Source of the DNA: a bacterium
GTDB lineage: Bacteria > Bacteroidota > Ignavibacteria > Kapaibacteriales > UBA2268
DNA: 64,000 nucleotides
Assembly (NCBI GenBank): GCA_043804925.1
Contig: JAZDIP010000047.1
Span: 14,987 to 78,986 of the forward strand
Reading direction: 5' to 3'
Shown here: positions 1-64,000 of the stretch, piece after piece
Numbering within the stretch: the first letter of the stretch is position 1
Layout of the letters: the number at the start of each line of letters is the position of its first letter
The notes under the pieces: model-generated
The model's input: the letters and a program-made list of their open reading frames with translations, nothing else
The model's database searches: none
Told to the model about the DNA's origin: nothing
Position numbers and translations under genes: made by a program

Positions 1-96
1 AATCTGTTGGTGTCCTGTAACAACCAAATCTCTGCTTGGCTTGGATACCAAGTAACTGATAACACTCGTTTCAATATATACTTTTTGCTTTTTCAT
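1..96 (-). CDS. N-terminal fragment of a gene running off the window start (MKKQKVYIETSVISYLVSKPSRDLVV...), possibly PIN-like
   Basis: Reverse-strand ATG at 94-96 with an open frame to position 1. The ETSVI motif resembles the first acidic strand of PIN domains. It is too short for a firm call. Confidence 0.25.
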   Translation of the reverse strand, partial: MKKQKVYIETSVISYLVSKPSRDLVVTGHQQI

Positions 97-536
97 TTTA
101 ATAAAAGACAACACTTACAATTTATTTTTCAAAATTATTATCTTAATTTATATGCTCTCCTATAAATTTTGTTTCATTAAATAATTTCAAATCTATTCAA
201 TATCTTATCGCATTCGCTGCTCTTAACACATTAATACTATCTTCATCTATGGAAACTTTTCCTGCAAGATTAAAGAAATCGGAATATTTTTTCTACTTTT
301 CTGATTCACTTTGCTCTTCACTAATTGTTATAATAACATTCTTACCTATAAACGGTTTTAATTCGTTAATTTCTATTCTCTTGGACCTTATTTGTCTTCT
401 TTAGGATACTGATAACATAGTTTTACCTCAATAAATTATATTAATTATTTTTAATTGCTTAAAAAATTTAAAGTTAAATAATTTCTAAATTAATCAATAT
501 TTCAATCATTTACAAAGTAAATCAATAGAAATTATT

Positions 537-2540
537 TCAATCCTCAAACCTGATATTATTGAAATTTCTTATTGATTCATTTACAAAACGGTTTGCAGGG
601 TCAATCTGGTATGCTTTTTCAAATGCAATTTTTGCTTCTACCTTTTCACCTTGCATTAAAGAGTACCTTCCGAGATTAACCAAACTGATAGCCGCCATTG
701 TTTTTATACCATCAACAAGATGACCTTCGTTTGTTTTAATTGATTCCACAAATTTATCAATGTTGATATCACTTGCCTTGACCTTTTTAGGTTCTTTATC
801 CCGGGAAAGTTTGAATGCAAAGCCACTTGCTACCTTTTCGTACCCTTGAAATGCATCAGGTACGGTTTCCAGTACATCGAGAGTTATATATATGGGATGT
901 TTTTCATAATTATTATCCACGAAACAATTCAATAAATTTATAAATTTTGACTGAATACTTGCGGGATTGTAATACTCCCCGGATTCGAATAATTCGAGGT
1001 CAATCATATAATCATTAATTTCTTTTTGGCAGACATTAATTTGTTTGGGATACCATCTTTTTAACTGTTCAATATACCATGTCCTACGCAACAATTCCTT
1101 ATCTATGATTATAACATCTTTACGAAAGCCGTCAACCCTTTGCTTGTACCATGAAGCTGAAAGCCAATAGTCCCATTGAGTTGATAAAATAATAGCATTC
1201 GGTTCAAGTTTGCCGAATACCATTTTTGTATATTCCGGAACTATGACGTCATCTGAACGGTCGTTGTATGAATAGTTTAAAGTCAAGGCGAACAGAGGAA
1301 GAACAAAGAAGGAATAAACAAATTGTGGAAATTGCTTTGCGAGATACAAAAGACCAATTGAGATAAAAATCAATATACCCACAAAAGCTGTAACAAAATA
1401 TGAATCTATATCATGAATTTGATAATTTATTGCATAAGAAATACAAGTCAAGATTAAAATCAATATTCCGTAAAACAAAAATTTAGATTTTCGGAATGCG
1501 GTATAAAGTCCATAAAAGAGAGGTAAAATACCAATCCATGCAATTTCATTTGGAATCATTTCAAAGAATTTAATTAAATTGTCTTTCCAAACTGTTGAAT
1601 CGGAAAACATCCAAACCTGATATTGCTTACCCGAAAAATGATACCAGAATTTATCAAATCCCCGTGAAACCCAGCCCCAGTTGAACTCGGGAAAACCCGA
1701 AGCCCTGATAGGAAGATATAAATACAAACTCAATCCCAATAAAAATGGAATAATCAGTATGAACAGAAGTTTTATATTACTGCCAAAATCCTGTCTGCTG
1801 TCTGATGTCTGCTGTCTACTGCCATCCTGAACTTGCCGTAGGATGTTTGATTGCCAAAAATATAACACAATAATCATTGGAACCAGTAAAACCGTTGTCA
1901 TGTGATTTGCAAAACTCAAACCGAGTAATAAAGTAGCGAACAGCAGATATCCCTTTCTGTTCTCATCTGATAAAATTCCTTTGAAGAAAAAGAAAAGTAC
2001 CAGATTCATCATCAACAAATGAAGTGAATATACTTCAATTGCAACTGCCTGTGCCCAGATAGTTCGGGCAAAAGCGTAAAGAAAAGCAACAATAATAGAG
2101 ATATTCTGTAAAACACTCTCATTTAAAATTTTTGTTTCTTTTTTTGCTTCAATACTTTTTGTGTCTTTTAATTCTTTTGTTTTTTTGTGCTTTTGTGCCA
2201 TAATTCTATTTTGCTTTTTCCTGTCAGGAATATTATTTATATATTTCAACAGAAATAAAACCGTATTGAAGAACACTACTACTGATATCGCAGTTAGAAA
2301 ACCTGCGAAAATATTTAATGAATAAATATTTGTACTAAAAAACGGCAGGTATGTCCAAAGATGTCCGAGTAAAATGAACAAAGGATATCCCGTAGGATGT
2401 GCAATTCCCAAAGTCGTGCAAACAGCCGCCAACTCACCGCTGTCTGTGAAAGTTAAATCTGGTGCTGTCGTTATGATATAAATGATAAACGAAAACAAAA
2501 ATGCTACGAATGGATATAACAATCTCTTATAGTTTTTCAT
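537..2540 (-). CDS. DUF2723-family polytopic membrane protein (glycosyltransferase family 39-like) with C-terminal TPR
   Basis: 667 aa ORF. The N-terminal TAPDLTFTDSGELAAVCTTLGIAHPTGYPLF signature matches DUF2723/PMT-like proteins. There are many TM helices and a C-terminal TPR-like tail. Confidence 0.7.
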   Translation of the reverse strand: MKNYKRLLYPFVAFLFSFIIYIITTAPDLTFTDSGELAAVCTTLGIAHPTGYPLFILLGHLWTYLPFFSTNIYSLNIFAGFLTAISVVVFFNTVLFLLKYINNIPDRKKQNRIMAQKHKKTKELKDTKSIEAKKETKILNESVLQNISIIVAFLYAFARTIWAQAVAIEVYSLHLLMMNLVLFFFFKGILSDENRKGYLLFATLLLGLSFANHMTTVLLVPMIIVLYFWQSNILRQVQDGSRQQTSDSRQDFGSNIKLLFILIIPFLLGLSLYLYLPIRASGFPEFNWGWVSRGFDKFWYHFSGKQYQVWMFSDSTVWKDNLIKFFEMIPNEIAWIGILPLFYGLYTAFRKSKFLFYGILILILTCISYAINYQIHDIDSYFVTAFVGILIFISIGLLYLAKQFPQFVYSFFVLPLFALTLNYSYNDRSDDVIVPEYTKMVFGKLEPNAIILSTQWDYWLSASWYKQRVDGFRKDVIIIDKELLRRTWYIEQLKRWYPKQINVCQKEINDYMIDLELFESGEYYNPASIQSKFINLLNCFVDNNYEKHPIYITLDVLETVPDAFQGYEKVASGFAFKLSRDKEPKKVKASDINIDKFVESIKTNEGHLVDGIKTMAAISLVNLGRYSLMQGEKVEAKIAFEKAYQIDPANRFVNESIRNFNNIRFED
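1791..1823. repeat. heptanucleotide tandem-repeat tract (ctgtctg-like units), in-frame inside the DUF2723 CDS
   Basis: ctgtctg ctgtctg atgtctg ctgtcta ctgcc shows period-7 degenerate units. It encodes the low-complexity loop ...SRQQTSDSRQD... Confidence 0.6.
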
Positions 2541-2646
2541 ATTTCACCTATTTTTTTCCGATAAAATTATTAATATGTATTATTAAAATGAAAAAATCAA
2601 AATATAAATTTAATATTTTTATCGTGAATGCAAAAAGAAATTTATA

Positions 2647-3189
2647 TTATTCTCCTGCAAGCCGGATTAAAAGTTCATCGGCTAGATTATATAAATACTC
2701 ATCATTTTGGATTTTTTCGATTATGTTATATTTGAATCTGTCATTTTGGTTTTCGGAAAATTCTTTATTGCTCTTCATGATTTTAATCAATTCGTTAAAG
2801 AGTTTCATTAAATTCTGTATGTTTTTTAACATCTGCTCGAAACTGAGTTTGTCAAATTGTTCTTCACTAATCATGAATTTCCGGTTAATGAGCTTCAAGG
2901 TTTTTTTAACCGATGAATAAAGATATTCGATGTCATTATTCGAAAAATCAGGTTGATAGTTTTGTTTGTAATTGCTTGTTTTAGATTGTGTTTTGTTGTT
3001 GTCCGAATCATATTTTTTTGCTCTTGTATCCCAATCCCATTTTTTTGACAGGTTTTTCAAAGATTTAACAGGAATACCGGATTCCCCGCTTAGTTTTTCA
3101 AGACTTCTTCGTTCGCCAAGTTGCAAATACTTTTTAAAAATATCAAATGATTTATTAGTTTCTCTTGTTTTTCTATCTATCATTTTCAT
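2647..3189 (-). CDS. hypothetical protein with N-terminal HTH-like segment
   Basis: The ORF is trimmed to the ATG at 3189, which is preceded by an AGGAG Shine-Dalgarno. The segment GERRSLEKLSGESGIPVKSLKNLSKKW looks like a helix-turn-helix. The protein is lysine-rich. Confidence 0.45.
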   Translation of the reverse strand: MKMIDRKTRETNKSFDIFKKYLQLGERRSLEKLSGESGIPVKSLKNLSKKWDWDTRAKKYDSDNNKTQSKTSNYKQNYQPDFSNNDIEYLYSSVKKTLKLINRKFMISEEQFDKLSFEQMLKNIQNLMKLFNELIKIMKSNKEFSENQNDRFKYNIIEKIQNDEYLYNLADELLIRLAGE

Positions 3190-3424
3190 AAAATTTCTCC
3201 TGAATATTTTTATGAAAAATAAGACATCAAATTGAAACCTAATAAAAATTATTTTAAATGGAAATTTTAATAATTGAGGATAATTGGCAATGGATAATAG
3301 ATAATTTTGAAGAAATCCGTTTTTGGGAAAACTTGTTTTTTTTTGCAATTTTTATAAAATCATATGCTTTTAATCTTCAAATGACTTATTTTTGGATTGT
3401 ATAGATTGATAATATACAAAAAAT

Positions 3425-3744
3425 ATGCCCGATAAATTAAAAGAATGCACAGGGATTGAATGGGATAAGTTCAACCTGAAGAAAAATTTGGAAAAGCACA
3501 ATGTGAAATTCACAGAATGCGAAGAATTATTTTTTTAATGAGCCGTTAATTATCAGTTTGGATGAAAAACACTCAGATGGAGGAAGAAAGATACTTTGCA
3601 CTCGGCAAAACTAACAATAACAGATTACTGTTTACAGTATTTACTGTCAGGGAAAACAAAATATGTGTAATTTCTTCCAGGGATATGAATAAGAACGAAA
3701 GGAAAATAAATAATGAAAAAGCTAAAGAAAATACTGAAGTTTAA
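3425..3744 (+). pseudogene. brnT: BrnT-family (DUF497) toxin gene disrupted by two +1 frameshifts
   Basis: Three consecutive frame pieces carry the BrnT signature: IEWDKFNLKKNLEKHNVKFTECEELFF / NEPLIISLDEKHSD / EEERYFALGKTNNNRLLFTVFTVRENKICVISSRDMNKNERK. Removing one T from the T7 run at 3530-3536 and one G in gatggagg at ~3577 restores a ~100 aa ORF. Confidence 0.6.
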
Positions 3745-3985
3745 ATCCGAAGCCGATGAATCAGAATTTTGGAGCAAAAATGATTCATCAGAATATGTTG
3801 ATTGGGGCAAAGCAAAAAAAATTGTTATGCCGGCACTAAAACCGACTACAAGAAGCATCTCGATAAGGCTTCCTGAAATCATGCTGAACAGTTTAAAATC
3901 CATTGCAAATAAAATGGATATTCCATATCAGTCATTAATCAAAATGTTTTTGCAGGAAAAAATCAGCAAAGAATTTAAAAGTTAA
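3713..3985 (+). CDS. brnA: BrnA-family antitoxin (ribbon-helix-helix)
   Basis: 90 aa. The KPTTRSISIRLPEIMLNSLKSIANKMDIPYQSLIKMFLQEK motif is typical of BrnA/CopG-like antitoxins. The gene overlaps the 3' end of brnT, as in brnTA operons. Confidence 0.65.
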   Translation: MKKLKKILKFKSEADESEFWSKNDSSEYVDWGKAKKIVMPALKPTTRSISIRLPEIMLNSLKSIANKMDIPYQSLIKMFLQEKISKEFKS

Positions 3986-4153
3986 AAATTGCAGAAAAAT
4001 CCATTGGTTGTATCAGAAGTTTTATTTTAATTGATAGGTTTTTGCTAATTTACTTCTCACTATATTTGTAATGAATTCATAAGCCTACTGAAACATTATA
4101 GAATGTTTTACGTTTATTCGTATATTGCATTATAATATTTGAGGATAACAAAA

Positions 4154-4873
4154 ATGAAAACTTTTTTAATTGCTTGTTTTACTGTTTCGATGATTTTAAC
4201 ATCTTGCTTCTTTTCAAGTATCATCTGCGAAAAAGGTTCGGGAAAGGTCATTAAACAAGAGATTTTTAAATCAGGATTTACAAGTTTAAATTTAATGAAC
4301 TCTGCAAATCTTTTAGTTACTCAAGGTAACGCAGAAAAAATAATAATTGAAACTGACGAAAATATTTTAAATTTTTTAGAAACTGAAATCAACAATGGGG
4401 AACTCATATTGAGTAATAAATTGTCAATTTGTCCGAGCAAGCTCAATTATTATATTACAATGAAAGACATTAAGGGATTTAAAATCTTAGGAGCAGGCAA
4501 TATAATTTCAAAAACACCTATTAAATCAGATGATTTATCACTTAACATACAAGGCTCCGGAGATATTAAATTTGATTCAGTTGATTTGATAAAATTACAT
4601 GTGAAGATTTTGGGTTCCGGCGATGTGAAAATTAAAGGTAGCACAGAAAAATTTGTTTCTGAAATTAACGGTTCCGGAGATATTTATGCTAACGGTCTTA
4701 CTTGTGATTATGCAAGAATCGAGACAAATGGTAGCGGTGATGTCAGAGTGATGGTTAACAAAGAGTTAATTGCCAATATTAATGGCAGCAGCGATATCTT
4801 ATACAAAGGGAATCCTGAAAATGTAAAAGTAAAGATTAATGGTTCGGGAAATGTCAGGGAGATTGAAAAATAA
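4154..4873 (+). CDS. DUF2807 (GIN-domain, putative auto-transporter adhesin head) lipoprotein
   Basis: ATG at 4154 preceded by GAGGA. Lipobox ILTSC. Repeated GSGDI/GSGDV motifs every ~20 aa are characteristic of the GIN domain. Confidence 0.65.
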   Translation: MKTFLIACFTVSMILTSCFFSSIICEKGSGKVIKQEIFKSGFTSLNLMNSANLLVTQGNAEKIIIETDENILNFLETEINNGELILSNKLSICPSKLNYYITMKDIKGFKILGAGNIISKTPIKSDDLSLNIQGSGDIKFDSVDLIKLHVKILGSGDVKIKGSTEKFVSEINGSGDIYANGLTCDYARIETNGSGDVRVMVNKELIANINGSSDILYKGNPENVKVKINGSGNVREIEK

Positions 4874-4910
4874 TTGGAGTATTGATAAAACAGGTTTTAG
4901 AACGAATAAA

Positions 4911-5417
4911 ATGATTTATGGATTATTTCATATAAACAATTTTAAAAAGTCTTTAATTTTATTATTGGTATTCATTATTATCGATATACCTTTGACTTAT
5001 TTAAGTTCTCAAAATCGGAAAGCCGGACAACCTTATATTGGGGAGTGGGAATCGACTTTTGAATTATTAAGTATTGGCATCTTTTTATTAACATTTATAT
5101 TATTTACAATTGTGAATTATCCGGGTAAAATGAGTCTAAAACTACTAACAGCTTATGTTTTCGGGATAATATTTCTTATTCCCTTGGGTGGATTTCTAAT
5201 AATGTTCTTCCATTTAGAATCAATTTTTGAGATACTGGTCATAGGATTATTTTTGCTATTAGTTATTTCGTCATTTGTTATTTCCGGTTTTCCTGAAGAA
5301 AGAAAACAAAAATATAAACTAATAATTGCTATTGGAGTCGGCTCGCTTTGGACATTCGGTTCTTGGGTAATAATTTATTTTTTAAATTGGCAAATTTTAT
5401 ATTATTTGTTTGATTAA
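4911..5417 (+). CDS. hypothetical integral membrane protein
   Basis: ORF with about 5 predicted TM helices and no recognisable motif. The start was chosen at the internal Met. Confidence 0.35.
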   Translation: MIYGLFHINNFKKSLILLLVFIIIDIPLTYLSSQNRKAGQPYIGEWESTFELLSIGIFLLTFILFTIVNYPGKMSLKLLTAYVFGIIFLIPLGGFLIMFFHLESIFEILVIGLFLLLVISSFVISGFPEERKQKYKLIIAIGVGSLWTFGSWVIIYFLNWQILYYLFD

Positions 5418-5617
5418 AAATTTTATGACTTAATAATAAAATTATAGAAGTATTTATGATAAGAAGTAATCAATCTGAAATTAAATCTATCACCGATTTG
5501 AAATATTTTTAGGTTGTCAACATAGGACATAATGAAACACCGATTACTGCTATTGTTCCGGTTTGGGTTCCACCATATTGAAAGACTTAAACCCAGATTT
5601 ATTAACCATAACTCATA

Positions 5618-6277
5618 TCAAAATTTCCCCGTTTTTCCAAAAATTACAGTAATTCCAAATCCTGTATTACTATCAATATTATTAAGCGAAAAAAATCCGC
5701 TGAATCCAAATCCTATCCAATTGGTAGGGCAATATAATAATTTTATTGAAAAAGGAACACTGAAATCATTTATTACGGTTGTTTTGCTGATATATTTGTG
5801 TGAATTATTATTGATGTAAGAAACTCTTTTCCTTGAGAAATAACCAATACCTGCTTCTAAAGAAAACTTTAGTTTTTCTTCTCCTAAGATTAAACCTAAC
5901 AGAGCTGAATATTCCGACGTATATAAATTATCATAACTGAAATTCAAACTCTTGTTCGAATTATCCTGAGTCTTATCGTAATAGTTAATTGAAAGCAAAA
6001 TCTTTTCGAAATTATAAGTTAAAAAATAGCAATACGACATTTCAGAGTTTGTAAATGGCAGCAACGATGCACCTATCCAATAGTTTCCTTCGGTTTCGTT
6101 AATATTTTCTTTCGATTTTAAAGGAACCAAAATAATAATAAAAAATAATAAAAACAGAAAACCTGATGATTTTATTCTTTTAAAAATTTTCTTATGTTCA
6201 TAATTGCTCTTTATTATTTTTGTTATTATCAAATTTGTCGAAAAATTAAAATAATTAAAAGAATCCGAATATTTCAT
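5618..6277 (-). CDS. hypothetical outer-membrane beta-barrel-like protein
   Basis: Signal peptide, alternating hydrophobic beta-strand pattern and a C-terminal aromatic residue (..GKTGKF), as in OMP beta-barrels. Confidence 0.4.
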   Translation of the reverse strand: MKYSDSFNYFNFSTNLIITKIIKSNYEHKKIFKRIKSSGFLFLLFFIIILVPLKSKENINETEGNYWIGASLLPFTNSEMSYCYFLTYNFEKILLSINYYDKTQDNSNKSLNFSYDNLYTSEYSALLGLILGEEKLKFSLEAGIGYFSRKRVSYINNNSHKYISKTTVINDFSVPFSIKLLYCPTNWIGFGFSGFFSLNNIDSNTGFGITVIFGKTGKF

Positions 6278-6477
6278 ATCTGAATGTAAAATTACTGATA
6301 AAAGTAAAAGTAAAAATTAACAAATTTCATTGTGCAACAGTTTTTTCCGTTCTGTCAGTTGTTAAAACTGACAGCAAAACTCCTTTGTACCAGAGAGCTA
6401 TCCACGACTTTTACTAGCCACGACTTTCAAGTCGTGGAATAAGGAACACCCCACCACTGGACTTCAGTCCAACAAAA

Positions 6478-6780
6478 CATCAGCGAAATCCAATAATCAG
6501 TGAAAATCTGCGATTCTGACAAATTATCCCAGCGGGATTTTATATCAGTAACCATGAAATATATAAAGCAGTTCTTATCCCGAAGGAATTATATATTAAA
6601 AAAAATACTCAATAAATATGTAATCCCTGACGGGATAAAAATCATTTGGCTTTCCGATTGTTACTGATATTTAATCCCTCTGGGATTAAGAAAAAAATCA
6701 GCGAAATCATTTTAATCAGATTCAATCAGTGGTTCTGACAACGGATAACTGATAACGGATTTAAAATAAAATCAAAATAA
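6478..6780. repeat. repeat-rich noncoding region with partially duplicated modules and atccc-N3/4-gggat mini-hairpins
   Basis: atcagcgaaatc...aatcag...ttctgacaa occurs twice (~6478-6540 and ~6694-6745). Three mini-hairpins are present: atcccagcgggat, atccctgacgggat, atccctctgggat. Heptamer-like ggataac units lie at 6735-6762. Confidence 0.5.
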
Positions 6781-7262
6781 AATAAATTACATTTCGCATC
6801 AATCTTGTAATTTCGTCCAGCTTGTTCTTTGTCAATTAATCTCGGTGCTAAATTGAATCACAGTCAATAAAACGTTTCGCGTTTCACGTTTTCGCCTTTA
6901 TACTATTTCACGAAAATTCAGAGTTCAGACTTTGGACTTCGGACTTCTGATTTATGTTTTTTACTTTTTTAAAAACTACGCAAAATGCGACAAATTCAAT
7001 TTTTACCGAACCAACTACTTGAAAACAGTTGATTTAACACAACTCATTTTTGTCCAGAGCATCACTGGAAGAACCGACACCGGCGACAAAACAAAAAACT
7101 CAAAATTACGGTGAAATTGGTGAAATATTCATTTTTCATCTTTATAACCCTTAGAAAAATCCATACATTACATAATCGCTATTTTGCACCGACCCTTTTT
7201 TGTTTAACCGGATTTTGCTATTTTACAATATTCGTATTGGGCAATTAGTAATTTGTTGAATT

Positions 7263-9416
7263 GTGAAAAAAATTTTAGCATTAGTGGAGCATAAAATGAT
7301 AAAAACTATTATCATACTATTTCATATAATAATTTTACAAAATGAAATATTTTGCCAAACTGTAAACTGGGAGAATTACCTGTCAAATGATGTTTATACG
7401 ATAATCGGGAAGGATGAAAATATTTGGGCAGGCGGTACCGGATTATTACAATTAAATAAAGATAATTACGAAAAGGTTTTTTATACAAAGGCGAATTCTC
7501 CTTTGCCAAGCAATTACGTCAGGGCTTTAAAATTTGATAATCAAAATAACTTATGGATATGCACTAAGGGTGGCGTTGCAAAATTTGACGGCTCGGAGTG
7601 GTCGGTTTTCACAACAAGAAATTCAAATTTACCTGACGACTTTGTCAAAGCAATCGAAATAGATTCTCAAAATAATATCTGGTTCGGCACATATTATGGC
7701 GGTCTGGTTAAATTTGACGGCACTCATTTTACAGTTTCTAATATGAATAATTCGGAAATACCGTCCAATAATATTCATTACCTGAAATTTCATAATGGCT
7801 GTCTTTGGGTATGTACATGGGATGGCGGATTAGCAGTCTATAAAGACAGTACATGGAACTTGCTCAATTCAAATAACTCGGAATTACCCGATGACGATGT
7901 GAACTTTATTGCATTCGATAAAGACGATAGAATGTGGATTGCAACTGATATGGGTGTATCCTTATTCGATGGTGAACTCTGGACACATCTAAACACCGGA
8001 AATTCTTTGCTCCCAAGTAACAGGATTTCATCTATTGTATTTGATAACGACGATGTTTGGTTCTCAACTTTTGATGCCGGTGTTGCCCGGTTAAGTAATA
8101 ATGAGTGGGCAATCTTCAATCAGGGTAATTCCTCAATTCCCGACAATTATGTCAACACTTTTTTGAGGGACGAAGACGGTTGCCTTTGGCTTGGTTCAGA
8201 TAATAACGGATTAGCGAAGTATGTTCAAAATTCATGGTCTTATATCAATCCTTCCAATTCAGGTCTTGTTAATAATGTCATAACATCAATTGTTACTGAC
8301 AGCAATGGAATAAAATGGCTTGGTACATACGATAAGGGATTAATGTCATGGAACGGAAATGACTGGATTTTGTACGATAAACAAAATTCTCTTTTGCCGG
8401 ATAATTCAATCACGTCACTATTATGTACTCCGGACAACAAATTATGGATAGGAACAAAATCCGGTCTTGCTACACTGAATAACGATATCTGGGAGGTTTT
8501 CACACCATCAAATTCCGAACTTCCCCATAATTACATAAATGATATATGCGTTGGTGAAAACGGAGTTTGGTTCGCCACATGGAAGGGCATTGCTTTCTAT
8601 GACAATCATCAATGGATTATATTCAATAAATCCAATTCCGGTGCAGATATAGATGTTGTGTCTCAAATCCTTTACGACGCTTCCGGGACACTGTGGTGCG
8701 GTACTTTAGGTTATGGTTTATACAAATATTCTTTATCTGAATGGACTAATTTTAACCTTTCCAACTCTCTTTTACCCGATAACAACATCATGGAAATAGC
8801 TTCCGACAAGACCGGCAGAATATGGATTGGTACGGACTTGCATGGTATTGCTTTTTATAATGGAACGGCATGGGAAGTTTTTGATAAATCTTTTACGGGT
8901 TTGCCCGGTAATCACATCAAATCAATAGATTTCGATTCCGGAAATAAAGCATGGATCGCTACATACTTTGGCATGGCTTCTTTTGATATGAATGATTGGG
9001 ATACATACAAACAAGATAATTCCGGTTTATCTGATGACAGAATAAACCAAATTTTTATTGATAAGAATGACAACAAATGGATATGTACAACCGGCGGATT
9101 ATCTGTATTCAACGAGACAGGTATTGTTTCCGTACCTGATGAATTTAGTATGGGAGAAGTCATTAATTGTTCTTTTTACCCAAATCCATTTAATAACAGT
9201 TCCTTGCTTCGGATTAAATTACCCGATGATGTTTACCTTAAAATTAATATCTACAACTATTTGGGTGAACAAATCTTGAATATAGCTGACGGATATGTTG
9301 AAGCAGGTGATTACGAATATAATTTGGATTTCAATTCTCAAGCTTCAGGTATATACTTTTCAACAATAAGCTATGGATTAAATACACATATCCTGAAACT
9401 TATACACATGAAATGA
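7263..9416 (+). CDS. secreted two-component-regulator-propeller (Reg_prop) repeat protein with T9SS C-terminal sorting domain
   Basis: 717 aa with repeated ~45 aa W..GT..G units of the Reg_prop/Y_Y_Y beta-propeller type. The C-terminal FYPNPFNNSSLLRIKLPDD...IYNYLGEQI segment is a Por_Secre_tail (T9SS type A). Confidence 0.75.
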   Translation: MKKILALVEHKMIKTIIILFHIIILQNEIFCQTVNWENYLSNDVYTIIGKDENIWAGGTGLLQLNKDNYEKVFYTKANSPLPSNYVRALKFDNQNNLWICTKGGVAKFDGSEWSVFTTRNSNLPDDFVKAIEIDSQNNIWFGTYYGGLVKFDGTHFTVSNMNNSEIPSNNIHYLKFHNGCLWVCTWDGGLAVYKDSTWNLLNSNNSELPDDDVNFIAFDKDDRMWIATDMGVSLFDGELWTHLNTGNSLLPSNRISSIVFDNDDVWFSTFDAGVARLSNNEWAIFNQGNSSIPDNYVNTFLRDEDGCLWLGSDNNGLAKYVQNSWSYINPSNSGLVNNVITSIVTDSNGIKWLGTYDKGLMSWNGNDWILYDKQNSLLPDNSITSLLCTPDNKLWIGTKSGLATLNNDIWEVFTPSNSELPHNYINDICVGENGVWFATWKGIAFYDNHQWIIFNKSNSGADIDVVSQILYDASGTLWCGTLGYGLYKYSLSEWTNFNLSNSLLPDNNIMEIASDKTGRIWIGTDLHGIAFYNGTAWEVFDKSFTGLPGNHIKSIDFDSGNKAWIATYFGMASFDMNDWDTYKQDNSGLSDDRINQIFIDKNDNKWICTTGGLSVFNETGIVSVPDEFSMGEVINCSFYPNPFNNSSLLRIKLPDDVYLKINIYNYLGEQILNIADGYVEAGDYEYNLDFNSQASGIYFSTISYGLNTHILKLIHMK

Positions 9417-9448
9417 AAAAAACACATAATCAATTTGGGATTGAAGAA

Positions 9449-9642
9449 TTTTCAATTTTTCAATTTTCAATCAATTTTTTCAATTATCAATTGGCAATTA
9501 TCAATTCTTTCCGTCCTTCGGTCCTTTCGCCTTCAGACTTTCCGTCCTTCAGACTTTCCGTCCTTCGGTCTTTCCGTCCTTCGGTCTTTCCGTGTTTCCG
9601 TCCTTCAGACTTCAGTCTTCTGACTTCAGACTTCTATTCTTC
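9449..9642. repeat. mosaic heptanucleotide tandem-repeat tract (ttcaatt / tccgtcc / gacttca unit blocks)
   Basis: About 27 consecutive period-7 units lie in the convergent intergenic space between 7263..9416 and 9652..11472. Spurious ORFs 9413..9646 and 9435..9623 are artefacts of this tract. Confidence 0.7.
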
Positions 9643-9651
9643 GTAAGACTC

Positions 9652-11472
9652 TTATTTTGCCGGAGCAGGAAGCTCCAACTCGATTGTCCAGCGGGCAGGT
9701 ACCTCCTTTTCTTCCTTTATTAAAATAAATGGTTCTGAATGCTCGAAAGGATATGCTTCGCCGTAGCTGTATTTTCCATTTCCATCAAAATCATAGTATA
9801 ATTCAAATTTATACTTACCTTCGGGCAATGACGGAATACTCCATTTTCCTGAATCTGCGGGAGATGTAACCATTTTGAAATTCGGATTGAATATTATTAT
9901 TTTCAAATTTGAATCCGGCTGATGCAAATCTTTGATTCTCCCTTTAATTCCGCCAAAATTCCTTGTATCCTGAATCCTGAATTTCAATCTTAATGTAGTA
10001 TCCTTGCCTTTAATTTCATTAGCAGCTTCAATCTCATTCATTCTGAAATTGATGATATACCATTTTAACGGTTCCAATTTATTTTTCGGTATGATTCTCA
10101 TTATATTATCAGACTTCCAATTAACATCAAAATTAATTTTTACCGAATCTCCATCCATGAAACTAATCGAATTATTTATATCGGATTTACTTAGTGGCAA
10201 GTTAAAAACAAAATTCAAATCAGGAATAACAGGAACATATAAAGAACTATCAGGATAAGGCATTTTCAATAATTCCGGCTGAATCTGATTTGGCGAGTTT
10301 TCAGCATAAAAATAAGCAAAGTTTGCTGTGTCGTTAATTAAATTTCCAACAGTATCTCTCAGTGAAAAATCCTTTTTTGGTATAGCCAAAATCTTCCATA
10401 ATATATTCGTATCGAGTTGTTCGGAACTGAACACCCAAATCTTATCAGGAGATTTTAAACTTAGCATTGCTCCCGAAACATCTGCTTTTTCTATGCCTGT
10501 ACTGTCCCATATCTCAAGAGCTTGTGATTTAACGAAATTTGTATCTAACCGCTCACTGAAGACTAATTCAATCAAATTCGAGTTTAATCCTTCTGCTGAA
10601 AAAAGCTGTGGTCCTGTATTATCTTTAGTAGGTCCTATTTTCAAATTCACAACAGGAACGGAATCCCCGGTTACTTCCACATCGAAAGGCGCCGCTCCAA
10701 AATCATCGAGACCTTCGTCATAAACTTCGTCTTTGAATTTATCCCTTATAGCAATTACTCTGTATTTACCTTCTTTCAAAGCTACCAAATCGAATTTTCC
10801 GTTTTGTCCCGACTGTGTTCTGTAGTTTGGTTTTGTTTGGGATGGATTTAAAGTATCGGGATTTATATTGTCAATCCTGTAAGCATATATATTTGTTCCT
10901 GTCGGTTTTGGGTCAATCAATGTTCCGGTTATCGAACAGCTATCCAAAAAAGAACCTGTCGAAAAAATAAGAGAAAATGATTCTGCCGGTTTGTTTCCTT
11001 TTAAATCGGAATACTCGGTACCCAAAGAAAAAACATAAGTAGTACTATCCTTCAACTCTTCTTCGAATTCAATTTCAAGTTCTTTACCACTCCAATCGAA
11101 TTTCATCTTAACTGATGGTGAAATAAAAATGTTTTCAAGAACTGTGTTTTTATTCATATATTTATTGAATTCAATCGTAATGCTTTTCTCTTTGTAATTA
11201 GTTGTCCCCTGAGCAGGTGCATATCTTGTAATAATCGGTGGTGATTTATCCGGTGGTCCACCCGAAGGCGGCTGGGGATTTGCACAAGAAAAAAGTAAAA
11301 CAGCAAACAGCAAACAAAATTTAATTGATAATTGATAATTGATAATTGATAATGAAGACTGACGACTAACGACTGACAACTGTCGACTGTTGACTATCGA
11401 CCGGCGACTAACGACTGACGACTGACGACTAACGACCAACGACCGGCGACTGTTGACTAATTTATATTTCAT
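9652..11472 (-). CDS. Ig-like-domain (SbsA/Big-like) lipoprotein; N-terminal 56 codons encoded by a heptamer repeat tract
   Basis: 606 aa. Lipobox LLFSC at about residue 64. All residues before it (VVSRQSSVVSRRSIVNSRQLS...IINYQLS) are translated from the repeat tract 11301-11458, so the true start may lie further downstream (non-ATG). Confidence 0.5.
   Translation of the reverse strand: MKYKLVNSRRSLVVSRQSSVVSRRSIVNSRQLSVVSRQSSLSIINYQLSIKFCLLFAVLLFSCANPQPPSGGPPDKSPPIITRYAPAQGTTNYKEKSITIEFNKYMNKNTVLENIFISPSVKMKFDWSGKELEIEFEEELKDSTTYVFSLGTEYSDLKGNKPAESFSLIFSTGSFLDSCSITGTLIDPKPTGTNIYAYRIDNINPDTLNPSQTKPNYRTQSGQNGKFDLVALKEGKYRVIAIRDKFKDEVYDEGLDDFGAAPFDVEVTGDSVPVVNLKIGPTKDNTGPQLFSAEGLNSNLIELVFSERLDTNFVKSQALEIWDSTGIEKADVSGAMLSLKSPDKIWVFSSEQLDTNILWKILAIPKKDFSLRDTVGNLINDTANFAYFYAENSPNQIQPELLKMPYPDSSLYVPVIPDLNFVFNLPLSKSDINNSISFMDGDSVKINFDVNWKSDNIMRIIPKNKLEPLKWYIINFRMNEIEAANEIKGKDTTLRLKFRIQDTRNFGGIKGRIKDLHQPDSNLKIIIFNPNFKMVTSPADSGKWSIPSLPEGKYKFELYYDFDGNGKYSYGEAYPFEHSEPFILIKEEKEVPARWTIELELPAPAK
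11301..11458. repeat. mosaic heptanucleotide tandem-repeat tract (cagcaaa x2, taattga x4, gactgac-like x~14)
   Basis: About 22 period-7 units (~158 bp) that stay in frame with the downstream lipoprotein signal peptide. Confidence 0.7.
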
Positions 11473-11571
11473 TATTAATCCGAATATTCTTATCTTGTTA
11501 AATTATTTTTGTCAAATTTAAGCAAAAGAGCGGAACTTTTAGAATTAACAACTAAAAATTAACATTGTCGT

Positions 11572-12540
11572 ATGAAACTTGAAATTAGGGATAAAGATAT
11601 AATCAGGGTATTGAACTTTCTTAGAATACGGAACAAATTCATTAAAAAAGTTGTTGCCGCAATTGAAACTTTGGTTGATAGGATTGACAGAAATCATTCT
11701 TTTTTACTAGCTGCAGGTATAGCTTTTAATATACTTTTATATGTTATTCCTATGCTTTTAGTAGCTCTTTATGTTGTTAATTTAAGCATAGGAGCTGACA
11801 AGATTTCTTTGTTCCTGACTGAGCTATTTGAGAAGATTATCCCTGAAAATCCAATGTTAAAGGATGTATTAACCGAAACAATTAATGAAGTTTATGTGAT
11901 TTTCCAAAAAAGCTCATTACTTGGATGGATTGGAATTTTTACTTTGCTCTGGCTCTCGTCTGCCTTACTAAGTTCGTTGAGAACCGGAATTAATACCGTA
12001 TTTAAAATAGCAACTCCAAAAACTTACTTCTTTTATAAAATACAGGATATATTTTTGATAATTGTCATATCTGTTCTGATTATGATAATGTCATTTGTTC
12101 AGCCGGTTATATCAATAGTTCAAAACTATATTGTACAATTTGCTCCTGAAGTTCTTGGTTCAATATTCAACAAAGTCTATGTTTTAGCTTTTTCGCTTAT
12201 CAACTCTTTCGTATTATTTTATCTTCTTTTCAGGTTTGTTCCGAATAGAAAAATGCCTCGTTTTATCCGCATGGTTAGCATAATATCCTGCGTGATTTTC
12301 GTGGAGCTTTCGAGGTACATATTTTCATGGTATATCAGCGGTGTGTCGGCTTATGGCAAATTCTACGGGACATATGCAATTATTGCTTCTATGGCAGTTT
12401 GGGTATATTACCTGACATTTATAATATTATTTTCGGCTGAACTGGGAAAATTTGTTTACGATTTGAAATATGGTGAAGACCTTGATGAATACATCAAAAA
12501 CGTAAATATTTCTCCCAAAGCAGATATAAGTCCCATGTAG
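11572..12540 (+). CDS. YihY/BrkB-family membrane protein
   Basis: 322 aa with 6 TM helices. The N-terminal RIDRNHSFLLAAGIAFNILLYVIPMLL region is typical of the YihY/virulence factor BrkB family. Confidence 0.7.
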   Translation: MKLEIRDKDIIRVLNFLRIRNKFIKKVVAAIETLVDRIDRNHSFLLAAGIAFNILLYVIPMLLVALYVVNLSIGADKISLFLTELFEKIIPENPMLKDVLTETINEVYVIFQKSSLLGWIGIFTLLWLSSALLSSLRTGINTVFKIATPKTYFFYKIQDIFLIIVISVLIMIMSFVQPVISIVQNYIVQFAPEVLGSIFNKVYVLAFSLINSFVLFYLLFRFVPNRKMPRFIRMVSIISCVIFVELSRYIFSWYISGVSAYGKFYGTYAIIASMAVWVYYLTFIILFSAELGKFVYDLKYGEDLDEYIKNVNISPKADISPM

Positions 12541-13231
12541 CTTTAACGTCCCTTAGGCAATATTCCGATATTTCCTTGATTTTACCATTAGCATAGAATT
12601 CCGGCACCTTCGAGCCGTCAATTCCTTCGCCTTTGGGTGAGGTCAAACCGAATGCTCTTGTGTAGAAGTCGAAATTAAACCGTTTTGTAGCTCCGTATCC
12701 AAAGGAAGGATTATAGAATGTTAGCTCGTCAATTAAATCGGTATGCATGCCATAATTGAATTTTGTACCTGACATAATATTCTTTGATGGTTTTAATCCC
12801 AAAAGTGCGGAACGTAACATCAGGAACGGAGCATCGAATCCCCTGCCATTAAAAGAAATCAAATGTACCGGTTCGTATTTGGTTATTGTTTTCCAGAATT
12901 TTTCCAATGCGGTTTTTTCATTATAGAAAAAGCATGGAGTTCCATCCGACAACTGGTCTTTTCTTTCTTCATTGTCATTCATCCCGTTATCTACAGCAAT
13001 GGCTCCATGTCTCAATGTCTTGTTTTCCCCTTTTTCATCCCGTTCAATTAGTTGTATTCCTATACAAACTACCTGGGCAGTAAGCGGGGTAAGCCCCATC
13101 TCGTTTTTCTTTTTTTGGATTTCTTCTTCGCCCGATGTTCCCCTGAGAATGTATTCCTGCTGTGATTCAGAAAACGATTCGAATGGAAGGGGTACTGTTT
13201 CTATGTCAAATACTAAAAATTTCATGTTCAC
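12494..13231 (-). CDS. predicted 3'-5' exonuclease, PolB-exonuclease-like (RNase H-like fold, DEDDy)
   Basis: Exo motifs are present: FDIET (Exo I), FNGRGFDAPFL (Exo II) and YCLRDVKAT (Exo III). Confidence 0.6.
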   Translation of the reverse strand: MNMKFLVFDIETVPLPFESFSESQQEYILRGTSGEEEIQKKKNEMGLTPLTAQVVCIGIQLIERDEKGENKTLRHGAIAVDNGMNDNEERKDQLSDGTPCFFYNEKTALEKFWKTITKYEPVHLISFNGRGFDAPFLMLRSALLGLKPSKNIMSGTKFNYGMHTDLIDELTFYNPSFGYGATKRFNFDFYTRAFGLTSPKGEGIDGSKVPEFYANGKIKEISEYCLRDVKATWDLYLLWEKYLRF

Positions 13232-13414
13232 CTAAATTGTTATTATCAAAAAACCAATATAAGAAATAAGGGAGAATTATCAATATGGAAATTTGAATTA
13301 CATTGGTGTCAATAATAAAAATAATAAATTCATGGTTAAGGCCAATGGCTTGTTTATTCTTTTTCAGCTTCGATGGGTGTAATTAATGTTTTTCTTTTTC
13401 CACCCCTCCCTAAT

Positions 13415-13463
13415 CCTCCCCGAAGGGGAGGGAATTGTCTTGCTTCCTCTCCTTTGGAGAGGG
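13415..13463. other. pair of GC-rich stable hairpins (cctcccc-gaa-ggggagg and cctctcc-tttg-gagagg) downstream of a minus-strand gene
   Basis: Two perfect 7-bp GC stems are conspicuous in ~30% GC DNA. Read on the minus strand, hairpin 1 carries a UUCG tetraloop. No U-run follows, so it is not a canonical intrinsic terminator. Spurious ORF 13373..13582 spans them. Confidence 0.5.
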
Positions 13464-13475
13464 ATGGGGTTGGTT

Positions 13476-14750
13476 TTATTTCAATATCTTCAGCACACTC
13501 CTTGAGCCATTACAATCTACAACTACCAAATATACTCCCGTTATCAGAAAGGCGACATCAACTTCAATTGATTGAACATTAATTTTAACATCCTCATCAG
13601 ATAAAGATTTTATTATTTTACCACTTATGTCGTATATGCTTATTATTGGTTTTTCGATTATTAAATCACCAAAATGTATTTTTAGTTTTTTATCATTTAT
13701 TGAATATTTAAGTTCATCTTCCTTTATATCTTTAACATCCGTTCCATTCCACTTTGGTCTAAGCAAAGTTAAATATCCGGAATGATTACCATATGCAGCA
13801 ATATAATCATCCTTTGAAACATCGATAGCTGTTTCTCCTGAATAAGGATATTCATAAACTAATGAGTCTCCTTCGATATTCCATACGATTATTTTATCAG
13901 GATCGTAGTCTTCGCTATCACGATACGCGAAGATTATGTTTTTTGAATCTCTTGAAAATCTGATGTGCAAGATTCCAAAATTTAGATTTAACAATCCATT
14001 AAATTTTATATTTTTAAAAAGTTCTAACTTTTTTAAATCCCATAAATAAATCCCATTTTGATAATAGTAACTTCCAAGGATTTCATTATTATAAGAAAAA
14101 ATATTTTGAGCTAAAGTGCCATCCGGAATTTCAAAAATCTTTATTTCTTCGTATGTAATCATATCAATTAGAATAACTGTATTATACGTTCCACGGAAAT
14201 CAGTAAAACTGAAATATTTTCCGTCGGAAGAAATCTGCGGATTACTTGCATAATAATACCTCCCGACAAAAGATTTAATAATCTCTTTTGTTGCGATGTC
14301 AATAACGAGAATCTGTGGCTCGTCAAGTCCTATTTTTCCTGTGGTTGCGATTATATGTTTGCCGTCGGGAGTAAATTGTGCTTCTTCACCATATTTTAAC
14401 GTAAAAATTGTGTCGCCAGTGTTTACATTCCATAACATTATCAAACCATTACCGGATACAATTAATGTATCTCCTGTTGGAGAAATGCTAAGATAATTCA
14501 ATAATGGTTTATTCAATGCAATTGTATCGAAAACCGCTCCGGTAGAAGTTTCAATTTTATAGACAAAGTATTTTCCAAACTCACCATGTTGAGCAAAAAC
14601 ATAATGTCCATCTGGACTAAATATTATGTCGTGTGCATTAGCAATTATTTTAGTCCAGACCGTGTCGGGAAGGGACTCTTGTGCTTTTGCATGCTCCAGC
14701 CCTGCGAGAGCGAGCAGAGATAAAAGTATTATTAACTTAGTTTTAAACAT
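13476..14750 (-). CDS. secreted beta-propeller protein with T9SS C-terminal sorting domain
   Basis: 424 aa with a signal peptide and WD40/PQQ-like repeats. The C-terminal ISIYDISGKIIKSL...GVYLVVVDCNGSRSVLKILK segment is a Por_Secre_tail. Confidence 0.6.
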   Translation of the reverse strand: MFKTKLIILLSLLALAGLEHAKAQESLPDTVWTKIIANAHDIIFSPDGHYVFAQHGEFGKYFVYKIETSTGAVFDTIALNKPLLNYLSISPTGDTLIVSGNGLIMLWNVNTGDTIFTLKYGEEAQFTPDGKHIIATTGKIGLDEPQILVIDIATKEIIKSFVGRYYYASNPQISSDGKYFSFTDFRGTYNTVILIDMITYEEIKIFEIPDGTLAQNIFSYNNEILGSYYYQNGIYLWDLKKLELFKNIKFNGLLNLNFGILHIRFSRDSKNIIFAYRDSEDYDPDKIIVWNIEGDSLVYEYPYSGETAIDVSKDDYIAAYGNHSGYLTLLRPKWNGTDVKDIKEDELKYSINDKKLKIHFGDLIIEKPIISIYDISGKIIKSLSDEDVKINVQSIEVDVAFLITGVYLVVVDCNGSRSVLKILK

Positions 14751-14856
14751 TTATAGCTCAAACATTTCTAAATTTAATCATGTTTCTTATACAATACTGA
14801 CTATTTGTTTTACCATAAAGGATTAATTTATCTTTTTAATTAAATCATTCAACAAC

Positions 14857-16173
14857 TCACTTCCTATTATTCCCATTATTTTTTTGATTTATTAATGCCT
14901 TAACAGGAGCCAAACCCAATGCACTGCCTTCGTGAATTGCCTTCAAAACTGCACCGCCACCTGTAAAGATGTAATATTGAGGACTGTCCAACGCAACAAT
15001 GTAAAGACCGGGCAACAATCTCTTCAGTTCCTGCATAGTATCGCCACCGCCATAAAGTTTGACGGCTTTCCTGTTGTGGTCAATGGTTTCATCCAAAGCA
15101 ATAGTGCCTTCGTTGAAATGAGGTACATATCCCATAACAGCATTGACAAAAATTGTTGTTGCTTTGGAGAAAATCTCTTTGATGTCTTCTGCCTGGAAAG
15201 ATTCTTTTGCAACATCAAGTACATAATTCAAAGAATCACCTTCTTTCAATTCCGTAACTTTATGCGTTCTGAATTGCCCTTCAAGTCTGCCTTCCATAGT
15301 ATCAGATTCAATGATATATGGCAGTTCAATTAATTTTCCTGGAAATCCTTTTGAATATTCAACGAATTCTTTTGCATATTTCAGGTCGTCATCGCTGATT
15401 CCTTTAATGGATATTCCGTATTTGGCAGCAAGGTATGCATTATACATTACACCACCGAGAACGAGGTAATCCGCTTTTTGTATTAATGTATAAAGGGATT
15501 CAATTTTTGTATCGAATTTTGAACCTGCGACGACAGCTATGAAAGGTCTTTCAGGGTCATAAATCCTGCCAAGATTTATTAATTCCTTTTGCATAAGGAA
15601 ACCGGCATACGATGGTAAATATTTCGAAACTCCAACTGTAGAAGCATGTGGTTGCCATGAACCGAAAGCATCGTTTACATATATATCAGCTAAGCCGGCA
15701 AGCTGATTTGCAAACCTATCCATCATCTCCTCATCACCTTCCTCGCCAAAAAACCATCGTGTGTTCGGCATATATATCCCGTCAATAGTGTGGTCGTTCA
15801 GGTCACGAATTAAGTGATTGACTGATGTTTCAATACCCAAATAGCCAAGATTCCCATGTGGAAAAAATTCGGGTATTTTCAAGGTTATATGTAACTTATT
15901 TTGAAAATAATTAACAATGGGTTCGACTGAAGAATCGTATGAAATATTAATATTTCCGGTCTTTTTGTCTTTGGGCCTGCCAACATGTGTCATTAATATA
16001 ATTTTACCGCCCTTTGCATTAATGTAGTACAGGGTACCAAGTGTGGCATCAATTCTATAAGGGTCATGAATTATCCCTTTTTTTACGACATTGTGGTCAA
16101 CTCTGACAAGCACAACCTTATTTTTCAGGTCAGCATCCTGAATCAATGGTATGTTCAAATCCCGAATATCCAT
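14857..16173 (-). CDS. pgk: phosphoglycerate kinase (divergent)
   Basis: The N-terminal VVLVRVDHNVV..., HVGRPKDKK and C-terminal GGGDT...TGGGA motifs follow the PGK pattern. 438 aa. Confidence 0.65.
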   Translation of the reverse strand: MDIRDLNIPLIQDADLKNKVVLVRVDHNVVKKGIIHDPYRIDATLGTLYYINAKGGKIILMTHVGRPKDKKTGNINISYDSSVEPIVNYFQNKLHITLKIPEFFPHGNLGYLGIETSVNHLIRDLNDHTIDGIYMPNTRWFFGEEGDEEMMDRFANQLAGLADIYVNDAFGSWQPHASTVGVSKYLPSYAGFLMQKELINLGRIYDPERPFIAVVAGSKFDTKIESLYTLIQKADYLVLGGVMYNAYLAAKYGISIKGISDDDLKYAKEFVEYSKGFPGKLIELPYIIESDTMEGRLEGQFRTHKVTELKEGDSLNYVLDVAKESFQAEDIKEIFSKATTIFVNAVMGYVPHFNEGTIALDETIDHNRKAVKLYGGGDTMQELKRLLPGLYIVALDSPQYYIFTGGGAVLKAIHEGSALGLAPVKALINQKNNGNNRK

Positions 16174-16380
16174 AAAAAACCTTTCTTTTAATTATTAATT
16201 ATTTCAAAACATTGGAAGAAAATCATATAAATATACCTAAAATTTACAAAATAAGAATAAATTTCTTAAAGATTATCGAAATATTTTTCCTGATATTAAT
16301 TGCATAGCATGGCAAATAAACCTAATTTTGTAGTTTATATTAATTTAACTATATATATTTTTGAATTAGGAGAAAAAAAA

Positions 16381-17721
16381 ATGGCATATATCCCGAATAC
16401 GGATGAAGAACGAAAGTTGATGTTAAAGAAGATTGGTGTTAATTCATTTGAGGAATTGATTAGCAATATACCTGAGCAAATCAGGTTTGAAAAATCATTG
16501 AATTTACCTCCGCAAATGTCAGAATTCGAGGTAATAAAACATATCAGGGGTTTGGCAGAAAAAAATGTGAATTCCAGCTCTCACATCAGCTTTCTGGGTG
16601 GAGGGGCTTATGACCACTTCATCCCCTCGATTGTTTTCAGCGTTTTGGAAAAACCCGAATTTAAAACAGCGTACACACCCTATCAGGCAGAGGTGTCTCA
16701 AGGTACTCTTCAGGCAATGTATGAATTTCAATCTATGATTTGTGCTTTAACAGGTATGGAAGTCTCCAATGCTTCGATGTATGACGGAGCATCTGCACTT
16801 GCGGAAGCATGTTTGATGTCGAATGCTCAAAACAGGAAAACGGAAATATTAATTGCTGGAACTTTAAATCCGAACTACAGGAAAGTACTTGAAACAACGT
16901 GCCGTGGAAGAAAAATCATTTTTAAGGAATGCGTTTTAGATGACGGAACTTGTGATTTTGGAATGTTGAAAAACTCGATTACGGAAAATACTTCAGGCGT
17001 TATCGTGCAACAACCGAATGCTTATGGCAATCTTGAAGATGTAATTGAAATTGAAAAAATAGCTCATTCAAAAGATTTGATGTTTATTGTATCTTTTGAC
17101 CCCATATCTCTTGGTTTGCTCTTAACACCCGGAGAATACAATGCAGATATAGCAGTAGCAGAAGGTCAGCCCTTAGGTATTCCTTTGAATTATGGAGGTC
17201 CCTATCTCGGACTGTTTACAGCAAAACAAAAATTTGTCAGGAAAATGCCCGGCAGGTTATCGGGAGTAACTAAAGATTCTGATGGCAACAGAGGGTATGT
17301 ACTTACTTTGCAAACACGCGAACAGCAGATTAAAAGGGAAAAAGCAACCTCAAACATTTGTACAAACCAGGGTTTGTTTATGCTCGCGGCAACGGTTTAT
17401 ATGTCAACGATGGGTAAGCAGGGAATTAAGGAAGTTGCTGAACAAAGTTTTCATAAAGCACATTATTTGGCAAAGAACATACAAAATATTACAGGATTTT
17501 CTTTGCTCAATGACAAACCTTTCTTTAGGGAATTTTTAGTAAAAACACCTATACTTCCGGGTGAAATTATCAAAAAGGGTGAGGAACAGGGATTTTTAGC
17601 AGGTGTGGACACATACAGATTTCCTGAATGCAAAAAAGGATTGCTTATTGCAGTAACAGAGAAACGCACAAAAGCTGAAATGGACAGCTTTATTGAATTT
17701 TTACGTCAATTTGCTAAATAG
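16381..17721 (+). CDS. gcvPA: glycine dehydrogenase (decarboxylating) subunit 1
   Basis: Start trimmed to MAYIPNTDEERKLMLKKIGV..., preceded by AGGAG. The sequence is highly conserved GcvPA throughout. Confidence 0.85.
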   Translation: MAYIPNTDEERKLMLKKIGVNSFEELISNIPEQIRFEKSLNLPPQMSEFEVIKHIRGLAEKNVNSSSHISFLGGGAYDHFIPSIVFSVLEKPEFKTAYTPYQAEVSQGTLQAMYEFQSMICALTGMEVSNASMYDGASALAEACLMSNAQNRKTEILIAGTLNPNYRKVLETTCRGRKIIFKECVLDDGTCDFGMLKNSITENTSGVIVQQPNAYGNLEDVIEIEKIAHSKDLMFIVSFDPISLGLLLTPGEYNADIAVAEGQPLGIPLNYGGPYLGLFTAKQKFVRKMPGRLSGVTKDSDGNRGYVLTLQTREQQIKREKATSNICTNQGLFMLAATVYMSTMGKQGIKEVAEQSFHKAHYLAKNIQNITGFSLLNDKPFFREFLVKTPILPGEIIKKGEEQGFLAGVDTYRFPECKKGLLIAVTEKRTKAEMDSFIEFLRQFAK

Positions 17722-17728
17722 ATTTATT

Positions 17729-18073
17729 ATGTCGGATTCATTTTCATTAGTAGAGATTTCTGAAAAGTTATCATCGCTGAAAATAAAAAGAAAAGCGTTG
17801 ATTACGGGAATAGTAATAGTTGTTGCCGCTACTTTTTTCTTGTTCTCTCCTTATGGAATAATTAAAAGCATTAAGCTTGCAAATCAAAGGGCTGATTCAT
17901 ATAATGAACTTCTTCAAATGAAAAAAACAAATGATTCTTTGAGGGAAAAAATCATTGAAATCCGAACCGATACTGTCGAAATAGAGAGAATCGCAAGAGA
18001 AAAATATGGAATGATTAAAAGAGGTGAAAAGGTTTATATCAGGAAAAAAGTAGTCACAGAAAACGAAGAGTAA
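17729..18073 (+). CDS. septum formation initiator (FtsB/DivIC-like)
   Basis: Single N-terminal TM helix followed by a coiled coil. The IERIAREKYGMIKRGEKVYI motif is typical of the FtsB/DivIC family. An alternative start at 17693 would overlap gcvPA. Confidence 0.55.
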   Translation: MSDSFSLVEISEKLSSLKIKRKALITGIVIVVAATFFLFSPYGIIKSIKLANQRADSYNELLQMKKTNDSLREKIIEIRTDTVEIERIAREKYGMIKRGEKVYIRKKVVTENEE

Positions 18074-18084
18074 TTCCGGTTATA

Positions 18085-19131
18085 ATGTATATTGGCATTG
18101 ATATAGGAGGAACAAATATTAAATCGGGTGTTGTTGACTCATCCGGTAATATTCTATTGGGCAATTCATTTAAAACAGGTACCAGTGAAGGTCCAACTGC
18201 GAATTTGATGCAAATAAAAAAATCAATATTTGAAATGATAAATAAATTTCCCTCAATCCAATCAATCGGTATCGGTGTACCTGGCATTATTGATAAATCC
18301 GGTGTTTTGAACGTTTCACCAAATCTTCCTGAATGGCACGGAATTAATATTCACGACGAACTAAAAAAAGATTTCAATTTGACAATTGCTGTTGATAATG
18401 ATGCAAATGCGGCGGCTATTGCGGAAATGGAAACCGGTGCGGGAAAAGATACCGAGAATTTTATTTATATTACTTTAGGAACAGGAATTGGCGGGGCATT
18501 AATAATCAATAAAAAAATATACAGAGGTTGTGAAGGCGGTGCAGGTGAAATTGGACACACAATCATTAATTATGATTTGATACGAAAGGGAATACCAACA
18601 TTCCGTCAGGGTATATTAGAAGAATTGGCAGGAAGAAAAGCAATAATTACTTATTACCAATTACTAATGACTAATGATAATTTTAGCAGTCAGCAGACAG
18701 CAGACGGCAAGCTGGATTTAATTACGAATTACAAATTACGAATTACGAATTACAAATTACGAATTACGAATGAAGACCTGGATTCCCAAAATGATATTTT
18801 AGGAATTGATTCTTTAGATGTTGAGGATATTGCTAATTCGGCAAAATCAGGTTTTCAACCTGCTGTTGATTGTCTGAACGAAACAGGAGAAATTATTGGT
18901 ATTGGTTTGGCATCTGCTATGAATCTGCTTGATATCCCTGTTGCCATAATCGGTGGAGGTATTTCACAATCAGGTAAAATACTGTTTGATTCCATACGAA
19001 AAACAATAAGGGAACGTTCTTTACCGACTATATCTGAAAGATTTGAGATAAGAGAAGCATATTTTAAAAATAATACCGGTATCATTGGTGCAGCTATGCT
19101 GGGTGCAAATAAAATGAGGGAACAATCTTGA
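18085..19131 (+). CDS. ROK-family sugar kinase (glucokinase-like) carrying an in-frame ~40 aa low-complexity insertion
   Basis: The N-terminus MYIGIDIGGTNIKSGVV and the GGGIS ROK motifs are present. Residues ~190-230 (LLMTNDNFSSQQTADGKLDLITNYKLRITNYKLRITNED) are encoded by the heptamer tract 18654-18776. Confidence 0.8.
   Translation: MYIGIDIGGTNIKSGVVDSSGNILLGNSFKTGTSEGPTANLMQIKKSIFEMINKFPSIQSIGIGVPGIIDKSGVLNVSPNLPEWHGINIHDELKKDFNLTIAVDNDANAAAIAEMETGAGKDTENFIYITLGTGIGGALIINKKIYRGCEGGAGEIGHTIINYDLIRKGIPTFRQGILEELAGRKAIITYYQLLMTNDNFSSQQTADGKLDLITNYKLRITNYKLRITNEDLDSQNDILGIDSLDVEDIANSAKSGFQPAVDCLNETGEIIGIGLASAMNLLDIPVAIIGGGISQSGKILFDSIRKTIRERSLPTISERFEIREAYFKNNTGIIGAAMLGANKMREQS
18654..18776. 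repeat. mosaic heptanucleotide tandem-repeat tract (ttactaa / gacagca / attacga units) inside ROK CDS
   Basis: The string attacga attacaa attacga attacga attacaa attacga attacga is period-7. The whole tract stays in frame. Confidence 0.7.
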
Positions 19132-19838
19132 TGAAGTTACTATCCAACATATTGATTTTATTAATGGCATTAATTACTAATTACCAATTACTAATTACTA
19201 ATGATTTTGAAGTTACTGATAACAGACAACGGATAACGGATAACCAATTCACTATTCACAATTCACAATTCATAATTAAAGATAACGCTAACTCTAAACT
19301 CTCATCTCTCAACTCTCAACTTTTTGCTCAAGTTGATAGTACCGAGATTGATGAAACTATCGCTGATACTGTTCAGTTGAAACCTTTGGATGACTTTGTT
19401 GCTGAAGTCCCGATTTCAAAAAAGTCATTTGAAATGGCAAAATCACCTACAAAAGCCGTATTATTTTCATTGCTTTTACCCGGACTTGGTCAGTATTATG
19501 TGGAGTCTTATTGGAAAATTCCCGTATTTGTAGGTGGTACCGGTGTTTTAACATATTTGATTATTGACAATCATAATAATTTCATTGCGGAGCAAGAAAA
19601 ATGGGAGAAAATGGATGACAATGACCCTAACAAGAGCCGTTCAAAAGTTATAAAAGAGTTTTACCGGGACCAGAGGGACCAGGATATTTTCTATCTTTCC
19701 GGTGTTTATATTTTAGCGGCAATTGATGCTTATGTCGGTGCCCATCTTTTTGATTTTAATGTATCAGATGATTTAACATTAAAGTTACAAACAGGATATA
19801 TGAATGGAGCCAGAGTTGGTTTTTCTTTGAGTTGGTAA
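19128..19838 (+). CDS. DUF5683-domain membrane protein; N-terminal ~60 aa encoded by heptamer repeat tract
   Basis: The LLPGLGQYY segment and following hydrophobic helices match DUF5683. The N-terminal ...LITNYQLLITNDFEVTDNRQRITDNQFTIHNSQFIIKDNANSKLSSLNSQLF is repeat-derived. Confidence 0.55.
   Translation: MMKLLSNILILLMALITNYQLLITNDFEVTDNRQRITDNQFTIHNSQFIIKDNANSKLSSLNSQLFAQVDSTEIDETIADTVQLKPLDDFVAEVPISKKSFEMAKSPTKAVLFSLLLPGLGQYYVESYWKIPVFVGGTGVLTYLIIDNHNNFIAEQEKWEKMDDNDPNKSRSKVIKEFYRDQRDQDIFYLSGVYILAAIDAYVGAHLFDFNVSDDLTLKLQTGYMNGARVGFSLSW
19171..19322. repeat. mosaic heptanucleotide tandem-repeat tract (ttactaa, ggataac, caattca, aactctc unit blocks)
   Basis: About 21 period-7 units. The ggataac block is related to 6735-6762. 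Confidence 0.7.
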
Positions 19839-19840
19839 AG

Positions 19841-22678
19841 CTACACTGCCTTTATTACGACAACCGTCATGTCGTCGAATTGAACTGAATCTGATGTGAA
19901 TTCCCTTAATGACTTCAAAATTTCATCACGAATTAATTCTGATGACTGACTCGAATTCTTCTTTAATATTTTCACGAGTCTCTCAAATTGAAATTCCTGA
20001 CCGTAAGAGTTACGTGCATCGAGAACACCATCAGTTACATATAAGAAAATATCATTTGTGTTGTAATGAATTTGCCTTTCTTCTATGTGCAAATCGAATA
20101 ATTTGCTTTTTGTCATTCCGAGTACAATTCCATTCGGTTGAATAACGGCAACATCTTTTATCTTACTGTTAAGGTAATATAATGGGAGATGCCCAGCCCT
20201 CGAAAATGTTATTGATTTATTCTTAGTATCAAATATCGAGCATATAGCAGTGATAAATGAGCTTTTTTCGAGGTATTTATATAAAAGACTGTTCGAGCGT
20301 TTGAATAATTCTTTAGGAGACAAATCAAATTCATGCAATGTTCTCATTATTCCCTGTGCTTTCGACATATAAAGTGCCGCAGATGTACCTTTGCCGGAAA
20401 CATCACCTACGATAACTGTTAATTGTCCGTTGTTAGGGAGATAGTCATAAAAATCGCCGCCTACCTCATGTGCCGGAATGGATATGCCCGATACATCCAA
20501 ACCCTCGATATAAGGAATATTTTTTGGGAGTGAAGCCAATTGAATTTTTCTTGCAAGTTCGAGTTCATGTTTGATTCGCTCCTGCTGTGTTAGTTCCTCA
20601 TATAAGAAAACATTTTCAACGGCGACGGATATTTGTCCTGATATTAGATTTAAAAATTCAATATCTTCTCTGTTGTAGGGGGATTCTGATAACTTATCCC
20701 CAACCATCAAAGCACCGACTATTTTATCTTTGGAACGAATTGGAATAACATAACGGAATTCGCATTTTTGATAAATTTCTCTCATAGGTTCATCGAGATA
20801 ATCAACCCTGAATTCCTTCTTGAATTGTTTGATACTGTTTATCTGTTTCGTAGCGGTTACACGGCAGTACTCTGTTATTGAATCATTAACATATCCATGA
20901 AAATAAGACGATAGAACGATTTCTTCGTTCTTGTAAAAGACTATTCCCGCTTTCTTCAGATAAACCAATTCAATCAATTCATTGATTACATTTTTCGATA
21001 ATTCATCTAATGTTATTGTTTTATCTAAAATTTCTGAAAACTCTGCCGAAGCCCTTCTGTAATCAAATCTTGTCCTGTAATACTTTCTGTCTAAGTATCG
21101 CTGTCCCCGCCTGTTAATAAATCTGAATATATAAGCACCTGCAAGTGATACGAGAATTATACAAATATTGCGATACATATCTGCCATTTCGGTTGATAAC
21201 GGCTTTTCCAATATTTCAATTGTTGTTCCGGTAAAATGCAGGTTAGGTATATCAATATTTAGTTTGGCGATTAATGTTATTATATAAATTATTACGGAAA
21301 TCAGAAATATTTTCCATAATGACGAAATGAAAATATATTGAATATTTTTTCTGATTTTGAACTCAAGATTTAATAATTTATACCTGCCAATCGTATAAAT
21401 AAAAGCCGCAGGAATTAGTACTAAGGAAATAAGATAAGGTAATGATGAAATTCTATCTACGAAAAGAATGAATGTTAATGTGAAAATAGCGACAGATAAT
21501 ACTAATAAAAATACTACATTAATTACTTTTGAAAGACTCGCTTCCTCTATTGAACGCGATTTTCTGAAGATTAATAAAACTACAAAATAGTAAATTAAGT
21601 AAAGGGGCATTGAATTTTGTAAAATTGTAAATAATACAACTTCAATTTGGTATGATTTTAAAAAGAAAATATGAATTATTACCGTAAGAGATAAAAGTAT
21701 GCCGAAAATATAGGGACCCCTGATAATCCATTTTGCATGTAACATGTCCAAACGTTCGCGCGGGAAGTAAACCAAAGCATGGATGAGTAGCGGGAAACCA
21801 TAAGCGGCACTTAAATAAAAAAGCAAATAGATATGATACTGATAAATACCGTATGTCCTGACAGGTATTAAAAATGCAGATATGTAATAACCTATCAAAA
21901 TAAAAGCCCCTCCCAACAGCCGGGCTGTTTTTATCTCCGGTCTGCTTTGTGATAACACGACACCAAAGATTAAATAAATAAGCCCAATTATAAATAGCAG
22001 TAAAAAATTAATGGATACCTGAAACCTGACAATTTGAATCTGGCATTCAAAGGTTTTATTATCTCTTAAAATTTCATACCTGAGATAAGACCCTTTCTCT
22101 CCCTTAATAATATAGTCATTAGCTTCTAAAGCGTTTTTAAATGATTCCCCATTCACTTTAACGAAATAATCACCTACTTTAACGCCTGCTCTTTCCGAAG
22201 CCCCATCTTTTTGGACATATCCGACAAAAACTGCGGAACTAAGATATCTTATAAAATCTTCAGGTATGTCCTTCTTATTTATTTTTGCTTTTTTGTAATT
22301 ATAAAAACCTCTTCTCGAAAAGTCTTTGTTAACATTTCTATTATCGGTAAAAATTATTTCGACGAAATCATTTTCTTTGTCTTTAAATATCAGGTCTCGA
22401 AAATTATTGCTGTCAGTTGGCATTTTTCCACTGACTTTAACTATAAGGTCACCGACATTAATTTGGGATTTGTTAGATTTTTTGGTTTTATAATCAAAAA
22501 CAAGAGCTTTAATAGGTTTTGTTACATAAAATCTCGAAGGTGGGTCAGCATAATAATTTTCATCGGTTTTGGTCGAAATCACCATGAAAAAGTTGCTGAT
22601 GTCCAAAGTTAAAAGGACAAGAGCCGCGATACCTATAGCAATTCTAAATAGAATTGTATTTGTTCTCTTCGTAAACAA
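19841..22678 (-). CDS. membrane-anchored PDZ/GAF/PP2C (SpoIIE/RsbU-like) protein serine/threonine phosphatase
   Basis: 945 aa. An N-terminal PDZ-like region and a multi-TM block are followed by a GAF-like region. The C-terminal PP2C motifs are GDVSGKG, AGHLP and DGV.EA. Confidence 0.75.
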   Translation of the reverse strand: MFTKRTNTILFRIAIGIAALVLLTLDISNFFMVISTKTDENYYADPPSRFYVTKPIKALVFDYKTKKSNKSQINVGDLIVKVSGKMPTDSNNFRDLIFKDKENDFVEIIFTDNRNVNKDFSRRGFYNYKKAKINKKDIPEDFIRYLSSAVFVGYVQKDGASERAGVKVGDYFVKVNGESFKNALEANDYIIKGEKGSYLRYEILRDNKTFECQIQIVRFQVSINFLLLFIIGLIYLIFGVVLSQSRPEIKTARLLGGAFILIGYYISAFLIPVRTYGIYQYHIYLLFYLSAAYGFPLLIHALVYFPRERLDMLHAKWIIRGPYIFGILLSLTVIIHIFFLKSYQIEVVLFTILQNSMPLYLIYYFVVLLIFRKSRSIEEASLSKVINVVFLLVLSVAIFTLTFILFVDRISSLPYLISLVLIPAAFIYTIGRYKLLNLEFKIRKNIQYIFISSLWKIFLISVIIYIITLIAKLNIDIPNLHFTGTTIEILEKPLSTEMADMYRNICIILVSLAGAYIFRFINRRGQRYLDRKYYRTRFDYRRASAEFSEILDKTITLDELSKNVINELIELVYLKKAGIVFYKNEEIVLSSYFHGYVNDSITEYCRVTATKQINSIKQFKKEFRVDYLDEPMREIYQKCEFRYVIPIRSKDKIVGALMVGDKLSESPYNREDIEFLNLISGQISVAVENVFLYEELTQQERIKHELELARKIQLASLPKNIPYIEGLDVSGISIPAHEVGGDFYDYLPNNGQLTVIVGDVSGKGTSAALYMSKAQGIMRTLHEFDLSPKELFKRSNSLLYKYLEKSSFITAICSIFDTKNKSITFSRAGHLPLYYLNSKIKDVAVIQPNGIVLGMTKSKLFDLHIEERQIHYNTNDIFLYVTDGVLDARNSYGQEFQFERLVKILKKNSSQSSELIRDEILKSLREFTSDSVQFDDMTVVVIKAV

Positions 22679-23306
22679 TTCCCTAAACCGTTTTGTTGAA
22701 GTTTTGCTTATTTATACTTAGACGAAATTAAGAATAAAAATGTTTCAATATTTTACTTATTTATTACTTTATTTGTTATTTTTTATCTAAAAGCAAGTCA
22801 AATCGCTTAAACGTAAAGCTATTTTCATGTCTATCACACAAATCACAGTTTAAACAATTATTAATCCTGTATTTCCCCTAAATCATACAAATCACAGTTT
22901 TGACTACTCCTCCAACTCAAACTTATTATATTCTTTTTCGCTTAATTGTTGTTCCCGGACAACTATCTTTGCTTCATTTAGAGATAATCGGTATAATTTA
23001 TAAATCAAAATATCAATTTTGTTTTGAATATTTTTTAAATAATTATTTGTCATTTTGAAATTTTAAAAGTTTTATTTGCCAGCTCAACATTTTTTTTGAC
23101 TTTAGTAATATCCGGGCATGGTATTTTGCAACATACTGTTCGTCAAATATTGTACTCCGTATAGCACAACTCTAAACAAATTTATAAAGTAGCCAAGCAA
23201 ATAATTTTGAATTGTTCAAAGCCAATAAAAATTTACAATCCATTAAAATAGTATTGTTACGTATAAAAAGCAACATTTTCTCTTAACAAACTTTCTACAG
23301 AAATAA

Positions 23307-24704
23307 CTATTTCAGCTTCATTCCCTCATCCAAAAGCTCATTGACCATACTTAAGGTTTTACCTTCAGAATAAAATCTTAACAATGGTTCCGTTCCCGAA
23401 GCCCTTACTAAAAGCCAGCCATCTTCGACAATAAACTTGAAACCGTCCTTATCATTAATAGTCAAAATATCAAATTTACCGATTTTAGCCGGTTTTTTCT
23501 TGCATGCTTTCAGAATTTGCTCTTTAAGTGCCGGAGTAACTTGTACATCCCTTCTCTGGAATTTATGAATACCAAATTCTTCATCCAGTTCGTCGCAAAG
23601 CTGTTTTAAGGATTTTCCACGTTCGGCCATAACTTCCATAAGAAGCAGGGCATTAAAAATTCCATCCCTTTCGGGAATGTGCAGGATTGTACCAAGTCCG
23701 CCGGATTCCTCACCTCCGATTAAAACGTTTTGCTCGCTCATTATCTTGGCGGAATGTTTGAAACCGACAGGAGTTTCGATTAACTGAATTTTATTCTTGG
23801 CACAGAACTTATCAACCATAGAAGTCAGTGATACTGTTTTTACGACTATACCCCTTTTCTTTCTTTCTTCGTAAAGATACTTTAGAAGTATCATAAAAAT
23901 TTTATGAGAGTCAACAAAATTGCCGTGCTGGTCAACTGCTCCCAATCTGTCTGCATCACCATCGGAAGCAATTCCAATATCATAATTATATCTACGAACA
24001 TTTTGGATGAGTTCCTTCAAATTTTCTGCAATTGGTTCGGGATGTTCAAGATTGCCGAAGGACGGATTATAATCGTTATGTAATTCGTCGGAATCAGGCA
24101 GAAGCTCTTTCATCAAGCCGATACCTGCTCCGTACATTGGGTCATACAATATTTTAAATTTTGCTTTTCGAATAGTGTCAATATCGATTTTCTTTTTAAT
24201 GTGTCTGAAGTATGATTCTTTTGGGTCGAAATAGGAAATTTTTTGCATTTTGATATAGTCAGAAAATTCCAAACATCTAATCTGAGGAGGCCTTTTGAAA
24301 ATTCGTTTCAATTCTGCTTCAACTTTTGCAATTTGCTCGGTTGTTGCGGGTCCGCCGAAACTTGCTTTCAGCTTGTAGCCATTATAAACAGGAGGATTGT
24401 GGCTTGCTGTTATGACAATACCCATGTCGGCTCCTTTTTGCTTGGTATGATAGGAAATTTCAGGAGTAGTAGCAATCCCGTTTGTTAATTGAACGCTTAT
24501 ATCTTTCCAAGCTAAGATTTTTGCTGTTTCTATTGCAAATTCTTTAGATAAAAATCTTGTATCATAGCCAATAACTACTCTTGGTTTCTTTCCGGCAGCT
24601 TTTTTTAAATAACTTGCTGTTGCCAATGCGACCAACTGTAGATTTTCAAATGTAAAATCGCGTGCTATGTATCCGCGCCATCCGTCTGTTCCAAAAGATA
24701 TCAT
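23307..24704 (-). CDS. phosphoglucomutase/phosphomannomutase (alpha-D-phosphohexomutase family)
   Basis: MISFGTDGWRG, the TASHNPPVYNGYK active-site loop and GDGDADR metal-binding loop are all present. Confidence 0.85.
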   Translation of the reverse strand: MISFGTDGWRGYIARDFTFENLQLVALATASYLKKAAGKKPRVVIGYDTRFLSKEFAIETAKILAWKDISVQLTNGIATTPEISYHTKQKGADMGIVITASHNPPVYNGYKLKASFGGPATTEQIAKVEAELKRIFKRPPQIRCLEFSDYIKMQKISYFDPKESYFRHIKKKIDIDTIRKAKFKILYDPMYGAGIGLMKELLPDSDELHNDYNPSFGNLEHPEPIAENLKELIQNVRRYNYDIGIASDGDADRLGAVDQHGNFVDSHKIFMILLKYLYEERKKRGIVVKTVSLTSMVDKFCAKNKIQLIETPVGFKHSAKIMSEQNVLIGGEESGGLGTILHIPERDGIFNALLLMEVMAERGKSLKQLCDELDEEFGIHKFQRRDVQVTPALKEQILKACKKKPAKIGKFDILTINDKDGFKFIVEDGWLLVRASGTEPLLRFYSEGKTLSMVNELLDEGMKLK

Positions 24705-24760
24705 ACTATTCCTAATATTGGTTATTACATTTTCTATTAATATATTTCCTATACCTTATC

Positions 24761-24775
24761 CCCTAATTGCCTTAA
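24761..24775 (-). promoter_or_regulatory. conserved motif ccctaattgcct(t)aa ~57 nt upstream of phosphoglucomutase start
   Basis: The same 14-15-mer recurs at 26142-26155 at a near-identical distance upstream of eno. Confidence 0.4.
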
Positions 24776-24790
24776 ATCCAAAATCCCTAA

Positions 24791-26101
<1,311 letters not shown>

Positions 26102-26141
26102 TTATTTTAAAAAATTATTCTCTTAGATTAACTATTTAATA

Positions 26142-26155
26142 CCCTAATTGCCTAA
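26142..26155 (-). promoter_or_regulatory. second copy of ccctaattgcctaa motif, ~59 nt upstream of eno start
   Basis: See 24761-24775. Confidence 0.4.
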
Positions 26156-26365
26156 TCGTCTAAATTGACAAGTATGAATCTGCTTAGCAAATAAAAACAA
26201 GTTCTTTAGTCCTTTAATAGCGCTAGTACAAAACGTTACTCTTACTTTGTTCCGGCAAAAAATCAATATGTCGGGATTATGGTCAAACTTTTTTGCAAGA
26301 AAACCATATTATTGCTTGTGGTAAATTTCCTGATTAACCATTTACAATTAACAATTGACCATTAA

Positions 26366-26689
26366 TTAAAGGTATTCGTTCAAACGGCTGATAATCTGGG
26401 CTTTTGGAACAGCACCGACAATTGTATCAACAACCTTGCCGCCTTTGAAAATCATAACGGTTGGAATAGACCTTATTCCTAATTGTACTGCAATGCTTTG
26501 ATTATTATCAACATCAACTTTGCATATTTTTGCTTTCCCTTCAAATTCACTTGCCATTTCTTCGATGGAGGGCGCAATCATTTTGCAGGGTCCGCACCAT
26601 GTTGCCCAAAAATCAATTACTACCGGTATGTTGGATTCCAATACTTCCGATTGATAAGTACTTTCCGTTATGTGTATCGGTTGTGCCAT
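26366..26689 (-). CDS. trxA: thioredoxin
   Basis: 107 aa with the WATWCGPCK active site. Confidence 0.9.
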   Translation of the reverse strand: MAQPIHITESTYQSEVLESNIPVVIDFWATWCGPCKMIAPSIEEMASEFEGKAKICKVDVDNNQSIAVQLGIRSIPTVMIFKGGKVVDTIVGAVPKAQIISRLNEYL

Positions 26690-26920
26690 AAAAACAAACT
26701 CCTTCTATACAAATTTTTAAAAAAATGATTATAAATAATCTGCAAAATTATAAAAATATTATGAATTCTTTGGTAAAATGAATTGAATTTTTTAAAGAAC
26801 TTGTGAAAAAACCTGTTTGGATGCGACAGTTGATAAAAAAAAGATTTTTTAGTCTACGAAGTAGTAACTTATTTTAAAGACTTTTTTGAATTGCCCAATT
26901 ATAATCAATGTTATAACGAA

Positions 26921-26973
26921 ATGAAGAATCCATGTTATTGTTTTCCGGATTCTTCATTTCGAAATGATTCATA
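26921..26973. other. perfect 12-bp stem hairpin (aatgaagaatcc...ggattcttcatt) downstream of glyA
   Basis: Seen directly in the sequence. A candidate 3' stabiliser or terminator for minus-strand glyA, though it lacks a clean U-run. Confidence 0.4.
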
Positions 26974-27031
26974 CAGGATAGTGATTCTACTAAATAATTG
27001 ATTTTTGATTCAATTCTTAGATATCAAATGC

Positions 27032-28333
27032 TTATCCTAAAAGTTCAGGATATAGTGGAAATTTAGTCGTAAATTCTTCCACATCTTTTCTTACTTCAGC
27101 AATAACAGAATCATTCTGATAGTTCGTAATAACCTTGTCAATAAAATAGCCAATTTGACGCATATCGTTTTCTTTCATACCTCTCGAAGTCATTGCAGGA
27201 GTACCCAAGCGGATACCGGAAGTAACAAGCGGAGGTCTTGTGTCGTAAGGAACAGCATTTTTATTACAGGTGATTCCTGCTTTATCCAAAGCAATTTCTG
27301 CGTCTTTTCCCGAAAGATTTTTATTGGTTAAGTCAATAAGCATTAAATGGTTGTCAGTTCCACCGCTTACAAGATCGTATTCCTTTTCCAACAATGTACC
27401 GGCAAGAGCTTTTGCATTTTTCATAACCTGAATAATGTATTCATCGAACTCATCTGTCAATGCCTCTCCAAATGCTACTGCTTTTGCTGCTATAACGTGC
27501 ATAAGAGGACCTCCCTGAACTCCGGGCATTACCCATGAGTCGAGCAATTCACTCATATTCTTAACACGACCGGATTTTGGGGCAACAAGACCGAATGGAT
27601 TTAGTTCATCTTTGCCAAGCATAATAATGCCGCCCCTGGGACCTCTCAATGTTTTGTGAGTTGTTGATGCAACTACATGTACATAAGGAAGAGGATTTGT
27701 TAAATGTCCCTTGGCAATAAGTCCTGCCGGATGAGCTATGTCTGCAAAAACAAATGCACCGATTTTATCGGCAATTTCCCTGAACGTTTTGAAATCAATA
27801 TCACGCGGATATGCAGAAGCACCTACCGTAATCATTTTCGGATTATGCTTTTTTGCCAAATCTTCAACCATGTTGAAATCAATTCTGCCGGTTTCTTTAC
27901 TCAATTCGTATGGTATAAAGTTAAATAATCGTCCTGAAAAATTAACAGGTGAACCATGGGTTAAATGTCCGCCATGTGCAAGAGATAATCCGAGAACAGT
28001 ATCCCCAGGTTTCAGATAGGTAAAATAAACAGCCATATTTGCCTGGCTTCCGCTATGGGGCTGTACGTTGGCATATTCAGCTCCGAAAAGTTTTTTGACT
28101 CTGTCTCTTGCTAAATCTTCAGCCATATCCACATATTCGCAGCCCCCGTAATACCTTTTACCGGGATAACCTTCTGCATATTTATTTGTCAGCACAGAAC
28201 CCTGGGCTTCCATTACAGACAATGATGTGAAATTTTCACTGGCAATCAGTTCAATCTTATTGTTCTGCCTGTTAAATTCTTTTTCCAAACAATCATATAA
28301 TTCTTTATCCGTTCTTTTTACTGTATTATACAT
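27032..28333 (-). CDS. glyA: serine hydroxymethyltransferase
   Basis: Start trimmed to [14 protein letters not shown]..., preceded by AGAAAGG. The PLP-site motif [17 protein letters not shown] is present. Confidence 0.9.
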
Positions 28334-28630
28334 ACATTGCCTTTCTATAAAATCAATAATTAATGTCATAATAAAGTCTGTCGCTTGTTACAAAGACAGA
28401 TTTTATCCATAAAACAAAAAACAAATTTGGTAAAAAAATCTGAAAGTACAAATTTAATTAATAAAAAAAGAGAATTGAGCTTGTTATTAAGTTATATTTA
28501 AATATAATTTATTATGGAAATCATTCCTATATTTTTTTCATATATTTGTTTCTGAAGAGACATTCACTTTTTTAATATTTACCCAAGAAGTAATTATTGA
28601 ATGTAATTTGATTAGTAAATTGAATCAATC

Positions 28631-29032
28631 ATGGGACTAAAAGGCAAAAAAGATACTTTAGTAGCATTGCTGAAAGACAGAGGTGACTACTACTATGCCG
28701 ATGTCGAGCATTGGTACAGAATACCATGCTCAACAAAAAGGATTCCTGATAGTATAAAAGATAAATCAATCAAATATATTTCATTTTATCTCACCAGCAA
28801 ATTTAAGGAACTTAAATGGTCTATCCTATGGTTTGCTGAAGTAAAAAAAATTAAAATAGTTAAAGGAAAAGACTTAATATACAAGAATGACCATCCAAAA
28901 TCTGAAGACAAATATTATAAAATAGAGATAGGTCAACTTGAAAAGCTTCCTTCTCCTATTCATGGAAGACGGGGGAGAAGGTTTCTTTTTATGGAAACAA
29001 CCGAAGAACGATTAAAAATTCAAAGGAATTGA
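28631..29032 (+). CDS. hypothetical protein (133 aa), first gene of a two-gene module with a DUF559 nuclease
   Basis: No recognised motif. Its stop overlaps the next start in ATGA, implying translational coupling with 29029..29448. Confidence 0.4.
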   Translation: MGLKGKKDTLVALLKDRGDYYYADVEHWYRIPCSTKRIPDSIKDKSIKYISFYLTSKFKELKWSILWFAEVKKIKIVKGKDLIYKNDHPKSEDKYYKIEIGQLEKLPSPIHGRRGRRFLFMETTEERLKIQRN

Positions 29033-29448
29033 ACGATTTATACATTGGTACTGATATTGAAGAAAAGATGTGGCATCAAATAAAAAAAAATGAAATTCAG
29101 GCAGAAAGAGAATTTTTTGTAAAAGTTGAAAACAAGTATTTCTTTTTAGATTTTGCATTGTTTTGTCAATCTGGAAAAATTGATGTAGAATGCGACGGCG
29201 ATGCTAATCACAAGAAAAGTGATGATGTAGAATACGACAAGGATAGGGATACTCTTTTAGAAAGTGATGGTTGGAAGACAATGCGTTTTACAAGTACTAA
29301 AATCAATGATAAAATTGATGAGAGTATTATTAGAATAAAAAAAGCTGTTGATAATTTTGGAGGATTACAAGTAATCCGCGAAGGGACATCTTATAAGTAC
29401 TTAATTAAAAACATGGATTCACAATTAAATTTATTTGAATCAAAATAA
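29029..29448 (+). CDS. DUF559-family (Vsr-like, PD-(D/E)XK) endonuclease-domain protein
   Basis: EEKMW..., YFFLDFAL..., IDVECDGDANHK, YDKDRDTLLESDGWKTMRF and ...IRIKKAV follow the DUF559 pattern E..LW...h.lDF...IE.DG..H....D..R...L...G..v.Rf. Confidence 0.6.
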   Translation: MNDLYIGTDIEEKMWHQIKKNEIQAEREFFVKVENKYFFLDFALFCQSGKIDVECDGDANHKKSDDVEYDKDRDTLLESDGWKTMRFTSTKINDKIDESIIRIKKAVDNFGGLQVIREGTSYKYLIKNMDSQLNLFESK

Positions 29449-29495
29449 AGTTTGTAAAATCCCCAAACAATCGTATTTTTGTATTCCCATTTTTT

Positions 29496-29570
29496 GGGCA
29501 GTTAGTTCAGCTGGTCTAGAACGCCTGCCTTACAAGCAGGAGGTCGGGGGTTCGACTCCCTCACTGCCCA
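29496..29570 (+). tRNA. tRNA-Val (anticodon TAC)
   Basis: Hand-folded cloverleaf. Acceptor GGGCAGT/ACTGCCC. Anticodon stem CCTGC/GCAGG with loop CTTACAA. T-arm GGGGGTTCGACTCCC. Confidence 0.85.
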
Positions 29571-29575
29571 CGGGT

Positions 29576-29692
29576 CTTAGAAGATAGGACATAGAAAATA
29601 GAAGATAGAAAGAAGAAAAGAAGAAATTAGATGAGGTGGAGATGTTTTTTTTGTAACTTTCTAATTTCTATGTTCTAATTTCTATTTTCTAA
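29576..29692. other. long imperfect inverted repeat (two ~36-nt arms, ~45-nt loop) filling the tRNA-Val/tRNA-Leu spacer
   Basis: ttagaagataggacatagaaaatagaagatagaaag pairs with the reverse complement of ctttctaatttctatgttctaatttctattttctaa, matching about 28 of 36 positions. Confidence 0.5.
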
Positions 29693-29696
29693 AATC

Positions 29697-29781
29697 GCAG
29701 AAGTGGCGGAACTGGTAGACGCGCTGGACTCAAAATCCAGTGGCCCTTAAAGCCGTGAGGGTTCGAGTCCCTCCTTCTGTA
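29697..29781 (+). tRNA. tRNA-Leu (anticodon CAA)
   Basis: Acceptor GCAGAAG/CTTCTGT (G1-U72). D-arm GTGGCGGAACTGGTAGAC. Anticodon stem CTGGA/TCCAG with loop CTCAAAA. Long variable arm. T-arm GAGGGTTCGAGTCCCTC. Confidence 0.85.
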
Positions 29782-29796
29782 CATATCAATAGTGTT

Positions 29797-29837
29797 AATC
29801 CTTGTAATATAAATTATTTGCAAGGATTTATTTTTGT
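29797..29837 (+). terminator. rho-independent terminator after tRNA-Leu
   Basis: Stem aatccttg ... caaggatt (8 bp, 16-nt loop) followed by tatttttgtc. Confidence 0.6.
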
Positions 29838-29909
29838 CTAACATACATATTACATACACTATTCGAGTTTTGCTTTTATATTATATTCTTTATTTTATGT
29901 AACATCGTT

Positions 29910-29983
29910 GTAACATTTCAGCAAGGAATGTAAACATTTCAGCAAAAAAAAATACATTTCTACAAGGAATGTAAACATTTCAG
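29910..29983. repeat. direct repeats caaggaatgtaaacatttcag (x2, plus partial gtaacatttcag) just 3' of the tRNA pair
   Basis: Copies at 29922-29942 and 29963-29983, with a partial copy at 29910-29921. att-site-like position next to the tRNA 3' ends. Confidence 0.5.
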
Positions 29984-30030
29984 GAATAAATGTATACATT
30001 TTATATTGGATTGTATCAGAATGGTTTTAA

Positions 30031-30399
30031 CTATTGATTATCAGCATTTGATATTAATTCATTTATTGTCAAATCTATTTTATTATCTAATTCTTTAATT
30101 AATTCAGATTCTTTTAAGTATTCAGATTTAATACTAAGCTCTGATAATATACTTTTCATACGGTAAATGTATTTGGGATTATCCAAATTATTTTTATTAC
30201 ATTCAATCAGATTCATAACAAAGAAGATACCGATAATCCAGCTTTCTGATGTTTCAGGAAACTTTGCTCTTATGTAATTCAATCTGTTTCCGTTTTTGCC
30301 TTGCAAAAATTTTCCTTCAATTGGTATTCGTTCCCGGTATTGTTTTTTTCGTTGCCCCTTTCTTTGTACAGTTGCTCTTTGTTTTCTTCTGTTCCACAA
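30031..30399 (-). CDS. hypothetical protein with highly basic N-terminus (possible mobile-element remnant)
   Basis: 122 aa. The N-terminal RKQRATVQRKGQRKKQYRERIPIEGKFLQGKNGNRLNY has no confident family match. Its position next to tRNA genes and direct repeats suggests an integrase or transposase fragment. Confidence 0.3.
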   Translation of the reverse strand: MWNRRKQRATVQRKGQRKKQYRERIPIEGKFLQGKNGNRLNYIRAKFPETSESWIIGIFFVMNLIECNKNNLDNPKYIYRMKSILSELSIKSEYLKESELIKELDNKIDLTINELISNADNQ

Positions 30400-30442
30400 C
30401 TTATTGATATTTCAATTTTTTGTGACTTATTGAGGTTGCACT

Positions 30443-30478
30443 ATTTAAATTTATTTCTGAAATATCTTAGATATATCA
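30443..30478. promoter_or_regulatory. 36-bp element tatttaaatttatttctgaaatatcttagatatatc containing 13-bp palindrome ATATCT-T-AGATAT; copy 1
   Basis: Lies 44 bp upstream of minus-strand gene 30031..30399. An identical element except for the palindrome centre base sits at 34009-34044. Confidence 0.5.
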
Positions 30479-30556
30479 TTTGATGTTGCAAACTCAAAAC
30501 TATCCAACATTTTTAATGCCATTTTCGTATGCTTTATTTTGAAGAGCTACTATTCA

Positions 30557-32179
30557 TTATTTCAAATATCTAACTCCAATTCTCTCAGCTTCTGAAAACA
30601 AGGAAATGATTTTTAATATTTGGCTTTCAGTTGACAATTTGTAAATATTATATTTAGTTTCCCCAAAATAAAATCGTATTATTTCTAATTTAATTAACAA
30701 TAGTATATTATTCTTATCATTCTCAAACTGGTTTTTATCAAAACCGTTAATCTTGCTTTGAAAAAAATTGCTTAAATCCTTGATGTCGAAGACAGTGAAG
30801 TTATAGTTGTTCATAAAACCGGATGGGTCATTTTTAATAATTTTTTCTAATTCATTCCGATGTTGAAAATAAAAAGAATAAGCAAAAGAATATATTAATT
30901 TTTTTGAAAATAAGGTTTTTAAAAAATCCGAATTATTATTTTCATTAATTATGAAATCAGGAGTAATACCACCCCCCCCATATACATTTCTACCATTAAC
31001 TGTTTTGAACACGAGTGGGAGAGATTCGGGATTAAGAGATTTTGTAATTGATTCTCCGTCCTTCTCGACATTAAGAAATAATCTTTGCTGTATTTTATCT
31101 CTAAATTGTGCGTAATCTTTCTTTTCTTTATTTGAACGATGAATACATCTTCCTGACCTTAAGTAAAATTTTGAAATTGTTAATTTAATTCGTGAACCGT
31201 CACCAACCTCGTATATTCTATCAATTGAGCCTCTTCCATATGTAATATTTCCAGCAATCAGTCCACGGTCCAAATCTTGAATAGCGCCAGCCATAATTTC
31301 GCTCCCAGCTGCTGAATTTTGATTAGCTATTATTGTTAGGGGAATAGTATTATACTTGCCATTCTCTTGACAAATATAGACATCATCAAATGATTCATTA
31401 CGGCCTTTAGTATAGCAAATGGTGTCCCCTTTGTTTAAAAATAAACTACTAACAAAATATACGGAATTTAAGTAACCACCTGGATTATTTCTTAAATCAA
31501 TTATAAGTTTTGTCATACCATTTTTAGACAAAGTGTCCAGCACATTTTTTACCTCATCTAAGGTTGTAGAAGAAAATCTATTGATTCTAATTACTCCGAT
31601 TGATGTTTTATCGATAATAAATGAGGCATCAATCGAATTTGATGGTATTTTTTCTCTTTTTATTTCGAAATCAAGTAATCCTAAAGTTCCTGGTCTTTTG
31701 ATGGATATTTTAACGATGCTTCCAAGGGGACCTCTAAGCATCTTTGGAATTGCATTATTATCAAGACCAATTATGTTTCTTCCATCAATAGCAATAATCA
31801 TATCACCTGAAATTAATCCCGCTTTTTCTGCTGGTCCTGAGCTATTAGGGCTAATAACAATCATTGTGTCATTTACAATATCGAATTGAATGCCAATACC
31901 TACTACTTCATCTGGCGAGTTCTCATTAATACTTTTCATTTCCTCCGGTGTATAATAGACAGAGGTTGAATCAATATCATTTAACATACCTTTTATAGCA
32001 TGATTTATCAGAGTTTCATAATCATGAACATCAGTATGGTTCTTGACTATTGTTTGAAGAATGAACTCAAATTTTTTAATACTAGTATAAGGATTCTGAC
32101 AATAAGTAGTATAATTTAAACTAAATAATGAAATGATATAAGTCAATAGGCAGATTAATAATTTCATAATAAACCTCAA
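30557..32179 (-). CDS. S41-family C-terminal processing peptidase with PDZ domain
   Basis: Signal peptide, a PDZ segment (GPAEKAGLISGDMIIAIDG) and the S41 catalytic region (IIDLRNNPGGYLNS ... K). Confidence 0.8.
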   Translation of the reverse strand: MRFIMKLLICLLTYIISLFSLNYTTYCQNPYTSIKKFEFILQTIVKNHTDVHDYETLINHAIKGMLNDIDSTSVYYTPEEMKSINENSPDEVVGIGIQFDIVNDTMIVISPNSSGPAEKAGLISGDMIIAIDGRNIIGLDNNAIPKMLRGPLGSIVKISIKRPGTLGLLDFEIKREKIPSNSIDASFIIDKTSIGVIRINRFSSTTLDEVKNVLDTLSKNGMTKLIIDLRNNPGGYLNSVYFVSSLFLNKGDTICYTKGRNESFDDVYICQENGKYNTIPLTIIANQNSAAGSEIMAGAIQDLDRGLIAGNITYGRGSIDRIYEVGDGSRIKLTISKFYLRSGRCIHRSNKEKKDYAQFRDKIQQRLFLNVEKDGESITKSLNPESLPLVFKTVNGRNVYGGGGITPDFIINENNNSDFLKTLFSKKLIYSFAYSFYFQHRNELEKIIKNDPSGFMNNYNFTVFDIKDLSNFFQSKINGFDKNQFENDKNNILLLIKLEIIRFYFGETKYNIYKLSTESQILKIISLFSEAERIGVRYLK

Positions 32180-32254
32180 AATATGAAAATTTAGTGTATT
32201 TGTTAAAATTAGTTACTATATAAATAAAATTTAAAATTGCTTTTCATTTCGGAA

Positions 32255-33895
32255 TTATTTTTTCCAGAGAATCTGATATTCAATTCTTCGATTCTTTGAT
32301 CTACATTCTTCATTATTACAGTTATTATATAAAAGTTTATCTGAACCAAAACCAAATGTTTTAATTCTTGATTTTTTAATTCCATTTATAACTAAATATG
32401 ACTTAACAGATTCTGCTCTTTTTTCAGATAATTTTAAATTATAGCTCCTGTCTCCCAAATCGCATGTATGTCCTTGCAAGATTATATCTGTCTGATTGTA
32501 TTTCATTAAAAAATTCAATAATCTGTTTAAATCATTTTGATATTTATTAATTTCTAATTTATCGGAGTTTTTATCAAATAGAACGTTTAATATAGGTTCT
32601 CTGGGATATAGGTTTGTATCAGCGGATAGATTTGGTGGCTTTTGAACGGGGATATTTCCATCTTGTAAATCTTGTTGATGGCATTTTTTTAAACAGGTAA
32701 GGATTAGATTTTCACTTGTTTCTCCATACTTTCCAATTGATGAGAGGTCAAGTTTTTTAGCTGTCCCAAAACAACTATCTGCTTCAGCATATACAATATA
32801 TTTTTTCCCGTATGGTAGGACAACTTTAAAGTTACCATTCTTCGAATTTGATGTAGCTCTTCCAACAATTCCTTTATCCCCTAAATATTCAAATTTTATC
32901 TTTGCTTTAACTGCTAAATTACAATTGTCAAATACTTGTCCACTAAGAATAATTGTTGGTGTTATTTTATGTTTTAGAGGTATAATCTTAATATCAGATT
33001 TACCAAGTGAGTTTTTATCTGATATAATATAAGCCGAATCTCCTCTTGCATCAAGAGAAATATATGCATCAAAACTCAATGAATTAATATCTCCACCTAA
33101 GTTTTCTACTTCTGACCAATTCATCCAGGTATCATCGAGCCGTACGCTTTTATATAAATCATAACTACCAAAGCCGCCAACTTTATTACTGGAAAAAAAT
33201 AAAGTTCTGTTATCAGGAGCTAAAAAAGGAGCATGTTCGGCGAATTTTGAATTAACGGTTTTTCCGATATTTATGGGTTCAGACCACTCTTCAGTTGTAT
33301 CATTAAGAAAGCATACGTATAAGTCATAATTACTTTGAGATGTATTCTCATTATTTTCACTAATTGACAAAAAAAGTATCGTATTGTTATTCGCTAAGTA
33401 TGCTTCTGCGAAATCTCCTTTTGAGATATTTTCATAATTTGGTATTTCAAGAGCTTTGGGTGTTTGCCATTCATCACCTTCTTTTTCACAAACAGAGAAA
33501 CCTAAAGTATAAGTTCCATCGATATATTTACCAACTATTAAAGCTGTATTTCCATCGGGAGAAATACTACATATGCCATTAATTGTACTTTCATTAAATG
33601 GCTTCTCCATTTTTTTTGCATCACACCATGAGCCATTTGATTTTTCAGAATACCATATATATTGAAAATATTCTTCTTTGCCATCAATTGTTTCAGAATA
33701 AGATCTTGTAAAATATAATGTTTTGCCATCTGGTGATATTAATGGGGCTAATTCATCTTCTTGAGAGTTAATATTGATTCCAAGATTTGTCTGAGTATAA
33801 CCTAAGAACTGAGAAATTGCCGGATGAATAAATATCATGAAAAAAATTATTGAAATAAATAAGGATTCAATAATTCTAATTGATTTTGTTTTCAA
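32255..33895 (-). CDS. PD40 (TolB-like beta-propeller) repeat protein with C-terminal OmpA domain
   Basis: Repeated SPDGKTLYFT/SPDGNTALIVG PD40 units. The C-terminal LQGHTCDLGDRSYNLKLSEKRAESVKSYL...NRRIEY segment is OmpA-like. Paralog of 56209..57759. Confidence 0.8.
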   Translation of the reverse strand: MKTKSIRIIESLFISIIFFMIFIHPAISQFLGYTQTNLGININSQEDELAPLISPDGKTLYFTRSYSETIDGKEEYFQYIWYSEKSNGSWCDAKKMEKPFNESTINGICSISPDGNTALIVGKYIDGTYTLGFSVCEKEGDEWQTPKALEIPNYENISKGDFAEAYLANNNTILFLSISENNENTSQSNYDLYVCFLNDTTEEWSEPINIGKTVNSKFAEHAPFLAPDNRTLFFSSNKVGGFGSYDLYKSVRLDDTWMNWSEVENLGGDINSLSFDAYISLDARGDSAYIISDKNSLGKSDIKIIPLKHKITPTIILSGQVFDNCNLAVKAKIKFEYLGDKGIVGRATSNSKNGNFKVVLPYGKKYIVYAEADSCFGTAKKLDLSSIGKYGETSENLILTCLKKCHQQDLQDGNIPVQKPPNLSADTNLYPREPILNVLFDKNSDKLEINKYQNDLNRLLNFLMKYNQTDIILQGHTCDLGDRSYNLKLSEKRAESVKSYLVINGIKKSRIKTFGFGSDKLLYNNCNNEECRSKNRRIEYQILWKK

Positions 33896-34008
33896 TATTT
33901 TCCCCTACCTAAATATATTTAATTGTTGAATTTACTTATTATTTAATTCTAATTCTTGATTTATTCGATAATGTTCTAAAATAAAGAAAAATATTAAAGA
34001 AAACAAAT

Positions 34009-34044
34009 TATTTAAATTTATTTCTGAAATATCTAAGATATATC
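34009..34044. promoter_or_regulatory. 36-bp palindromic element, copy 2 (ATATCT-A-AGATAT core)
   Basis: Lies 113 bp upstream of minus-strand gene 32255..33895, in the same orientation as copy 1. Confidence 0.5.
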
Positions 34045-34413
34045 GGCTGAAGATGACGAGGGTAATGAATTTGAATTGAATATTACAGTAACAAAGGAGA
34101 TGATGCAAAAAACTTTAGGTTCGATTTTTCTAAAAAGCAATTGATATTTGTAAGGACTTCTTAAAAGAAATAATATCGACCGAAATTCTTTAGATTCCTT
34201 AATACTTGTTGGAAGTCCGACTTATTCGCCAACCTGTTTTCGTAATTGGGGCACCCTAAAATATTTTGCAATAATTTCATAAAGTTCTGTTTGTTCCTGA
34301 TACAATTAATAAATATTTATTTTTATTCTTGATGAAATTAATTATATTTACATGTCCTAATTATTGAGAATAATTAACTAAAATAAATTTCTTATTATAA
34401 AATTGGGATAATT

Positions 34414-35445
34414 ATGAGTTTTTCTGAACTTTGCATCAAATTATGTGATGTCGAATTGTCGTTACTTGACGATTTGAAAAAATACAGCACAACAAATAAT
34501 GAGTTATTATATCAATTGGAAAATCTGAAGGAAACTGCTACCAAAACATTGAATGAAGCTGAAATTCAAATCAAAAACCGCCAGAACGAACCTGAAACTT
34601 ATAATTTCTTAATTTCCTATTTAAAAGAAACTAAAATTATTACTGAGTTAATTAATAAGAATAAAAAGCACTTAGCCAACTTTTTTAATAGCAATAGAAA
34701 ATCCGTTGAAATTGAAGAGCTTATACAAAAAAAAATATTTTCACTACTAAATTCGAGATTTTTAATTATTACACAACGTAGGGTGTTGAAGTCTGGTGTA
34801 GATTTCGAAGAATTAAAAAAAGATAAGGAAGATATTGTTCAAAACGCTATGTTAAAAATCTCAAAAAATTATTTAAAAATCAATTATAAAATTGGTTTTT
34901 ATTATTGGGCTCTCAAGGTTCTATATAATAAAACAGGTGATTATTATCGTGAACGATTAAAGTATAGTTATTTTAATGATAACGTTGTAGAAATTTTAAC
35001 ATCAATTGATGATGCAATCAGCTATAAAGAAATAGAAAATGTGATAGAAGTTCTTGAAGGAAATAGAAACACTGTAATTTTCTCAATTCGCGATTGTATA
35101 CTAAAGTGTTTAAAAAAGTTAAATAAAGATTGCCAAAGATTCTTCAGGTTATTTCTTGATGAGGGATTAGATAAATGGGAAATGTGTGTTGCTTTTTATA
35201 GTATTTTTAATCCTGATGATTATTCGAAAGAACAGCAGGAGAAAATTATAGATAAATTTAATTCAAAAAAATCTTATTGTAAAAGTTTATTCTTAGAATT
35301 ACTTCAAAAAGCAAAATGTGTTGAATTAAAAGAAAACAAAAAAGATAAAAAGAAAAGTAAAAAGGTTAAAAAAGGAAATAAAAATGGGAAGAAAAATAAT
35401 AAAAATATTATACTGGCTGACTACATTGAGGGAGAAGCAAAATGA
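34414..35445 (+). CDS. divergent ECF-type sigma-70 family factor with N-terminal extension and lysine-rich tail
   Basis: A region-2-like segment (DIVQNAMLKISKNY...GFYYWALKVLYNKTGDYYRERLK, compare ...WLy.IarN...d..R...) and a region-4-like segment (CLKKLNKDCQRFFRLFLDEGLDKWEMCVAF). Confidence 0.5.
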   Translation: MSFSELCIKLCDVELSLLDDLKKYSTTNNELLYQLENLKETATKTLNEAEIQIKNRQNEPETYNFLISYLKETKIITELINKNKKHLANFFNSNRKSVEIEELIQKKIFSLLNSRFLIITQRRVLKSGVDFEELKKDKEDIVQNAMLKISKNYLKINYKIGFYYWALKVLYNKTGDYYRERLKYSYFNDNVVEILTSIDDAISYKEIENVIEVLEGNRNTVIFSIRDCILKCLKKLNKDCQRFFRLFLDEGLDKWEMCVAFYSIFNPDDYSKEQQEKIIDKFNSKKSYCKSLFLELLQKAKCVELKENKKDKKKSKKVKKGNKNGKKNNKNIILADYIEGEAK

Positions 35446-36416
35446 GCTGTATTAATGATAAAATCGGAAACAAATTGGAATTTTATCTTTTCAATAAATT
35501 AACAGAATCTGAAAAATTGGAGTTTGAAGAACATTTATTTGAGTGTAAATTCTGTTATGAACAGTATCGCGAGTTGTTTCCAGCGATTCAAACTATGCTT
35601 GAAAATACAGAATTTTTCAGGGCTGAGCTCGATAAATCAATTAATATTTTAAAAAAAAACGAAGATGTTTCGACAGAAAATACTGTTATAGGTTCACCAA
35701 TTGAACGACAAAATATCATTAAAAGAATCTTATCCAATAAGCTTACTTACTATTCAGCGGCTGCATCCGTTATTTTAGTTTTTGGTTTATATCTCACATA
35801 TCAAATTGGATATTTCTACGGGAAGGATGATAGTTATCAAAATAATAGAATTGCAGAACGTGGGGAAAGACTTTGGCATCATGAAAATTTTGGTGATACT
35901 GTTAATAATCCTTTGGGACCAGATAGTCACCGGATAAGAGAATCCCAACCATTGCCAGATGAGCAAATAGCAAGTATTGATTTGAGTTCCTTACCCGATG
36001 ACTCAAGAAATCCATGGGTATTATCTACTCAATTTAGTACAGATAGACCGGCAACAAACGAAAAATTTGAATCAGCTTTAAGAATTTACCGGGAGGGTAA
36101 TAAGTATTCACATGCATTGGAAAAATTCTTGAGCTGTGAGAGAAACGAAACTTCTAACTTTTATATTGCAATGTGCTATCTATACTTAGGTGAATTCACT
36201 TCTTCGATTCATATAATTAATCAAATGGGGAAAATTACAAATAGCGATATTAAGGATTTAGTTTATAAAGCTCTTGCTCATAATTTAATAAATATTAGAA
36301 GGCAGGAAGGAATTAATCGTATTAGTTTAATGAGAAATTTTTTAAATAATAATTATAGTAGAGATGAAATTCAATCCTTAGAAAATACAATAAATAATAT
36401 AAATATTGAAAATTAA
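35442..36416 (+). CDS. putative anti-sigma factor (zf-HC2 zinc finger, single TM helix)
   Basis: The HLFECKFCYEQY motif is an H-x3-C-x2-C zinc finger at the N-terminus, with one TM helix (LTYYSAAASVILVFGLYLTYQIG). Its start overlaps the sigma gene stop (ATGA). Confidence 0.5.
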   Translation: MSCINDKIGNKLEFYLFNKLTESEKLEFEEHLFECKFCYEQYRELFPAIQTMLENTEFFRAELDKSINILKKNEDVSTENTVIGSPIERQNIIKRILSNKLTYYSAAASVILVFGLYLTYQIGYFYGKDDSYQNNRIAERGERLWHHENFGDTVNNPLGPDSHRIRESQPLPDEQIASIDLSSLPDDSRNPWVLSTQFSTDRPATNEKFESALRIYREGNKYSHALEKFLSCERNETSNFYIAMCYLYLGEFTSSIHIINQMGKITNSDIKDLVYKALAHNLINIRRQEGINRISLMRNFLNNNYSRDEIQSLENTINNINIEN

Positions 36417-36447
36417 TATATCAACCATAAATTATTCGGAGAGCCAT

Positions 36448-39267
36448 ATGAAGACTTTTAGACTATTTTTTATTCCATTCATTACCTTTTTTTTAATTAT
36501 AGTAAATCTTTTTTCACAAATTAATACTACTAACTTTGATGAAATAAGAAACAGATATTCTTCAGCTGTTGTTGTAGTAAAGGTTATTAATAATCTTAAT
36601 GAAGAATTTCACGGGAGTGGAATTGTATTAGATTCTACAGGTTATATTGTAACCTGTAATCACGTTATTGCAGGAAGTAAAGAAATTAAAGTAATTTTTA
36701 ATGACAAAAAAGAGTATAATGTAGTATCATTTTGCAATGACCCGGTTAATGATATTGCTTTGCTAAAGATAAATGCTGGAGAATTGGAACATGTCGTGTT
36801 CAATCAATTAGGTTGCAATAAAGGAGAAAGTATTTGTGTCTTAAGTAATCCCGGAAATTTACGGAATATATTAGCTGTTGGGACAATTAGCAATTTTAAT
36901 ACATCGGGTTCTATAGTACTTGATGTAATAACTGCAAGAGGTTCATCGGGAGGGGCAGTTTTTACAACAAGCGGTAATGTTATAGGTATGATTGTATCAG
37001 GCGATGAAACACGAAGTATCACTAATGCCGTACCAATTCAGAAGATTGCTTCATTAAGGCAAAAGGGAGAATTTAAAACTTTGCCTACTACAATTCCCTT
37101 TCTAGATTGCAATCAGCTTTTAAATGAAGCTATTGATTCAATTAATAGTGGAATAAATTCTTATCATAGTGCCTTTAATCTGCTGTCCTTAATAATGAAT
37201 AGTTGTCCTGATAATCCCGGGGCTATATATTGGATGGCTTACATGTATTATAATTTGGGGAATTTTACAACCGCACTTAGTTATTATAACAGGGCATTAG
37301 AAAACAGGGATGCATTGCTTAAAATTAAAATGCTGCATGATGCTTATTTTGAGCGAGGCATTACATTAGTTGAACTTGATATGTATAGGAAAGCGATACC
37401 TGATTTCAAAGAAGCCCAGCAAATTTATCCTGTTTACAAAAACAAATGTTATTTTAATATATATTCATGTTTTTACAATCTTGACCAATGCGATAGTGCT
37501 ATCTTTTATTTCTTTAAAATTCCTTTGGAGGAAGCAAAAAACATGATTCTTGTCCGAAATACATGGGAAAATGTCATAACTTGTTTGGAAAAAACAAAAG
37601 GAGCGAATTATAAAGAAAGAATTGAATCCATTCGCAAGATTGTTGAATCATTACCTCCGCTAAATCCTGATTTTTATTTAAAAGAAGCATTGAAGTTGTA
37701 TAAATCAGGGAAATTGCAGGAAGCCAATGACTATTTGTTAGAAGGTATTTCAAAATATCCCGGAAATTATGATTTGAATTCAACGTTGGGATTGATGTTT
37801 TTTGAGCAGGGTATTCAAAGGGATGATAATAATAATTATAATTCAGCTTTACGATATTTTAACACTGCTTATAAGGTCAACGAAAGAGCAGATTTAGGCA
37901 ATAATATTGTTACTACATACTATTTGATGGCAAAATCACATTACTTATCAGCAATAGATTATTATAATCAATTGGTGATTGCAGATAATTGGGATGACCA
38001 TAAAGAAATTACAAAATTTCTTGATTCATCGAATTCTTATATAAGGAAGGCAATGCAGGATAGATATTTTAACAAAAATAATGCATCTAAATCAATTCTA
38101 TCTTTAGATACCAATATTAAATTGATGACTGCTCAAATATTAAGACAAAGAGAGAAATACAGAGAAGCACTCGATTCACTGGAGAAATATTTTGTTGACC
38201 CGAATAAATGTGAAATTCTATTTGAATTTGCAATGAATGAATTCAAATTAAAACAAAATAATAATGCTTTAAACTATATAAACAGGGCAATAGAGAATGG
38301 CAATGATTCAAAATGTCTTTGTAATATCCGGAATTTAAAAATTAATATTCTTACGAATTCAGATAATAATAAAGAAGCCTTACAAGAAGCTATGACTTTA
38401 AAAGATTTGGGATGTAAATCAGCTGGAGAACAAATGTGTTATACATTAGATAATTTTCTTGTTGATAAGTTCATTAAGAAAGAATATGATGATATAATAG
38501 ATTTTTTCATGGGTAATGACGAACTATTGGATATTTGTCCTTGTGCTAATTGGTTTTTGAGTGCTTCTAATTACAGAAAGGGAAGACTTGAGGACGAGAA
38601 GTTAAAAACAGATAGAAATCAGGCAGTTGCCAGCGAAACGAATATCCAAAATGTTTTGGAGTATTATAAACGTGCATTGACAAACTTATCAAAAGCACGT
38701 TCAATGGGATGCCAACGTAAGGATTTTTGTCTGGAATCAGCAATTCATAATTCCATGGGATTAATAATTGCGAACAATGGTAATTATATTGATTCCAGGA
38801 TAGATTACATGACTGCGAAGAAGTTTGCATCGGATAGATATGAACAGGAAGAACCTTGTAAAGGAGAATTGTTGGAAACTTATCTTCATTATGCGAATTT
38901 ATATGTATCTGATGTTGTACAAAATTACGATTCCTGCATAATTGTATGTAATGAAGGTTTAAATATATTCCCCAATAATTGTGAATTATCGTATTATTCG
39001 GCGTTTAGCTACTATAAATTATTTATTAGAGGTCAAAGCAATGAAGATTATTTATTAAGAGCTAACCAAATCGTCAATAAATTACTGGAATTTTGTCCAA
39101 AACATGTTGGTGCTTTAAGATTAGGTGTTGAGATTAATGTTCTTATGAAACAATATAAAAAAGCATGTGAATATTGCAGAAGTTTAATGAGGGAGGGGGG
39201 AGATAATCCTGATGTACCATGCTTAAAATGGTTAAGAGATAATTATCAGATTGACTGTCCTGAATAA
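36448..39267 (+). CDS. secreted trypsin-like serine protease (S1) domain fused to a ~750 aa TPR-repeat region
   Basis: Signal peptide. The catalytic-triad context (TCNHVIAG (His), NDIALLKI (Asp), RGSSGGAVF (Ser)) is followed by multiple TPR-like repeats. Start trimmed to MKTFRLFF after a GGAGAG SD. Confidence 0.65.
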   Translation: MKTFRLFFIPFITFFLIIVNLFSQINTTNFDEIRNRYSSAVVVVKVINNLNEEFHGSGIVLDSTGYIVTCNHVIAGSKEIKVIFNDKKEYNVVSFCNDPVNDIALLKINAGELEHVVFNQLGCNKGESICVLSNPGNLRNILAVGTISNFNTSGSIVLDVITARGSSGGAVFTTSGNVIGMIVSGDETRSITNAVPIQKIASLRQKGEFKTLPTTIPFLDCNQLLNEAIDSINSGINSYHSAFNLLSLIMNSCPDNPGAIYWMAYMYYNLGNFTTALSYYNRALENRDALLKIKMLHDAYFERGITLVELDMYRKAIPDFKEAQQIYPVYKNKCYFNIYSCFYNLDQCDSAIFYFFKIPLEEAKNMILVRNTWENVITCLEKTKGANYKERIESIRKIVESLPPLNPDFYLKEALKLYKSGKLQEANDYLLEGISKYPGNYDLNSTLGLMFFEQGIQRDDNNNYNSALRYFNTAYKVNERADLGNNIVTTYYLMAKSHYLSAIDYYNQLVIADNWDDHKEITKFLDSSNSYIRKAMQDRYFNKNNASKSILSLDTNIKLMTAQILRQREKYREALDSLEKYFVDPNKCEILFEFAMNEFKLKQNNNALNYINRAIENGNDSKCLCNIRNLKINILTNSDNNKEALQEAMTLKDLGCKSAGEQMCYTLDNFLVDKFIKKEYDDIIDFFMGNDELLDICPCANWFLSASNYRKGRLEDEKLKTDRNQAVASETNIQNVLEYYKRALTNLSKARSMGCQRKDFCLESAIHNSMGLIIANNGNYIDSRIDYMTAKKFASDRYEQEEPCKGELLETYLHYANLYVSDVVQNYDSCIIVCNEGLNIFPNNCELSYYSAFSYYKLFIRGQSNEDYLLRANQIVNKLLEFCPKHVGALRLGVEINVLMKQYKKACEYCRSLMREGGDNPDVPCLKWLRDNYQIDCPE

Positions 39268-39308
39268 ATAATGAAAATCAGTTAAGAAATAATTATTATA
39301 AATAAATT

Positions 39309-39342
39309 TTTCGAGATTTTCCATTTTTCCGCAACATAGTAT
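39309..39342 (+). promoter_or_regulatory. conserved promoter-like motif TTTCGAGATTT-N12-CAACATAGTA, copy A (upstream of 39383)
   Basis: One of three copies (also 43720-43752 and 49123-49154) with near-identical flanks and spacing, each 40-50 nt upstream of a plus-strand start codon. Confidence 0.55.
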
Positions 39343-39382
39343 TTAAAGTTTATGTTGTTAATATTTTTAAAAGGAAAGAAAA

Positions 39383-39649
39383 ATGGAAAAGACAGACAAA
39401 ATTCCTTGCCCCAGATGCAAGGGTAAAAGTGTTAGTATTGGTTCACCCAATACATTTAAAGTTCTAAAATGGTTTCTGATTATTTTGGTTGGTGGTTCTG
39501 TTTCATCAGTATTGTCATATCTTACGGAAGTCAGGGCAGTTGGAATAATATCATTTTTTGTTATAGCTTTTATTGTAAAGACATTTCCAAATATGGTAAT
39601 GTTAAAATGTAACAGTTGTGGTAAAAGTTGGTTCCAGCCATATATTTAG
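39383..39649 (+). CDS. small membrane protein with split zinc-ribbon (CPRCKG...CNSCG)
   Basis: 88 aa with two CxxC pairs flanking two TM helices. Starts MEK, like the peptide at 43799. Confidence 0.45.
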   Translation: MEKTDKIPCPRCKGKSVSIGSPNTFKVLKWFLIILVGGSVSSVLSYLTEVRAVGIISFFVIAFIVKTFPNMVMLKCNSCGKSWFQPYI

Positions 39650-39718
39650 AAGCATTAAAAAACATTATTTTTTTTTAAAAGAAATTCATTATTGTCATAT
39701 TTTACTCAGGAGACTCAA

Positions 39719-40216
39719 ATGAAAAAATCATATTTAATTTTTCTTTTTATAAGTTTATTTTTATTTACAAATGTTTTTGTGAAAGCTCAAAGTAAAAGCT
39801 TAATAGACTGCTTGGAATCACTTCATTATTCTTCCATTCAATTAACACCGAATATGTACGGACATTTTGAAATGGAGGCAATGCTTGACGGTAAACATCC
39901 AATTGTACTAATTGTAGATACTGGTTCCAGCATGTCATTACTTAGCAAATCTCTTTTAGATTCCGTTGGCTACGTTACTCATCCTGTACCTGACCCTGAA
40001 GGCAGAGAATTGTGGAGAGTCCGCGTTGACAGTCTGACATTCGGGAAAGCTAATACCGGTCGTAAAGAATTAATTGTAGGTAACCTCGACGAATTATTTC
40101 CGGGATTTGATGCTTACGGTAAAAGAATACATGGATTAATCGGTTCAGATTTACTTTCAAGGTATTCTGCCCTTATAGACATTGAATGGTCAAGATTATA
40201 TTTACTTGTTAGATAG
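39719..40216 (+). CDS. secreted retropepsin-like (clan AA) aspartic protease
   Basis: Signal peptide and the VLIVDTGSSMSLL active-site D-T-G-S motif of bacterial retroviral-type aspartyl proteases. Start trimmed to the ATG after AGGAG. Confidence 0.6.
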   Translation: MKKSYLIFLFISLFLFTNVFVKAQSKSLIDCLESLHYSSIQLTPNMYGHFEMEAMLDGKHPIVLIVDTGSSMSLLSKSLLDSVGYVTHPVPDPEGRELWRVRVDSLTFGKANTGRKELIVGNLDELFPGFDAYGKRIHGLIGSDLLSRYSALIDIEWSRLYLLVR

Positions 40217-40249
40217 AAACAATCTTTAAACAAATTTTTGGAGGTTAAA

Positions 40250-40948
40250 ATGAAAAAAGCTAATATTCTAATTGCATTAGCTTTACTTGTTATAGCAAAT
40301 AGCAATCTCTTTTGTGGGAAATATTCGGATACTGTAGAAATCAATGTTTTTGCAGAATTAATTGATTACGAAGTTCCTGCTGACACTAATTATATATATG
40401 GAGGAGCAGCATTAATGGAAGGTGATGTTAATGTAGGTTTATCAAAAAAAGGACTTGATTCTGCTCATCTTATTTTTATACAAGCTTATTTCAATATGGG
40501 ATTTGGGAAAATTAAAAATACAGGACAATCTGAAATAATATTGAATTGTGATGATGAACTTAAATCATCTGTAAGAAAACAAGTTGATGGGAGTCAGTCA
40601 TCTTCAGCAGATTTAAGTTTGATAACTTTGTCAAAAAGTGATTTTGATGTCATTTTTCCTGAGTCTATTTTAATCCGATATGATAAATTCAATTGGATGG
40701 TTGTAGATAATTTCAACTTTAATAAAGAAGATTTAGATTTACTCCTCAAAGAAAAGAAAGGGGAAAATAATACAGGGATATTAGCTGAAGATTATAAAAT
40801 GCAGATAAGACCTGAAGTTGCCACAATGAAAGCTATAAGAAGTAAGGAATGGAAAATAAAAATTGGCGCGACATTGCATATTAAAGAAAATCAAGAATCA
40901 GGGGAATATACAGGGCTTTGCCGTGTAATTGTAAAATATAAGGATTGA
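40250..40948 (+). CDS. hypothetical secreted protein
   Basis: Signal peptide and no recognised motif. Start after GGAGG. Confidence 0.4.
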   Translation: MKKANILIALALLVIANSNLFCGKYSDTVEINVFAELIDYEVPADTNYIYGGAALMEGDVNVGLSKKGLDSAHLIFIQAYFNMGFGKIKNTGQSEIILNCDDELKSSVRKQVDGSQSSSADLSLITLSKSDFDVIFPESILIRYDKFNWMVVDNFNFNKEDLDLLLKEKKGENNTGILAEDYKMQIRPEVATMKAIRSKEWKIKIGATLHIKENQESGEYTGLCRVIVKYKD

Positions 40949-40990
40949 GAAAAATATACGGAATTATTAAAAAATATAAATGGAAGATAA

Positions 40991-41551
40991 ATGAAAAATT
41001 TTAAAATAACAAATTATATATTTTTTGCTTTTTGCTGTTTATTGTTTTTGGTATCATGTGATAACGATGAACCATCAGAGAAGTTAAATAAATATTACAA
41101 AGATATGGAAAACAGATATTATCCACTTAAAGATATATCCTTTGAAATGGCAAGCTTTCAACTTAATTGGGTTTTATTGCATCTTCAAATAGCTGAAATA
41201 TGTCCTAAAGATTGTAAAATCTCTTGTTATACTAATAAGCAAAAAGAAAGATTTCTTAAATCTTATTATACTGGGAAGTTGTATAAACAAATGATGAATA
41301 ACAGATATTTTCTTGAATCCATATTAACTCTGAAGAAAGCAAGTATAGATTCACTAAATGATTTAATTTTTAAGCTTAGAAATTATCGAACATATGTTAG
41401 TGCTGATGAAAATAAAAGCGGAGATAAACGAATTACAACTGAAGCCGGTTGTCATGTAGAATTAAAAATTGACTCAATATTTTCACAAATAATTATTGAC
41501 TTCATTAAACTCGATGAAAAAAGGATAAGGTCAATATGGAGAAAGGAATAA
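40991..41551 (+). CDS. hypothetical lipoprotein
   Basis: Lipobox LVSC. No recognised motif. Confidence 0.4.
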   Translation: MKNFKITNYIFFAFCCLLFLVSCDNDEPSEKLNKYYKDMENRYYPLKDISFEMASFQLNWVLLHLQIAEICPKDCKISCYTNKQKERFLKSYYTGKLYKQMMNNRYFLESILTLKKASIDSLNDLIFKLRNYRTYVSADENKSGDKRITTEAGCHVELKIDSIFSQIIIDFIKLDEKRIRSIWRKE

Positions 41552-41701
41552 TATATCCAAAATTGGTTGATATGTCTTTACATTGAATTATAAAACATCT
41601 CTGAAAAAGATTAGATTATATTGTTAAGAGTGGATGCAATGGATTATTTCTAAAATAATAAATATAATTTTTATATAATAATATTATCACAGGAGTATAA
41701 A

Positions 41702-42838
41702 ATGAAAAAATTAATTACTTTACTTAGCATTATCCTCGCTTTTGCAGGATGTAAAACGGTTGAGATTTGTCCACCGGTGATTTACTCACCTACTTATGTT
41801 ACTTGTTTCGATAAAGTACCGGCTGTTTTTGAGTTTGCCATATCACCTTATCATGGCAATGGGATTAATGTAGTAGTAGGAAAAGTTCTGGATATGAAAG
41901 GTGATTCTGTTGCTACACTAACATGCATTCCCTTATACCAAATTGCTGATGTTATGGCTTATCCTCCAACACCATATGGTAAACAAGAATGGAGAGGAAC
42001 AGTTGATAAAATTTTACCTGAAGGAAAATACAAAATTGAATTATCACATGAATGCCATGAATTATTTACCATGAGTGCTTCAATACTTGAAATATTTAAA
42101 ACAGGTTTGATTAATGCAGATGAGCTTGACAGGAATTTGAATTTCCTGACAGTTTATGGTAGTAGATTAAGTATAAATGCTCAACCATTTTCAGGTAGCA
42201 AAATAATTGCTGATCAATTCAGAATCTATTTAAGTACTGACGTTGATAAACTAAGTCCACCTTTCGCAGGATTGTACATGGATGAAACCATAGAAATTGG
42301 TGCTAAAGCAAATAATGTTACATTAGAAGTTGTGTGGATTCAACCTTACACGAATAAAGAGGTAGTACTTTTTCAAGAAAAGAACTATTCAATAAAACAA
42401 AAACAACCAACAATCAATACTAGGAATCAAAGAGTTATTGCAGATTCGGAGGATGGTAAAAAAATCAGTATTGTTTCTCAGAGTTTGGAAATCTTTTATC
42501 CTCCAATCGGTACTTTGGATGAAAGCAGTTCAAAAAAAGCAGAAATTAAAATATCAGCCAAAAACGGAACTGTCAATATCAATGGTGGAACTTATGAATT
42601 TTCATCGGACCCTCAAATAGAAACTGAATTTGATGAGAACTCAATAAGAGTAAGAATCTTTACTGAACTTACGGGCTCTTTGGACAAAGGTCAAAAATCA
42701 ATAGAGGGAACAATCTCTTTGGAATTAAGAGCTACTGCCATAAATCCAATTAACGGAAAAGCATCAGATATCAAAAAGGAACCGATTACAGTACCCATTA
42801 ATATTTCCATCGATAAATCAGGTAAAGAAAAAAAATAA
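41702..42838 (+). CDS. hypothetical lipoprotein
   Basis: Lipobox FAGC. Beta-rich. No recognised motif. Confidence 0.4.
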   Translation: MKKLITLLSIILAFAGCKTVEICPPVIYSPTYVTCFDKVPAVFEFAISPYHGNGINVVVGKVLDMKGDSVATLTCIPLYQIADVMAYPPTPYGKQEWRGTVDKILPEGKYKIELSHECHELFTMSASILEIFKTGLINADELDRNLNFLTVYGSRLSINAQPFSGSKIIADQFRIYLSTDVDKLSPPFAGLYMDETIEIGAKANNVTLEVVWIQPYTNKEVVLFQEKNYSIKQKQPTINTRNQRVIADSEDGKKISIVSQSLEIFYPPIGTLDESSSKKAEIKISAKNGTVNINGGTYEFSSDPQIETEFDENSIRVRIFTELTGSLDKGQKSIEGTISLELRATAINPINGKASDIKKEPITVPINISIDKSGKEKK

Positions 42839-42893
42839 GTAAATAAAAATAAAAATCGAAATAAACATTTTAAAATTAATTTTTGAGGGAAAT

Positions 42894-43706
42894 ATGAAAA
42901 ATCAAAAACTATATTGGCTTTTACTAATAATTTGTTGTGTTTTTATTGGTAATAGTATAATGAATGCACAAACCTACAAGGAAATGGAAATAACCGTTGA
43001 GGTCGAAGTTACGATTGAGCCGGACCCAAATCCTGACACTCTACCTTTGCCACCTCCAATTTATATTAATCTGCTTGCTGATGTTGAATCTCCAAGTAAA
43101 GACACAACAGGTAAAACATATATTTCCGGTAATGCAATAGAAGGGGAAAGAATATCTGTAAAAAGTAATTTGATTTCCTCAGATATTAATCAATATATAA
43201 TTGAAAAAAGATTGTTTAAAACTTTAGCTTCGAGTCATTCGGGTTATTGGAAATATTATATTGACAGTAGTGTTTCGATGGACTTTGGAGTATTATATTC
43301 AACCGATAAGGCAGGTTTGGCAGTACTAAATATGGATAGCACTAAGACTGTACTTGGAGGTATAAAATTTAAAAATGACTTATGTAGACCGGCAACAGTA
43401 ATTCTGAAAATGAAAGATTTCAATAAAGATAACTCTAAAGAAAAGAAAGTTAAAATAGACCTGGATACGATTTATTTCAAGATTGAACTCCCCAAAGAAG
43501 GAATGTTAAAGAACGATAAAGGCGACATGATGAGAATCAATTATCTAACATCTTCAAAAGAAATTTGGCATGTCAAAAAGGATGAAAATTCTAAAATTAA
43601 GATTACAGGTGCTATTGAATTAACAGCAAAACAGCCAAAAGGCACTTATCGGGGAAAATTTACTTGCAAAGTAATTTTCGTTTTACCGGATATAGTTGTG
43701 AGATAA
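42894..43706 (+). CDS. hypothetical secreted protein
   Basis: Signal peptide. No recognised motif. Confidence 0.4.
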   Translation: MKNQKLYWLLLIICCVFIGNSIMNAQTYKEMEITVEVEVTIEPDPNPDTLPLPPPIYINLLADVESPSKDTTGKTYISGNAIEGERISVKSNLISSDINQYIIEKRLFKTLASSHSGYWKYYIDSSVSMDFGVLYSTDKAGLAVLNMDSTKTVLGGIKFKNDLCRPATVILKMKDFNKDNSKEKKVKIDLDTIYFKIELPKEGMLKNDKGDMMRINYLTSSKEIWHVKKDENSKIKITGAIELTAKQPKGTYRGKFTCKVIFVLPDIVVR

Positions 43707-43719
43707 AATAAAAAATATT

Positions 43720-43752
43720 TTTCGAGATTTTACCATTTGTCTCAACATAGTA
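43720..43752 (+). promoter_or_regulatory. conserved promoter-like motif TTTCGAGATTT-N12-CAACATAGTA, copy B
   Basis: Followed by AGGAGG and an ATG at 43799. Confidence 0.55.
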
Positions 43753-43798
43753 GTCGTAGTTAATAAATAGTTTTAGAAAATTTTTATAGGAGGCAATA

Positions 43799-43903
43799 AT
43801 GGAAAAGCACGATACAGTTACATTCAGAAAAGTCAAGGATACAATATACTGGTTTGTATTCTTTTTGTTAATGCTTTTGGTTTGTTTACCATTGGCTTTT
43901 TAG
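43799..43903 (+). CDS. small hydrophobic peptide (34 aa, MEKHDTVTFRKVKDTIYWFVFFLLMLLVCLPLAF)
   Basis: Strong AGGAGG SD 7 nt upstream and a single TM helix. Missed by the >=60 aa ORF track. Sits directly downstream of motif copy B. Confidence 0.35.
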   Translation: MEKHDTVTFRKVKDTIYWFVFFLLMLLVCLPLAF

Positions 43904-43945
43904 TAGGGAATTATTATATCAATAATTATTATAAGAGGTGAAGTA

Positions 43946-44581
43946 ATGTTAGTATTTGAGAATGAAGATGGAAAACAAAAGACAGTAGAAGAGGGTTGGT
44001 CATGGGTTGGTTTCTTTTTCCCTCACATCTGGGTTTTTGTAAAAGGACTTTGGGAAATTGGATTCCTGTTTGTACTTTTTGTTGCTATACAAATTCTAAC
44101 AATTGGTATTCAGGAACTTGGAATTGTCTACTGGATTATCAGTATTGTTGCAAGATTTATTATCGGTGCTAAGGGTAATAAAATGGTTGTAGATAACCTT
44201 ATAAAAAAAGGATATTATCAAACTGGTGGTGTTACTAATATTGAAGAATATATCCAAAGAGCTGAGCGTCTTATTGAGATAGAGAATTACGAGGGAGCAA
44301 TTAGAAATTATTCATTCTACATTGAAATCAATGATAGCAATCCGGAAGTGTTTTTAAATAGAGGAATGGCACATTTCGATATAAAGAATTACAGTGAGGC
44401 TTTATCTGATTACAACACAGCTTTAAATCTAAATCCAAAATATTCAGATGCACTTTACTGCCGTGGTGAAGTCAAAATCGAATTTGAGGATATTGAAGGT
44501 GCTTGTAAAGATTTTTTCAAAGCACAAGAATTGGGCGACAAAGATGCTGATGAAATGATTGCAAAATATTGTAGTGCATGA
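43946..44581 (+). CDS. membrane-anchored TPR-repeat protein
   Basis: Two N-terminal TM helices, then three TPR units (AIRNYSFYIEINDSNPEVFLNRGMAHFDIKNYSEALSDYNTALNLNPKYSDALYCRGE...). Confidence 0.55.
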   Translation: MLVFENEDGKQKTVEEGWSWVGFFFPHIWVFVKGLWEIGFLFVLFVAIQILTIGIQELGIVYWIISIVARFIIGAKGNKMVVDNLIKKGYYQTGGVTNIEEYIQRAERLIEIENYEGAIRNYSFYIEINDSNPEVFLNRGMAHFDIKNYSEALSDYNTALNLNPKYSDALYCRGEVKIEFEDIEGACKDFFKAQELGDKDADEMIAKYCSA

Positions 44582-44665
44582 TTTCAAGTAACACTTATTG
44601 AATAATGAATATCATTGATATTATTAAATTTTAAATGATTGTTTACCTTATAAAAAGGAGGTTTT

Positions 44666-44974
44666 ATGTTTAAAAATCCATTTTCTTTCAAAGGTCGCAT
44701 TCGTCGCAGCGAGTACGGAATTAGCTTCATAATAAGTTTCATCTTACAAATCTTATTTAGAATTTCTGAGTTAGAGATAGAACCATTAGTGATATTATTT
44801 TTATATATTCCGGTTTCTTGGTTTATGCTAGCACAGGGTGCAAAAAGAGCTCATGATCTTGACTCAAGTGGATGGATACAAATTATTCCATTTGTTGTGT
44901 TATGGTTGATATTTGGAAAAGGTAATGTTGGGAAAAATGATTATGGGCCTGATCCTAAAGAAATATCCGGATAA
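44666..44974 (+). CDS. DUF805-family inner-membrane protein
   Basis: FKGRIRRSEYGISFI ... AKRAHDLDSSGW matches the DUF805 pattern (GRI.R.eYw...ikRlHD.g.sgw). Confidence 0.6.
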   Translation: MFKNPFSFKGRIRRSEYGISFIISFILQILFRISELEIEPLVILFLYIPVSWFMLAQGAKRAHDLDSSGWIQIIPFVVLWLIFGKGNVGKNDYGPDPKEISG

Positions 44975-45037
44975 AGATATTTCATGAGTATAAAATAAAG
45001 CATAATAATTATTAACAATAATAAAGAGGAATAAGCT

Positions 45038-46192
45038 ATGGAAAATAATAATACAACATTTAAGCAAAAGTCAATTTACTATCAAGATGCTTCAGATAGG
45101 ACAAAAGAAAGTGGTATAAATTCAGCTCTGAGTATCATAGGATGGTCATTTATAATTGGCTCTGTTGGATTTATAATTTGGATTATCTCCAGAACATTTT
45201 TCTCAACCATCGGTTTTCTTGTTACTATAGGTGGAGTTATTGGTATAATAGTTGGACTTATAAGAACAATAATTAACATTGTTCGTAAAACAAAGAGGAT
45301 AAAATGTCCGAAATGCAATACTGAAGTAAATGTTTATGGCTCAGTAAAAAAGTATATGTGTCTCAATTGTAGGAGTTTACTGCTTTTAGGCAAAGATAGT
45401 ACTTTAAATTTAAAACCTAAAAAATGTCATTATTGTGGACATGAAACATTTGTAACCGAGGACCATGGCAATTTCTTATGCTCCGATTGTGGTATCATTT
45501 TGCAAAGCAATACATCTTCATATAAAAATAAGGACGAGAGGGAAATTAACAATCTCATTAACTGCCCCAATTGCAATAAACAAGTTCCCAAAACAGTAAT
45601 TTATTGCAAATATTGTAATGAGATATTAATAAATGAATTTGAATTATGTAGTGTCAGTGACCAATTACGATATGACCTAGATTGGAAAATCGGTAAAAGT
45701 TCATTAGGTCATTTTAATTATGCAAGAGCAGTTCTTAAAAATATTCGAGTTTTAATTTTAAAAGCGGAAAATCTTTGGGCTGTTCGAAATTTAAAATGGA
45801 AACTTGAAACTGTTTTTATCTCTTTAGAGGAAGCTATTACAGATCATAAGTTATATCAAGAAATAGGAAATTTACTACCTGAGATTGATTTACTTTATTC
45901 TGATATTTTAGAGCAGGAACTGAAATTTGTAAAAAGATTTGATCAAAAGATAAAATATCCTAAAGATGAATTCTCATTGATAACTTATGAGCCACAAATA
46001 CAAATCCGAAGAAAAATTGAATCTATCTTTGGTTCCAGACTCGAAGCGATTGGCTCTGTTGGTGTATGGGGAAATAATCTTGTCGAGATTAAAGAATTCG
46101 ACAAAAAAGCAAGATTAGAAAGTTATTCAAACTTAGAATCAGAAGTTGAACGGTTCTTAAAATGGAAATCAAAACATAAAGAAACGAATTAA
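45038..46192 (+). CDS. membrane protein with three zinc-ribbon modules and a C-terminal cytosolic domain
   Basis: Two TM helices, then CPKCN..CLNCRS, CHYCGH..CSDCG and CPNCNK..CKYCN. Confidence 0.45.
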   Translation: MENNNTTFKQKSIYYQDASDRTKESGINSALSIIGWSFIIGSVGFIIWIISRTFFSTIGFLVTIGGVIGIIVGLIRTIINIVRKTKRIKCPKCNTEVNVYGSVKKYMCLNCRSLLLLGKDSTLNLKPKKCHYCGHETFVTEDHGNFLCSDCGIILQSNTSSYKNKDEREINNLINCPNCNKQVPKTVIYCKYCNEILINEFELCSVSDQLRYDLDWKIGKSSLGHFNYARAVLKNIRVLILKAENLWAVRNLKWKLETVFISLEEAITDHKLYQEIGNLLPEIDLLYSDILEQELKFVKRFDQKIKYPKDEFSLITYEPQIQIRRKIESIFGSRLEAIGSVGVWGNNLVEIKEFDKKARLESYSNLESEVERFLKWKSKHKETN

Positions 46193-46233
46193 ATAAATAC
46201 TAGATGTTCCATATAAATTTAGAATATAAAAGA

Positions 46234-48399
46234 ATGAAAAAAATAGTAACAACATTAGTAATTTTATACTCTACGTTTTTTGCAAACCTCTTTTCTCAAG
46301 ATAGCTCAAATGTGCCCTGCAAAGTTTTGGGCTTCGGAAAATTACATGATATTGCTATAAGTCCCGACAGTAAGAAATTAGCTAGTGCTTCATCAGCTAT
46401 GATTGTGATATGGGATTTGGAGACTGGAGATTCACTAAAAACTCTATCTGGAAATTCAGATTATATAAGGTCCATCAGTTGGTCACCAGATAGTAAAATC
46501 CTTATTGGTGGGAGTAATAATGGGACAATATTTTTTTGGAATATTTCCAGCGGTAAAATAATCAGGACCATCAAGGCATATTCACATGGTTATGTTTGGT
46601 CTGTTAGCTGTTCACCAAAAGGGAATATTCTTGCAACCGTAAAATCGGATAAGACAATAAAAATATGGGACATTTCCAGCGGTAAAGAAATCATAACTTT
46701 AAAAGGGCATACTGATTGGATATGGTCGGTCAGTTGGTCCCCGGACGGCAAAAGACTAGCCAGTGTGAGTGCGGATAAGACAATAAAAATATGGGACATT
46801 TCCAGAGGTAAAGCAATCCGAACACTTGAAGGACATACTGATGATGTAGGATCAGTCGCATGGAGTCCTGACGGCAAAAAGTTGGCAAGCGGAAGCTTGG
46901 ATAATACAATAAAGTTATGGGATATAGAGAACGTCAAAGAACTGATGACTCTCAAAGGGTATGCTTATTCACAAAATTCTGTAAGTTGGAGTCCCGATGG
47001 CAGCAAACTGGCAAGCGGAAGTTTGGATATGACTATCAGAATATGGGATGCAACAAGCGGCAAAAAACTGAAAAAACTTGAAGGGCATACAAAAGGGATA
47101 CATTCAGTCAGTTGGAGTCCCGATGGTACAAAACTAGTAAGCGGAAGTGGAGATGGAACAATTAGGATATGGTATTTAGAACCGGAAGAAGAAAAAGAGA
47201 GAATTAAAATTCCACCGATTGCCTTGTCTTTTTCAGGAGTTTTTATTCCAATTATTGTTCGGGAGTATGAAGGTGTTCAATCAACCAACAAAAATGTTGA
47301 CACATATTTATCTCCGGAAATGATGCTAAAAGTAAATGTATATGACAGGTTCAGTTTTTGGGTAAACTACACAAAGCCATTTATTACTTCATCCTCGTCC
47401 ATTAATGAAAAGAAAATTTTTAGCGAATGGAACGGAAATGCTTTTGGCTTTGGAATTGGTTACAATATTTTCAATCCCGAAAACAGATGGGGATTAAATG
47501 CATATCTCGGCTGGCTGTATTACGATAGTAAAGCAGTATCGGAATACAACAGCCAAAAGATGAACGGTAGAACGATTTGGCGGGCTTTTTCAATTGGTGC
47601 TGAATTAACCTACAGACCAATCGAGAGCTTTCCCGGATTGCAATTAACATTCAGACCTACTTTAAATTATTCATTAAATGAAGACCTGGTATTTAATATT
47701 TCTAATAATCCAATTATTATTGGACATAGCTTAGCGAATATAAATTTAGGAGTTAGGTATACTTTTGATTTGGGATTTACTTCAGAATCAAAAGCTGAAA
47801 CTGAGGAAATTGTGAAAAGAGAAGAGATAGAAGAAGTTAATATATGCGACCAAATCTGGATGAAAAAAAATCTCGATGTTGAGCATTATCGAAACGGTGA
47901 CTCAATTCTGTATTGTGAGACGCAAGCAGAATGGAAAGAAGCATATAATAACAAAGAAGGTGCTTGGTGCTATTGTAATAACGACTCAACAAACGGGAGA
48001 ATTTACGGTAGACTTTATAATTGGTATGCAGTAAACGACTCAAGAGGACTTGCTCCCGAGGGCTGGCATGTGTCCACATTTGATGAGTGGACTGAATTAG
48101 TTAACTGTCTTGGAGGAAAAGATGTGGCTGGAGGTAAGCTAAAAGAAGCAGGAACGACTCATTGGAATAGTCCAAATACTGGAGCCACTAATGAAAGTGG
48201 TTTTACTGCTCTTCCGGGAGGTGCCTGTGCTACTAATGGCAATTCTGGAGATAATGGTATTCATGGCAATTGGTGGGTGTTAAATAAAAAATTTTCTAAT
48301 AATAAAATTTGGAGCTTTTACTTAAATTATAAATCAGTCTCTATAAAGAGTTTCGATTTTAAGGATATGGGTTTTTCTGTTCGCTGTGTAAAGGATTAA
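46234..48399 (+). CDS. WD40-repeat / beta-barrel / Fibrobacter-succinogenes-major-paralogous-domain (Fib_succ_major) fusion protein
   Basis: Signal peptide. Seven WD40 units (GH..WSVSWSPDGK.LASGS.D.TIKIWD). A central region has an alternating beta-strand pattern. The C-terminus matches TIGR02145 closely (ICDQIWMKKNLDV...GRLYNWYAV...EGWHVSTFDEWTELVNCLGG...ESGFTALPGG...GFSVRCVKD). Confidence 0.75.
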   Translation: MKKIVTTLVILYSTFFANLFSQDSSNVPCKVLGFGKLHDIAISPDSKKLASASSAMIVIWDLETGDSLKTLSGNSDYIRSISWSPDSKILIGGSNNGTIFFWNISSGKIIRTIKAYSHGYVWSVSCSPKGNILATVKSDKTIKIWDISSGKEIITLKGHTDWIWSVSWSPDGKRLASVSADKTIKIWDISRGKAIRTLEGHTDDVGSVAWSPDGKKLASGSLDNTIKLWDIENVKELMTLKGYAYSQNSVSWSPDGSKLASGSLDMTIRIWDATSGKKLKKLEGHTKGIHSVSWSPDGTKLVSGSGDGTIRIWYLEPEEEKERIKIPPIALSFSGVFIPIIVREYEGVQSTNKNVDTYLSPEMMLKVNVYDRFSFWVNYTKPFITSSSSINEKKIFSEWNGNAFGFGIGYNIFNPENRWGLNAYLGWLYYDSKAVSEYNSQKMNGRTIWRAFSIGAELTYRPIESFPGLQLTFRPTLNYSLNEDLVFNISNNPIIIGHSLANINLGVRYTFDLGFTSESKAETEEIVKREEIEEVNICDQIWMKKNLDVEHYRNGDSILYCETQAEWKEAYNNKEGAWCYCNNDSTNGRIYGRLYNWYAVNDSRGLAPEGWHVSTFDEWTELVNCLGGKDVAGGKLKEAGTTHWNSPNTGATNESGFTALPGGACATNGNSGDNGIHGNWWVLNKKFSNNKIWSFYLNYKSVSIKSFDFKDMGFSVRCVKD

Positions 48400-48456
48400 T
48401 TCTTTTACTTTTTTCAGAACTTTTAACTTTTATAAATTTATTTGGGAGGTATAAAG

Positions 48457-49047
48457 ATGAAAAAAATATTATTAATCATGTTATTATTAACTGGGATAAT
48501 ACTTTTATCATGTGGAAAATCCAAAAAAGTACTTGTTCGGAACACGTATCGAACGAATGCAGGTATAGAAGGAGACGTGTCAGGTTTTGTAGAATATAAA
48601 TATGGAATAGACAGAGTTGATGAAGATATTAAAGAAAAAATTCAATTGACAACGGATTTTAGTATTACAGTTGAAAACGAATGGTGCACGGAAATTCCAC
48701 GTTTCAGAGGAGATACTTTTAAAATAAAATCAAAAAACTCCAATGATCCAAAGAATTTCGATTTCTTAGTTAATTTTTACTCTGTCTGGAAAAAGAAAAA
48801 ATTATTTGGTAGTTATCTTGATCCATATTTTAAAATTAAGGAGATATGGGAAGTGATAAATATTAAGGACACAACAAATAAAAAATATTGGGAAATTAAT
48901 TATCAGCTTGATAAGATTGAACTCAACTCTGGTATTCAAAAGTATGATTCAGATATCCAAATAAAGATAAATGAAATTATTTTACCGTTAAGAGCTCCGA
49001 TAATAAAAGAAATAAGGGAATTTATAAATGAGCATTCGAATAAATAA
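48457..49047 (+). CDS. hypothetical lipoprotein
   Basis: Lipobox LLSC. Start after GGGAGG. Confidence 0.4.
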   Translation: MKKILLIMLLLTGIILLSCGKSKKVLVRNTYRTNAGIEGDVSGFVEYKYGIDRVDEDIKEKIQLTTDFSITVENEWCTEIPRFRGDTFKIKSKNSNDPKNFDFLVNFYSVWKKKKLFGSYLDPYFKIKEIWEVINIKDTTNKKYWEINYQLDKIELNSGIQKYDSDIQIKINEIILPLRAPIIKEIREFINEHSNK

Positions 49048-49122
49048 ATAGCACTTAAAATTCAGAAATGAACAGGGATAATAAATGGTGTTCAGAAAAA
49101 ATAAATAATTAATAAAAATTAT

Positions 49123-49154
49123 TTCGAGATTTCTTTGATTCCTCCAACATAATA
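49123..49154 (+). promoter_or_regulatory. conserved promoter-like motif TTTCGAGATTT-N12-CAACATAATA, copy C
   Basis: Lies 43 nt upstream of the ATG at 49197. Confidence 0.55.
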
Positions 49155-49196
49155 CGTAGAATTAAATTTTGTTTTACAAATTATCTGGAGGATACT

Positions 49197-50570
49197 ATGA
49201 AAAAGTTTACTTACCTTTTTGCAATAATTCTATTGCTTTCGTCAAGCAATATTTTATGCCAATATGCAGATATTTCAGCAAGTCCAACCTCTGGGAGTGC
49301 ACCTTTAAAAGTAAGTTTTAGGGCAACTTTTACAGGTGCAACTTGTTTTTCCTCATATTGGAATTTTGGAGATGGATATACATCAACATCAACCTCTCCA
49401 ACACATACATATACTAAACCCGGTAAATATACTGTGCAGGCAGAATTTGAGATAATGACAAATGATTATCCGATTCCGATAACATGTCGTATTACAAGAA
49501 TTGGATATATAAATGTTACTCAAACAAATCCGACTCCCAATTTAGTTGTTTCTGATAAGACGATGTATTTTAGTGGTCCTATCCAAACGGATACATTTCT
49601 CTATAATAATCTAAAAAATTCTAATTATGGTTATTACTATTGGAAACCTGGTACTAAAATGGCAATGGCAATGCATCCGAAGGGTTCATGTAAAATTCAA
49701 GCAATCCAGGTGTATTGCAGCGATAAAACACAAAATTTTAAAATCGGCATTAATAATTTGAATGAAAATCCCGATAGCGAATTGTATGAATCTCAAGTAT
49801 TAACTTCTACTCAAAAAGGATGGTATGAACATAATGTAGAAAATAAAAATATTAGCATTAATGGTAATTTTCTAGCTTCTTTTAATATGATTGATACTAT
49901 AGCTTCTTTAGGTTATAACAAAAATTATTGTGACAGAGCATGGGATTTTGATGGTTCAACTTGGTCAAAGTATAATGAGACCTACTTTATTAATGCGATT
50001 GTGAAGTACCATAAACCAGTGAGTCCGGAAGGAAATATAGTACTTAATAATTTAGGCGGAAATAATCTTGTAATTAGTGAAGTTATTCCTAATAACGACT
50101 GGATCATTAATATTTCACCCGACACTTTAGTCGTTCCATATAATGTGCAAAAAAGTATCAAATTTTCTTTCGATTATTCAAAGATGTCCTATGGGATTAA
50201 CAGTGGAACTATTACCATATTCTCTAATGATCCAAATAAGTCTCAATTCGATGTTTATATTACTTCTGAAAGATTGATTACTGATGTTGCGGAAAAAAGA
50301 ACATTTTCAAATCCAGTATTAAATATTTTCCCAAATCCAGTTAAAGATAAAATGATAATTCAATATCATTTAAACCAAATCCAAAATGTAGAGTTATCAA
50401 TAACAAATGACTTGGGAATTGAGTGTGCCAAATTCACAAACTCAGCTAAAATATTTTCGAATGATAATACAATTGAATTTGATACAAATCACTTAGCTTC
50501 GGGAGTATATTTTTGCACACTTAGATGTGAAGATTATGTTGAAACAATTAAGTTTTTTGTTATCAGGTAA
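49197..50570 (+). CDS. PKD-domain secreted protein with T9SS C-terminal sorting domain
   Basis: Signal peptide. The N-terminal PKD-like segment ends ...WNFGDGYTSTSTSPTHTY. The C-terminal NIFPNPVKDKMIIQY...GVYFCTL...KFFVIR is a Por_Secre_tail. Confidence 0.65.
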   Translation: MKKFTYLFAIILLLSSSNILCQYADISASPTSGSAPLKVSFRATFTGATCFSSYWNFGDGYTSTSTSPTHTYTKPGKYTVQAEFEIMTNDYPIPITCRITRIGYINVTQTNPTPNLVVSDKTMYFSGPIQTDTFLYNNLKNSNYGYYYWKPGTKMAMAMHPKGSCKIQAIQVYCSDKTQNFKIGINNLNENPDSELYESQVLTSTQKGWYEHNVENKNISINGNFLASFNMIDTIASLGYNKNYCDRAWDFDGSTWSKYNETYFINAIVKYHKPVSPEGNIVLNNLGGNNLVISEVIPNNDWIINISPDTLVVPYNVQKSIKFSFDYSKMSYGINSGTITIFSNDPNKSQFDVYITSERLITDVAEKRTFSNPVLNIFPNPVKDKMIIQYHLNQIQNVELSITNDLGIECAKFTNSAKIFSNDNTIEFDTNHLASGVYFCTLRCEDYVETIKFFVIR

Positions 50571-50617
50571 AGAATAATATTTGTTAAAAATAATTAGAAA
50601 CGTAAAGGGAAAATACC

Positions 50618-51223
50618 ATGCAAGAAAATTTAATTGAATATTTGCGGTCAATAACTGTTGCCAGTTATATAGTTCTTATCAATCCTTTAAAACGTGTACC
50701 AAGAAGGATAGGTGGTAATGCAATGCGTCACTCACTTTCCTGTTTTAATATACTTCTTGACTATGAGATTTACGATTCTTTAGCTTTAAAAATTGGTTTA
50801 TGTCATGATTTATTAGAGGACCATCCCGACAAGGACTGGAATTATGACGGAATTAAAAAGCAAATATATGATGCGGATGAAGAAGGACATCAGGTACTAG
50901 AGAGAGTTGAAGAAATTACAAAAAGATTTGATGAATCTAAAGAACAATACTTGAAACGTCTGATTAATTCACCTTTTGAGCGGGTTAAAATTGTTAAGGG
51001 TGCTGATAGAATAGCAAATCTAACGGATTTAAATACCGATTTTACTGATTTGGATAAAATAAAACAGACTATTATTCAAACCCGTGATTTGGTAATTCCT
51101 ATATTAGGTACAGTGAAAAATGAATATAAGACACAGGCAAATTTTATGATAACTGAATTAACCGATTTAATCAGCAACAGAATGAGTATTGTTGAAAAAT
51201 TTGAAAATAACAAGAAAGAATAA
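50618..51223 (+). CDS. HD-domain protein of the RelA/SpoT (p)ppGpp-hydrolase type (small alarmone hydrolase-like)
   Basis: MRHSL..(His), GLCHDLLEDH (HD..ED) and IVKGADRIANLTDL (compare the SpoT motif vKLADRLHNMRTL). About 200 aa and single-domain. Confidence 0.55.
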   Translation: MQENLIEYLRSITVASYIVLINPLKRVPRRIGGNAMRHSLSCFNILLDYEIYDSLALKIGLCHDLLEDHPDKDWNYDGIKKQIYDADEEGHQVLERVEEITKRFDESKEQYLKRLINSPFERVKIVKGADRIANLTDLNTDFTDLDKIKQTIIQTRDLVIPILGTVKNEYKTQANFMITELTDLISNRMSIVEKFENNKKE

Positions 51224-51226
51224 TTC

Positions 51227-51868
51227 ATGATAATTTTGCATGACAGAAAATATTTTGCCTGTCCTTGCTGCGGGTATCTTAAGCGGGGAATGGAATACAG
51301 GTCCTTTAATACATGCGGATTCTCCCAATGGTCAGATGGTGTTAATTTGTATCCGATGTTTCCTTCATTTCCTGCAATATTTAAATGCCATTTTTGTGGA
51401 ACATTTTTTTGGTCAAAGGATAAGATTGAGTTTGATATTAACCCTTACTCTGAATTATCAGGGAAAATTTACAAACATACAGACAGTTTATTGGAATTAA
51501 CTGTTCACGAGTATTATGAAGCAATTGAAAGCAATTTATGTAATTCAAAAGAAATCGAAAAAATGTTGAGAATTCAGGCATGGCATAGATGGAATGATAC
51601 ACTTCGTGGCAATGGAGACAAAACTGTTTTCACGATTCCGAAAAGAGTCCAACACTGGAGATATAACTTAAATACTTTGTTGAATCTTCTCGATGAAAGT
51701 AAAGAAGAAGAATGCCTTATTAAAGCTGAGGTACTTCGCAATCTAAGAAGATATCGGGAAGCAAAAGCACTTCTTTTTAAGGTACACGATAATAAACATC
51801 AAGAATTTATTAATAAGTTGATTTTCTTTTGTGAAAAAGAAGAATGGGAAGTTAAAAGAATAAAGTGA
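51227..51868 (+). CDS. hypothetical zinc-ribbon protein (paralog A)
   Basis: CPCCG..(x30)..CHFCG. Shares WSDGVN, RWND and EC(L/M)(I/M)K(A/G)E(V/I)(L/C)RNL motifs with 52004..52693. Confidence 0.5.
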   Translation: MIILHDRKYFACPCCGYLKRGMEYRSFNTCGFSQWSDGVNLYPMFPSFPAIFKCHFCGTFFWSKDKIEFDINPYSELSGKIYKHTDSLLELTVHEYYEAIESNLCNSKEIEKMLRIQAWHRWNDTLRGNGDKTVFTIPKRVQHWRYNLNTLLNLLDESKEEECLIKAEVLRNLRRYREAKALLFKVHDNKHQEFINKLIFFCEKEEWEVKRIK

Positions 51869-52003
51869 AATTAATTACTTTAAATTATATTTAAATTTAG
51901 TGTAATAATATCAAAGGTAATTATGTGATACTTGAATTGACGGATTTGACAAACAACAGATTGAGTGTTATTTAATATTTTAACATTAAAACGGGATAAG
52001 ATA

Positions 52004-52693
52004 GTGATTTTAGATGAAGAATATAGTTTTATTGCTTGTCCATATTGCGGACATCCAAAAAAAATTATGACGATGATATCCGGTAATTTTTGCTGGTATT
52101 CAAGATGGTCTGATGGTGTCAATATTTTCCCAATGCTACTTTCATATCCAACAGTACTGAAGTGTAAAGGTTGTTGTGCTTTTTATTGGTTCGAAGAAAG
52201 AATAGAAATTGAAGACAGGGAATTTACGGAATTTGGTAGAAAACTATCAAAAATTGCTGATAAATTAACAACATTGTCTGTTGAGGAATACTACGAAGCT
52301 ATTAATAATAAAGTATTTTGTTTTAATGCAGAAATAGAAAAAAAACTTAGAATTTTAGCTTGGCGACGCTGGAACGATAATTTTCGCGGAAATGCTAATA
52401 AAATCCAAGTTGAATTTCCTGATAGAACTGAACAATGGATTGGTAATGAATTCCTATTTGATTGTTCCGACAGGACAAAACAATGGACAGATAATTTGAA
52501 TGTACTAAATAATTTGCTCAACGATAATGATGAAACGGAATGTTTGATGAAAGGAGAAATTTGCCGGAATCTTGGCAGGTTTCAGGAAGCAAAAGGAATA
52601 CTGATGAAATTAAATAATCCAAAATATCAAAATATTATTTCACAATTGATTCGCTTTTGCGATATGCGGGTAACAGAAGTTAGAGCAATTTAA
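52004..52693 (+). CDS. hypothetical zinc-ribbon protein (paralog B); preceded by a relic of the HD-gene 3' end
   Basis: About 35-40% identical to 51227..51868 over the full length. GTG start chosen by alignment with paralog A. The ORF track start (51965) runs into the relic. Confidence 0.45.
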   Translation: MILDEEYSFIACPYCGHPKKIMTMISGNFCWYSRWSDGVNIFPMLLSYPTVLKCKGCCAFYWFEERIEIEDREFTEFGRKLSKIADKLTTLSVEEYYEAINNKVFCFNAEIEKKLRILAWRRWNDNFRGNANKIQVEFPDRTEQWIGNEFLFDCSDRTKQWTDNLNVLNNLLNDNDETECLMKGEICRNLGRFQEAKGILMKLNNPKYQNIISQLIRFCDMRVTEVRAI

Positions 52694-53099
52694 TAAACCG
52701 TTCTTAATGTTTTTATTGGAGAAGTTGTTTCATTTACTTTGCTCCGAACTATTAATATCCAATAGGAGAAGGTTATCCGGATTTTTCTTTCAGCCAAGAG
52801 ATTATAAGAAACACCGGAATAAAAAATTCAGTATTTGTTCTTGGAGATTGTCTGACAATGCATTTTAAGTTCCTTGAAGAATTGATTTTATGTTCGAAAA
52901 ATTAAACATTGACATTAAGATTATTATTAATTATATTTGAAAATGATACTTTTCCAATATTGAAGAAATTTACAAAAAAATTATATATAGAAAATATTAT
53001 TTTTGAAACATTTTTAGAATTACCGGGATATAGGTAATAAGTATTTCTTAGCAATTTTGATAAGAAAATAAGTAGTTTATTAAATAAATTGGAGGTATC

Positions 53100-53306
53100 A
53101 TGAGAACTTTAATATTCTTTCTTGTCGCTGTATTATTCTTCTTTATAACAATATCTAATAATATTCTTCCCTCTGAAGAATACTGGCGTGTTTATAACAC
53201 TGATAATTCATCCATACGTTCAAATCGAATTCAGTGTCTGAATATTGATAAAAATGGTAAGATTTGGGTAGGAACAGATAATAATATCAACATTAACAAA
53301 TTATAA
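53100..53306 (+). pseudogene. truncated N-terminal fragment of a Reg_prop beta-propeller gene (signal peptide plus one repeat)
   Basis: The 68-aa NSSIRSNRIQCLNIDKNGKIWVGTDNNI matches the repeat unit of 7263..9416 (NSPLPSNYVRALKFDNQNNLWICTKGG), then stops. Confidence 0.35.
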
Positions 53307-53318
53307 GGAAAAACCAAA

Positions 53319-53939
53319 ATGGCACAATTTATTAATAATGTTTGGGATTATATTATTCTAAGATGTAACGATACACCTTTTTTTAAAATTATTTGTATAT
53401 TATTCGGATTACTGATTGTTTTACTAATACTAAATATCATATCAATTAGACGTAAAGGACTACCTTCATTGTATTCAATATTAATAACATTTATATTTCA
53501 GCCGTTTTACTATTATGGATTTTTGTTATGTACTCTTCCTTTCATAATTGGTTATATAACAGGTCGTTCTACTAAGAAACAAATAGATCCAGGAGATATG
53601 TTTTCTAAAAGAATAAAATTATCTGATGCTCAGTATTTAAACTTTGTTAATCAAGTATTAAACTTACCAAATTCAATAGCTGGCAGAAGATTGATTGTAA
53701 ATGGACCAAGTAACGTTAAGCAGAGTTTAATGTGGCATTCGTTTGATGCGTTTTTATTCAAAATTTCACCTTTTATTTCAATTCTTATTTCACCAGGTTT
53801 TTTCTATTATTGGCACTTATCATACCTAACAGGTGAATTGTGGAATCAATATTCATTGACATTAATTTTTGGAAGTTGGGCTTATGGAACTGGCATTGGC
53901 TATCTGGTGAAATATTACAAAGCTAATAAATATTATTAA
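53319..53939 (+). CDS. hypothetical integral membrane protein
   Basis: About 5 TM helices. No recognised motif. Confidence 0.4.
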   Translation: MAQFINNVWDYIILRCNDTPFFKIICILFGLLIVLLILNIISIRRKGLPSLYSILITFIFQPFYYYGFLLCTLPFIIGYITGRSTKKQIDPGDMFSKRIKLSDAQYLNFVNQVLNLPNSIAGRRLIVNGPSNVKQSLMWHSFDAFLFKISPFISILISPGFFYYWHLSYLTGELWNQYSLTLIFGSWAYGTGIGYLVKYYKANKYY

Positions 53940-53958
53940 TATAATTTTAGGTACAATC

Positions 53959-55674
53959 ATGGTTTTATTTTACATATCACTATTTATGAGATTACTTGGT
54001 GTAGTTTGTCTTTTCAGCTTGATTGGGCATTCGATTGTTTCGATTAATGGATGGATAAAGAAAGCAATACTATTAATTTTATTTATTTTTGGTGGATATT
54101 ACTTTTATTTTGAGCAAATCGATATGCTGGAAGAAAGCTTTTCATCTTTCCCATACTGGATTAGTATAGTGCTATTAATTTTATTTGTTTTATTCTTTTT
54201 ATCTGGATTTAGAAAAGATTATGATATTAGAGCAAATACTAAGAAGCTTAGCTTATTATTTTATATTTATATTACTATTGCAATTATTAAATTCTTCATA
54301 ACATCATCAAATGAATTTGTATGGTCTAAATTCTTCAATATTTTTGGATTTTATGGCGCACAATTATTTCTTACTTTCTTGCTCTGGCTAATTATTTATT
54401 TAATAATGCGAATATTTAAAATAAGAAACAAAGAACTAGCTCTTGTCATTTCGATAGCTTTAATTGTAATTAATTTTAGTGGTTTTTATGATGTATCCAA
54501 GTATTATATTTTCCCTTATTTAGGACTTCACATAAACCAAAGGTATTTAATTGCTTTATGTATATTATCAGGAATATGGCTTGGAAAACAAGGTTATGGC
54601 TTAAGAACAAATCAACAAGTATCAATGCTAGAATTTAAAAATACTTTTAATGGATTGATAGTATTTATCTTTAAATATTATTTTTGGTTTGCGATGATGA
54701 TTAACTTTATGCGGACAACTACTTTTCAATATAATCCTTTTTATCGTGGTTATAATCCTTTTCATCCGGGTGGTTATGATAATTCACCACAATACTTTAA
54801 AATAGATGAGTTAAACTTTTCAGAATTAATAATCTTTCTTCCTTTAATAACTTTTAGTTATGGCCTTTTAGCTGGCTTTTTACTTTATTATAAAAAAAGG
54901 GAAGATGGAAATATTGTAATGGAATCACTTAACAAGAATAAAGAAAGCTGGCTTCAAAGAAAAATGAGAGAATCGCAAGAATTGGCAAAAACCGAAGAAT
55001 CAAAGAGAATAATTAATAAAGTAAATGGTTCTGAAGATAATTATGAGAAAGATAAAGAATATTTCATCGATGAAAACAAAAAAATTGCTGCCCAAATATT
55101 TATAAATAAAGCTGTTTATTGTATGGATAAAAATAACTTTAAAAAAGCCCTAAAATTTTTTAATAGAGCTACTACCTATGACCCAAAAAATGAAAAAGCA
55201 TGGTTTGGCAGTGCCTTAAGTAAATCCTCACTAAAAGATTATACCGATTCAATTAAAGATTATGATGAAGCAATAAAAATTGATTCAGGCAATGATTTAT
55301 TTTATTGTAAAAGGGGAATATCAAAAAAGTACATTGGTGATATTGACGGTGCAATAAATGATTATAATAAAGCTTTAGAATTAAATCCTTTGAATGACGA
55401 TGGATTTTATTGTCGAGCTATTGCTAAAAAGAGTTTGGGAAAAATTCAAGAAGCTATCTTCGATTACGATAAAGCCATTGAATTAAATCCAAATATTTCT
55501 CAATATTATTTTAATAGAGGTAATGCTAAGCGTGAAATAGGATATGATCATGAAGCATTATCTGATTATAAGGAAGCTGTTAGACTAGATCCAAATAATT
55601 TAAGCATGAGAAATAACCTTGATGCATTAGAAATGGATCTCAAAATGTATGGAAGAAGTAAAGAAAATTATTAA
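53959..55674 (+). CDS. polytopic membrane protein with C-terminal cytoplasmic TPR repeats
   Basis: About 9 TM helices, then five TPR units (AWFGSALSKSSLKDYTDSIKDYDEAIKIDSGNDLFYCKRG...). Confidence 0.55.
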   Translation: MVLFYISLFMRLLGVVCLFSLIGHSIVSINGWIKKAILLILFIFGGYYFYFEQIDMLEESFSSFPYWISIVLLILFVLFFLSGFRKDYDIRANTKKLSLLFYIYITIAIIKFFITSSNEFVWSKFFNIFGFYGAQLFLTFLLWLIIYLIMRIFKIRNKELALVISIALIVINFSGFYDVSKYYIFPYLGLHINQRYLIALCILSGIWLGKQGYGLRTNQQVSMLEFKNTFNGLIVFIFKYYFWFAMMINFMRTTTFQYNPFYRGYNPFHPGGYDNSPQYFKIDELNFSELIIFLPLITFSYGLLAGFLLYYKKREDGNIVMESLNKNKESWLQRKMRESQELAKTEESKRIINKVNGSEDNYEKDKEYFIDENKKIAAQIFINKAVYCMDKNNFKKALKFFNRATTYDPKNEKAWFGSALSKSSLKDYTDSIKDYDEAIKIDSGNDLFYCKRGISKKYIGDIDGAINDYNKALELNPLNDDGFYCRAIAKKSLGKIQEAIFDYDKAIELNPNISQYYFNRGNAKREIGYDHEALSDYKEAVRLDPNNLSMRNNLDALEMDLKMYGRSKENY

Positions 55675-55712
55675 CTGGCTTTAGAACAAATCAGAATGAA
55701 AAAAAAGATATT

Positions 55713-56171
55713 ATGACAGCACAAGTTAGAGAAATATTGATAATAAAAGGCGAAAAGCATGGTCTGTCATGCGTGCCTGCTATTCTTGAAAATGCGGAAT
55801 ACTTAGAAAAACTTGAACCTGATAAAGGGAAAAAGTATTATTCAGGGATTTTTGGTTCTACGGCTTGTTGGAGAAGGTATAGAGCTACTTGGGAAATCAA
55901 AGAGGATAAATTTTATTTTGTGGATATCGAAGGAGCATATAGAAAGAAAAACATGGAGCCAATATTCGCAGAGTGGTTCTCGGGTATAATAAAATATCCG
56001 CAAGGAAAGTTACTGAAGCGTGTTCATCTTGGCTTCTTCTCTGTTTACGAAGAAGAAGTTCTCATAAGAATAGAATCCGGTGTTGTTCTATCAATAGAAA
56101 TTATTGACAACCGGAAAAGGTACTTTGACGAATGGACATTTCGATTTTGGGATAGATGGCAATTGCAGTGA
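55713..56171 (+). CDS. hypothetical protein, uncharacterised ~150 aa family (paralog 1)
   Basis: Shares CWRRY, TWEIK.DK, DIEG.YRK.N.EPIFA.W.SG and PQG.LLK..HLG motifs with 57770..58225 (about 40% identity). Confidence 0.5.
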   Translation: MTAQVREILIIKGEKHGLSCVPAILENAEYLEKLEPDKGKKYYSGIFGSTACWRRYRATWEIKEDKFYFVDIEGAYRKKNMEPIFAEWFSGIIKYPQGKLLKRVHLGFFSVYEEEVLIRIESGVVLSIEIIDNRKRYFDEWTFRFWDRWQLQ

Positions 56172-56208
56172 AAATAATTTTTTTTATAATATAAAGAAAG
56201 GTACTATA

Positions 56209-57759
56209 GTGAAAGCAAAATTATTCAACTTATTATTTATCAATATAATAATATTTACATTATCAGTCTTTGCACAGAATGAAACCCAAATTAAAATTAC
56301 AAAAGACATACAATTCATAGGAAAACCTGAAAATCTTGGTAGAAATGTAAATTCCATTTATCCTGAAAATGTTCCTATAATATCTCCGGATGGGAAAACA
56401 TTATTTTTTGCTCTGAAAAATCATCCCGAAAATATTGGAGGATTAAACACCGGTTATGATATTTGGCTAAGCAAATTGGGTATAGATGGGAAATGGCAAA
56501 CAGCTTATAATATTGGGAAGCCATTAAATACTGAAAGTCATAACTTTGTATGTTCAATTTCTCCCGATGGAAACACACTTCTTTTGGGAAATACTTATGG
56601 TCACGGCGAAGGAGTTTCAATTAGCCATAAAACAAAAGACGGCTGGTCATTTCCGGAAAAACTTATAATTGATAGCTTTTATAATAGGGGTGGTCATGTA
56701 TCTTGTTTTTTAGCAAATGACAATAAAACTCTTTTAATGGCTGTTCAAAGAGATGATAGTTATGGTGAACAGGACATATACGTCAGTTTTCTTGAGGATG
56801 ATGATTCTTGGTCAGAGCCGATGAATCTGGGTAAAACGGTAAATACATCATCGGTAGATGGATGTCCTTTTTTGGCTTCTGACAGTAAGACTTTGTTTTT
56901 TTCTTCTAATGGTTACCCCGGGTATGGAGGTCGTGACATTTATATGACAAAAAGATTGGATGACAGCTGGCAAAAATGGTCTGAACCAGAAAATTTAGGT
57001 AATCAAATAAATTCCGCAAAGTCTGAAATATACTTTACTATTCCTTCATCCGGGGATTATGCTTATTTTTCATCAGATGAAAACAGTTATGGTGAAAGTG
57101 ATATTTTCAGGATTAAAATGAAAACAAAGGCAAATAATGTTTTGATTTATGGAAAAGTATTTAATAAAAAAACAAATAAACCGATTACAGATAAGACAGT
57201 TATAATAAGATATGAAAGATTATCCGATGGCAAAGAAGTTGGGATGGCAAGGACTAATCCGGCAAACGGAGAATATAAAATAACATTGCCTCATGGTGAG
57301 TTATATGCTTTCAGGGGAGAATCAGTTGGATATTGGGGTATAAGTGAAAACATGGATTTAAGAGCCGATTCCTTACGTAATTATAATGAAATTGAAAAAA
57401 ATTTATCTCTTTCACCTTATGACACACTTAAGGTCAATGTGTTCTTCGATTTAAATTTATCAGAGTTAAGACAAGAATCGTTCCCCGATTTGAATCGTGC
57501 AGCAAAGCTTATAAATGATAATCCAAGATGGAATGTCAAAGTTGAAGGGCATACCTGTGATAGAGGGACAACACCTTTTAATAAAAAATTATCCAAGGAT
57601 AGGGCAAAATCTGTAGAGGATTATCTTACAAGGGAAGGGATTGACATTAAGCGAATTAACTCAGAAGGATACGGAGAAAGCAAGCGAATTTGTCTTGATA
57701 CCTTAGAAGTATGTCGTGAAAAGAACAGGCGTGTTGAGATTATTATTGATAAGAAATAG
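56209..57759 (+). CDS. PD40 repeat protein with C-terminal OmpA domain (paralog of 32255..33895)
   Basis: Signal peptide after a GTG start at 56209 (the ORF track start at 56104 overlaps the upstream gene). SPDGKTLFFA/SPDGNTLLLG PD40 units. C-terminal EGHTCDRGTTPFNKKLSKDRAKSVEDYL...NRRVEI is OmpA-like. Confidence 0.75.
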   Translation: MKAKLFNLLFINIIIFTLSVFAQNETQIKITKDIQFIGKPENLGRNVNSIYPENVPIISPDGKTLFFALKNHPENIGGLNTGYDIWLSKLGIDGKWQTAYNIGKPLNTESHNFVCSISPDGNTLLLGNTYGHGEGVSISHKTKDGWSFPEKLIIDSFYNRGGHVSCFLANDNKTLLMAVQRDDSYGEQDIYVSFLEDDDSWSEPMNLGKTVNTSSVDGCPFLASDSKTLFFSSNGYPGYGGRDIYMTKRLDDSWQKWSEPENLGNQINSAKSEIYFTIPSSGDYAYFSSDENSYGESDIFRIKMKTKANNVLIYGKVFNKKTNKPITDKTVIIRYERLSDGKEVGMARTNPANGEYKITLPHGELYAFRGESVGYWGISENMDLRADSLRNYNEIEKNLSLSPYDTLKVNVFFDLNLSELRQESFPDLNRAAKLINDNPRWNVKVEGHTCDRGTTPFNKKLSKDRAKSVEDYLTREGIDIKRINSEGYGESKRICLDTLEVCREKNRRVEIIIDKK

Positions 57760-57769
57760 AAAATAAGAT

Positions 57770-58225
57770 ATGACTACACAAATAAAAGAAATATTAATTT
57801 TGAATGGTAAAAAGACTATTATGTTAAGTGAACCGGACATCCCTGTGGATTCTGAGTTCATCGAGGATTTACTAAAAGAAGATGGAATTGAGAGTCTTCC
57901 TGATAAGTTTAAGTTTTCGGATTGTTGGAGAAGGTATCTGGGCACATGGGAAATAAAGGGTGATAAATTATTTTTGATAGATATTGAAGGGAGTTATCGA
58001 AAAAATAATAAAGAACCAATATTCGCCGATTGGTATTCCGGGACAATTATTGTTCCACAAGGTAGATTGCTCAAAAATATACATCTAGGTTATAAACAAA
58101 TTTACGAAGAAGAAATTCAAATTGAGATTGAGCAAGGGTTTGTTCAATCAATAGCGGTAATTGATAACAGAGGAAAAAAAGATGTATCGAATTTTAAAAT
58201 ATGGGATTGGCGGAAGTTGGAATGA
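57770..58225 (+). CDS. hypothetical protein, uncharacterised ~150 aa family (paralog 2)
   Basis: See 55713..56171. The two paralogs bracket the PD40-OmpA gene. Confidence 0.5.
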   Translation: MTTQIKEILILNGKKTIMLSEPDIPVDSEFIEDLLKEDGIESLPDKFKFSDCWRRYLGTWEIKGDKLFLIDIEGSYRKNNKEPIFADWYSGTIIVPQGRLLKNIHLGYKQIYEEEIQIEIEQGFVQSIAVIDNRGKKDVSNFKIWDWRKLE

Positions 58226-58305
58226 AAAAAAACATTTCCTGCTTAGTTCATTTAAATAAGAATTAGAAAAATAATGAAAAGGAAACAGCAATCGATAAAA
58301 AACTG

Positions 58306-58851
58306 TTGATATTAGACCTTGATGAAACTTTAATTCATGCTTCAACAATCACCAATAAAAATGGTAATAAGCATGATTTTATGTTTGAAAGATATTATGT
58401 TTATAAAAGACCTTTTCTCAAACAGTTTCTGGAATATTGTCTGGTTAATTTTCAGGTGGCAGTTTGGTCTTCTGCCTCGGAGGAATATGTTGAACATATA
58501 GTCAGAGAGATTTTTCCTAATCCTGGAGAACTTATTTTTATATGGGGAAGAAATAAGTGTACAAACAGAATTTCAGAAAAAGACAGATACAGTTCTTATT
58601 TCTCAGGACCTATCCAATTAAAAAACCTGAGAAAGGTTAAAAGAAAAGGGTATGACTTAAGAAAAGTTATTGTTATTGATAATACATTGATTTGTCACCA
58701 AAAAAATTATGGAAATTTGATTCATGTTGAAGATTACGAAGCCAATCCTGATGATAAAGAGTTGATTTATCTTATGAAATATCTCGAGCTGATTAAGGAT
58801 GAACCAAATATCCGGGCAATTGAGAAAAGAGGATGGAGAAGTCAGGTTTAA
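58306..58851 (+). CDS. NIF/FCP1-like (CTD-phosphatase-like, HAD superfamily) phosphatase
   Basis: (L)ILDLDETLIHAS is the DxDxT signature of NLI-interacting-factor-like phosphatases. TTG start. An upstream ATG (58274) is out of frame by one A in an A6 run. Confidence 0.6.
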   Translation: MILDLDETLIHASTITNKNGNKHDFMFERYYVYKRPFLKQFLEYCLVNFQVAVWSSASEEYVEHIVREIFPNPGELIFIWGRNKCTNRISEKDRYSSYFSGPIQLKNLRKVKRKGYDLRKVIVIDNTLICHQKNYGNLIHVEDYEANPDDKELIYLMKYLELIKDEPNIRAIEKRGWRSQV

Positions 58852-58890
58852 ATGGAAATTGAAAAGAATTATTAAATGAGATTATAAACA

Positions 58891-59400
58891 ATGATAACTT
58901 TAACAGGTGAAAATTGCAAAATATTCGAAACGTACTTACAAAGTACTATATCACAATTAGGATATGATTTGCTCAAGGATAAATGCTCAGATACGAGTAT
59001 CCATCAATACCGGTTTATTTGGGATCGCTCGTTTCACGATTTGATAATAATAACAATAAATATAAAAGAAAATGATTTTGGAGAATTGCATTTTCAAAAA
59101 TTTAACAAAGAAAAACCTATAACTGAAGATAGTATTGTCATTGACAGTCATCTTAAACTTTTTCCGGCTAATATTTATAATTTATTTAATGTAATTGATA
59201 AATATGATTTTTGGAATACTCCTTCCGGTAATCCATATTTTATGGGCTTAGACGGTTCAATGTGGATAATCGAAGGATTAAGAGACGGCATATACCATTA
59301 CATTGAAAGATGGTGGCCATTACAGCATGAAAATGTAGCATCGGGTATTGGATTAAAGATGCTTGGATTGAGTAGGATTAAGATTGATATAATATATTAG
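58891..59400 (+). CDS. hypothetical protein (copy 1 of a near-identical duplicated gene)
   Basis: Residues from HQYRFIWDRSFHD to the C-terminus are about 95% identical at the DNA level to 60755..61207. Confidence 0.5.
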   Translation: MITLTGENCKIFETYLQSTISQLGYDLLKDKCSDTSIHQYRFIWDRSFHDLIIITINIKENDFGELHFQKFNKEKPITEDSIVIDSHLKLFPANIYNLFNVIDKYDFWNTPSGNPYFMGLDGSMWIIEGLRDGIYHYIERWWPLQHENVASGIGLKMLGLSRIKIDIIY

Positions 59401-59563
59401 TAGATTCAAAAATCTGGACCTAATGTGCAATGAATATTATTTTTTATTTCATTTGAAGATACTTAAAATTGATACATTTATTCAATGTAATTAAAATTAC
59501 TTTAAAATCAGCTTATTGCTTTTATTAGGAAGGAATAGCTCATTACAGCATTTATGTATAAAG

Positions 59564-60355
59564 TTAGATTTCATTGAGTAATTTCATCCAATAATCTGTT
59601 TTTTTTTCATCGCCAATTTTCCGATAAGCTTCAGATAAATTTTTGATAACATTTATTGAATAACTTGGATTGTACTTTTTAAAATATTTCCAACTTTTTT
59701 TAAAATATCTTAAAGCATCTTTTGGATTATTCTCTAGTAAAAGAAATTCACCATAATTATTATCTAACTCTGCAATAGATGATTTTTTGCCTTTTAGCAA
59801 ATATCTTGCGGATTCAAAACTGAGAATAGCACTATCATAATCAAGTATATAAGTATACAACCTAGCCCTTAACATAGAAATAATTCCGAGTCCGAAGTTA
59901 TCATTAATATCTTGAAAGTATACTAAATATGGTAATCCATCTGCATCTAATTTTTTTAAAGCCTCATTATATTTTCCTTGCAGAATCAATGAAGTTATCA
60001 ATATTGAAAAAGCTTGAGCTTTGACTATAAGATTAACATTAGAATCTAGTATTTCATCAATGAGTAATTCTGCCTCGTTAAAAAGAGATATCTTAATCAT
60101 ACTATCAGCTTTGTGTACTTTCATCTTACCAGCACTATTTAAATCATTAAATTCTATACAAATATTAGTTGCTTTTTCGTAATTTTCAATTGCCAATGAA
60201 TGTTCTGATAAGCAATCGTAACTTAGCCCAATATGGTTGTAAGAGTCTGCGTTGTTTGGATTTTTTTCAATAGACTTCATAAAAGCATCAATTGCTTGAT
60301 GAAATTTTCCCTTTTGGAAGAATTTTAAACCATTGATAAATTCCAAATTATTCAA
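59564..60355 (-). CDS. TPR-repeat protein
   Basis: 263 aa of tandem TPR-like helices. Inverted relative to, and sandwiched between, the duplicated genes. Confidence 0.55.
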   Translation of the reverse strand: MNNLEFINGLKFFQKGKFHQAIDAFMKSIEKNPNNADSYNHIGLSYDCLSEHSLAIENYEKATNICIEFNDLNSAGKMKVHKADSMIKISLFNEAELLIDEILDSNVNLIVKAQAFSILITSLILQGKYNEALKKLDADGLPYLVYFQDINDNFGLGIISMLRARLYTYILDYDSAILSFESARYLLKGKKSSIAELDNNYGEFLLLENNPKDALRYFKKSWKYFKKYNPSYSINVIKNLSEAYRKIGDEKKTDYWMKLLNEI

Positions 60356-60754
60356 ATGTTAAATTTCAAATTATAAGAAAAAAAAAGATAATTCTTGATA
60401 CAAAAATAAAAAAAATTGTTAGTAAAACCAATATTACAGACTTTTTATAAAAATATCATGAAAATCTAATGAAAATAAGTAAAAACTTCAATATTTTAAC
60501 TTATTATAATATAGGCTAGTTACATTAATATTATTATTTTTCAAATCCAACCAAATCAAAAAAGAATAAAGAAGTGGTATTACGGTGTATGCCTTTACTA
60601 GGGGGTATTCATCCATACTTATTTTCTCATTTAACACAATTTAATATTATTCAACATAATTTTACCTTAGTTAAAACATCAGACTGAGAATCCGGATGCA
60701 ATACTTCCCTGAAAATATAACAGACAGTATATTTGAAAAATTTCATTCTACTTT

Positions 60755-61207
60755 TTGTCAAAATTAAATCAGAAATCAATATTTGAAGAAATGTCTGATA
60801 GCAAAAAACATAAATACCGGTTTATTTGGGACCGTTCTTTTCATGATATGATAGTAATAACAATTAATGTCCTGGAAAATGATTTTGGAGAATTACATTT
60901 CCAAAAATTCTGCAAAGAAAAACCTATAACTGAAGATAGTATTGTCATTGACAGTCATCTTAAGCTTTTTCCGGCAAATATTTATAATTTATTTAATGTG
61001 ATTGATAAGTATGATTTTTGGAATACTCCTTCCGGTAATCCATATTTTATGGGCTTAGACGCTTCAATGTGGATAATCGAAGGATTAAGAGACGGCATAT
61101 ACCATTACATTGAAAGATGGTGGCCATTACAGCATGAAAATGTAGCATCGGGTATTGGTTTGAAGATGCTTGGATTGAGCAGGATAAAAATTGATATTAT
61201 ATATTGA
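60755..61207 (+). CDS. hypothetical protein (copy 2 of duplicated gene)
   Basis: About 95% nucleotide identity with 58990-59400. Only the N-terminal ~20 aa differ. Confidence 0.5.
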   Translation: MSKLNQKSIFEEMSDSKKHKYRFIWDRSFHDMIVITINVLENDFGELHFQKFCKEKPITEDSIVIDSHLKLFPANIYNLFNVIDKYDFWNTPSGNPYFMGLDASMWIIEGLRDGIYHYIERWWPLQHENVASGIGLKMLGLSRIKIDIIY

Positions 61208-61552
61208 ATAAATTTACTGGATAATTACTACTTTCTTGCCAATTCCCTATTTTTTCCCCTCAATCCTTCTATTTTTCTCTCTCTAACCTCACTTCCATTT
61301 GTTAAAATTTTACTCATCTCCATAAAATCCTCAATTTTTTCTCCGGTTTCTTGCCCAACTCCATAATTTTTCTATTTTTTCACGAAAAATTCAGTGTAAA
61401 AAACCAGAATTTCAAAAAATTTATTCAGTTTTAGCACTTGACAAAACAATTTCCAATGCCTTGAACGATGTCAACTTTCTGAAAATTGTTTAAAACTATT
61501 TTTATGATTATATCTACAAAATTTATATTTTGATGTTTTAATAATTTTATTT

Positions 61553-62323
61553 TTGGAAAATATTTTTATGTATTCGGAAATAGTAAAAAGATTATACGAA
61601 GCCGGTAAAATCGTAATATTGACCGGTGCAGGAGTTTCTGCCGAAAGTGGTATTCAAACCTTCCGTGACCCGGATGGCTTGTGGACAAAGATGAATCCTA
61701 TCGAGCTTGCAAGTCCTGAAGGTTTTATGGCTAATCCCGAACTTGTTTGGGAATGGTACCGGCACAGGCGTGAAATTATGGGGAGTAAAAAGCCGAATCC
61801 CGGGCATTATGCCATTGCCGAAATGCAAAAATTAATTCCTAACGTTCTATTATTTACCCAGAACATTGACCGTTTGCATCAGTCTGCAGGTTCTGAAAAT
61901 GTCTACGAGCTTCATGGCAATCTTGTGGATAACCACTGTATGGATTGCAAGAAGCCCTATATAGATGAGGTAGTTCAGTTTTCCACATCGCCTCCGGTTT
62001 GTCCACATTGCGGTGGAAAAGTCAGGCCTTCTGTTGTTTGGTTTGGAGAGATGCTACCCTATGAAGTCTTAATGAAAGCACAGGAATCTGCAGAAACCTG
62101 CGATATTTTCTTTAGTGTCGGAACCTCTGCTGAAGTGTTTCCCGCTGCGGATTTACCGCTCATTGCGCTACGTAACGGTGCATATGTTGTTGAAGTCAAT
62201 CCAAATGAAACCGTAATCAGCAGTCATGTTCATGCTAAACTGAATGCTCCTTCCGGTGTGGCATTTCCCGCTTTAATTGAAGAATATAAAAAATATGCAA
62301 ATGAGGTCGAAAATTTACTTTAA
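61553..62323 (+). CDS. cobB: NAD-dependent protein deacylase, Sir2/CobB family
   Basis: GAGVSAESGIQTFRDPDGLW, the Zn module CxxC...CxxC (CMDC ... CPHCGG) and FTQNIDRLH. Confidence 0.85.
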   Translation: MENIFMYSEIVKRLYEAGKIVILTGAGVSAESGIQTFRDPDGLWTKMNPIELASPEGFMANPELVWEWYRHRREIMGSKKPNPGHYAIAEMQKLIPNVLLFTQNIDRLHQSAGSENVYELHGNLVDNHCMDCKKPYIDEVVQFSTSPPVCPHCGGKVRPSVVWFGEMLPYEVLMKAQESAETCDIFFSVGTSAEVFPAADLPLIALRNGAYVVEVNPNETVISSHVHAKLNAPSGVAFPALIEEYKKYANEVENLL

Positions 62324-62337
62324 ATATGAGGATATAA

Positions 62338-62712
62338 ATGATAGTCGGAATAGGAACGGATATAATCGAGATAGAAAGAATTGAAAAATCAATTGGGCAA
62401 TACGGCGAAAGGTTTTTAAAAAGAATCTTTACCGACACCGAAATAAATTACTGTGAGCAATTCAAGGAAAAAAAATATTTGCACTATGCGGCACGCTTTG
62501 CCGCAAAAGAATCATTCAGCAAGGCAATTGGCACCGGCATTACGGAAGGATTTAAATTTTCTGAAGTAGGAGTTAAGAATGAACAAAGCGGAAGACCAAA
62601 AATAGAGTTGTTCGGTGGTATGGCAAAGCAATGGGGAGATTGCATAGTACTTGTAACGCTATCACATACAGACAAAAACGCAACAGCTTATGTTATAATA
62701 GAGCAATGCTGA
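62338..62712 (+). CDS. acpS: holo-[acyl-carrier-protein] synthase
   Basis: MIVGIGTDIIEIERI ... ESFSKA ... LSHTDKNATAYVII is canonical AcpS. 124 aa. Confidence 0.85.
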   Translation: MIVGIGTDIIEIERIEKSIGQYGERFLKRIFTDTEINYCEQFKEKKYLHYAARFAAKESFSKAIGTGITEGFKFSEVGVKNEQSGRPKIELFGGMAKQWGDCIVLVTLSHTDKNATAYVIIEQC

Positions 62713-62824
62713 GAGAAATTGTAGGAGTTGCAAGAAAATATATACAAGATTATTTCTTTGAATTTTCAAGCATAAAACAAATCAGGATTTAATTTTGACT
62801 TGTGAAAATTTAAAAAATTTATTG

Positions 62825-63994
62825 TTAATTTGTCTCTGTCTGCTGTATTTGAGATAAATTCACTTTGTAAAATTCATTATTGTTGAGATACTCTATTAAC
62901 TCTTCGTCCGATTTATTAAATGAAGATTTGAACTCTGTTATAAAATCAGGTGGAGCACTTGCATTTTTCAGTAAATCGGTTATATACTTTTTATCTTCTT
63001 TGGTTAAAATATCAAATCCGCTCCAAATGCTAAAATAATTCATAATTTTATTTTTTAGCTCGTTATCCAGTTTTTCTTCAAATGTAAAAGTGTGGAATTC
63101 CTTTTGGCTTATATAGAACAAATTTATTTCATCATTTGTTATAGGTTTTTTACGGATGTAATATTTTATTTCATTCTTTTTGTCATCTTTTGTATTAGCA
63201 ATGGATATAATTTGAGTACAATCATCCTTTTTTATTGTATTGCCAATATAATTCCGGAAATTTATTTCGGAATAATATGCAAATTTATTTTCCATAAAAT
63301 CGAGACTAGCTAACAAAGGAACATTTGGAGAATAAGAATATTGTTCTTTCAGCTTCGTGAATTCTATTACAAAAAATAGAAAATCTTTAATATTCAAATC
63401 TTTTAGTAAAGTATCGGATTTTTGGCAAATAATCGAATCCCCGGACACTATTAATGATAACGAAATTTGTCCTGATTCCTTTTTATTCATGGTATAAGAG
63501 TAAAAGTTATTTATCCTTTCAATAGCATTATTTTTATCCATCTCTTTTAAGTCGAGGATTATCTTAAAAATCCCTGTCAAATCATTACTGCTTTCCTTTT
63601 GGCTTATCAGCGACTTTATCTCCTTATCCGTAACAACAATAAATTTTACAATTGATGTTCTCATCATTGTATCGATTTGTACTTCGAGTGAATCCAGAAT
63701 ATCATTTTGAGCACGTCTTACTTTCAGCTGGTTGTAATATTCAAGTTCGTTTTCGAGCAGTTTAAATTGTAAAGTATAACAATATTTCTCAGTCTTAACA
63801 AGTTCGTCTTTGTTTTTCTTAAATACCTCGTAATGGGAAAATACATTGTTGAGTTCATTTAAAAATTCATCATTAACATTACATACTTCCATCGCACTTT
63901 GAAGAGCCCTGTATTTATCGTAGTATGAACCGGAAAATACCAATCTTTGTAATTTTTGGTTAACATATTCTACTTCGTTCAATTGAACTTCCAA
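62825..63994 (-). CDS. hypothetical protein
   Basis: 389 aa ORF with no recognised motif. Starts 6 nt from the window end. Confidence 0.4.
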   Translation of the reverse strand: MEVQLNEVEYVNQKLQRLVFSGSYYDKYRALQSAMEVCNVNDEFLNELNNVFSHYEVFKKNKDELVKTEKYCYTLQFKLLENELEYYNQLKVRRAQNDILDSLEVQIDTMMRTSIVKFIVVTDKEIKSLISQKESSNDLTGIFKIILDLKEMDKNNAIERINNFYSYTMNKKESGQISLSLIVSGDSIICQKSDTLLKDLNIKDFLFFVIEFTKLKEQYSYSPNVPLLASLDFMENKFAYYSEINFRNYIGNTIKKDDCTQIISIANTKDDKKNEIKYYIRKKPITNDEINLFYISQKEFHTFTFEEKLDNELKNKIMNYFSIWSGFDILTKEDKKYITDLLKNASAPPDFITEFKSSFNKSDEELIEYLNNNEFYKVNLSQIQQTETN

Positions 63995-64000
63995 TGCTTT

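Follow-up and report, generated by a model that had tools for sequence, protein, structure and literature searches.

What made the mosaic heptanucleotide tracts that flank and enter a lipoprotein gene, and does their presence call for a function? The window, by which we mean the whole stretch of 64,000 nucleotides that was analysed, comes from a genome that is Kapabacteria-like. A sequence-only reading had described the tracts as STRR-like tandem repeats and had regarded the start of the lipoprotein as doubtful; the features that bear on both points are collected in Table 1.

Tandem Repeats Finder (TRF) placed period-7 arrays around the lipoprotein gene at 9447-9506, 9603-9634, 11298-11316, 11322-11353 and 11353-11452. 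Arrays were likewise present at each of the other sites that had been proposed (the regions of 1791, 6735, 6918, 18654 and 19171), namely at 1791-1821, 6740-6760, 6924-6947, 18644-18771 and 19171-19321, and additional ones were found at 6872-6891, 26333-26365, 29578-29631 and 29658-29692. At least 10 tract loci are contained within 64 kb of genome, four of about ten being in frame inside genes. Autocorrelation was scanned at lags 4-15 with two window settings. At the setting 21 of 21+, lag 7 yielded 7 runs and the other lags that are not its multiples 0, and at the setting 13 of 14, 11 runs were obtained at lag 7 and one at lag 10. Bar this single lag-10 run, all runs at lags 4-15 came from lag 7 and its multiple 14. 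Since 50 block shuffles gave a mean of only 0.00-0.04 runs, period 7 is enriched over shuffled sequence, and the reading of the tracts as mosaic heptanucleotide tandem repeats of the STRR / long-SSR type is supported by their recurrence in the window far above chance.

The proposal that the same unit families recur at these sites held in part. CAGACAG at 1791 (minus strand) equals AGCAGAC at 18685, AACGGAT at 6740 equals GATAACG at 19218, TAATTGA at 11322 and ATTATCA at 9483 are reverse complements, and TTCGGAC at 6924 differs by one mismatch from CTTCAGA at 9603. The unit sequences vary greatly from locus to locus. The blocks are mosaic, the longest perfect heptamer run comprising 4.6 units. 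A comparison of the heptamer register between unrelated blocks was dropped, because the register is undefined for unrelated units.

Table 1. Heptamer tracts of the window and the elements of the lipoprotein gene.
Positions	Strand	Feature	Remarks
1791-1821	-	CAGACAG x4.4 (coding strand)	in frame in TMEM260-like gene (537-2540), just past Pfam domain
6740-6947		three short heptamer runs (AACGGAT, ACGTTTC, TTCGGAC)	in 985-nt intergenic region
9447-9506		TTCAATT / ATTATCA-type heptamer block	intergenic; TRF period 7, 8.6 copies
9506-9606		16-nt-period block, TTTCCGTCC + TTCGGTC/TTCAGAC	intergenic; TRF period 16, score 127
9603-9634		CTTCAGA block, 4.6 copies	intergenic; same family at 6924-6947
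9652-11472	-	lipoprotein gene, 606 aa, Big_5 + CarboxypepD_reg domains	Pfam
11291-11321	-	h-region and lipobox codons (IKFCLLFAVLLFSC)	stretch contains GCTGTTT x2.7
11322-11353	-	TCAATTA x4.6 on coding strand (TAATTGA on +), encodes LSIINYQLS	TRF, heptamer layout
11353-11458	-	15 AGTCGTC-type heptamers (coding strand), encode Arg/Ser-rich SRQSSVV-type n-region extension	
11459-11472	-	conserved start ATG AAA TAT AAA TT (MKYKL)	invariant in window, L082 and L081 (alignment)
11473-11571	-	conserved divergent promoter region, lipoprotein gene / BrkB-family gene (11572-12540 +)	alignment
18644-18776	+	ROK kinase mosaic tract: TAATTAC-like x5, AGCAGAC x3.6, AATTACG x7.4	in frame, gene 18085-19131
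19171-19323	+	DUF5683 mosaic tract: TAATTAC x4.6, GATAACG, CAATTCA, AACTCTC	in frame, gene 19128-19838
26333-26365		ATTAACA x4.7	abuts thioredoxin stop codon, upstream of enolase
29578-29692	+	inverted arrays TAGAAAA x7.6 + TTTCTAA x5	fill tRNA-Val / tRNA-Leu spacer

Beyond the 3′ end of the lipoprotein gene, block 9447-9506 sits between convergent genes, whose stop codons are those at 9416 and 9652, and forms an inverted pair with array 11322-11353, the arms 9477-9506 and 11323-11352 (30 nt) being 90% complementary. The description of the tracts as built entirely of period-7 units applies to the flanking arrays, but not to the middle of the 3′ tract. There, at 9506-9606, the period is 16 bases (9+7) and not that of pure heptamers, with a match across 9506-9642 of 0.62 at lag 16 versus 0.44 at lag 7. 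The intergenic tract has no superperiod in multiples of 21 nt and is located at a break of synteny relative to the orthologous loci of two other species (L081 and L082). No terminator-like sites were found in 9300-11700, where 1.2 were expected, and a terminator role of the 3′ tract was rejected. For 9417-9660, the folding of neither strand surpasses that of shuffled sequence (z = -1.1 and -1.5). The inverted arrays at 29578-29692 are predicted to form a long hairpin (fold z = -4.5). An Rfam search of the whole window returned two tRNAs alone and no match in the 985-nt gap 6278-7262.

The 5′ tract is in frame, as had been proposed, and supplies codons 6 to ~58 of the lipoprotein ORF. The lipobox Cys, part of a motif conserved in 112 homologues, stands at residue 63 in the window versus a family median of 20 and at residue 42 in L082; the offset of 63 nt between window and L082 equals 9 units or 3 x 21. 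The orthologous lipoproteins of L082 and L081 (74% and 69% protein identity, respectively) retain the synteny with the BrkB-family gene and share the promoter region and ATG-AAA-TAT-AAA (MKYK), followed by a variable, stop-free in-frame insert, the h-region and the lipobox. At the position equivalent to 11322-11353, L082 carries TTTTCAA x4, and the inserts of the three species have net charges of about +7, +4 and +4. The window protein displays the elements of a Sec/SPII lipoprotein signal (MKYKL, a 44-aa Arg-rich insert, IKFCLLFAVLLFS before the Cys, then ANPQPPSGG), with cleavage predicted. The tract between the start and the h-region would accordingly form a strongly positive n-region extension of 44 residues, which would presumably be lost with the signal peptide, so that the mature lipoprotein would be unaffected.

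Is this N-terminus real? The sequence-only reading had held it to be probably artefactual, and one could argue that the tract is an untranslated leader, the gene starting after it and the long ORF being an annotation artefact. If one frame of a heptamer array lacks stops, the other two lack them as well, and an ORF would run through it by default; arrays of other genomes are usually 5′ leaders, the array is followed by an in-frame TTG, and ATT-AAA would yield MKFCLLFAVLLFSC were ATT able to initiate. We nevertheless consider an untranslated leader very unlikely. The promoter and ATG-AAA-TAT-AAA lie upstream of the tract in all three species, and MKxK is the usual N-terminus of the family. L082 offers no ATG, GTG or TTG between the array and the lipobox Cys, and the sole such codon in the window is the TTG, which would leave an uncharged signal peptide of 9 residues. 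Moreover, a superperiod of 42 nt is seen in the GTCGTCA block (0.77 at lag 42 and likewise at lag 7), which is what frame-preserving growth would predict, and the length of the tract is offset from that in L082 by a multiple of 21 nt. Because promoter and start are shared by two orthologous loci, one of them without an alternative start, the annotated N-terminus is probably real; most likely the 5′ tract is translated and gives the signal peptide a long n-region of positive charge.

Start calls elsewhere in the family deserve mention. The long N-termini of four members (P0058, P0085, P0103 and P0105) were considered as further heptamer inserts but have the appearance of over-called starts, in which an internal Met precedes a signal peptide of the ordinary kind. 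In JGI records the L082/L083 orthologue is called from an internal ATG 3′ of the lipobox, and the entire signal peptide is dropped. No exact match to the window lipoprotein (P0001) is on record in other assemblies.

Four tracts lie within ORFs, each stop-free and in frame: in the lipoprotein signal peptide, a loop of the ROK kinase, the N-terminus of the DUF5683 protein and the TMEM260-like protein. The ROK tract adds ~35 aa relative to orthologues, the protein measuring 348 aa here and 309-323 aa in nearly all homologues. In its AlphaFold model the insert is the sole low-confidence part of an otherwise pLDDT-90 structure (~51-54 at residues 201-240, >90 on either side). The DUF5683 tract follows the N-terminal hydrophobic segment, and the orthologues are 172, 221, 236 and 264 aa in length. 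The coding blocks of the ROK and lipoprotein genes have superperiods in multiples of 21 nt, with lag 21 = 1.00 versus lag 7 = 0.91 for ROK. The sequence (TAATTAC)n contains stops in all frames, and what keeps both ROK and DUF5683 open is precisely one substitution, to C or G, in the third unit.

The 32-mer TAATTAC array is found exactly at the same DUF5683 position in L088, L089 and L090. Its 30 nt at 19171-19200 are the longest stretch identical in three species, the next-longest identical run being 10 nt in a two-gene region that is otherwise 72-76% identical, and in L089 the 30-32-nt array is present at two loci. The ROK insert of the window aligns to the DUF5683 tract of L089 (TAATTAC x4, TAATGATAATTTTAGCAGxCAGCAGAC, ATTACGA repeats), and the order in which the blocks recur is the same in the ROK and DUF5683 tracts. 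This alignment indicates movement between tracts, blocks having evidently been transferred between those of ROK and DUF5683.

The density of period-7 runs per 10 kb was 1.72 in the window and 0.09 in 78 other loci of the FCB group (1.3 Mb); in close-clade loci it was 2.38, a value biased upward because these loci were picked for genes bearing tracts. The clade carries ~20 times as many period-7 runs as other FCB-group loci, with other periods near zero. That such repeats are not expected in a Bacteroidota-like genome, as had been claimed, is not borne out, given that mixed heptamer arrays including TAACTGA have been published in five Bacteroidetes (PMC4679880). Metagenome contigs with NAATTAC arrays numbered at least 120 and ranged from 25 to 67% GC, the exact TAATTAC 32-mer being absent from the 120 matches. 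Frequently such an array stops 1-5 codons short of the ATG of a housekeeping gene; the genes, as judged by eye from the translations, are apparently GlgA, CoaX, TsaB, TenA and a response regulator. For heptamers spread over genomes of 25-67% GC, slippage alone is an insufficient explanation. A comparison covering independent assemblies of relatives revealed no copy-number differences: the tracts of L084, L086 and L087 are identical, L085 differs by one substitution without gaps, and L089 equals L090 as L082 equals L083. The closest GDC-P loci, L001 and L046, reach neither the lipoprotein nor the ROK tract; synteny ends at ~14,860 on one side, and in window coordinates the contigs end at 17,683 (L001, within GDC-P) and at 18,251 (L046, within ROK, before its tract).

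We regard the tracts as probably being lineage-specific heptanucleotide repeats of the STRR / long-SSR type, products of slippage and recombination that have been filtered by selection. The 7-nt units would be amplified through strand slippage during replication or through unequal recombination, the block mosaic would result from point mutations and renewed amplification, and recombination or gene conversion between tracts that share blocks would carry whole block series between loci. Selection, for which the filter can be traced in part, would let tracts persist in intergenic DNA, and within genes only in stop-free orientation, at a frame-preserving length and at tolerant positions. The clade enrichment and the specificity for period 7 support this explanation; the openness of all four genic tracts, in frame and with 21-nt superperiods, supports the coding filter, and the low-pLDDT insert of ROK together with the variable DUF5683 lengths supports tolerant positions. 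The in-gene tracts are apparently harmless, even in the export signal of the lipoprotein, and the evidence demands no dedicated function. The constancy of copy number among the relatives' independent assemblies speaks against this preferred explanation, as does the spread of NAATTAC heptamers over genomes of such different GC content. So does the identity of the TAATTAC array 19171-19200 across species, which is unexpected for a hypermutable neutral repeat and has to be explained either by concerted evolution together with stop avoidance or by function.

A functional reading would make the arrays heptad-register DNA/RNA binding platforms for an S1-, Csp- or CsrA-like regulator, conserved even inside ORFs and affecting how neighbouring genes are transcribed or translated, in line with what has been proposed for TAACTGA repeats. 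The TAATTAC array as the most conserved stretch over three species and its two loci in L089, the order of blocks kept among species and the metagenome arrays positioned just before ATG, an arrangement matching the one described in PMC4679880, are consistent with it. We judge it unlikely all the same, since the window tracts share no position (they lie past start codons, inside an enzyme gene, between convergent stops and in a tRNA spacer), differ greatly in unit sequence between loci and, at 9417-9660, show neither structure nor terminator signal, and since the conserved C variant is accounted for by stop avoidance. Distinctly unlikely, in our estimate, is a combined version according to which the tracts are copies of a conserved composite element, its block order and 30-32-nt TAATTAC stretch kept across species, that was spread between genes by a templated or gene-conversion mechanism and serves a putative nucleic-acid-binding protein as heptad-register platform even in signal peptides and the kinase loop.

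The position of the 5′ tract suggests still another role, namely that of a contingency locus in which gain or loss of 7-nt units shifts the frame and causes phase variation of the surface lipoprotein. Units of 7 nt are not divisible by 3, the tract separates the start codon from the remainder of a surface lipoprotein gene and its length varies among orthologues; however, long homogeneous arrays are lacking in these mosaics (at most 4.6 identical units are consecutive), 3/3 orthologues are in frame, the relatives' independent assemblies are 100% identical over their tracts, and a similar tract resides in the cytoplasmic ROK kinase, all of which renders phase variation very improbable. Tracts acting as recombination substrates, with the inverted TCAATTA arrays 9477-9506 and 11323-11352 inverting the lipoprotein gene body and arrays promoting rearrangement, appear exceedingly improbable: although arms of 30 nt with 90% complementarity flank the gene body, the 3′ tract marks a synteny break versus L081 and L082, the ROK-DUF5683 block transfer is evident and a role in rearrangement has been suggested (PMC4679880), the homology is short, the inverted form was not seen and a Pfam scan of ORFs in 1-35 kb identified no recombinase gene. 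Finally, it is scarcely credible that the tracts are assembly artefacts. Several related contigs (L046, L085, L087 and L090) end at or near tracts, which shows that the repeats do disturb assembly, and the window's own tracts are known from one assembly; yet independent JGI, ENA and Logan assemblies contain identical sequence at orthologous positions, reading frames are preserved, and the unique variant pattern makes assembly of the tracts possible.

This set of loci has a wider bearing on the origin, sequence specificity and function of heptamer repeats, which in bacteria outnumber all other long simple repeats. Tracts that are traceable at orthologous sites of several uncultured relatives constitute a clean natural experiment. 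They reveal the conditions under which 7-nt repeats are found within genes: the orientation is free of stops, the tract grows by modules of 21 nt, one base substitution is forced, and the position is a tolerant one, for instance a signal peptide that is cleaved off. They also include one array (TAATTAC) that is better conserved than the surrounding genes. In practical terms, such tracts break assemblies and mislead gene callers.

How do the tracts compare with known heptamer repeats? The likeness to cyanobacterial STRR noted in the sequence-only reading applies to the general class and not to the specific sequence families: CCCCAGT, TTGGTCA and CAACAGT, which we take to be the canonical units of STRR1-3, do not occur in tandem on either strand of the window, nor does TAACTGA. 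A single window unit, AGTCAAC, is a rotation of CAACAGT, assuming that unit. The STRR of heterocystous cyanobacteria (Calothrix / Anabaena; cited in PMC4692102) resemble the window tracts in that they are dispersed, consist of tandem heptamers, fall into several unit families in each genome and have no known function; the window differs in the phylum of its host and in its mosaic tracts with many unit types each. Heptamers are the commonest long SSRs of bacteria and are attributed to polymerase slippage (PMC4679880, PMC4692102). Examples are GGGAATC of Xanthomonas and GGGGATT of Nostoc (Mrazek et al. 2007, as relayed in PMC4679880 and PMC4692102). General heptameric SSRs are, like those of the window, over-represented versus other unit sizes, mostly intergenic, found as inverted array pairs and variable in length and sequence at orthologous sites of related species; unlike GGGAATC and GGGGATT, the window units are AT-rich and not G4-forming, and a substantial share is coding. 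Phase-variable SSRs such as the Haemophilus tetranucleotide repeats (PMC2651432) share with the window a unit not divisible by 3 at the 5′ end of a surface-protein gene, whereas the window arrays are mosaic and imperfect, occur also in cytoplasmic housekeeping genes and show no copy-number polymorphism in relatives.

The TAACTGA and mixed heptamer repeats of Beggiatoaceae, Cyanobacteria and some Bacteroidetes (MacGregor 2015, PMC4679880) are likewise tandem 7-nt repeats, often in long mixed arrays. Both they and the window tracts are present in Bacteroidetes and missing from close relatives, and in both every frame of one orientation is interrupted by stops, whereas the other orientation is open and is that used in ORFs, mostly at protein peripheries; the Bacteroidetes arrays, too, are mixed, with peripheral in-ORF copies in stop-free orientation (PMC4679880). 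The TAACTGA repeats lie forward-oriented a few nucleotides 5′ of start codons; in the window, by contrast, none of the tracts stops immediately ahead of a start codon, four of ~ten loci are in frame in genes, among them signal peptides and the inner part of a housekeeping enzyme, and the host is a Kapabacteria-like lineage. TAACTGA itself occurs in the window in single copies, 8 on the plus and 3 on the minus strand; TAATTGA, GATAACG and ATTATCA, each one mismatch away from it, are in tandem, and the encoded LSIINYQ resembles the published LSVISYQ (PMC4679880). Taken together, the tracts match the known class of heptanucleotide SSRs, comprising STRR and the TAACTGA repeats already reported in Bacteroidetes.

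Tandem Repeats Finder (TRF) analysis of the window revealed period-7 arrays at every site at which the sequence-only reading had described heptamer tracts, together with additional arrays. Autocorrelation of the whole window over lags 4-15, requiring 13 of 14 positions to match, likewise confined self-similarity runs to lag 7 and its multiple 14, apart from 1 stray run at lag 10. As the 11 runs at lag 7 far exceed the ~0.04 runs of the block-shuffled window, a lack of period-7 enrichment, proposed as the refuting observation, does not apply. The heptamer tracts are real. The claim that they consist entirely of heptamers holds for the flanking blocks of the 3′ tract, which lies downstream of the lipoprotein gene (9652-11472, minus strand), but not for its middle (9506-9606), which follows a period of 16 nucleotides composed of a 9-mer and a 7-mer (TRF period-16 score 127; lag 16 match 0.62 vs. 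0.44 for lag 7 over 9506-9642). Three short heptamer runs are also located in the 985-nucleotide gap between divergent genes (6278-7262), where we found neither an ORF of >60 aa nor an Rfam match.

Repeat arrays and array-derived inserts in the window and in related contigs (L-numbers); period-7 arrays according to TRF
Feature	Coordinates	Unit or composition	Extent
Period-7 array	9447-9506	AATTTTC	8.6 copies
Period-7 array	9603-9634	CTTCAGA	4.6 copies
Period-7 array	11298-11316	AAACAGC	2.7 copies
Period-7 array	11322-11353	TAATTGA	4.6 copies, 100% match
Period-7 array	11353-11452	TGACGAC-type	14.3 copies
Period-7 arrays, remaining sites of the sequence-only reading	1791-1821, 6740-6760, 6924-6947, 18644-18771, 19171-19321		
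Period-7 arrays, additional	6872-6891, 26333-26365, 29578-29631, 29658-29692		
N-terminal insert, window		15 AGTCGTC-type units and 5 ATTATCA units	44 aa
N-terminal insert, L082		TTTTCAA x4 where the window has the TCAATTA block	about 23 aa
N-terminal insert, L081		decayed AGCGGAA-type heptamers	about 36 aa
TAATTAC-array 32-mer	window 19171-19200; L088 4262-4293; L089 1519-1550 and 1938-1969	TAATTAC	three species, two loci in L089

The window has a GC content of ~31% and carries housekeeping genes for PGK, the glycine-cleavage P protein, a ROK kinase, enolase, thioredoxin, SHMT and PGM; the nearest relatives of the GDC-P gene are Kapabacteria-type MAGs, e.g. ChocPot_Mid and Candidatus Kapaibacterium. 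The window carries 1.72 period-7 runs per 10 kb. Closest-clade loci (67 kb) reach 2.38, a value biased upward by the choice of loci for tract-carrying genes, compared to 0.09 in 78 other FCB-group loci (1.3 Mb). Periods other than 7 are near zero in all three sets. In a more distant Kapaibacterium MAG (L016, 9818-9883), an ATTCAGC x9.4 array is located ~120 nucleotides upstream of the GDC-P gene, and its counterpart in the window is only TTAATTA x2.3 (16188-16203). The cumulative GC skew reaches its minimum at about 33000-34400, where gene orientation changes from mostly minus to all plus and which may represent the replication origin or terminus; almost all strong heptamer tracts lie on its 1-30 kb side.

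The lipoprotein family is characterized by ordinary signal peptides and a conserved C-A-N-P-x-P-P-S-G-G motif, the Cys of which has a median position of 20 across 112 homologues vs. position 63 in the window. The sequence-only reading had correctly placed the 5′ tract in frame within the ORF, where it forms a stop-free insert of 44 aa, and had further considered the annotated N-terminus probably artefactual. The latter view is not supported by orthologous loci with the same divergent BrkB-family neighbour, namely L081 (ChocPot_Mid, 69% identity) and L082 and L083 (JGI, 74%). The upstream region and the sequence ATG AAA TAT AAA are near-invariant in the 3 species (alignment A6), followed by a variable insert, the h-region and the lipobox. 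The inserts of the window, L082 and L081 are in frame and stop-free in 3/3 cases, and their net charges are positive, at about +7, +4 and +4, respectively. An untranslated leader, with translation beginning downstream of the array, is unlikely: L082 contains no ATG, GTG or TTG between array and Cys, and the sole alternative start after the array in the window is a TTG yielding MLFAVLLFSC, which lacks a charged n-region. The JGI call P0003 (540 aa; L082 9866-10000, L083 7570-7704) does start at an internal ATG; this lies downstream of the lipobox Cys, and the call loses the MKYKL start and the entire signal peptide including the heptamer array. Moreover, the Cys positions of the window and L082 differ by 21 codons, i.e. 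63 nucleotides or 9 units. On this evidence we regard 11472, the annotated start, as probably the genuine one, with the 5′ tract probably translated as an extended n-region of a presumably cleaved signal peptide.

All 4 tracts located inside ORFs are in frame and stop-free. The ROK kinase (18085-19131) comprises 348 aa vs. 309-323 aa in nearly all of 120 homologues, and in the alignment an insertion of ~35 residues separates AGRKAII from DVEDIA; in its AlphaFold model (mean pLDDT 90) only the insert, residues 201-240, drops to ~51-54. The DUF5683 protein, whose tract follows an N-terminal hydrophobic segment, has 236 aa (orthologues 172, 221 and 264 aa), and in a TMEM260-like protein CAGACAG x4.4 directly follows the Pfam domain. 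A (TAATTAC)n array contains a stop codon in all frames. The third unit reads CAATTAC in both the ROK and DUF5683 tracts and GAATTAC in L084, a close relative, and due to this substitution the ROK and DUF5683 frames remain open; both arrays end as TAATGAT right before the next stop would arise. In addition, the coding blocks display superperiods in multiples of 21 nucleotides (ROK AATTACG block: lag 21 = 1.00 vs. lag 7 = 0.91; lipoprotein block: lag 42 = 0.77, the same value as at lag 7 and higher than at lags 14-35), whereas lag analysis revealed none in the intergenic tract. This is the signature expected if frame-preserving expansions alone survive. A 126-nucleotide tandem repeat (46646-46922, ~2.2 copies, 76-80% match) inside ORF 46204-48399 has a unit of 42 codons, which matches WD40-type repeats in length.

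The ROK and DUF5683 tracts, 500 nucleotides apart, share blocks. In the window, L088, L089 and L090, the DUF5683 N-terminus contains an exact copy of the 32-mer TAATTACTAATTACCAATTACTAATTACTAAT; within ROK, the 32-mer is exact in L089 and L090 and has 2 mismatches in the window. The ROK insert of the window aligns with the DUF5683 tract of L089 (TAATTAC x4, TAATGATAATTTTAGCAGxCAGCAGAC, ATTACGA repeats), and the DUF5683 tract of the window lacks the AGCAGAC-containing and ATTACGA blocks while retaining GATAACG, CAATTCA and AACTCTC. Thus, block series were exchanged or lost between the two tracts, a pattern beyond purely local slippage.

The 125-nucleotide spacer (29572-29696) between tRNA-Val (29496-29571) and tRNA-Leu (29697-29782) consists of TAGAAAA-type and inverted TTTCTAA-type arrays. 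Its predicted fold is a single long hairpin (-35.7 kcal/mol, z = -4.5, matched by 0/200 shuffles), which could serve as a heptamer-built processing or termination structure. Downstream of tRNA-Leu, about four tandem copies of the 21-nucleotide unit AACATTTCAGCAAGGAATGTA (29912-30001), each including the inverted pair ACATTTC/GAATGT, form an array of small hairpins. In L084 (15155-15451), a 133-nucleotide unit including TAGAAAA-type and AACTTTT-type runs is tandemly duplicated between rpsP and ffh, and contigs L085 and L087 terminate inside or at this repeat.

Taken together, we favour, with some reservation, a lineage-specific heptanucleotide burst through slippage and inter-tract recombination, shaped by selection and kept where harmless. 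Slippage and recombination between tracts would generate the repeats, and selection would leave them solely at harmless sites. Such sites would include a cleavable signal peptide, in which the repeats are translated, and an excursion at the surface of an enzyme. The main rival, a function of the arrays at the nucleic-acid level, appears rather improbable. In its favour, no other stretch of the ROK-DUF5683 region (72-76% nucleotide identity between species) is identical in three species over as great a length as the TAATTAC array (30 nucleotides; next longest 10), which may reflect either nucleic-acid-level constraint or concerted evolution to the unit consensus with a forced non-T at one position. 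Start-codon-adjacent layouts in other genomes likewise speak for it: one scan yielded four-unit NAATTAC arrays in at least 120 metagenome contigs (GC 25-67%), and among the matches listed many stop 1-5 codons upstream of a housekeeping-gene ATG. Some of these matches are inverted pairs, and 16/130 arrays are embedded in reading frames that stay open for 60 or more codons on either side. Some metagenome arrays (L156, L165, L095) directly abut their own reverse complement, GAATTAC repeats preceding GTAATTC repeats, and thus form long perfect palindromes.

A recombination switch is unlikely. The TCAATTA-type part of the 3′ tract repeats, in inverted orientation, the block in the 5′ end of the lipoprotein gene, and the arms (9477-9506 and 11323-11352; 30 nucleotides, 90% complementary, 1816 nucleotides apart) flank the gene body, the 5′ arm lying between start codon and h-region; recombination between them would cut the gene body off from its start. 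The 3′ tract, situated between the convergent stop codons 9416 and 9652, was not found downstream of the lipoprotein orthologues, where the neighbours differ, and forms no terminator-like hairpin, folding no better than shuffles. Phase variation and an artefact are unlikely as well. Independent assemblies of the same relatives displayed no copy-number or length differences across tracts (L084, L086 and L087 are identical, L085 has a single substitution relative to L084, L089 is identical to L090, and L082 to L083), so that the consensus sequences of these relatives reveal no hypervariability.

The sequence-only reading had deemed this heptamer organisation unexpected in a Bacteroidota-like genome. 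However, TAACTGA repeats, which frequently share long arrays with other heptamers, were published for Beggiatoaceae, Cyanobacteria and five Bacteroidetes (MacGregor 2015, PMC4679880); where stop-free "reverse" copies fall within ORFs, they encode LSVISYQ, for the most part at the periphery of the protein, and translational regulation or rearrangement were proposed as roles, with the function called unknown. According to Mrazek 2007, as summarised in both PMC4679880 and Rehm 2015 (PMC4692102), heptamers are the most over-represented long simple-sequence repeats, an excess ascribed to polymerase slippage. The suggested resemblance to cyanobacterial STRR repeats stands for the general class of heptamer repeats but not for the canonical units, which are not tandem in the window. 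Tandem TAACTGA is likewise absent from it, though three window units are one mismatch away from TAACTGA and the LSIINYQ of the window parallels the published LSVISYQ. Therefore, the tracts belong to the general heptamer-repeat class rather than to either of these sequence families, and extend it to a new host lineage.

Follow-up and report, generated by a model that had tools for sequence, protein, structure and literature searches.

Background

To our knowledge, heptamer repeats have no known maker or role, although they are the most over-represented long simple repeats of bacteria. The STRR (short tandemly repeated repetitive sequences) of heterocystous cyanobacteria are reportedly families of heptanucleotides, tandemly repeated, dispersed over the genome and described as intergenic, and we know of no description of in-frame genic copies or of a conserved block order for them. 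The cyanobacterial SDR are said to be sequences of 21–27 nt with hairpin potential, which insert as units.

Heptamer direct repeats are mostly intergenic and occasionally located in ORFs, with several types side by side (PMC4679880; PMC4692102), and those of the TAACTGA type occur in Beggiatoaceae, cyanobacteria and some Bacteroidetes (MacGregor 2015, PMC4679880). For heptameric long simple sequence repeats (LSSR), PMC4679880 summarises Mrazek et al. 2007 as finding heptamers to be the over-represented class of SSR, with polymerase slippage proposed as their source. The GGGAATC repeats of Xanthomonas prefer approximately four units, a preference attributed to G-quadruplexes (Rehm et al. 2015, PMC4692102).

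Here we describe heptamer arrays in a 64-kb stretch of an Ignavibacteriota-like metagenome-assembled genome (MAG), the whole of which is referred to as the window. Judged by their sequences, the tracts belong to the known STRR, heptameric LSSR and TAACTGA-type repeats. Like the TAACTGA type they consist of tandem 7-nt units in few copies at many, mostly intergenic loci, with different heptamers adjoining, with occasional copies in ORFs where strand and frame are limited to those that the stops leave open, and with a patchy distribution across phyla. They differ from it in their dominant units (AATTAC[N], AGCAGAC, GATAACG, AATTCAC and AACTCTC), in forming multi-block composites of which the order is conserved between orthologous loci, in the location of one array in the middle of the gene of a conserved enzyme rather than at the protein periphery, in the documented presence of variant units that remove stop codons, and in their host. 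With the STRR they share the tandem repetition and dispersal of families of different heptamers, although phylum and units are others. As for the heptameric LSSR and GGGAATC repeats, related genomes differ at one locus in both length and sequence, but the AT-rich units of the window cannot form G-quadruplexes. As with the SDR, very short repeats are associated with heptamer arrays and lie within a gene without destroying it, whereas the insert in the ROK gene described below has no fixed element.

Results and discussion

Heptamer arrays in the window

An autocorrelation scan of the window gave eight strong tracts with a period of 7 and none with periods of 4–6 or 8–12, and this enrichment of period 7 is far above chance. 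The tracts contain three or more tandem head-to-tail copies of a 7-nt unit, beyond chance expectation (TRF and autocorrelation). The window contains eight composite arrays, four of them intergenic, one at the 5' end of a gene and three intragenic. Each array is a series of blocks of ~32 nt with one distinct heptamer per block, and different types adjoin each other (three blocks in the ROK gene, four in the DUF5683 gene, and at least three each in the arrays at 11298–11452 and 9447–9634). The length of the blocks peaks at 31–33 nt without decay, the preferred size of ~4.5 units holds across many different heptamers, and the blocks of the ROK, DUF5683 and DUF2723 genes have 3.6–7.4 units (TRF).

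The intergenic arrays have block sizes like those of the genic ones, yet none of their six frames is open. At positions 6740–6947, blocks of the GATAACG/TAACTGA, ACGTTTC and TTCGGAC types follow each other with stops in all six frames, and TAACTGA itself is found within the 6740–6760 block. The spacer of two convergent genes (9447–9634) holds AATTTTC, AATTATC, an 8/16-mer block and TTCAGAC (TRF), with AATTATC being the TAATTGA unit in reverse complement; an ATTAACA-type block of 33 nt is located directly 3' of a thioredoxin gene (26333–26365), and TAGAAAA and TTTCTAA blocks occupy the spacer between two tRNA genes (29578–29692). A search of Rfam gave no RNA family overlapping any array, the sole matches being the two tRNAs, and a CRISPR was rejected because of the period of 7 and the lack of spacers. 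The genome carrying the arrays is AT-rich and belongs to the Bacteroidota/Ignavibacteriota group.

On the minus strand, the array at 11298–11452 (AAACAGC, TAATTGA x4.6, a ATGAAGAC junction and a TGACGAC-type block x14) makes up the initial ~50 codons of a Big_5 lipoprotein ORF, ahead of the lipobox (LLFSC), for which we infer a translation start at 11472; it has no stops in the ORF frame and one to eight in the other frames. At 11351 and again at 18769, the 9-mer AATGAAGAC comes after an A/T-rich block, and in the related locus L065 it comes after a TAATTAC-type block (T-block). By itself this 9-mer is not significant (three matches versus 0.9 expected, with 7/100 shuffles reaching three), and any weight as a possible common junction comes only from L065 and from the location after A/T-rich blocks.

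Arrays within the ROK, DUF5683 and DUF2723 genes

The original prediction had placed in-frame heptamer tracts in genes for a ROK kinase, a DUF5683 protein and a DUF2723 protein, and both the gene identities and the open frames were borne out, with matching Pfam domains and not a single stop in the gene frame of any of the three tracts. The ROK-family sugar kinase gene (18085–19131, plus strand) is intact and encodes 348 amino acids (Pfam ROK, 2.3e-54, residues 2–339) with each of the 53 columns that are invariant in alignment A1 kept. Its AlphaFold2 model has a mean pLDDT of 90.5, with glucokinase 2qm1 as best PDB match (TM-score 0.78), and by model and alignment the ROK fold and the conserved motifs are intact despite the insert. 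A pseudogene was rejected on the intact frame and the conserved motifs, as was an intein on the lack of intein motifs.

Within the ROK gene the array starts with a T-block (18644–18675, TAATTAC-type x4.6, TRF) encoding IITYYQLLMTN, in which the in-frame unit is CAATTAC instead of TAATTAC. It is followed by the junction AATGATAATTTTAG (18674–18687), which is also found after the T-block of the DUF5683 gene in L005 and L054, then by an AGCAGAC block (18685–18709, x3.6, TRF) encoding SSQQTADG, a unit present in the same frame in the DUF2723 gene and the L005/L054 DUF5683 array, and by an AATTACG/AATTACA block (18720–18771, x7.4, TRF) encoding LITNYKLRITNYKLRITN, with AATGAAGAC at its 3' end (18769–18777). 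The last block can also be read as a perfect 21-nt repeat (x2.5; TRF, 100% matches). Two direct-repeat copies bound the extra segment, the left one being the junction AATGATAATTTTAG and the right one AATGATATTTTAG (18791–18803), 117 nt from the left copy, where the L005 ROK gene carries AATGATGATTTTGG. Between 18644 and 18777 there are no stops in the gene frame versus four to six in the other frames. A single ROK tract of 123 bp adding ~40 residues had been predicted; the heptamers are indeed in frame, but they form three blocks with two non-repeat junctions, of which ~36 codons are extra. In the AlphaFold2 model, residues 200–240 have a pLDDT of 47–54, compared with the mean of 90.5, and the 36 extra residues are modelled as a low-confidence, floppy or disordered surface loop, an insert which the ROK structure would tolerate. 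The T-block falls within a predicted helix (residues 184–196, pLDDT 77–95).

The DUF5683 gene (19131–19838, plus strand; Pfam 5.8e-33, residues 105–224) has an ATG which overlaps the ROK stop codon (TGATG), and a start region, ATGAAGTTA, which is conserved among orthologues. Its T-block TAATTACTAATTACCAATTACTAATTACTAAT (19171–19202, TAATTAC x4.6) encodes LITNYQLLITN, where the N-terminal hydrophobic segment ends, and is followed by a GATAACG-type block (19218–19244, x3.9, TRF) in which the second unit, GACAACG, removes an in-frame TAA, an AATTCAC-type block (19245–19277, x4.7, CAATTCA in TRF) also present in L004 and L005, and an AACTCTC-type block (19290–19321, x4.6) also present in L001 and L005. 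No stops are found in the gene frame from 19171 to 19321, versus 3–12 in the other frames. The gene for the TMEM260-like DUF2723 protein (Pfam 7e-35), on the minus strand, contains a CAGACAG block (1791–1823; CTGTCTG on the plus strand, x4.4 at 1791–1821 in TRF) encoding GSRQQTSDSRQ in a variable loop, and distant homologues are ~14 residues shorter at this site (alignment A6). Predicted translation of the tracts gives peptides such as LDLITNYK and ITNEDLDSQNDILGIDSLDVEDIANSAK.

Comparison with orthologous loci

A genome search with the ROK protein gave no relative (L054 and L065 were found later through the DNA pattern), and a metagenome search gave one distant locus only (L081, 30% identity). 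With the insert peptide, a protein search matched just two ORFs, both short and spurious and located over AATTACG arrays. Close ROK orthologues also have heptamer units at the position of the T-block, whereas distant ones (≤50% identity) have a non-repetitive helix at this position, and the close relative L004 has kept the native helix QIIQRMQKI with the array following it. Together the distant helix and the L004 arrangement indicate that the first ROK block replaced or overwrote native sequence and that only the remaining 36 residues, the ~108 nt extra to the closest orthologues, are a net insertion. The predicted insertion therefore holds for these residues and not for the first block. The outgroup orthologues L102 and L103 have no arrays at either the ROK or the DUF5683 site.

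The original prediction also argued from unit types common to different loci for one generating process instead of independent slippage, and both parts of this argument stand. Positions 18640–18678 and 19167–19205 are 92% identical over 39 nt, and GATAAC-type units are found at both 6740–6760 and 19218–19244. The ROK insert, non-repeat junctions included, is paralogous to the DUF5683 array of relatives: the window ROK array and the L005/L054 DUF5683 array are identical at 62/66 positions (94%), including the junctions GATAATTTTAGCAG and GACGGNA, versus 74% identity of the ROK coding flanks, and the DUF5683 gene of the window lacks exactly the segment matching its ROK insert. The DUF5683 T-block is 100% identical in L004, L005, L006 and L054. 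The codon string for LITNYQLLITN has a probability of 3e-5 under the codon usage of the window, with TAC and CTA as rare codons among those used, which argues for identity at the DNA level.

Orthologous loci keep the order of their blocks, and their block content and copy number differ by whole blocks. Blocks turn over fast: L054 and L005 are 94% identical over the ROK part present in both, yet differ by a whole-block replacement and the deletion of a 48-nt block. Three samples of one relative (L001, L002 and L003) have identical arrays without length variation, and so give no sign of ongoing slippage.

Frame keeping and stop avoidance

The orthologues, five to seven in number, all keep the frame, frameshifted contigs were not seen, and the DUF5683 N-terminus of each of five orthologues has no stops in the gene frame versus 3–23 in the others. 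In every genic T-block a C or G replaces the T in the unit that would otherwise read TAA, while the in-frame TAA of the GATAACG block has become CAA, AAA or AAT, differing by orthologue; the intergenic GATAACG block has retained its stops. The different solutions among orthologues and the intergenic stops favour the view, expressed in the original prediction, that frame preservation reflects selection. Its other suggestion, that units are inserted in triplets, is not supported by the blocks of 3.6–7.4 units, by the same block sizes in intergenic arrays, or by the indels between orthologues (108, 78, 75 and 48 nt), which are multiples of 3 and not of 7 or 21. Frame keeping in genes thus appears to be due to purifying selection and not to triplet insertion: the tracts would leave genes unbroken because only stop-free, frame-keeping versions survive, and the sole 21-nt signature, the perfect repeat at 18720–18771, is the expected leftover of such survivorship after three-unit slippage inside an ORF.

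Distribution of the 28-mer

GTDB genomes of more than 10 phyla contain an exact 28-mer (the TTCT 28-mer, a pattern of [T/C]AATTAC x4) in 74 stretches, sometimes in frame within enzymes and often with non-repetitive flanks. The hosts include Patescibacteria, Chloroflexota, Bacteroidia, cyanobacteria and Parabeggiatoa, and in MAGs of Sumerlaeales and Opitutaceae the 28-mer adjoins GC-rich hairpins and inverted GTAATTA-type arrays. Viral contigs did not contain the TTCT 28-mer, although pure TAATTAC x4 was present in 20 of their stretches. A viral vector is not supported by this absence, and the viral-contig search gave no evidence for the TTCT pattern as a general 'attractor'. In L042, an array appears from the sequence to lie just before the start of a ribosomal-protein-S20-like ORF.

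Origin and turnover of the arrays

We consider it probable that these are composite heptamer arrays with turnover at the DNA level, which in genes are filtered by selection. Arrays would arise and change by slipped-strand mispairing inside a block, and by duplication, deletion or conversion between blocks with common sequence; we infer this combination of slippage and conversion as the mechanism, along with the absence of a function at the protein level. They could land anywhere, mostly between genes, and within genes only in-frame, stop-free versions would survive, and these only at sites where the protein can accommodate them, here a variable surface loop in ROK, the region of DUF5683 that follows its N-terminal hydrophobic segment, and a loop in DUF2723. 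An old ROK array, common to the relatives, would have replaced part of the native helix-loop. Later, in the lineage of the window, 108 nt (36 disordered residues) may have been added to ROK, either copied from or exchanged with the DUF5683 array 420 bp downstream, which starts with the same block, after which the ROK array would have lengthened by slippage of 21 nt (three units).

Other origins fit parts of the data. Because the window is from a MAG and has a near-identical 39-nt repeat 527 nt away (start to start), the ROK insert might be an assembly artefact produced by this repeat common to ROK and DUF5683. This is extremely unlikely, however, as the insert is in frame and stop-free, three positions of the 39-nt repeat distinguish its T-block from the DUF5683 copy, the window has the AATTACG/AATTACA pattern at no other place, and independent assemblies of relatives carry like arrays at both sites. 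Hardly more credible is phase variation, with the tracts as contingency loci at which one unit more or less toggles the gene: each 7-nt step does shift the frame, and DUF5683 and the Big_5 lipoprotein, two of the carriers, are proteins of the envelope, but ROK is a housekeeping kinase, variant units interrupt the arrays and lower slippage, the orthologues are in frame throughout, and the three samples of one population (L001, L002 and L003) do not differ.

Two further readings, both unlikely but less so, give the arrays an identity of their own. They may be footprints or copies of a tiny mobile element (MITE or small dispersed repeat-like), with a target-site duplication at the ROK insert, which is rather improbable. 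The extra ROK segment lies between direct repeats (AATGAT(A)ATTTTAG, 18674 and 18791), AATGAT also bounds the extra segment in the DUF5683 genes of L005 and L054, block length is quantised at ~32 nt, and the 28-mer has the spread, flanks and neighbouring hairpins and inverted arrays described above. Yet the ROK insert is without terminal inverted repeats, block content varies by locus as it would not for one element, the only transposase-related sequence is a weak transposase-like fragment (30031–30399) and no transposase is associated, viral contigs lack the 28-mer, and the 'target duplication' is the standard junction after T-blocks, with which recombination between repeated junctions fits equally well. 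Slightly less improbable is that the arrays are RNA or DNA cis-elements, with one heptamer bound per protein domain (S1-like, cold-shock-like or unknown), that tune translation or transcription; just as slim is the chance that the genic copies, for instance the pair flanking the ROK–DUF5683 junction, are regulatory and merely need to be translatable. DNA that is more strongly conserved than the coding flanks, the ~4.5-unit preference for many heptamers and the arrays near gene starts (DUF5683, 40 nt after the ATG, the lipoprotein gene and several matches in other phyla) agree with such roles, which have been proposed in PMC4679880 and bioRxiv 10.1101/2022.06.06.494920, but the positions are inconsistent (mid-gene, convergent 3' ends, tRNA spacer, divergent promoter region), many unit types are unrelated, outgroup orthologues manage without arrays and no binding protein is known. 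Neutral slippage, as part of the preferred reading of DNA-level turnover filtered by selection, would for its part leave unexplained the 100% identity of the T-block across genomes with coding flanks of 74% identity, the 28-mer in more than 10 phyla and the block-length peak at 31–33 nt. There is a modest chance, still well on the unlikely side, that the blocks are no ordinary microsatellites but quantised units of ~32 nt (4.5 repeats, approximately three helical turns) written or maintained in many phyla by a sequence-specific process, and carried in genes such as ROK as in-frame passengers; candidates for this process could be an enzyme dedicated to it, a mini-element that is mobile, or a protein binding one heptamer per domain, and the process, if true, would account for the cross-phylum identity of the 28-mer, the conservation above the flanks and the conserved block order.

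Conclusions

The seven orthologous gene pairs, in which the arrays are absent, present or reshuffled, are a clean natural series which shows the invasion of conserved genes by repeats and their selective filtering through frame keeping and stop-removing units, as well as movement between neighbouring arrays and the conversion of repeats into new loop or linker sequence in proteins. For annotation this means that low-complexity peptides like LITNYQLLITN within enzymes are translated repeat DNA and not domains, and that intergenic copies of these repeats yield spurious ORFs.

Period-7 arrays and their host genes

In an autocorrelation scan of the window, which has a G+C content of 32%, eight strong tracts had period 7 and there were no such tracts for periods 4-6 or 8-12; the period-7 enrichment is hence specific and far exceeds chance. 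The arrays were located with TRF at 1791-1821, 6740-6947 (three blocks), 9447-9634, 11298-11452, 18644-18771 (three blocks), 19171-19321 (four blocks), 26333-26365 and 29578-29692, with most blocks being 31-33 nt long. The original prediction placed tracts in genes for a ROK kinase (ORF 18085-19131, Pfam 2e-54), a DUF5683 protein (19128/19131-19838, Pfam 6e-33) and a DUF2723/TMEM260-like protein (537-2540, minus strand), and all three are indeed inside open reading frames and in frame; the DUF2723 tract is in a variable loop which is ~14 residues shorter in distant homologues. While the ROK tract lies in frame within its ORF as described, it is not a single repeat but consists of three different blocks with junctions: a TAATTAC-type block (T-block; 18644-18675, 4.6 units) followed by GATAATTTT, an AGCAGAC block (18685-18709, 3.6 units), a second junction, and an AATTACG/AATTACA block (18720-18771, 7.4 units, also a perfect 21-nt repeat of 2.5 copies) followed by AATGAAGAC. 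In DUF5683 the array is built of TAATTAC, GATAACG, AATTCAC and AACTCTC blocks, four in all.

Intergenic arrays of the same kind are found in a divergent promoter region, in the 3' region of convergent genes, at the 3' end of a thioredoxin gene and in a tRNA-tRNA spacer. The latter (tRNA genes at 29496-29570 and 29697-29781) is made up almost entirely of heptamer blocks (TAGAAAA and TTTCTAA types), and the tRNA pair is followed by a 21/41-nt tandem repeat (29912-30001) and then a weak DDE-transposase fragment (30031-30399). The convergent intergenic array contains a period 8/16 block at 9506-9606 (TTCCGTCC; TCTTTCCGTCCTTCGG, 5.6 copies) with period-7 blocks on either side. Arrays 9447-9634 and 11298-11452 bracket a Big_5/CarboxypepD_reg lipoprotein gene (9652-11472, minus strand) and have a TAATTGA unit in common, in inverted orientation. 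Array 11298-11452 forms the first ~50 codons of the lipoprotein ORF, coding for Ser/Arg/Val-rich residues before a perfect lipobox; alternatively, translation may start at ATT-AAA, giving (M)KFCLLFAVLLFSC. Finally, ORF 46204-48399 is a fusion of WD40 beta-propeller repeats with a Fibrobacter succinogenes major domain (Fib_succ_major), and its WD40 units are reflected in a 126-nt tandem repeat (46646-46922).

Orthologous loci and probable exchange between neighbouring arrays

The closest homologues of the ROK protein (59-66% identity) are 311-322 aa long, versus 348 aa in the window. Syntenic loci (PGK, gcvPA, DivIC, ROK, DUF5683, SpoIIE-type phosphatase) were retrieved for six of these homologues, with locus L054 added later through its DNA pattern. 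Heptamer units at the corresponding ROK site, as well as a multi-block array at the DUF5683 N-terminus, were present in L001, L004, L005/L006, L104 and L054, the ROK units being of the AATTACG type in L001, L004 and L104 and a T-block in L005 and L054. In the two outgroup loci, L102 and L103, neither the ROK nor the DUF5683 site has an array, just degenerate similar sequence (IIKNYQSQVT; LIISNYHNVISDDF). At the position of the first block, a non-repetitive helix of equal length is seen in more distant ROK proteins, and in L004 the native helix (QIIQRMQKI) is kept and followed by the array. The first block is thus old, taking the place of native sequence or coming after it, and the lineage-specific net insertion comprises only the remaining 36 residues.

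Using a multiple alignment and pairwise counts, the window ROK array was compared with the DUF5683 arrays of L005 and L054. These were identical at 62 of 66 positions, running from the T-block through the junction GATAATTTTAGCAG and the AGCAGAC block to GACGGNA, with the alignment continuing into an AATTAC[N] block, while the ROK coding flanks of the same genomes were 74% identical. Exactly this segment is absent from the window's own DUF5683 gene. ROK and DUF5683 have a 39-nt stretch in common at 92% identity, the starts of the two copies being 527 nt apart. The junction motif AATGAT bounds the extra segment in both genes, with the ROK copies reading AATGAT(A)ATTTTAG at 18674 and 18791. The DUF5683 array of L054 has two identical T-blocks with an AGCAGAC block between them, and recombination between such T-blocks would give the shorter DUF5683 form of the window. 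L054 and L005 have 94% identity in the ROK part present in both loci, yet differ by whole-block replacement (TAATTAC/CAATTAC vs ATTACGA) and a 48-nt block deletion. As their identity is 94% before the array and 100% after it, L054 is a mosaic. The simplest reading is duplication, deletion and conversion between neighbouring arrays with a block in common. The proposal of a common generating process is thus supported in a specific sense, namely copying between arrays rather than independent slippage.

The L054 contig, like that of L065 (a DHH gene with a T-block and then TAATGAAGAC), is assigned to 'uncultured Hyphomicrobiales bacterium' SRP319275_co4_89. The L054 ROK-DUF5683 locus is 94-100% identical to L005, which is from an FCB-group organism, and both contigs were probably mis-binned into an alphaproteobacterial MAG.

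Reading frame and protein structure

Stop codons were absent from the gene frame of the ROK tract (4-6 in other frames), the DUF5683 tract (3-12) and the lipoprotein array (1-8), and also from that of the DUF5683 N-terminal region in each of the window, L001, L004, L005 and L054 (3-23), whereas none of the six frames of the intergenic array at 6735-6950 is open. TAA is present in every frame of a pure TAATTAC or GATAACG array. In all genic T-blocks the unit with the would-be in-frame TAA is CAATTAC (window, L004, L005 and L054) or GAATTAC (L001 and L104), and in the GATAACG block the would-be TAA is CAA, AAA, AAA, AAT or CAA (listed for the window, L005, L001, L004 and L054). Such different stop-removing substitutions between lineages are a signature of purifying selection on an ORF, in agreement with the suggestion that selection preserves the frame. 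The alternative offered with it, insertion of units in triplets, is not supported: unit numbers per block are non-integer and not multiples of three, ROK has a net insertion of 108 nt compared with L005, and the DUF5683 indels among orthologues (78, 75 and 48 nt) are divisible by 3 but not by 7 or 21. If three-unit slippage alone survives within a gene, a perfect 21-nt periodicity such as that at 18720-18771 is expected.

An AlphaFold2 model of the ROK protein (117 homologues, mean pLDDT 90.5) matched the glucokinases 2qm1 and 3vgk (TM-score 0.78 for both, normalised by query), and all invariant columns of the family are kept. T-block-encoded residues are within a confident helix (184-196), while residues 200-240 have an average pLDDT of 47-54, with just one short helix (213-221) in a region of pLDDT <50. 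In the model the insert is therefore a disordered excursion in a loop of family-wide variable length, and it is probably a tolerated passenger. The ROK homologue P0018 (44% identity, 348 aa) has an independent, unrelated insertion at the same loop (IDGKVIDGKMIDKKVVNEKIINEIINP) with a period of ~5 residues, which is not heptamer-derived. Repeat expansions thus recur in this loop.

Distribution beyond this lineage

The exact 28-mer TAATTACTAATTACCAATTACTAATTAC was found in 74 stretches of species-representative genomes from >10 phyla; the groups represented are Patescibacteria, Chloroflexota, Bacteroidia, Ignavibacteria, Sumerlaeales, Opitutaceae, Planctomycetota, Acidobacteriota, Gammaproteobacteria (including Parabeggiatoa), cyanobacteria and a Firmicute. 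Most copies are intergenic, but ~15 are within long ORFs and invariably lie in the sole open frame (LITNYQLLIT), with hosts including an O-antigen ligase (Wzy_C), an RMKL-like methyltransferase, an A24 prepilin peptidase, a PMT_2 glycosyltransferase, a class-V aminotransferase and a DHH phosphoesterase. Conserved genes with in-frame heptamer blocks are thus widespread. Shapirobacteria proteins each contain several heptamer-coded inserts. Given the peptide, the codon string of the 28-mer has a probability of 3e-5 with window codon usage, and the rare codons TAC and CTA are used, hence the identity is at the DNA level.

With the AATTAC type set aside, the lengths of heptamer blocks of many different sequences peak sharply at 31-33 nt in the fetched loci (~4.5 copies; 54/215 arrays, 26 loci, many phyla), for instance L009 3261-3291, L027 2187-2218, L023 2595-2626 and L010 1209-1241, while for period 6 and periods 8-12 the array numbers fall monotonically from two copies upwards. 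The four-unit preference of Xanthomonas GGGAATC repeats was ascribed to G-quadruplexes (Rehm et al. 2015, PMC4692102), which the AT-rich units described here cannot form. In the GC-rich genomes L026, L045, L046, L050, L059 (Sumerlaeales LC101), L030, L063 (Opitutaceae Gx485_bin97) and L073, the T-block adjoins GC-rich hairpins (e.g. GGAGCGCCTGCGGCGC), and in L030, L063 and L073 it is opposite an inverted GTAATTA-type array, an architecture which looks like that of MITE or REP elements.

Alternative explanations

DNA-level conservation and a preferred block size could also indicate a functional cis-element, but array positions are inconsistent and arrays are absent from the outgroup orthologues, making this unlikely. 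A mobile mini-element, to which the direct repeats bounding the ROK insert and the hairpin-associated and inverted arrays in other phyla could be attributed, is likewise rather improbable, as fixed ends and inverted repeats are absent at the ROK insert. Phase variation would make use of the frameshift caused by each 7-nt unit gained or lost, yet the in-frame state is uniform and the arrays are identical in three samples of one relative, and we consider it very unlikely. Likewise very unlikely is an assembly artefact at the ROK insert: the sequence comes from a MAG and a 39-nt repeat in common lies nearby, but the reading frame is intact and independent assemblies of relatives have the same kind of arrays.

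Comparison with known heptamer repeats

TAACTGA direct repeats have been described in Beggiatoaceae, cyanobacteria and five Bacteroidetes, with no known mechanism; they are mostly intergenic, at times beside other heptamer repeats, occasionally inside ORFs 'at the periphery' of proteins, and constrained in orientation by stop content (MacGregor 2015, PMC4679880). Among long SSRs, those with heptamer units are the most abundant, possibly through polymerase slippage (Mrazek et al. 2007, as cited in PMC4679880), and regulatory roles were proposed for heptamer repeats near start codons in Nostoc (preprint, bioRxiv 10.1101/2022.06.06.494920). The window arrays are the same kind of repeat as the heptamers of MacGregor, Mrazek and Rehm. 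Added here are a new host lineage, multi-block arrays whose block order orthologues conserve, a conserved enzyme with a mid-gene copy, variant units that explicitly remove stops and the evidence of copying between neighbouring arrays; of wider note are the cross-phylum block identity, a conservation higher than in the coding flanks and the 32-nt quantisation.

Follow-up and report, generated by a model that had tools for sequence, protein, structure and literature searches.

The question raised by this locus is whether a putative sigma factor, an anti-sigma factor and a secreted protease, encoded side by side, make up an envelope-signalling system. The first-pass annotation of the window (the whole stretch of 64,000 nucleotides analysed here) had proposed such a system, with a logic like that of sigmaE-RseA-DegS, and the three plus-strand open reading frames on which it built are all present:

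34414 to 35445, plus strand: predicted divergent ECF-like sigma factor, 343 aa (profile matches, family profile, hhalign)
35442 to 36416, plus strand: single-pass class-I (ZAS) anti-sigma factor, 324 aa (zf-HC2, Cys/His motif, TM, TPR)
36448 to 39267, plus strand: exported HtrA/DegS-fold serine protease, 939 aa, without PDZ domain and with a helical TPR-like solenoid (Trypsin_2, TPR, AF2)

No close relative of any of these proteins was found among billions of proteins. The trio occurs again in two strongly diverged loci, denoted L001 and L003, of uncultured Bacteroidota-type genomes; the three genes hence do co-occur beyond the window. The protease has only two architecture twins among 1.84 billion representatives, one on a Bacteroidota MAG contig and one on a Logan contig. 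Both lie in sigma/anti-sigma loci, and the adjoining sigma and anti-sigma genes are homologous to the window pair. All locus comparisons rest on the three known loci, i.e., the window, L001 and L003. In L003 four genes lie between the anti-sigma gene and the protease gene, and the latter directly follows the PD40-OmpA gene. The module exceeds three genes, as it also comprises a shared promoter-like motif and the following constituents:

32255 to 33895, minus strand: PD40 (TolB-like propeller) and OmpA_C peptidoglycan-binding protein (Pfam OmpA 3.6e-19, PD40 1e-15)
39383 to 39649, plus strand: 88-aa Zn-ribbon membrane protein, two CxxC pairs flanking two TM helices
39692 to 40216, plus strand: secreted single-domain retropepsin-like aspartic protease, DTG at residues 76-78
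43799 to 43903, plus strand: unannotated 34-aa membrane microprotein (MEKHDTVTFRKVKDTIYWFVFFLLMLLVCLPLAF), SD AGGAGG

The PD40-OmpA gene is transcribed divergently from the sigma gene, and a homologue adjoins the module in all three loci (28-37% identity to the L001 and L003 copies). A homologue of the Zn-ribbon protein is encoded in L003 directly 3' of the anti-sigma gene (E=6e-5). Of all proteins of the module the aspartic protease is conserved best (58% identity to its L001 counterpart), and microprotein homologues are found at 6588-6695 of L001 and 13500-13607 of L003, each behind its own locus motif. The gene set is conserved across the three loci.

The shared motif is bipartite and resembles an ECF promoter (T-N3-AGR-N15-CNACRT). 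It is present in each of the loci, with the following copies in the window:

34752 to 34780, plus strand: TTCGAGAT-N14-CAACGTA, one mismatch, inside the sigma gene (codons N113-R123)
39310 to 39338, plus strand: TTCGAGAT-N14-CAACATA, 45 nt upstream of the Zn-ribbon gene ATG
43721 to 43749, plus strand: TTCGAGAT-N14-CAACATA, 50 nt upstream of the microprotein ATG
49123 to 49151, plus strand: TTCGAGAT-N14-CAACATA, 46 nt upstream of a gene for a PKD / T9SS-sorted protein (49197-50570)

These 4 copies, which share the plus strand and fall within 34.7-49.2 kb, compare with 0.04 expected. L001 holds 2 copies (0.08 expected) and L003 4 matches (0.62 expected). Three of the L003 matches are ascribed to the motif, namely two exact copies and a minus-strand copy facing the OmpA gene; the fourth is probably spurious. 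Two positions recur in all three loci: a copy 37-50 nt ahead of the conserved microprotein gene, and a copy within the sigma gene at homologous codons. From locus to locus the motif co-varies, the N of CNAC (internal/intergenic) being A/A in one, G/G in another and C/C in the third. The motif is a putative promoter of the window's sigma factor. Its geometry is similar to that of sigmaW promoters, which consist of a -35 hexamer, N16-17 and a CGxx -10 element. The only copy near the sigma gene is the internal one, which partly overlaps invariant codons (R115, F116); a position inside rather than upstream of the sigma gene is unusual for ECF autoregulation. A similar arrangement is found in M. 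tuberculosis sigE, whose promoter P3 is internal to the sigma coding region (PMC10027907).

Taken together, we favour an envelope-signalling module, conserved and lineage-restricted, of Bacteroidota-type bacteria that bear a T9SS, in which the TPR-protease acts as site-1 protease for the anti-sigma factor. We assign this reading a probability of about 0.5, and most of its mechanism is what we infer as follows. The ECF-type sigma factor would be held at the inner membrane by the co-translated, zinc-binding (ZAS) single-pass anti-sigma factor, which would end in the periplasm in a small TPR domain. The same transcription unit would supply a dedicated periplasmic protease of HtrA/DegS fold, with a long disulfide-rich TPR solenoid in place of the PDZ sensor; this protease would sense a presumed envelope cue and open the cascade by cutting the anti-sigma factor at site 1. 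Cytoplasmic proteases and a housekeeping site-2 protease, the latter encoded outside the window, would then release the sigma factor for transcription from T-N3-AGR-N15-CNACRT promoters. Putative targets in the window are the Zn-ribbon and aspartic-protease genes, the microprotein gene and the T9SS cargo gene; the copy inside the sigma gene may re-express anti-sigma factor and protease as feedback. Such an arrangement is in keeping with the usual clustering of ECF sigma genes with those of their regulators and targets (PMC7826278).

The anti-sigma factor matches zf-HC2 weakly (Pfam, E=1e-3). Its zinc motif (C3 and H31-x3-C35-x2-C38) is invariant in the three loci, and the single, moderately hydrophobic segment at ~104-122 (TM) is conserved in the homologues, in agreement with the initial description of a zf-HC2 anti-sigma factor with one TM helix. 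Next come a low-complexity linker and, at the periplasmic C-terminus (~210-320), a TPR-like domain. In the window the sigma stop overlaps the anti-sigma start (ATGA; SD sequence GAGGGAG), and an overlap with the SD in the sigma 3' end is found in 3/3 loci. Sigma and anti-sigma are translationally coupled. The proposed coupling does not extend to the protease, which most likely starts at ATG 36448, 31 nt past the anti-sigma stop, with its own SD (GGAGAG).

The protease matches Trypsin_2 (Pfam, E=5.5e-20) as well as TPRs, its catalytic triad (H72, D102, S167) is intact, it has a GSSGG motif, and its N-terminus forms a signal or anchor helix; it had been rightly described as a secreted trypsin-like protease. 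The AF2 model consists of a beta protease domain (pLDDT >90) followed by ~32 helices. The closest folds are DegS and HtrA, and the best PDB matches of the protease domain are DegS delta-PDZ structures (TM 0.78-0.86). Of the very long TPR array noted earlier, canonical TPRs are recognised by Pfam in parts only of the C-terminal 700 aa. The helical, TPR-like solenoid of the window copy comprises ~700 aa with 24 Cys; all three copies carry an export signal, their solenoids contain 19-31 Cys, and similarity between the copies is undetectable beyond ~residue 330.

Gene linkage suggests that this protease may cleave the anti-sigma factor in a DegS-like role. We note several points against a site-1 role. 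The four genes of L003 part anti-sigma and protease. Two short relatives (signal peptide, Trypsin_2 and TPR, on 2-3 kb contigs) lack an anti-sigma gene immediately ahead of them. In M. tuberculosis the HtrA encoded in the rseA operon acts on a cell-wall amidase and not on the anti-sigma factor (PMC10027907). The cut could also fall to an S41/PDZ C-terminal processing protease encoded at 30557-32179, two genes upstream; enzymes of this class are known to act as site-1 proteases.

The main alternative, which we hold to be possible yet doubtful, accepts a real ECF sigma/anti-sigma system and makes the TPR-protease its output. The protease would then be an envelope proteostasis or remodelling enzyme with the fused solenoid as built-in substrate adaptor, degrading specific periplasmic or outer-membrane proteins, e.g., peptidoglycan hydrolases or the PD40-OmpA tether, and would be co-transcribed because it is a member of the regulon. 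The internal motif would indeed put it under sigma control, proteins with signal peptide, Trypsin_2 and TPR are common outside sigma loci, and the proximity to PD40-OmpA in L003 points the same way. NlpI-Prc of E. coli provides one example of a TPR adaptor/periplasmic protease pair acting on cell-wall hydrolases. Another is LbcA-CtpA of P. aeruginosa, in which a TPR scaffold reportedly hands substrates to a periplasmic serine protease controlling envelope enzymes (PMC6050968). In both pairs, however, the TPR protein is a separate lipoprotein and the protease belongs to S41, as opposed to TPR fused to an S1C protease, and neither is linked to sigma/anti-sigma genes. In M. tuberculosis, rseA-htrA-tatB form one operon with rseA and htrA co-transcribed, and HtrA degrades a cell-wall amidase and is not known as a signal protease (PMC10027907). 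Against an output role, the long-solenoid form is found only in sigma/anti-sigma loci, and the solenoid has diverged at the pace of the sigma/anti-sigma pair, whereas the aspartic protease, a putative effector, has retained its high identity; this pattern is expected of a specificity-determining signalling partner rather than of a housekeeping protease.

An improbable alternative is that gene 1 encodes a degenerate sigma-2-like protein with another role, in a surface-structure or T9SS-related assembly locus devoid of sigma-based signalling. All sigma profile matches of gene 1 fall under curated cut-offs, including Sigma70_r2 (Pfam, E=1.4e-3, under the gathering score) and TIGR02937 sigma70-ECF (39.4 bits, cut-off 42.9; E=4.5e-10, residues 128-252). 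A phmmer search against PDB found no sigma factor, the AF2 model (pLDDT 39.7) tells nothing about the fold, PGAP labels the product hypothetical, and PorE-like and T9SS-sorted proteins are encoded nearby. Yet the protein also matches 9 other ECF models, and the only two homologues found (L001 2006-2761, L003 1947-3053) match as well, each of the three with many ECF models at E of 1e-7 to 1e-10 (TIGR02937 E=4.5e-10, 9.9e-8 and 2.1e-8), the L001 TIGR02937 alignment covering model positions 11-160 of 165. The family profile matches ECF sigma structures in 14/17 PDB hits, hhalign against RpoE gives 93% probability, the coupled downstream gene has a textbook ZAS N-terminus, and the ECF-geometry motif co-varies with the protein. 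We conclude from profile hits, all sub-threshold, that gene 1 probably encodes a divergent ECF-type sigma factor. Its layout comprises an N-terminal helical extension (~1-100), region 2 (~100-182), a variable linker and a putative region 4 (~222-300) with three invariant Cys (C228, C240, C289). Region 2 was correctly recognised at the outset; region 4, with no Pfam match of its own and no hhalign match to a SigW region-4 fragment, is backed only by the span of the TIGR02937 alignments. The extension, first put at ~110 aa, is roughly 100 aa provided that ATG 34414 is used (PGAP starts at TTG, residue 35, giving 309 aa), and the lysine-rich tail is present in the window copy only. The weakly detectable region 4, the low pLDDT and the restriction to three loci count against the signalling reading.

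Very improbable, finally, is an anti-phage or inter-bacterial conflict system with TPR sensor and trypsin effector under sigma/anti-sigma control: a weak TPR-S (sensor TPR) match (residues 402-495, E=8.6e-5, below cut-off), the resemblance of the protease domain to the protease of the PADLOC RT-Protease_XI model (1.2e-14) and of the aspartic protease to PDC-M08B (2.6e-6), WD40, TPR and Zn-ribbon proteins downstream, and ECF/anti-sigma control of a defence island (DdvS/DdvA, PMC11506125) are outweighed by PADLOC matches at domain level only, a cluster lacking NTPase, reverse transcriptase, nuclease or other defence core genes, recurrent partners of the PD40-OmpA envelope-structural type, and export signals (protease, aspartic protease, neighbours) and a Cys-rich solenoid that indicate action in the periplasm or at the surface.

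The favoured signalling module shares with sigmaE-RseA-DegS-RseP of E. coli and AlgU-MucA-AlgW of P. aeruginosa an ECF sigma factor held by a single-pass anti-sigma factor, and a periplasmic protease of the HtrA family, which begins with a membrane or signal helix and whose protease domain is structurally closest to DegS. It differs in that a Cys-rich solenoid replaces the PDZ domain and the protease is encoded in the sigma operon, which degS is not. The anti-sigma factor is of ZAS type rather than RseA/MucA-like and carries TPR in its periplasmic part, conserved Cys and an N-terminal extension mark the sigma factor, no RseB homologue is seen, and anti-sigma cleavage is putative. The module further includes a small membrane protein, comparable to DimA, the microprotein that activates AlgW (PMC12780092). 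The gene order sigma, anti-sigma, HtrA-type protease is also that of M. tuberculosis sigE / rseA-htrA-tatB (PMC10027907); that locus is actinobacterial with an amidase as HtrA target, there is no correspondence for tatB, PD40-OmpA, microprotein or aspartic protease, and the proteins are similar at domain level only, not orthologous. In B. subtilis, sigmaW-RsiW-PrsW/RasP likewise uses a membrane-bound anti-sigma factor with zinc-finger N-terminus, and a dedicated site-1 protease starts its inactivation by regulated intramembrane proteolysis. PrsW belongs to the membrane metalloproteases rather than to S1/HtrA, is encoded outside the sigma operon and involves no TPR, in contrast to the S1/HtrA-type, sigma-linked, TPR-fused protease described here. 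M. tuberculosis HtrA carries a PDZ domain. The original proposal is therefore supported only in part: the recurring trio, the DegS/HtrA fold and literature searches that found no description of the sigma/anti-sigma/TPR-protease architecture speak for it; the sigE-rseA-htrA precedent, the L003 gap, the linkage-derived DegS role and the larger functional unit limit it. The unit is apparently an undescribed, larger cell-envelope signalling module assembled from known parts.

The PD40-OmpA proteins are not orthologues of PorE (T9SS) or CHU_0125, as their scores (139-222 bits) are far below the cut-offs of 600-620 bits, and no link of PorE or CHU_0125 to any sigma factor was found. They share with both the combination of propeller, CarboxypepD_reg-like region and OmpA_C; CHU_0125 maintains outer-membrane integrity (PMC5891637).

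The core of the locus consists of three genes on the plus strand:

34414-35445, plus strand, sigma-like ORF, 343 aa
35442-36416, plus strand, anti-sigma ORF, 324 aa
36406/36448-39267, plus strand, protease ORF, 953 or 939 aa depending on the start

The first gene, which the NCBI annotation gives as a hypothetical protein of 309 aa starting at an internal TTG, is, judged by its profile matches, a divergent ECF-like sigma factor. TIGR02937 (sigma70-ECF) matches residues 128-252 with 39.4 bits (E=4.5e-10), the match to Sigma70_r2 is weak (E=1.4e-3), and nine further ECF models match as well. Homologues are encoded at two diverged loci, the Bacteroidota MAG contig L001 and the Logan contig L003. 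Sigma70_r2 is matched by 3 of 3 homologues (best E=6.5e-7), and TIGR02937 by those of L001 and L003 with E=9.9e-8 and 2.1e-8, respectively, all three proteins scoring under the cut-off of 42.9 bits. A profile built from the three sequences retrieves ECF sigma structures in 14 of its 17 PDB matches (including RpoE, SigH, SigW, CnrH and SigR), and hhalign aligns the family to RpoE at a probability of 93% (E=2.8e-7). The identification rests on profiles, since phmmer with a single sigma sequence against PDB retrieved no sigma factor; the nucleoside diphosphate kinases that it did match to gene 1 are rejected as chance matches.

The first-pass annotation had described a divergent ECF-like sigma factor with recognisable regions 2 and 4, and the search of 34414-35445 with sigma70 profiles does return matches at permissive thresholds, all of them below cut-off. 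Region 2 (core binding, -10 recognition) is predicted for the family on solid grounds. Region 4 (helix-turn-helix, -35 recognition) is putative: it is suggested by the TIGR02937 alignments, which span model positions 11-160 of 165 in L001 and reach position 134 of 165 in the window, and by a visible pattern, (A/C)LK(K/Q)L...C(Q/N)..F followed by YC(K/R)..F.(E/D). The Pfam r4 and r4_2 models match none of the three homologues, a SigW region-4 fragment gave no hhalign match to the family, and hhalign against RpoE puts region 4.2 at window residues 192-228, unlike the placement based on TIGR02937. Region 1.1 and region 3 have no matches in the homologues. The N-terminal extension (~100 aa, previously given as ~110 aa) and the lysine-rich tail are both seen in the window protein; the tail is specific to it among the three homologues, and the extension of the other two measures ~45 aa. 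The linker varies in length, up to ~130 aa. ECF sigma factors with an N-terminal extension are rare but known (PMC7826278). Three cysteines in the C-terminal half (C228, C240 and C289 in window numbering) are kept by all three homologues (window 34414-35445, L001 2006-2761, L003 1947-3053) despite an overall identity of only ~30%; a metal site or redox switch formed by them is possible. An AF2 model of the sigma factor from a 2-sequence alignment is uninformative (pLDDT 39.7).

The second gene is, by its motif and layout, a class I / ZAS anti-sigma factor with a single TM helix and an extracytoplasmic TPR-like domain, in agreement with the zf-HC2 protein with one TM helix proposed before. It consists of a ZAS N-terminus, a TM segment, a low-complexity linker and a C-terminal TPR-like domain that resembles the TPRs of YbgF and BamD. 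The N-terminus matches zf-HC2 (E=1e-3) and the NF052375 anti-sigma model weakly, and an H-x3-C-x2-C zinc motif with a fourth ligand (C3, H31, C35, C38) is invariant across the three homologues. The single hydrophobic stretch, SAAASVILVFGLYLTYQIG, scores under the 1.6 Kyte-Doolittle threshold and keeps its position in all three. The sigma stop and the anti-sigma start overlap (ATGA), with a GAGGGAG SD inside the 3' end of the sigma gene, an arrangement kept in 3 of 3 loci. The protease start is most plausibly ATG 36448, which has its own GGAGAG SD and lies 31 nt after the anti-sigma stop. Therefore only the sigma/anti-sigma junction is a true overlap, and the translational coupling first ascribed to all three genes is retained for that junction.

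The product of the third gene is an exported protease, HtrA/DegS-like but PDZ-less, with a helical solenoid fused to it. Behind a signal or anchor helix, a Trypsin_2 domain (E=5.5e-20) carries the triad H72, D102 and S167; in an alignment of 31 sequences D102 and S167 are invariant and H72 is nearly so (at least 90%). The AF2 model (mean pLDDT 74.8, >90 for residues 40-215) has nothing but helices after residue 215, ~32 of them spanning residues 221-933, and Foldseek places the protease domain nearest to DegS delta-PDZ, HtrA1/2 and DegQ (TM 0.78-0.86, 28-31% identity). The 939-aa product corresponds to the secreted trypsin-like protease of 940 aa with a long TPR array that had been predicted. 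Profile searches of the protein found no PDZ match, and because the one or two C-terminal PDZ domains are absent it is HtrA-like but not a canonical member of the HtrA family. The solenoid contains 24 cysteines in the window, 19 in P0033 (the protease of L001) and 31 in P0061 (that of L003); the 24-Cys solenoid is consistent with a periplasmic, disulfide-bonded protein.

The three proteins lack close relatives. Exact look-ups of the window's own proteins gave no entries on record, word-indexed searches of 5.8 billion proteins returned for the sigma factor and the protease only the proteins themselves, and the 3-sequence sigma profile returned in such a search the query proteins and the L001 sigma factor only. 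With the protease as query, an exhaustive HMMER search over 1.84 billion cluster representatives gave 21,431 matches, the only one below 1e-30 being the protease itself. Many proteins of 380-560 aa with signal peptide, Trypsin_2 and TPRs align to its residues 1-355; two such short relatives, on contigs of 2-3 kb with little context, have no anti-sigma gene directly upstream. P0033 (891 aa) and P0061 (934 aa) match the window protease in full architecture, Cys-rich solenoid included; their sequence similarity to it is significant over the first 300-330 residues only.

The neighbourhoods of these two proteases repeat the trio, as had been expected of related genomes, and between them include counterparts of three further genes of the window:

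32255-33895, minus strand, PD40-OmpA protein
39383-39649, Zn-ribbon 2-TM protein
39692-40216, aspartic protease

The L001 contig (labelled "MAG: Bacteroidota bacterium") consists of genes for a sigma-like protein (251 aa), a TPR-tailed protein (326 aa), the protease, PD40-OmpA and Asp_protease_2, in this order. The L003 contig starts with a divergent PD40-OmpA gene, a sigma-like gene (368 aa), a gene for a 343-aa protein and one for a Zn-ribbon membrane protein, followed by two small TPR proteins, PD40-OmpA and the protease; four genes thus lie between the anti-sigma and protease genes. Aligned to the window proteins, the identities are 31-32% for the sigma factors, 23-28% for the anti-sigma factors, 28-37% for the PD40-OmpA proteins, 58% for the aspartic protease and 29% for the Zn-ribbon protein, and these alignments establish the neighbours as true homologues. 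On this comparison the module is conserved across three uncultured loci and larger than three genes. A scan of genome contigs with the sigma alignment and one of metagenome contigs with the anti-sigma alignment each returned the L001 contig alone. Because the further scans and the profile search recovered the same contigs only, the module looks rare, very fast-evolving, or diverged beyond the reach of pattern scans.

Genes for ECF sigma factors typically lie together with those for their regulators and targets, and each ECF group has promoters of its own (PMC7826278). A dyad search in the intergenic regions of the cluster found the bipartite motif TTCGAGAT-N14-CAACATA. Its three exact copies (39310-39338, 43721-43749 and 49123-49151) are all intergenic and on the plus strand, 45-50 nt 5' of SD-led starts at 39383, 43799 and 49197; the sigma gene itself contains a fourth copy (34752-34780), which has one mismatch. 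At <=1 mismatch, 4 copies are observed vs 0.04 expected, with none in the remaining 50 kb of the window. Neither L001 nor L003 has the motif in the exact form of the window, and the variants there were recognised only after alignment of homologous sigma codons. The L001 variant, TGTAAGG-N15-CGACAT (2 copies vs 0.08 expected), occurs within the sigma gene at the homologous codons and 40 nt upstream of a microprotein gene; the L003 variant, TCTTAGR-N15-CCACRT, occurs within the sigma gene and 37 nt upstream of the corresponding gene, and a third copy, which has two mismatches, is oriented towards the divergent PD40-OmpA gene. An alignment of 8 sites has the invariant positions T...AG...T and C.AC.T. 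Internal and intergenic copies agree within each locus and differ between loci: the N of CNAC is A/A in the window, G/G in L001 and C/C in L003, and the encoded residue changes accordingly (Q, R, P). Agreement within and variation between loci, even where the encoded residue is altered, speak for DNA-level selection and for a trans factor that co-evolves with the motif. In its geometry (hexamer, N16, C[AG]AC) the motif resembles ECF promoters, e.g. those of B. subtilis sigmaX/W. Given the co-variation, this geometry and the typical co-encoding of ECF sigma factors with their targets, the motif is read as the putative promoter of this sigma factor.

The genes 37-50 nt behind the motif include, in all three loci, one for a previously unannotated membrane microprotein of 34-35 aa with its own SD:

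Window 43799-43903, plus strand, microprotein
L001 6588-6695, microprotein
L003 13500-13607, microprotein

Its signature, [ST]F[RK][KE][VI]KD with a TM helix, is found once per locus and nowhere else in the three sequences. The sigma-proximal copy of the motif sits inside the sigma gene, not upstream, and no common motif came out of a dyad search upstream of the three sigma genes; hence no classical upstream autoregulatory promoter was identified. A generic scan for sigma-70 promoters and terminators was uninformative in DNA of 30% GC (the window as a whole has ~30%). A short sigma isoform arising from the internal copy is rejected, as it would have no conserved start after the motif and would lose the first region 2 helices. 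Because no conserved start codon follows it, the internal copy likely yields a transcript for the anti-sigma factor and protease. Transcription from the motif at 39310 may also extend over the DUF4402 and orphan genes 3' of the gene for the aspartic protease.

In the mechanism that we propose as the one with the best support, an ECF sigma factor would be held by a ZAS anti-sigma factor, its release would depend on proteolysis begun by the co-encoded DegS-fold protease, and the TPR solenoid would act as the sensor in place of PDZ. We assign a probability of about 0.5 to the reading that the protease starts the release of sigma from anti-sigma; the cleavage is a step that we infer. In its favour, the long-solenoid protease was found in these loci only, the solenoid evolves as fast as the sigma and anti-sigma factors while the aspartic protease stays conserved, and the protease is modelled with the DegS fold. 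We also count the activation of the DegS homologue AlgW by the microprotein DimA (PMC12780092).

Four observations speak against this reading: the distance of four genes between anti-sigma and protease in L003, the S41/PDZ protease nearby (30557-32179), the htrA of M. tuberculosis, which shares an operon with rseA but whose product degrades a cell-wall amidase (PMC10027907), and TPR-adaptor/protease pairs known to target envelope enzymes (PMC6050968). The protease might instead be an output of the system, an explanation that we consider possible but rather unlikely. That gene 1 is not a working sigma factor we regard as improbable. A defence or conflict system is very improbable, since the PADLOC matches are domain-level only, the products are exported, the TPR-S match is below cut-off (23.5 vs 27.6 bits), and the cluster contains no STAND/AAA NTPase or other defence core gene, as would be expected of TPR-S / NTPase conflict systems.

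The signalling protease can be extended to a fuller picture, which in its entirety we hold only tentatively. The sigma factors would form an unclassified ECF-like group with its own co-encoded site-1 protease, in which a giant disulfide-bonded TPR solenoid replaces the PDZ receptor. Activation through the promoter inside the sigma gene would amplify the anti-sigma factor and protease only; the sigma-induced 34-aa microprotein, together with the Zn-ribbon protein, would feed back on the protease or anti-sigma factor by analogy with DimA-AlgW; and the outputs would be a secreted protease of retropepsin type together with peptidoglycan-binding proteins resembling PorE, which remodel the link between outer membrane and peptidoglycan.

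The likeness to sigmaE-RseA-DegS noted in the first-pass annotation holds for the proposed logic, shared also with AlgU-MucA-AlgW, and the architecture does differ: the protease here is without PDZ, and the anti-sigma factor is ZAS-type where that of sigmaE-RseA-DegS-RseP is RseA-type; the mechanism itself would be as outlined. No RseB-like protein was seen among the scanned neighbours, and no M50/RseP gene lies within the 64-kb window. The sigE-rseA-htrA-tatB locus of M. tuberculosis has the order sigma, anti-sigma, S1C protease in common with the window, but includes a tatB that is lacking here, where the protease is without PDZ. Literature searches gave no description of a sigma / anti-sigma / TPR-HtrA module, in keeping with the suggestion of an undescribed envelope-signalling system.

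To our knowledge, the first cleavage of ECF anti-sigma factors and the cue sensed are known for a handful of systems only. The site-1 protease is usually unlinked to the sigma locus and hard to identify. Here a candidate is co-encoded, with a different type of sensor domain (TPR for PDZ), and a putative promoter and minimal regulon are readable from the sequence. A protein annotated as hypothetical is recognised as a probable sigma factor, and a conserved microprotein is added. The module is real and conserved, with no more than three uncultured loci known, and the steps beyond homology and linkage are our deduction. With ~7 parts it is a compact set, open to reconstruction in E. coli or in a tractable host from the Bacteroidota, where TPR-fused HtrA proteases could be tested as signal receptors.

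Several neighbouring genes deserve mention. The two small TPR proteins of L003 (4595-5185 and 5224-5826) are tandem paralogues, 196-200 aa long, that each carry a signal or anchor sequence and, at the C-terminus, a TPR domain sharing 36-39% identity with the periplasmic part of the L003 anti-sigma factor; they have no equivalent in the window or L001 and could be free-standing decoys or co-sensors. The window encodes a 571-aa TPR protein (53959-55674, plus strand) and then a second PD40-OmpA (56104-57759, plus strand), 37% identical to the 32255-33895 protein and 45% to the divergent OmpA of L003. The nearby S41 protease is a C-terminal processing peptidase with a PDZ domain (TIGR00225 prc, above cut-off), encoded on the minus strand directly downstream of the first PD40-OmpA gene and in the same direction; it is not conserved at L001 and is an alternative candidate for anti-sigma cleavage.

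From 34.4 to 59.4 kb the window is a single plus-strand run of genes for exported, TPR, WD40, DUF4402 and T9SS-sorted proteins. These include two secreted DUF4402 proteins (40238-40948 and 42894-43706) flanking two orphan secreted proteins, and a 731-aa multi-blade WD40 propeller fused to Fib_succ_major (46204-48399, plus strand), upstream of which lie genes for a Zn-ribbon protein (45038-46192) and a DUF2628-TPR membrane protein (43946-44581). On the minus strand, 19841-22678 encodes a 945-aa PDZ + GAF + SpoIIE/PP2C phosphatase, an unusual architecture for a phosphatase of the partner-switching type.

An Rfam scan found two tRNAs and nothing else. Next to these tRNA genes, tRNA-Val(TAC) and tRNA-Leu(CAA) at 29496-29782 (plus strand), comes an ORF of 122 aa at 30031-30399 (minus strand) with a weak match to a DDE transposase C-terminus (E=1.6e-4), probably a transposase remnant. 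A cluster of DnaA-box-like sites at 59261-62007 consists of perfect TTATCCACA copies at 59261, 61068 and 61924 and three one-mismatch copies at 61680-62007, in and around a SIR2 gene (61553-62323); counted over the whole window, such sites are no more numerous than chance would give. A 518-bp divergent intergenic region at the GC-skew minimum was rejected as a replication origin, as it contains no DnaA boxes and the skew follows gene strand. Predicted signal peptides ending in A/S-Q (e.g. VKA-Q, AIS-Q, NA-Q, LFS-Q) are found in the ORFs at 32255-33895, 36448, 39692 and 42894 and in the L001 and L003 proteases, and fit the 'Q-rule' that describes substrates of signal peptidase I in Bacteroidetes. 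Taken with the Por_Secre_tail domains (7263-9416 and 49197-50570), they point to a T9SS-bearing organism of the FCB group.
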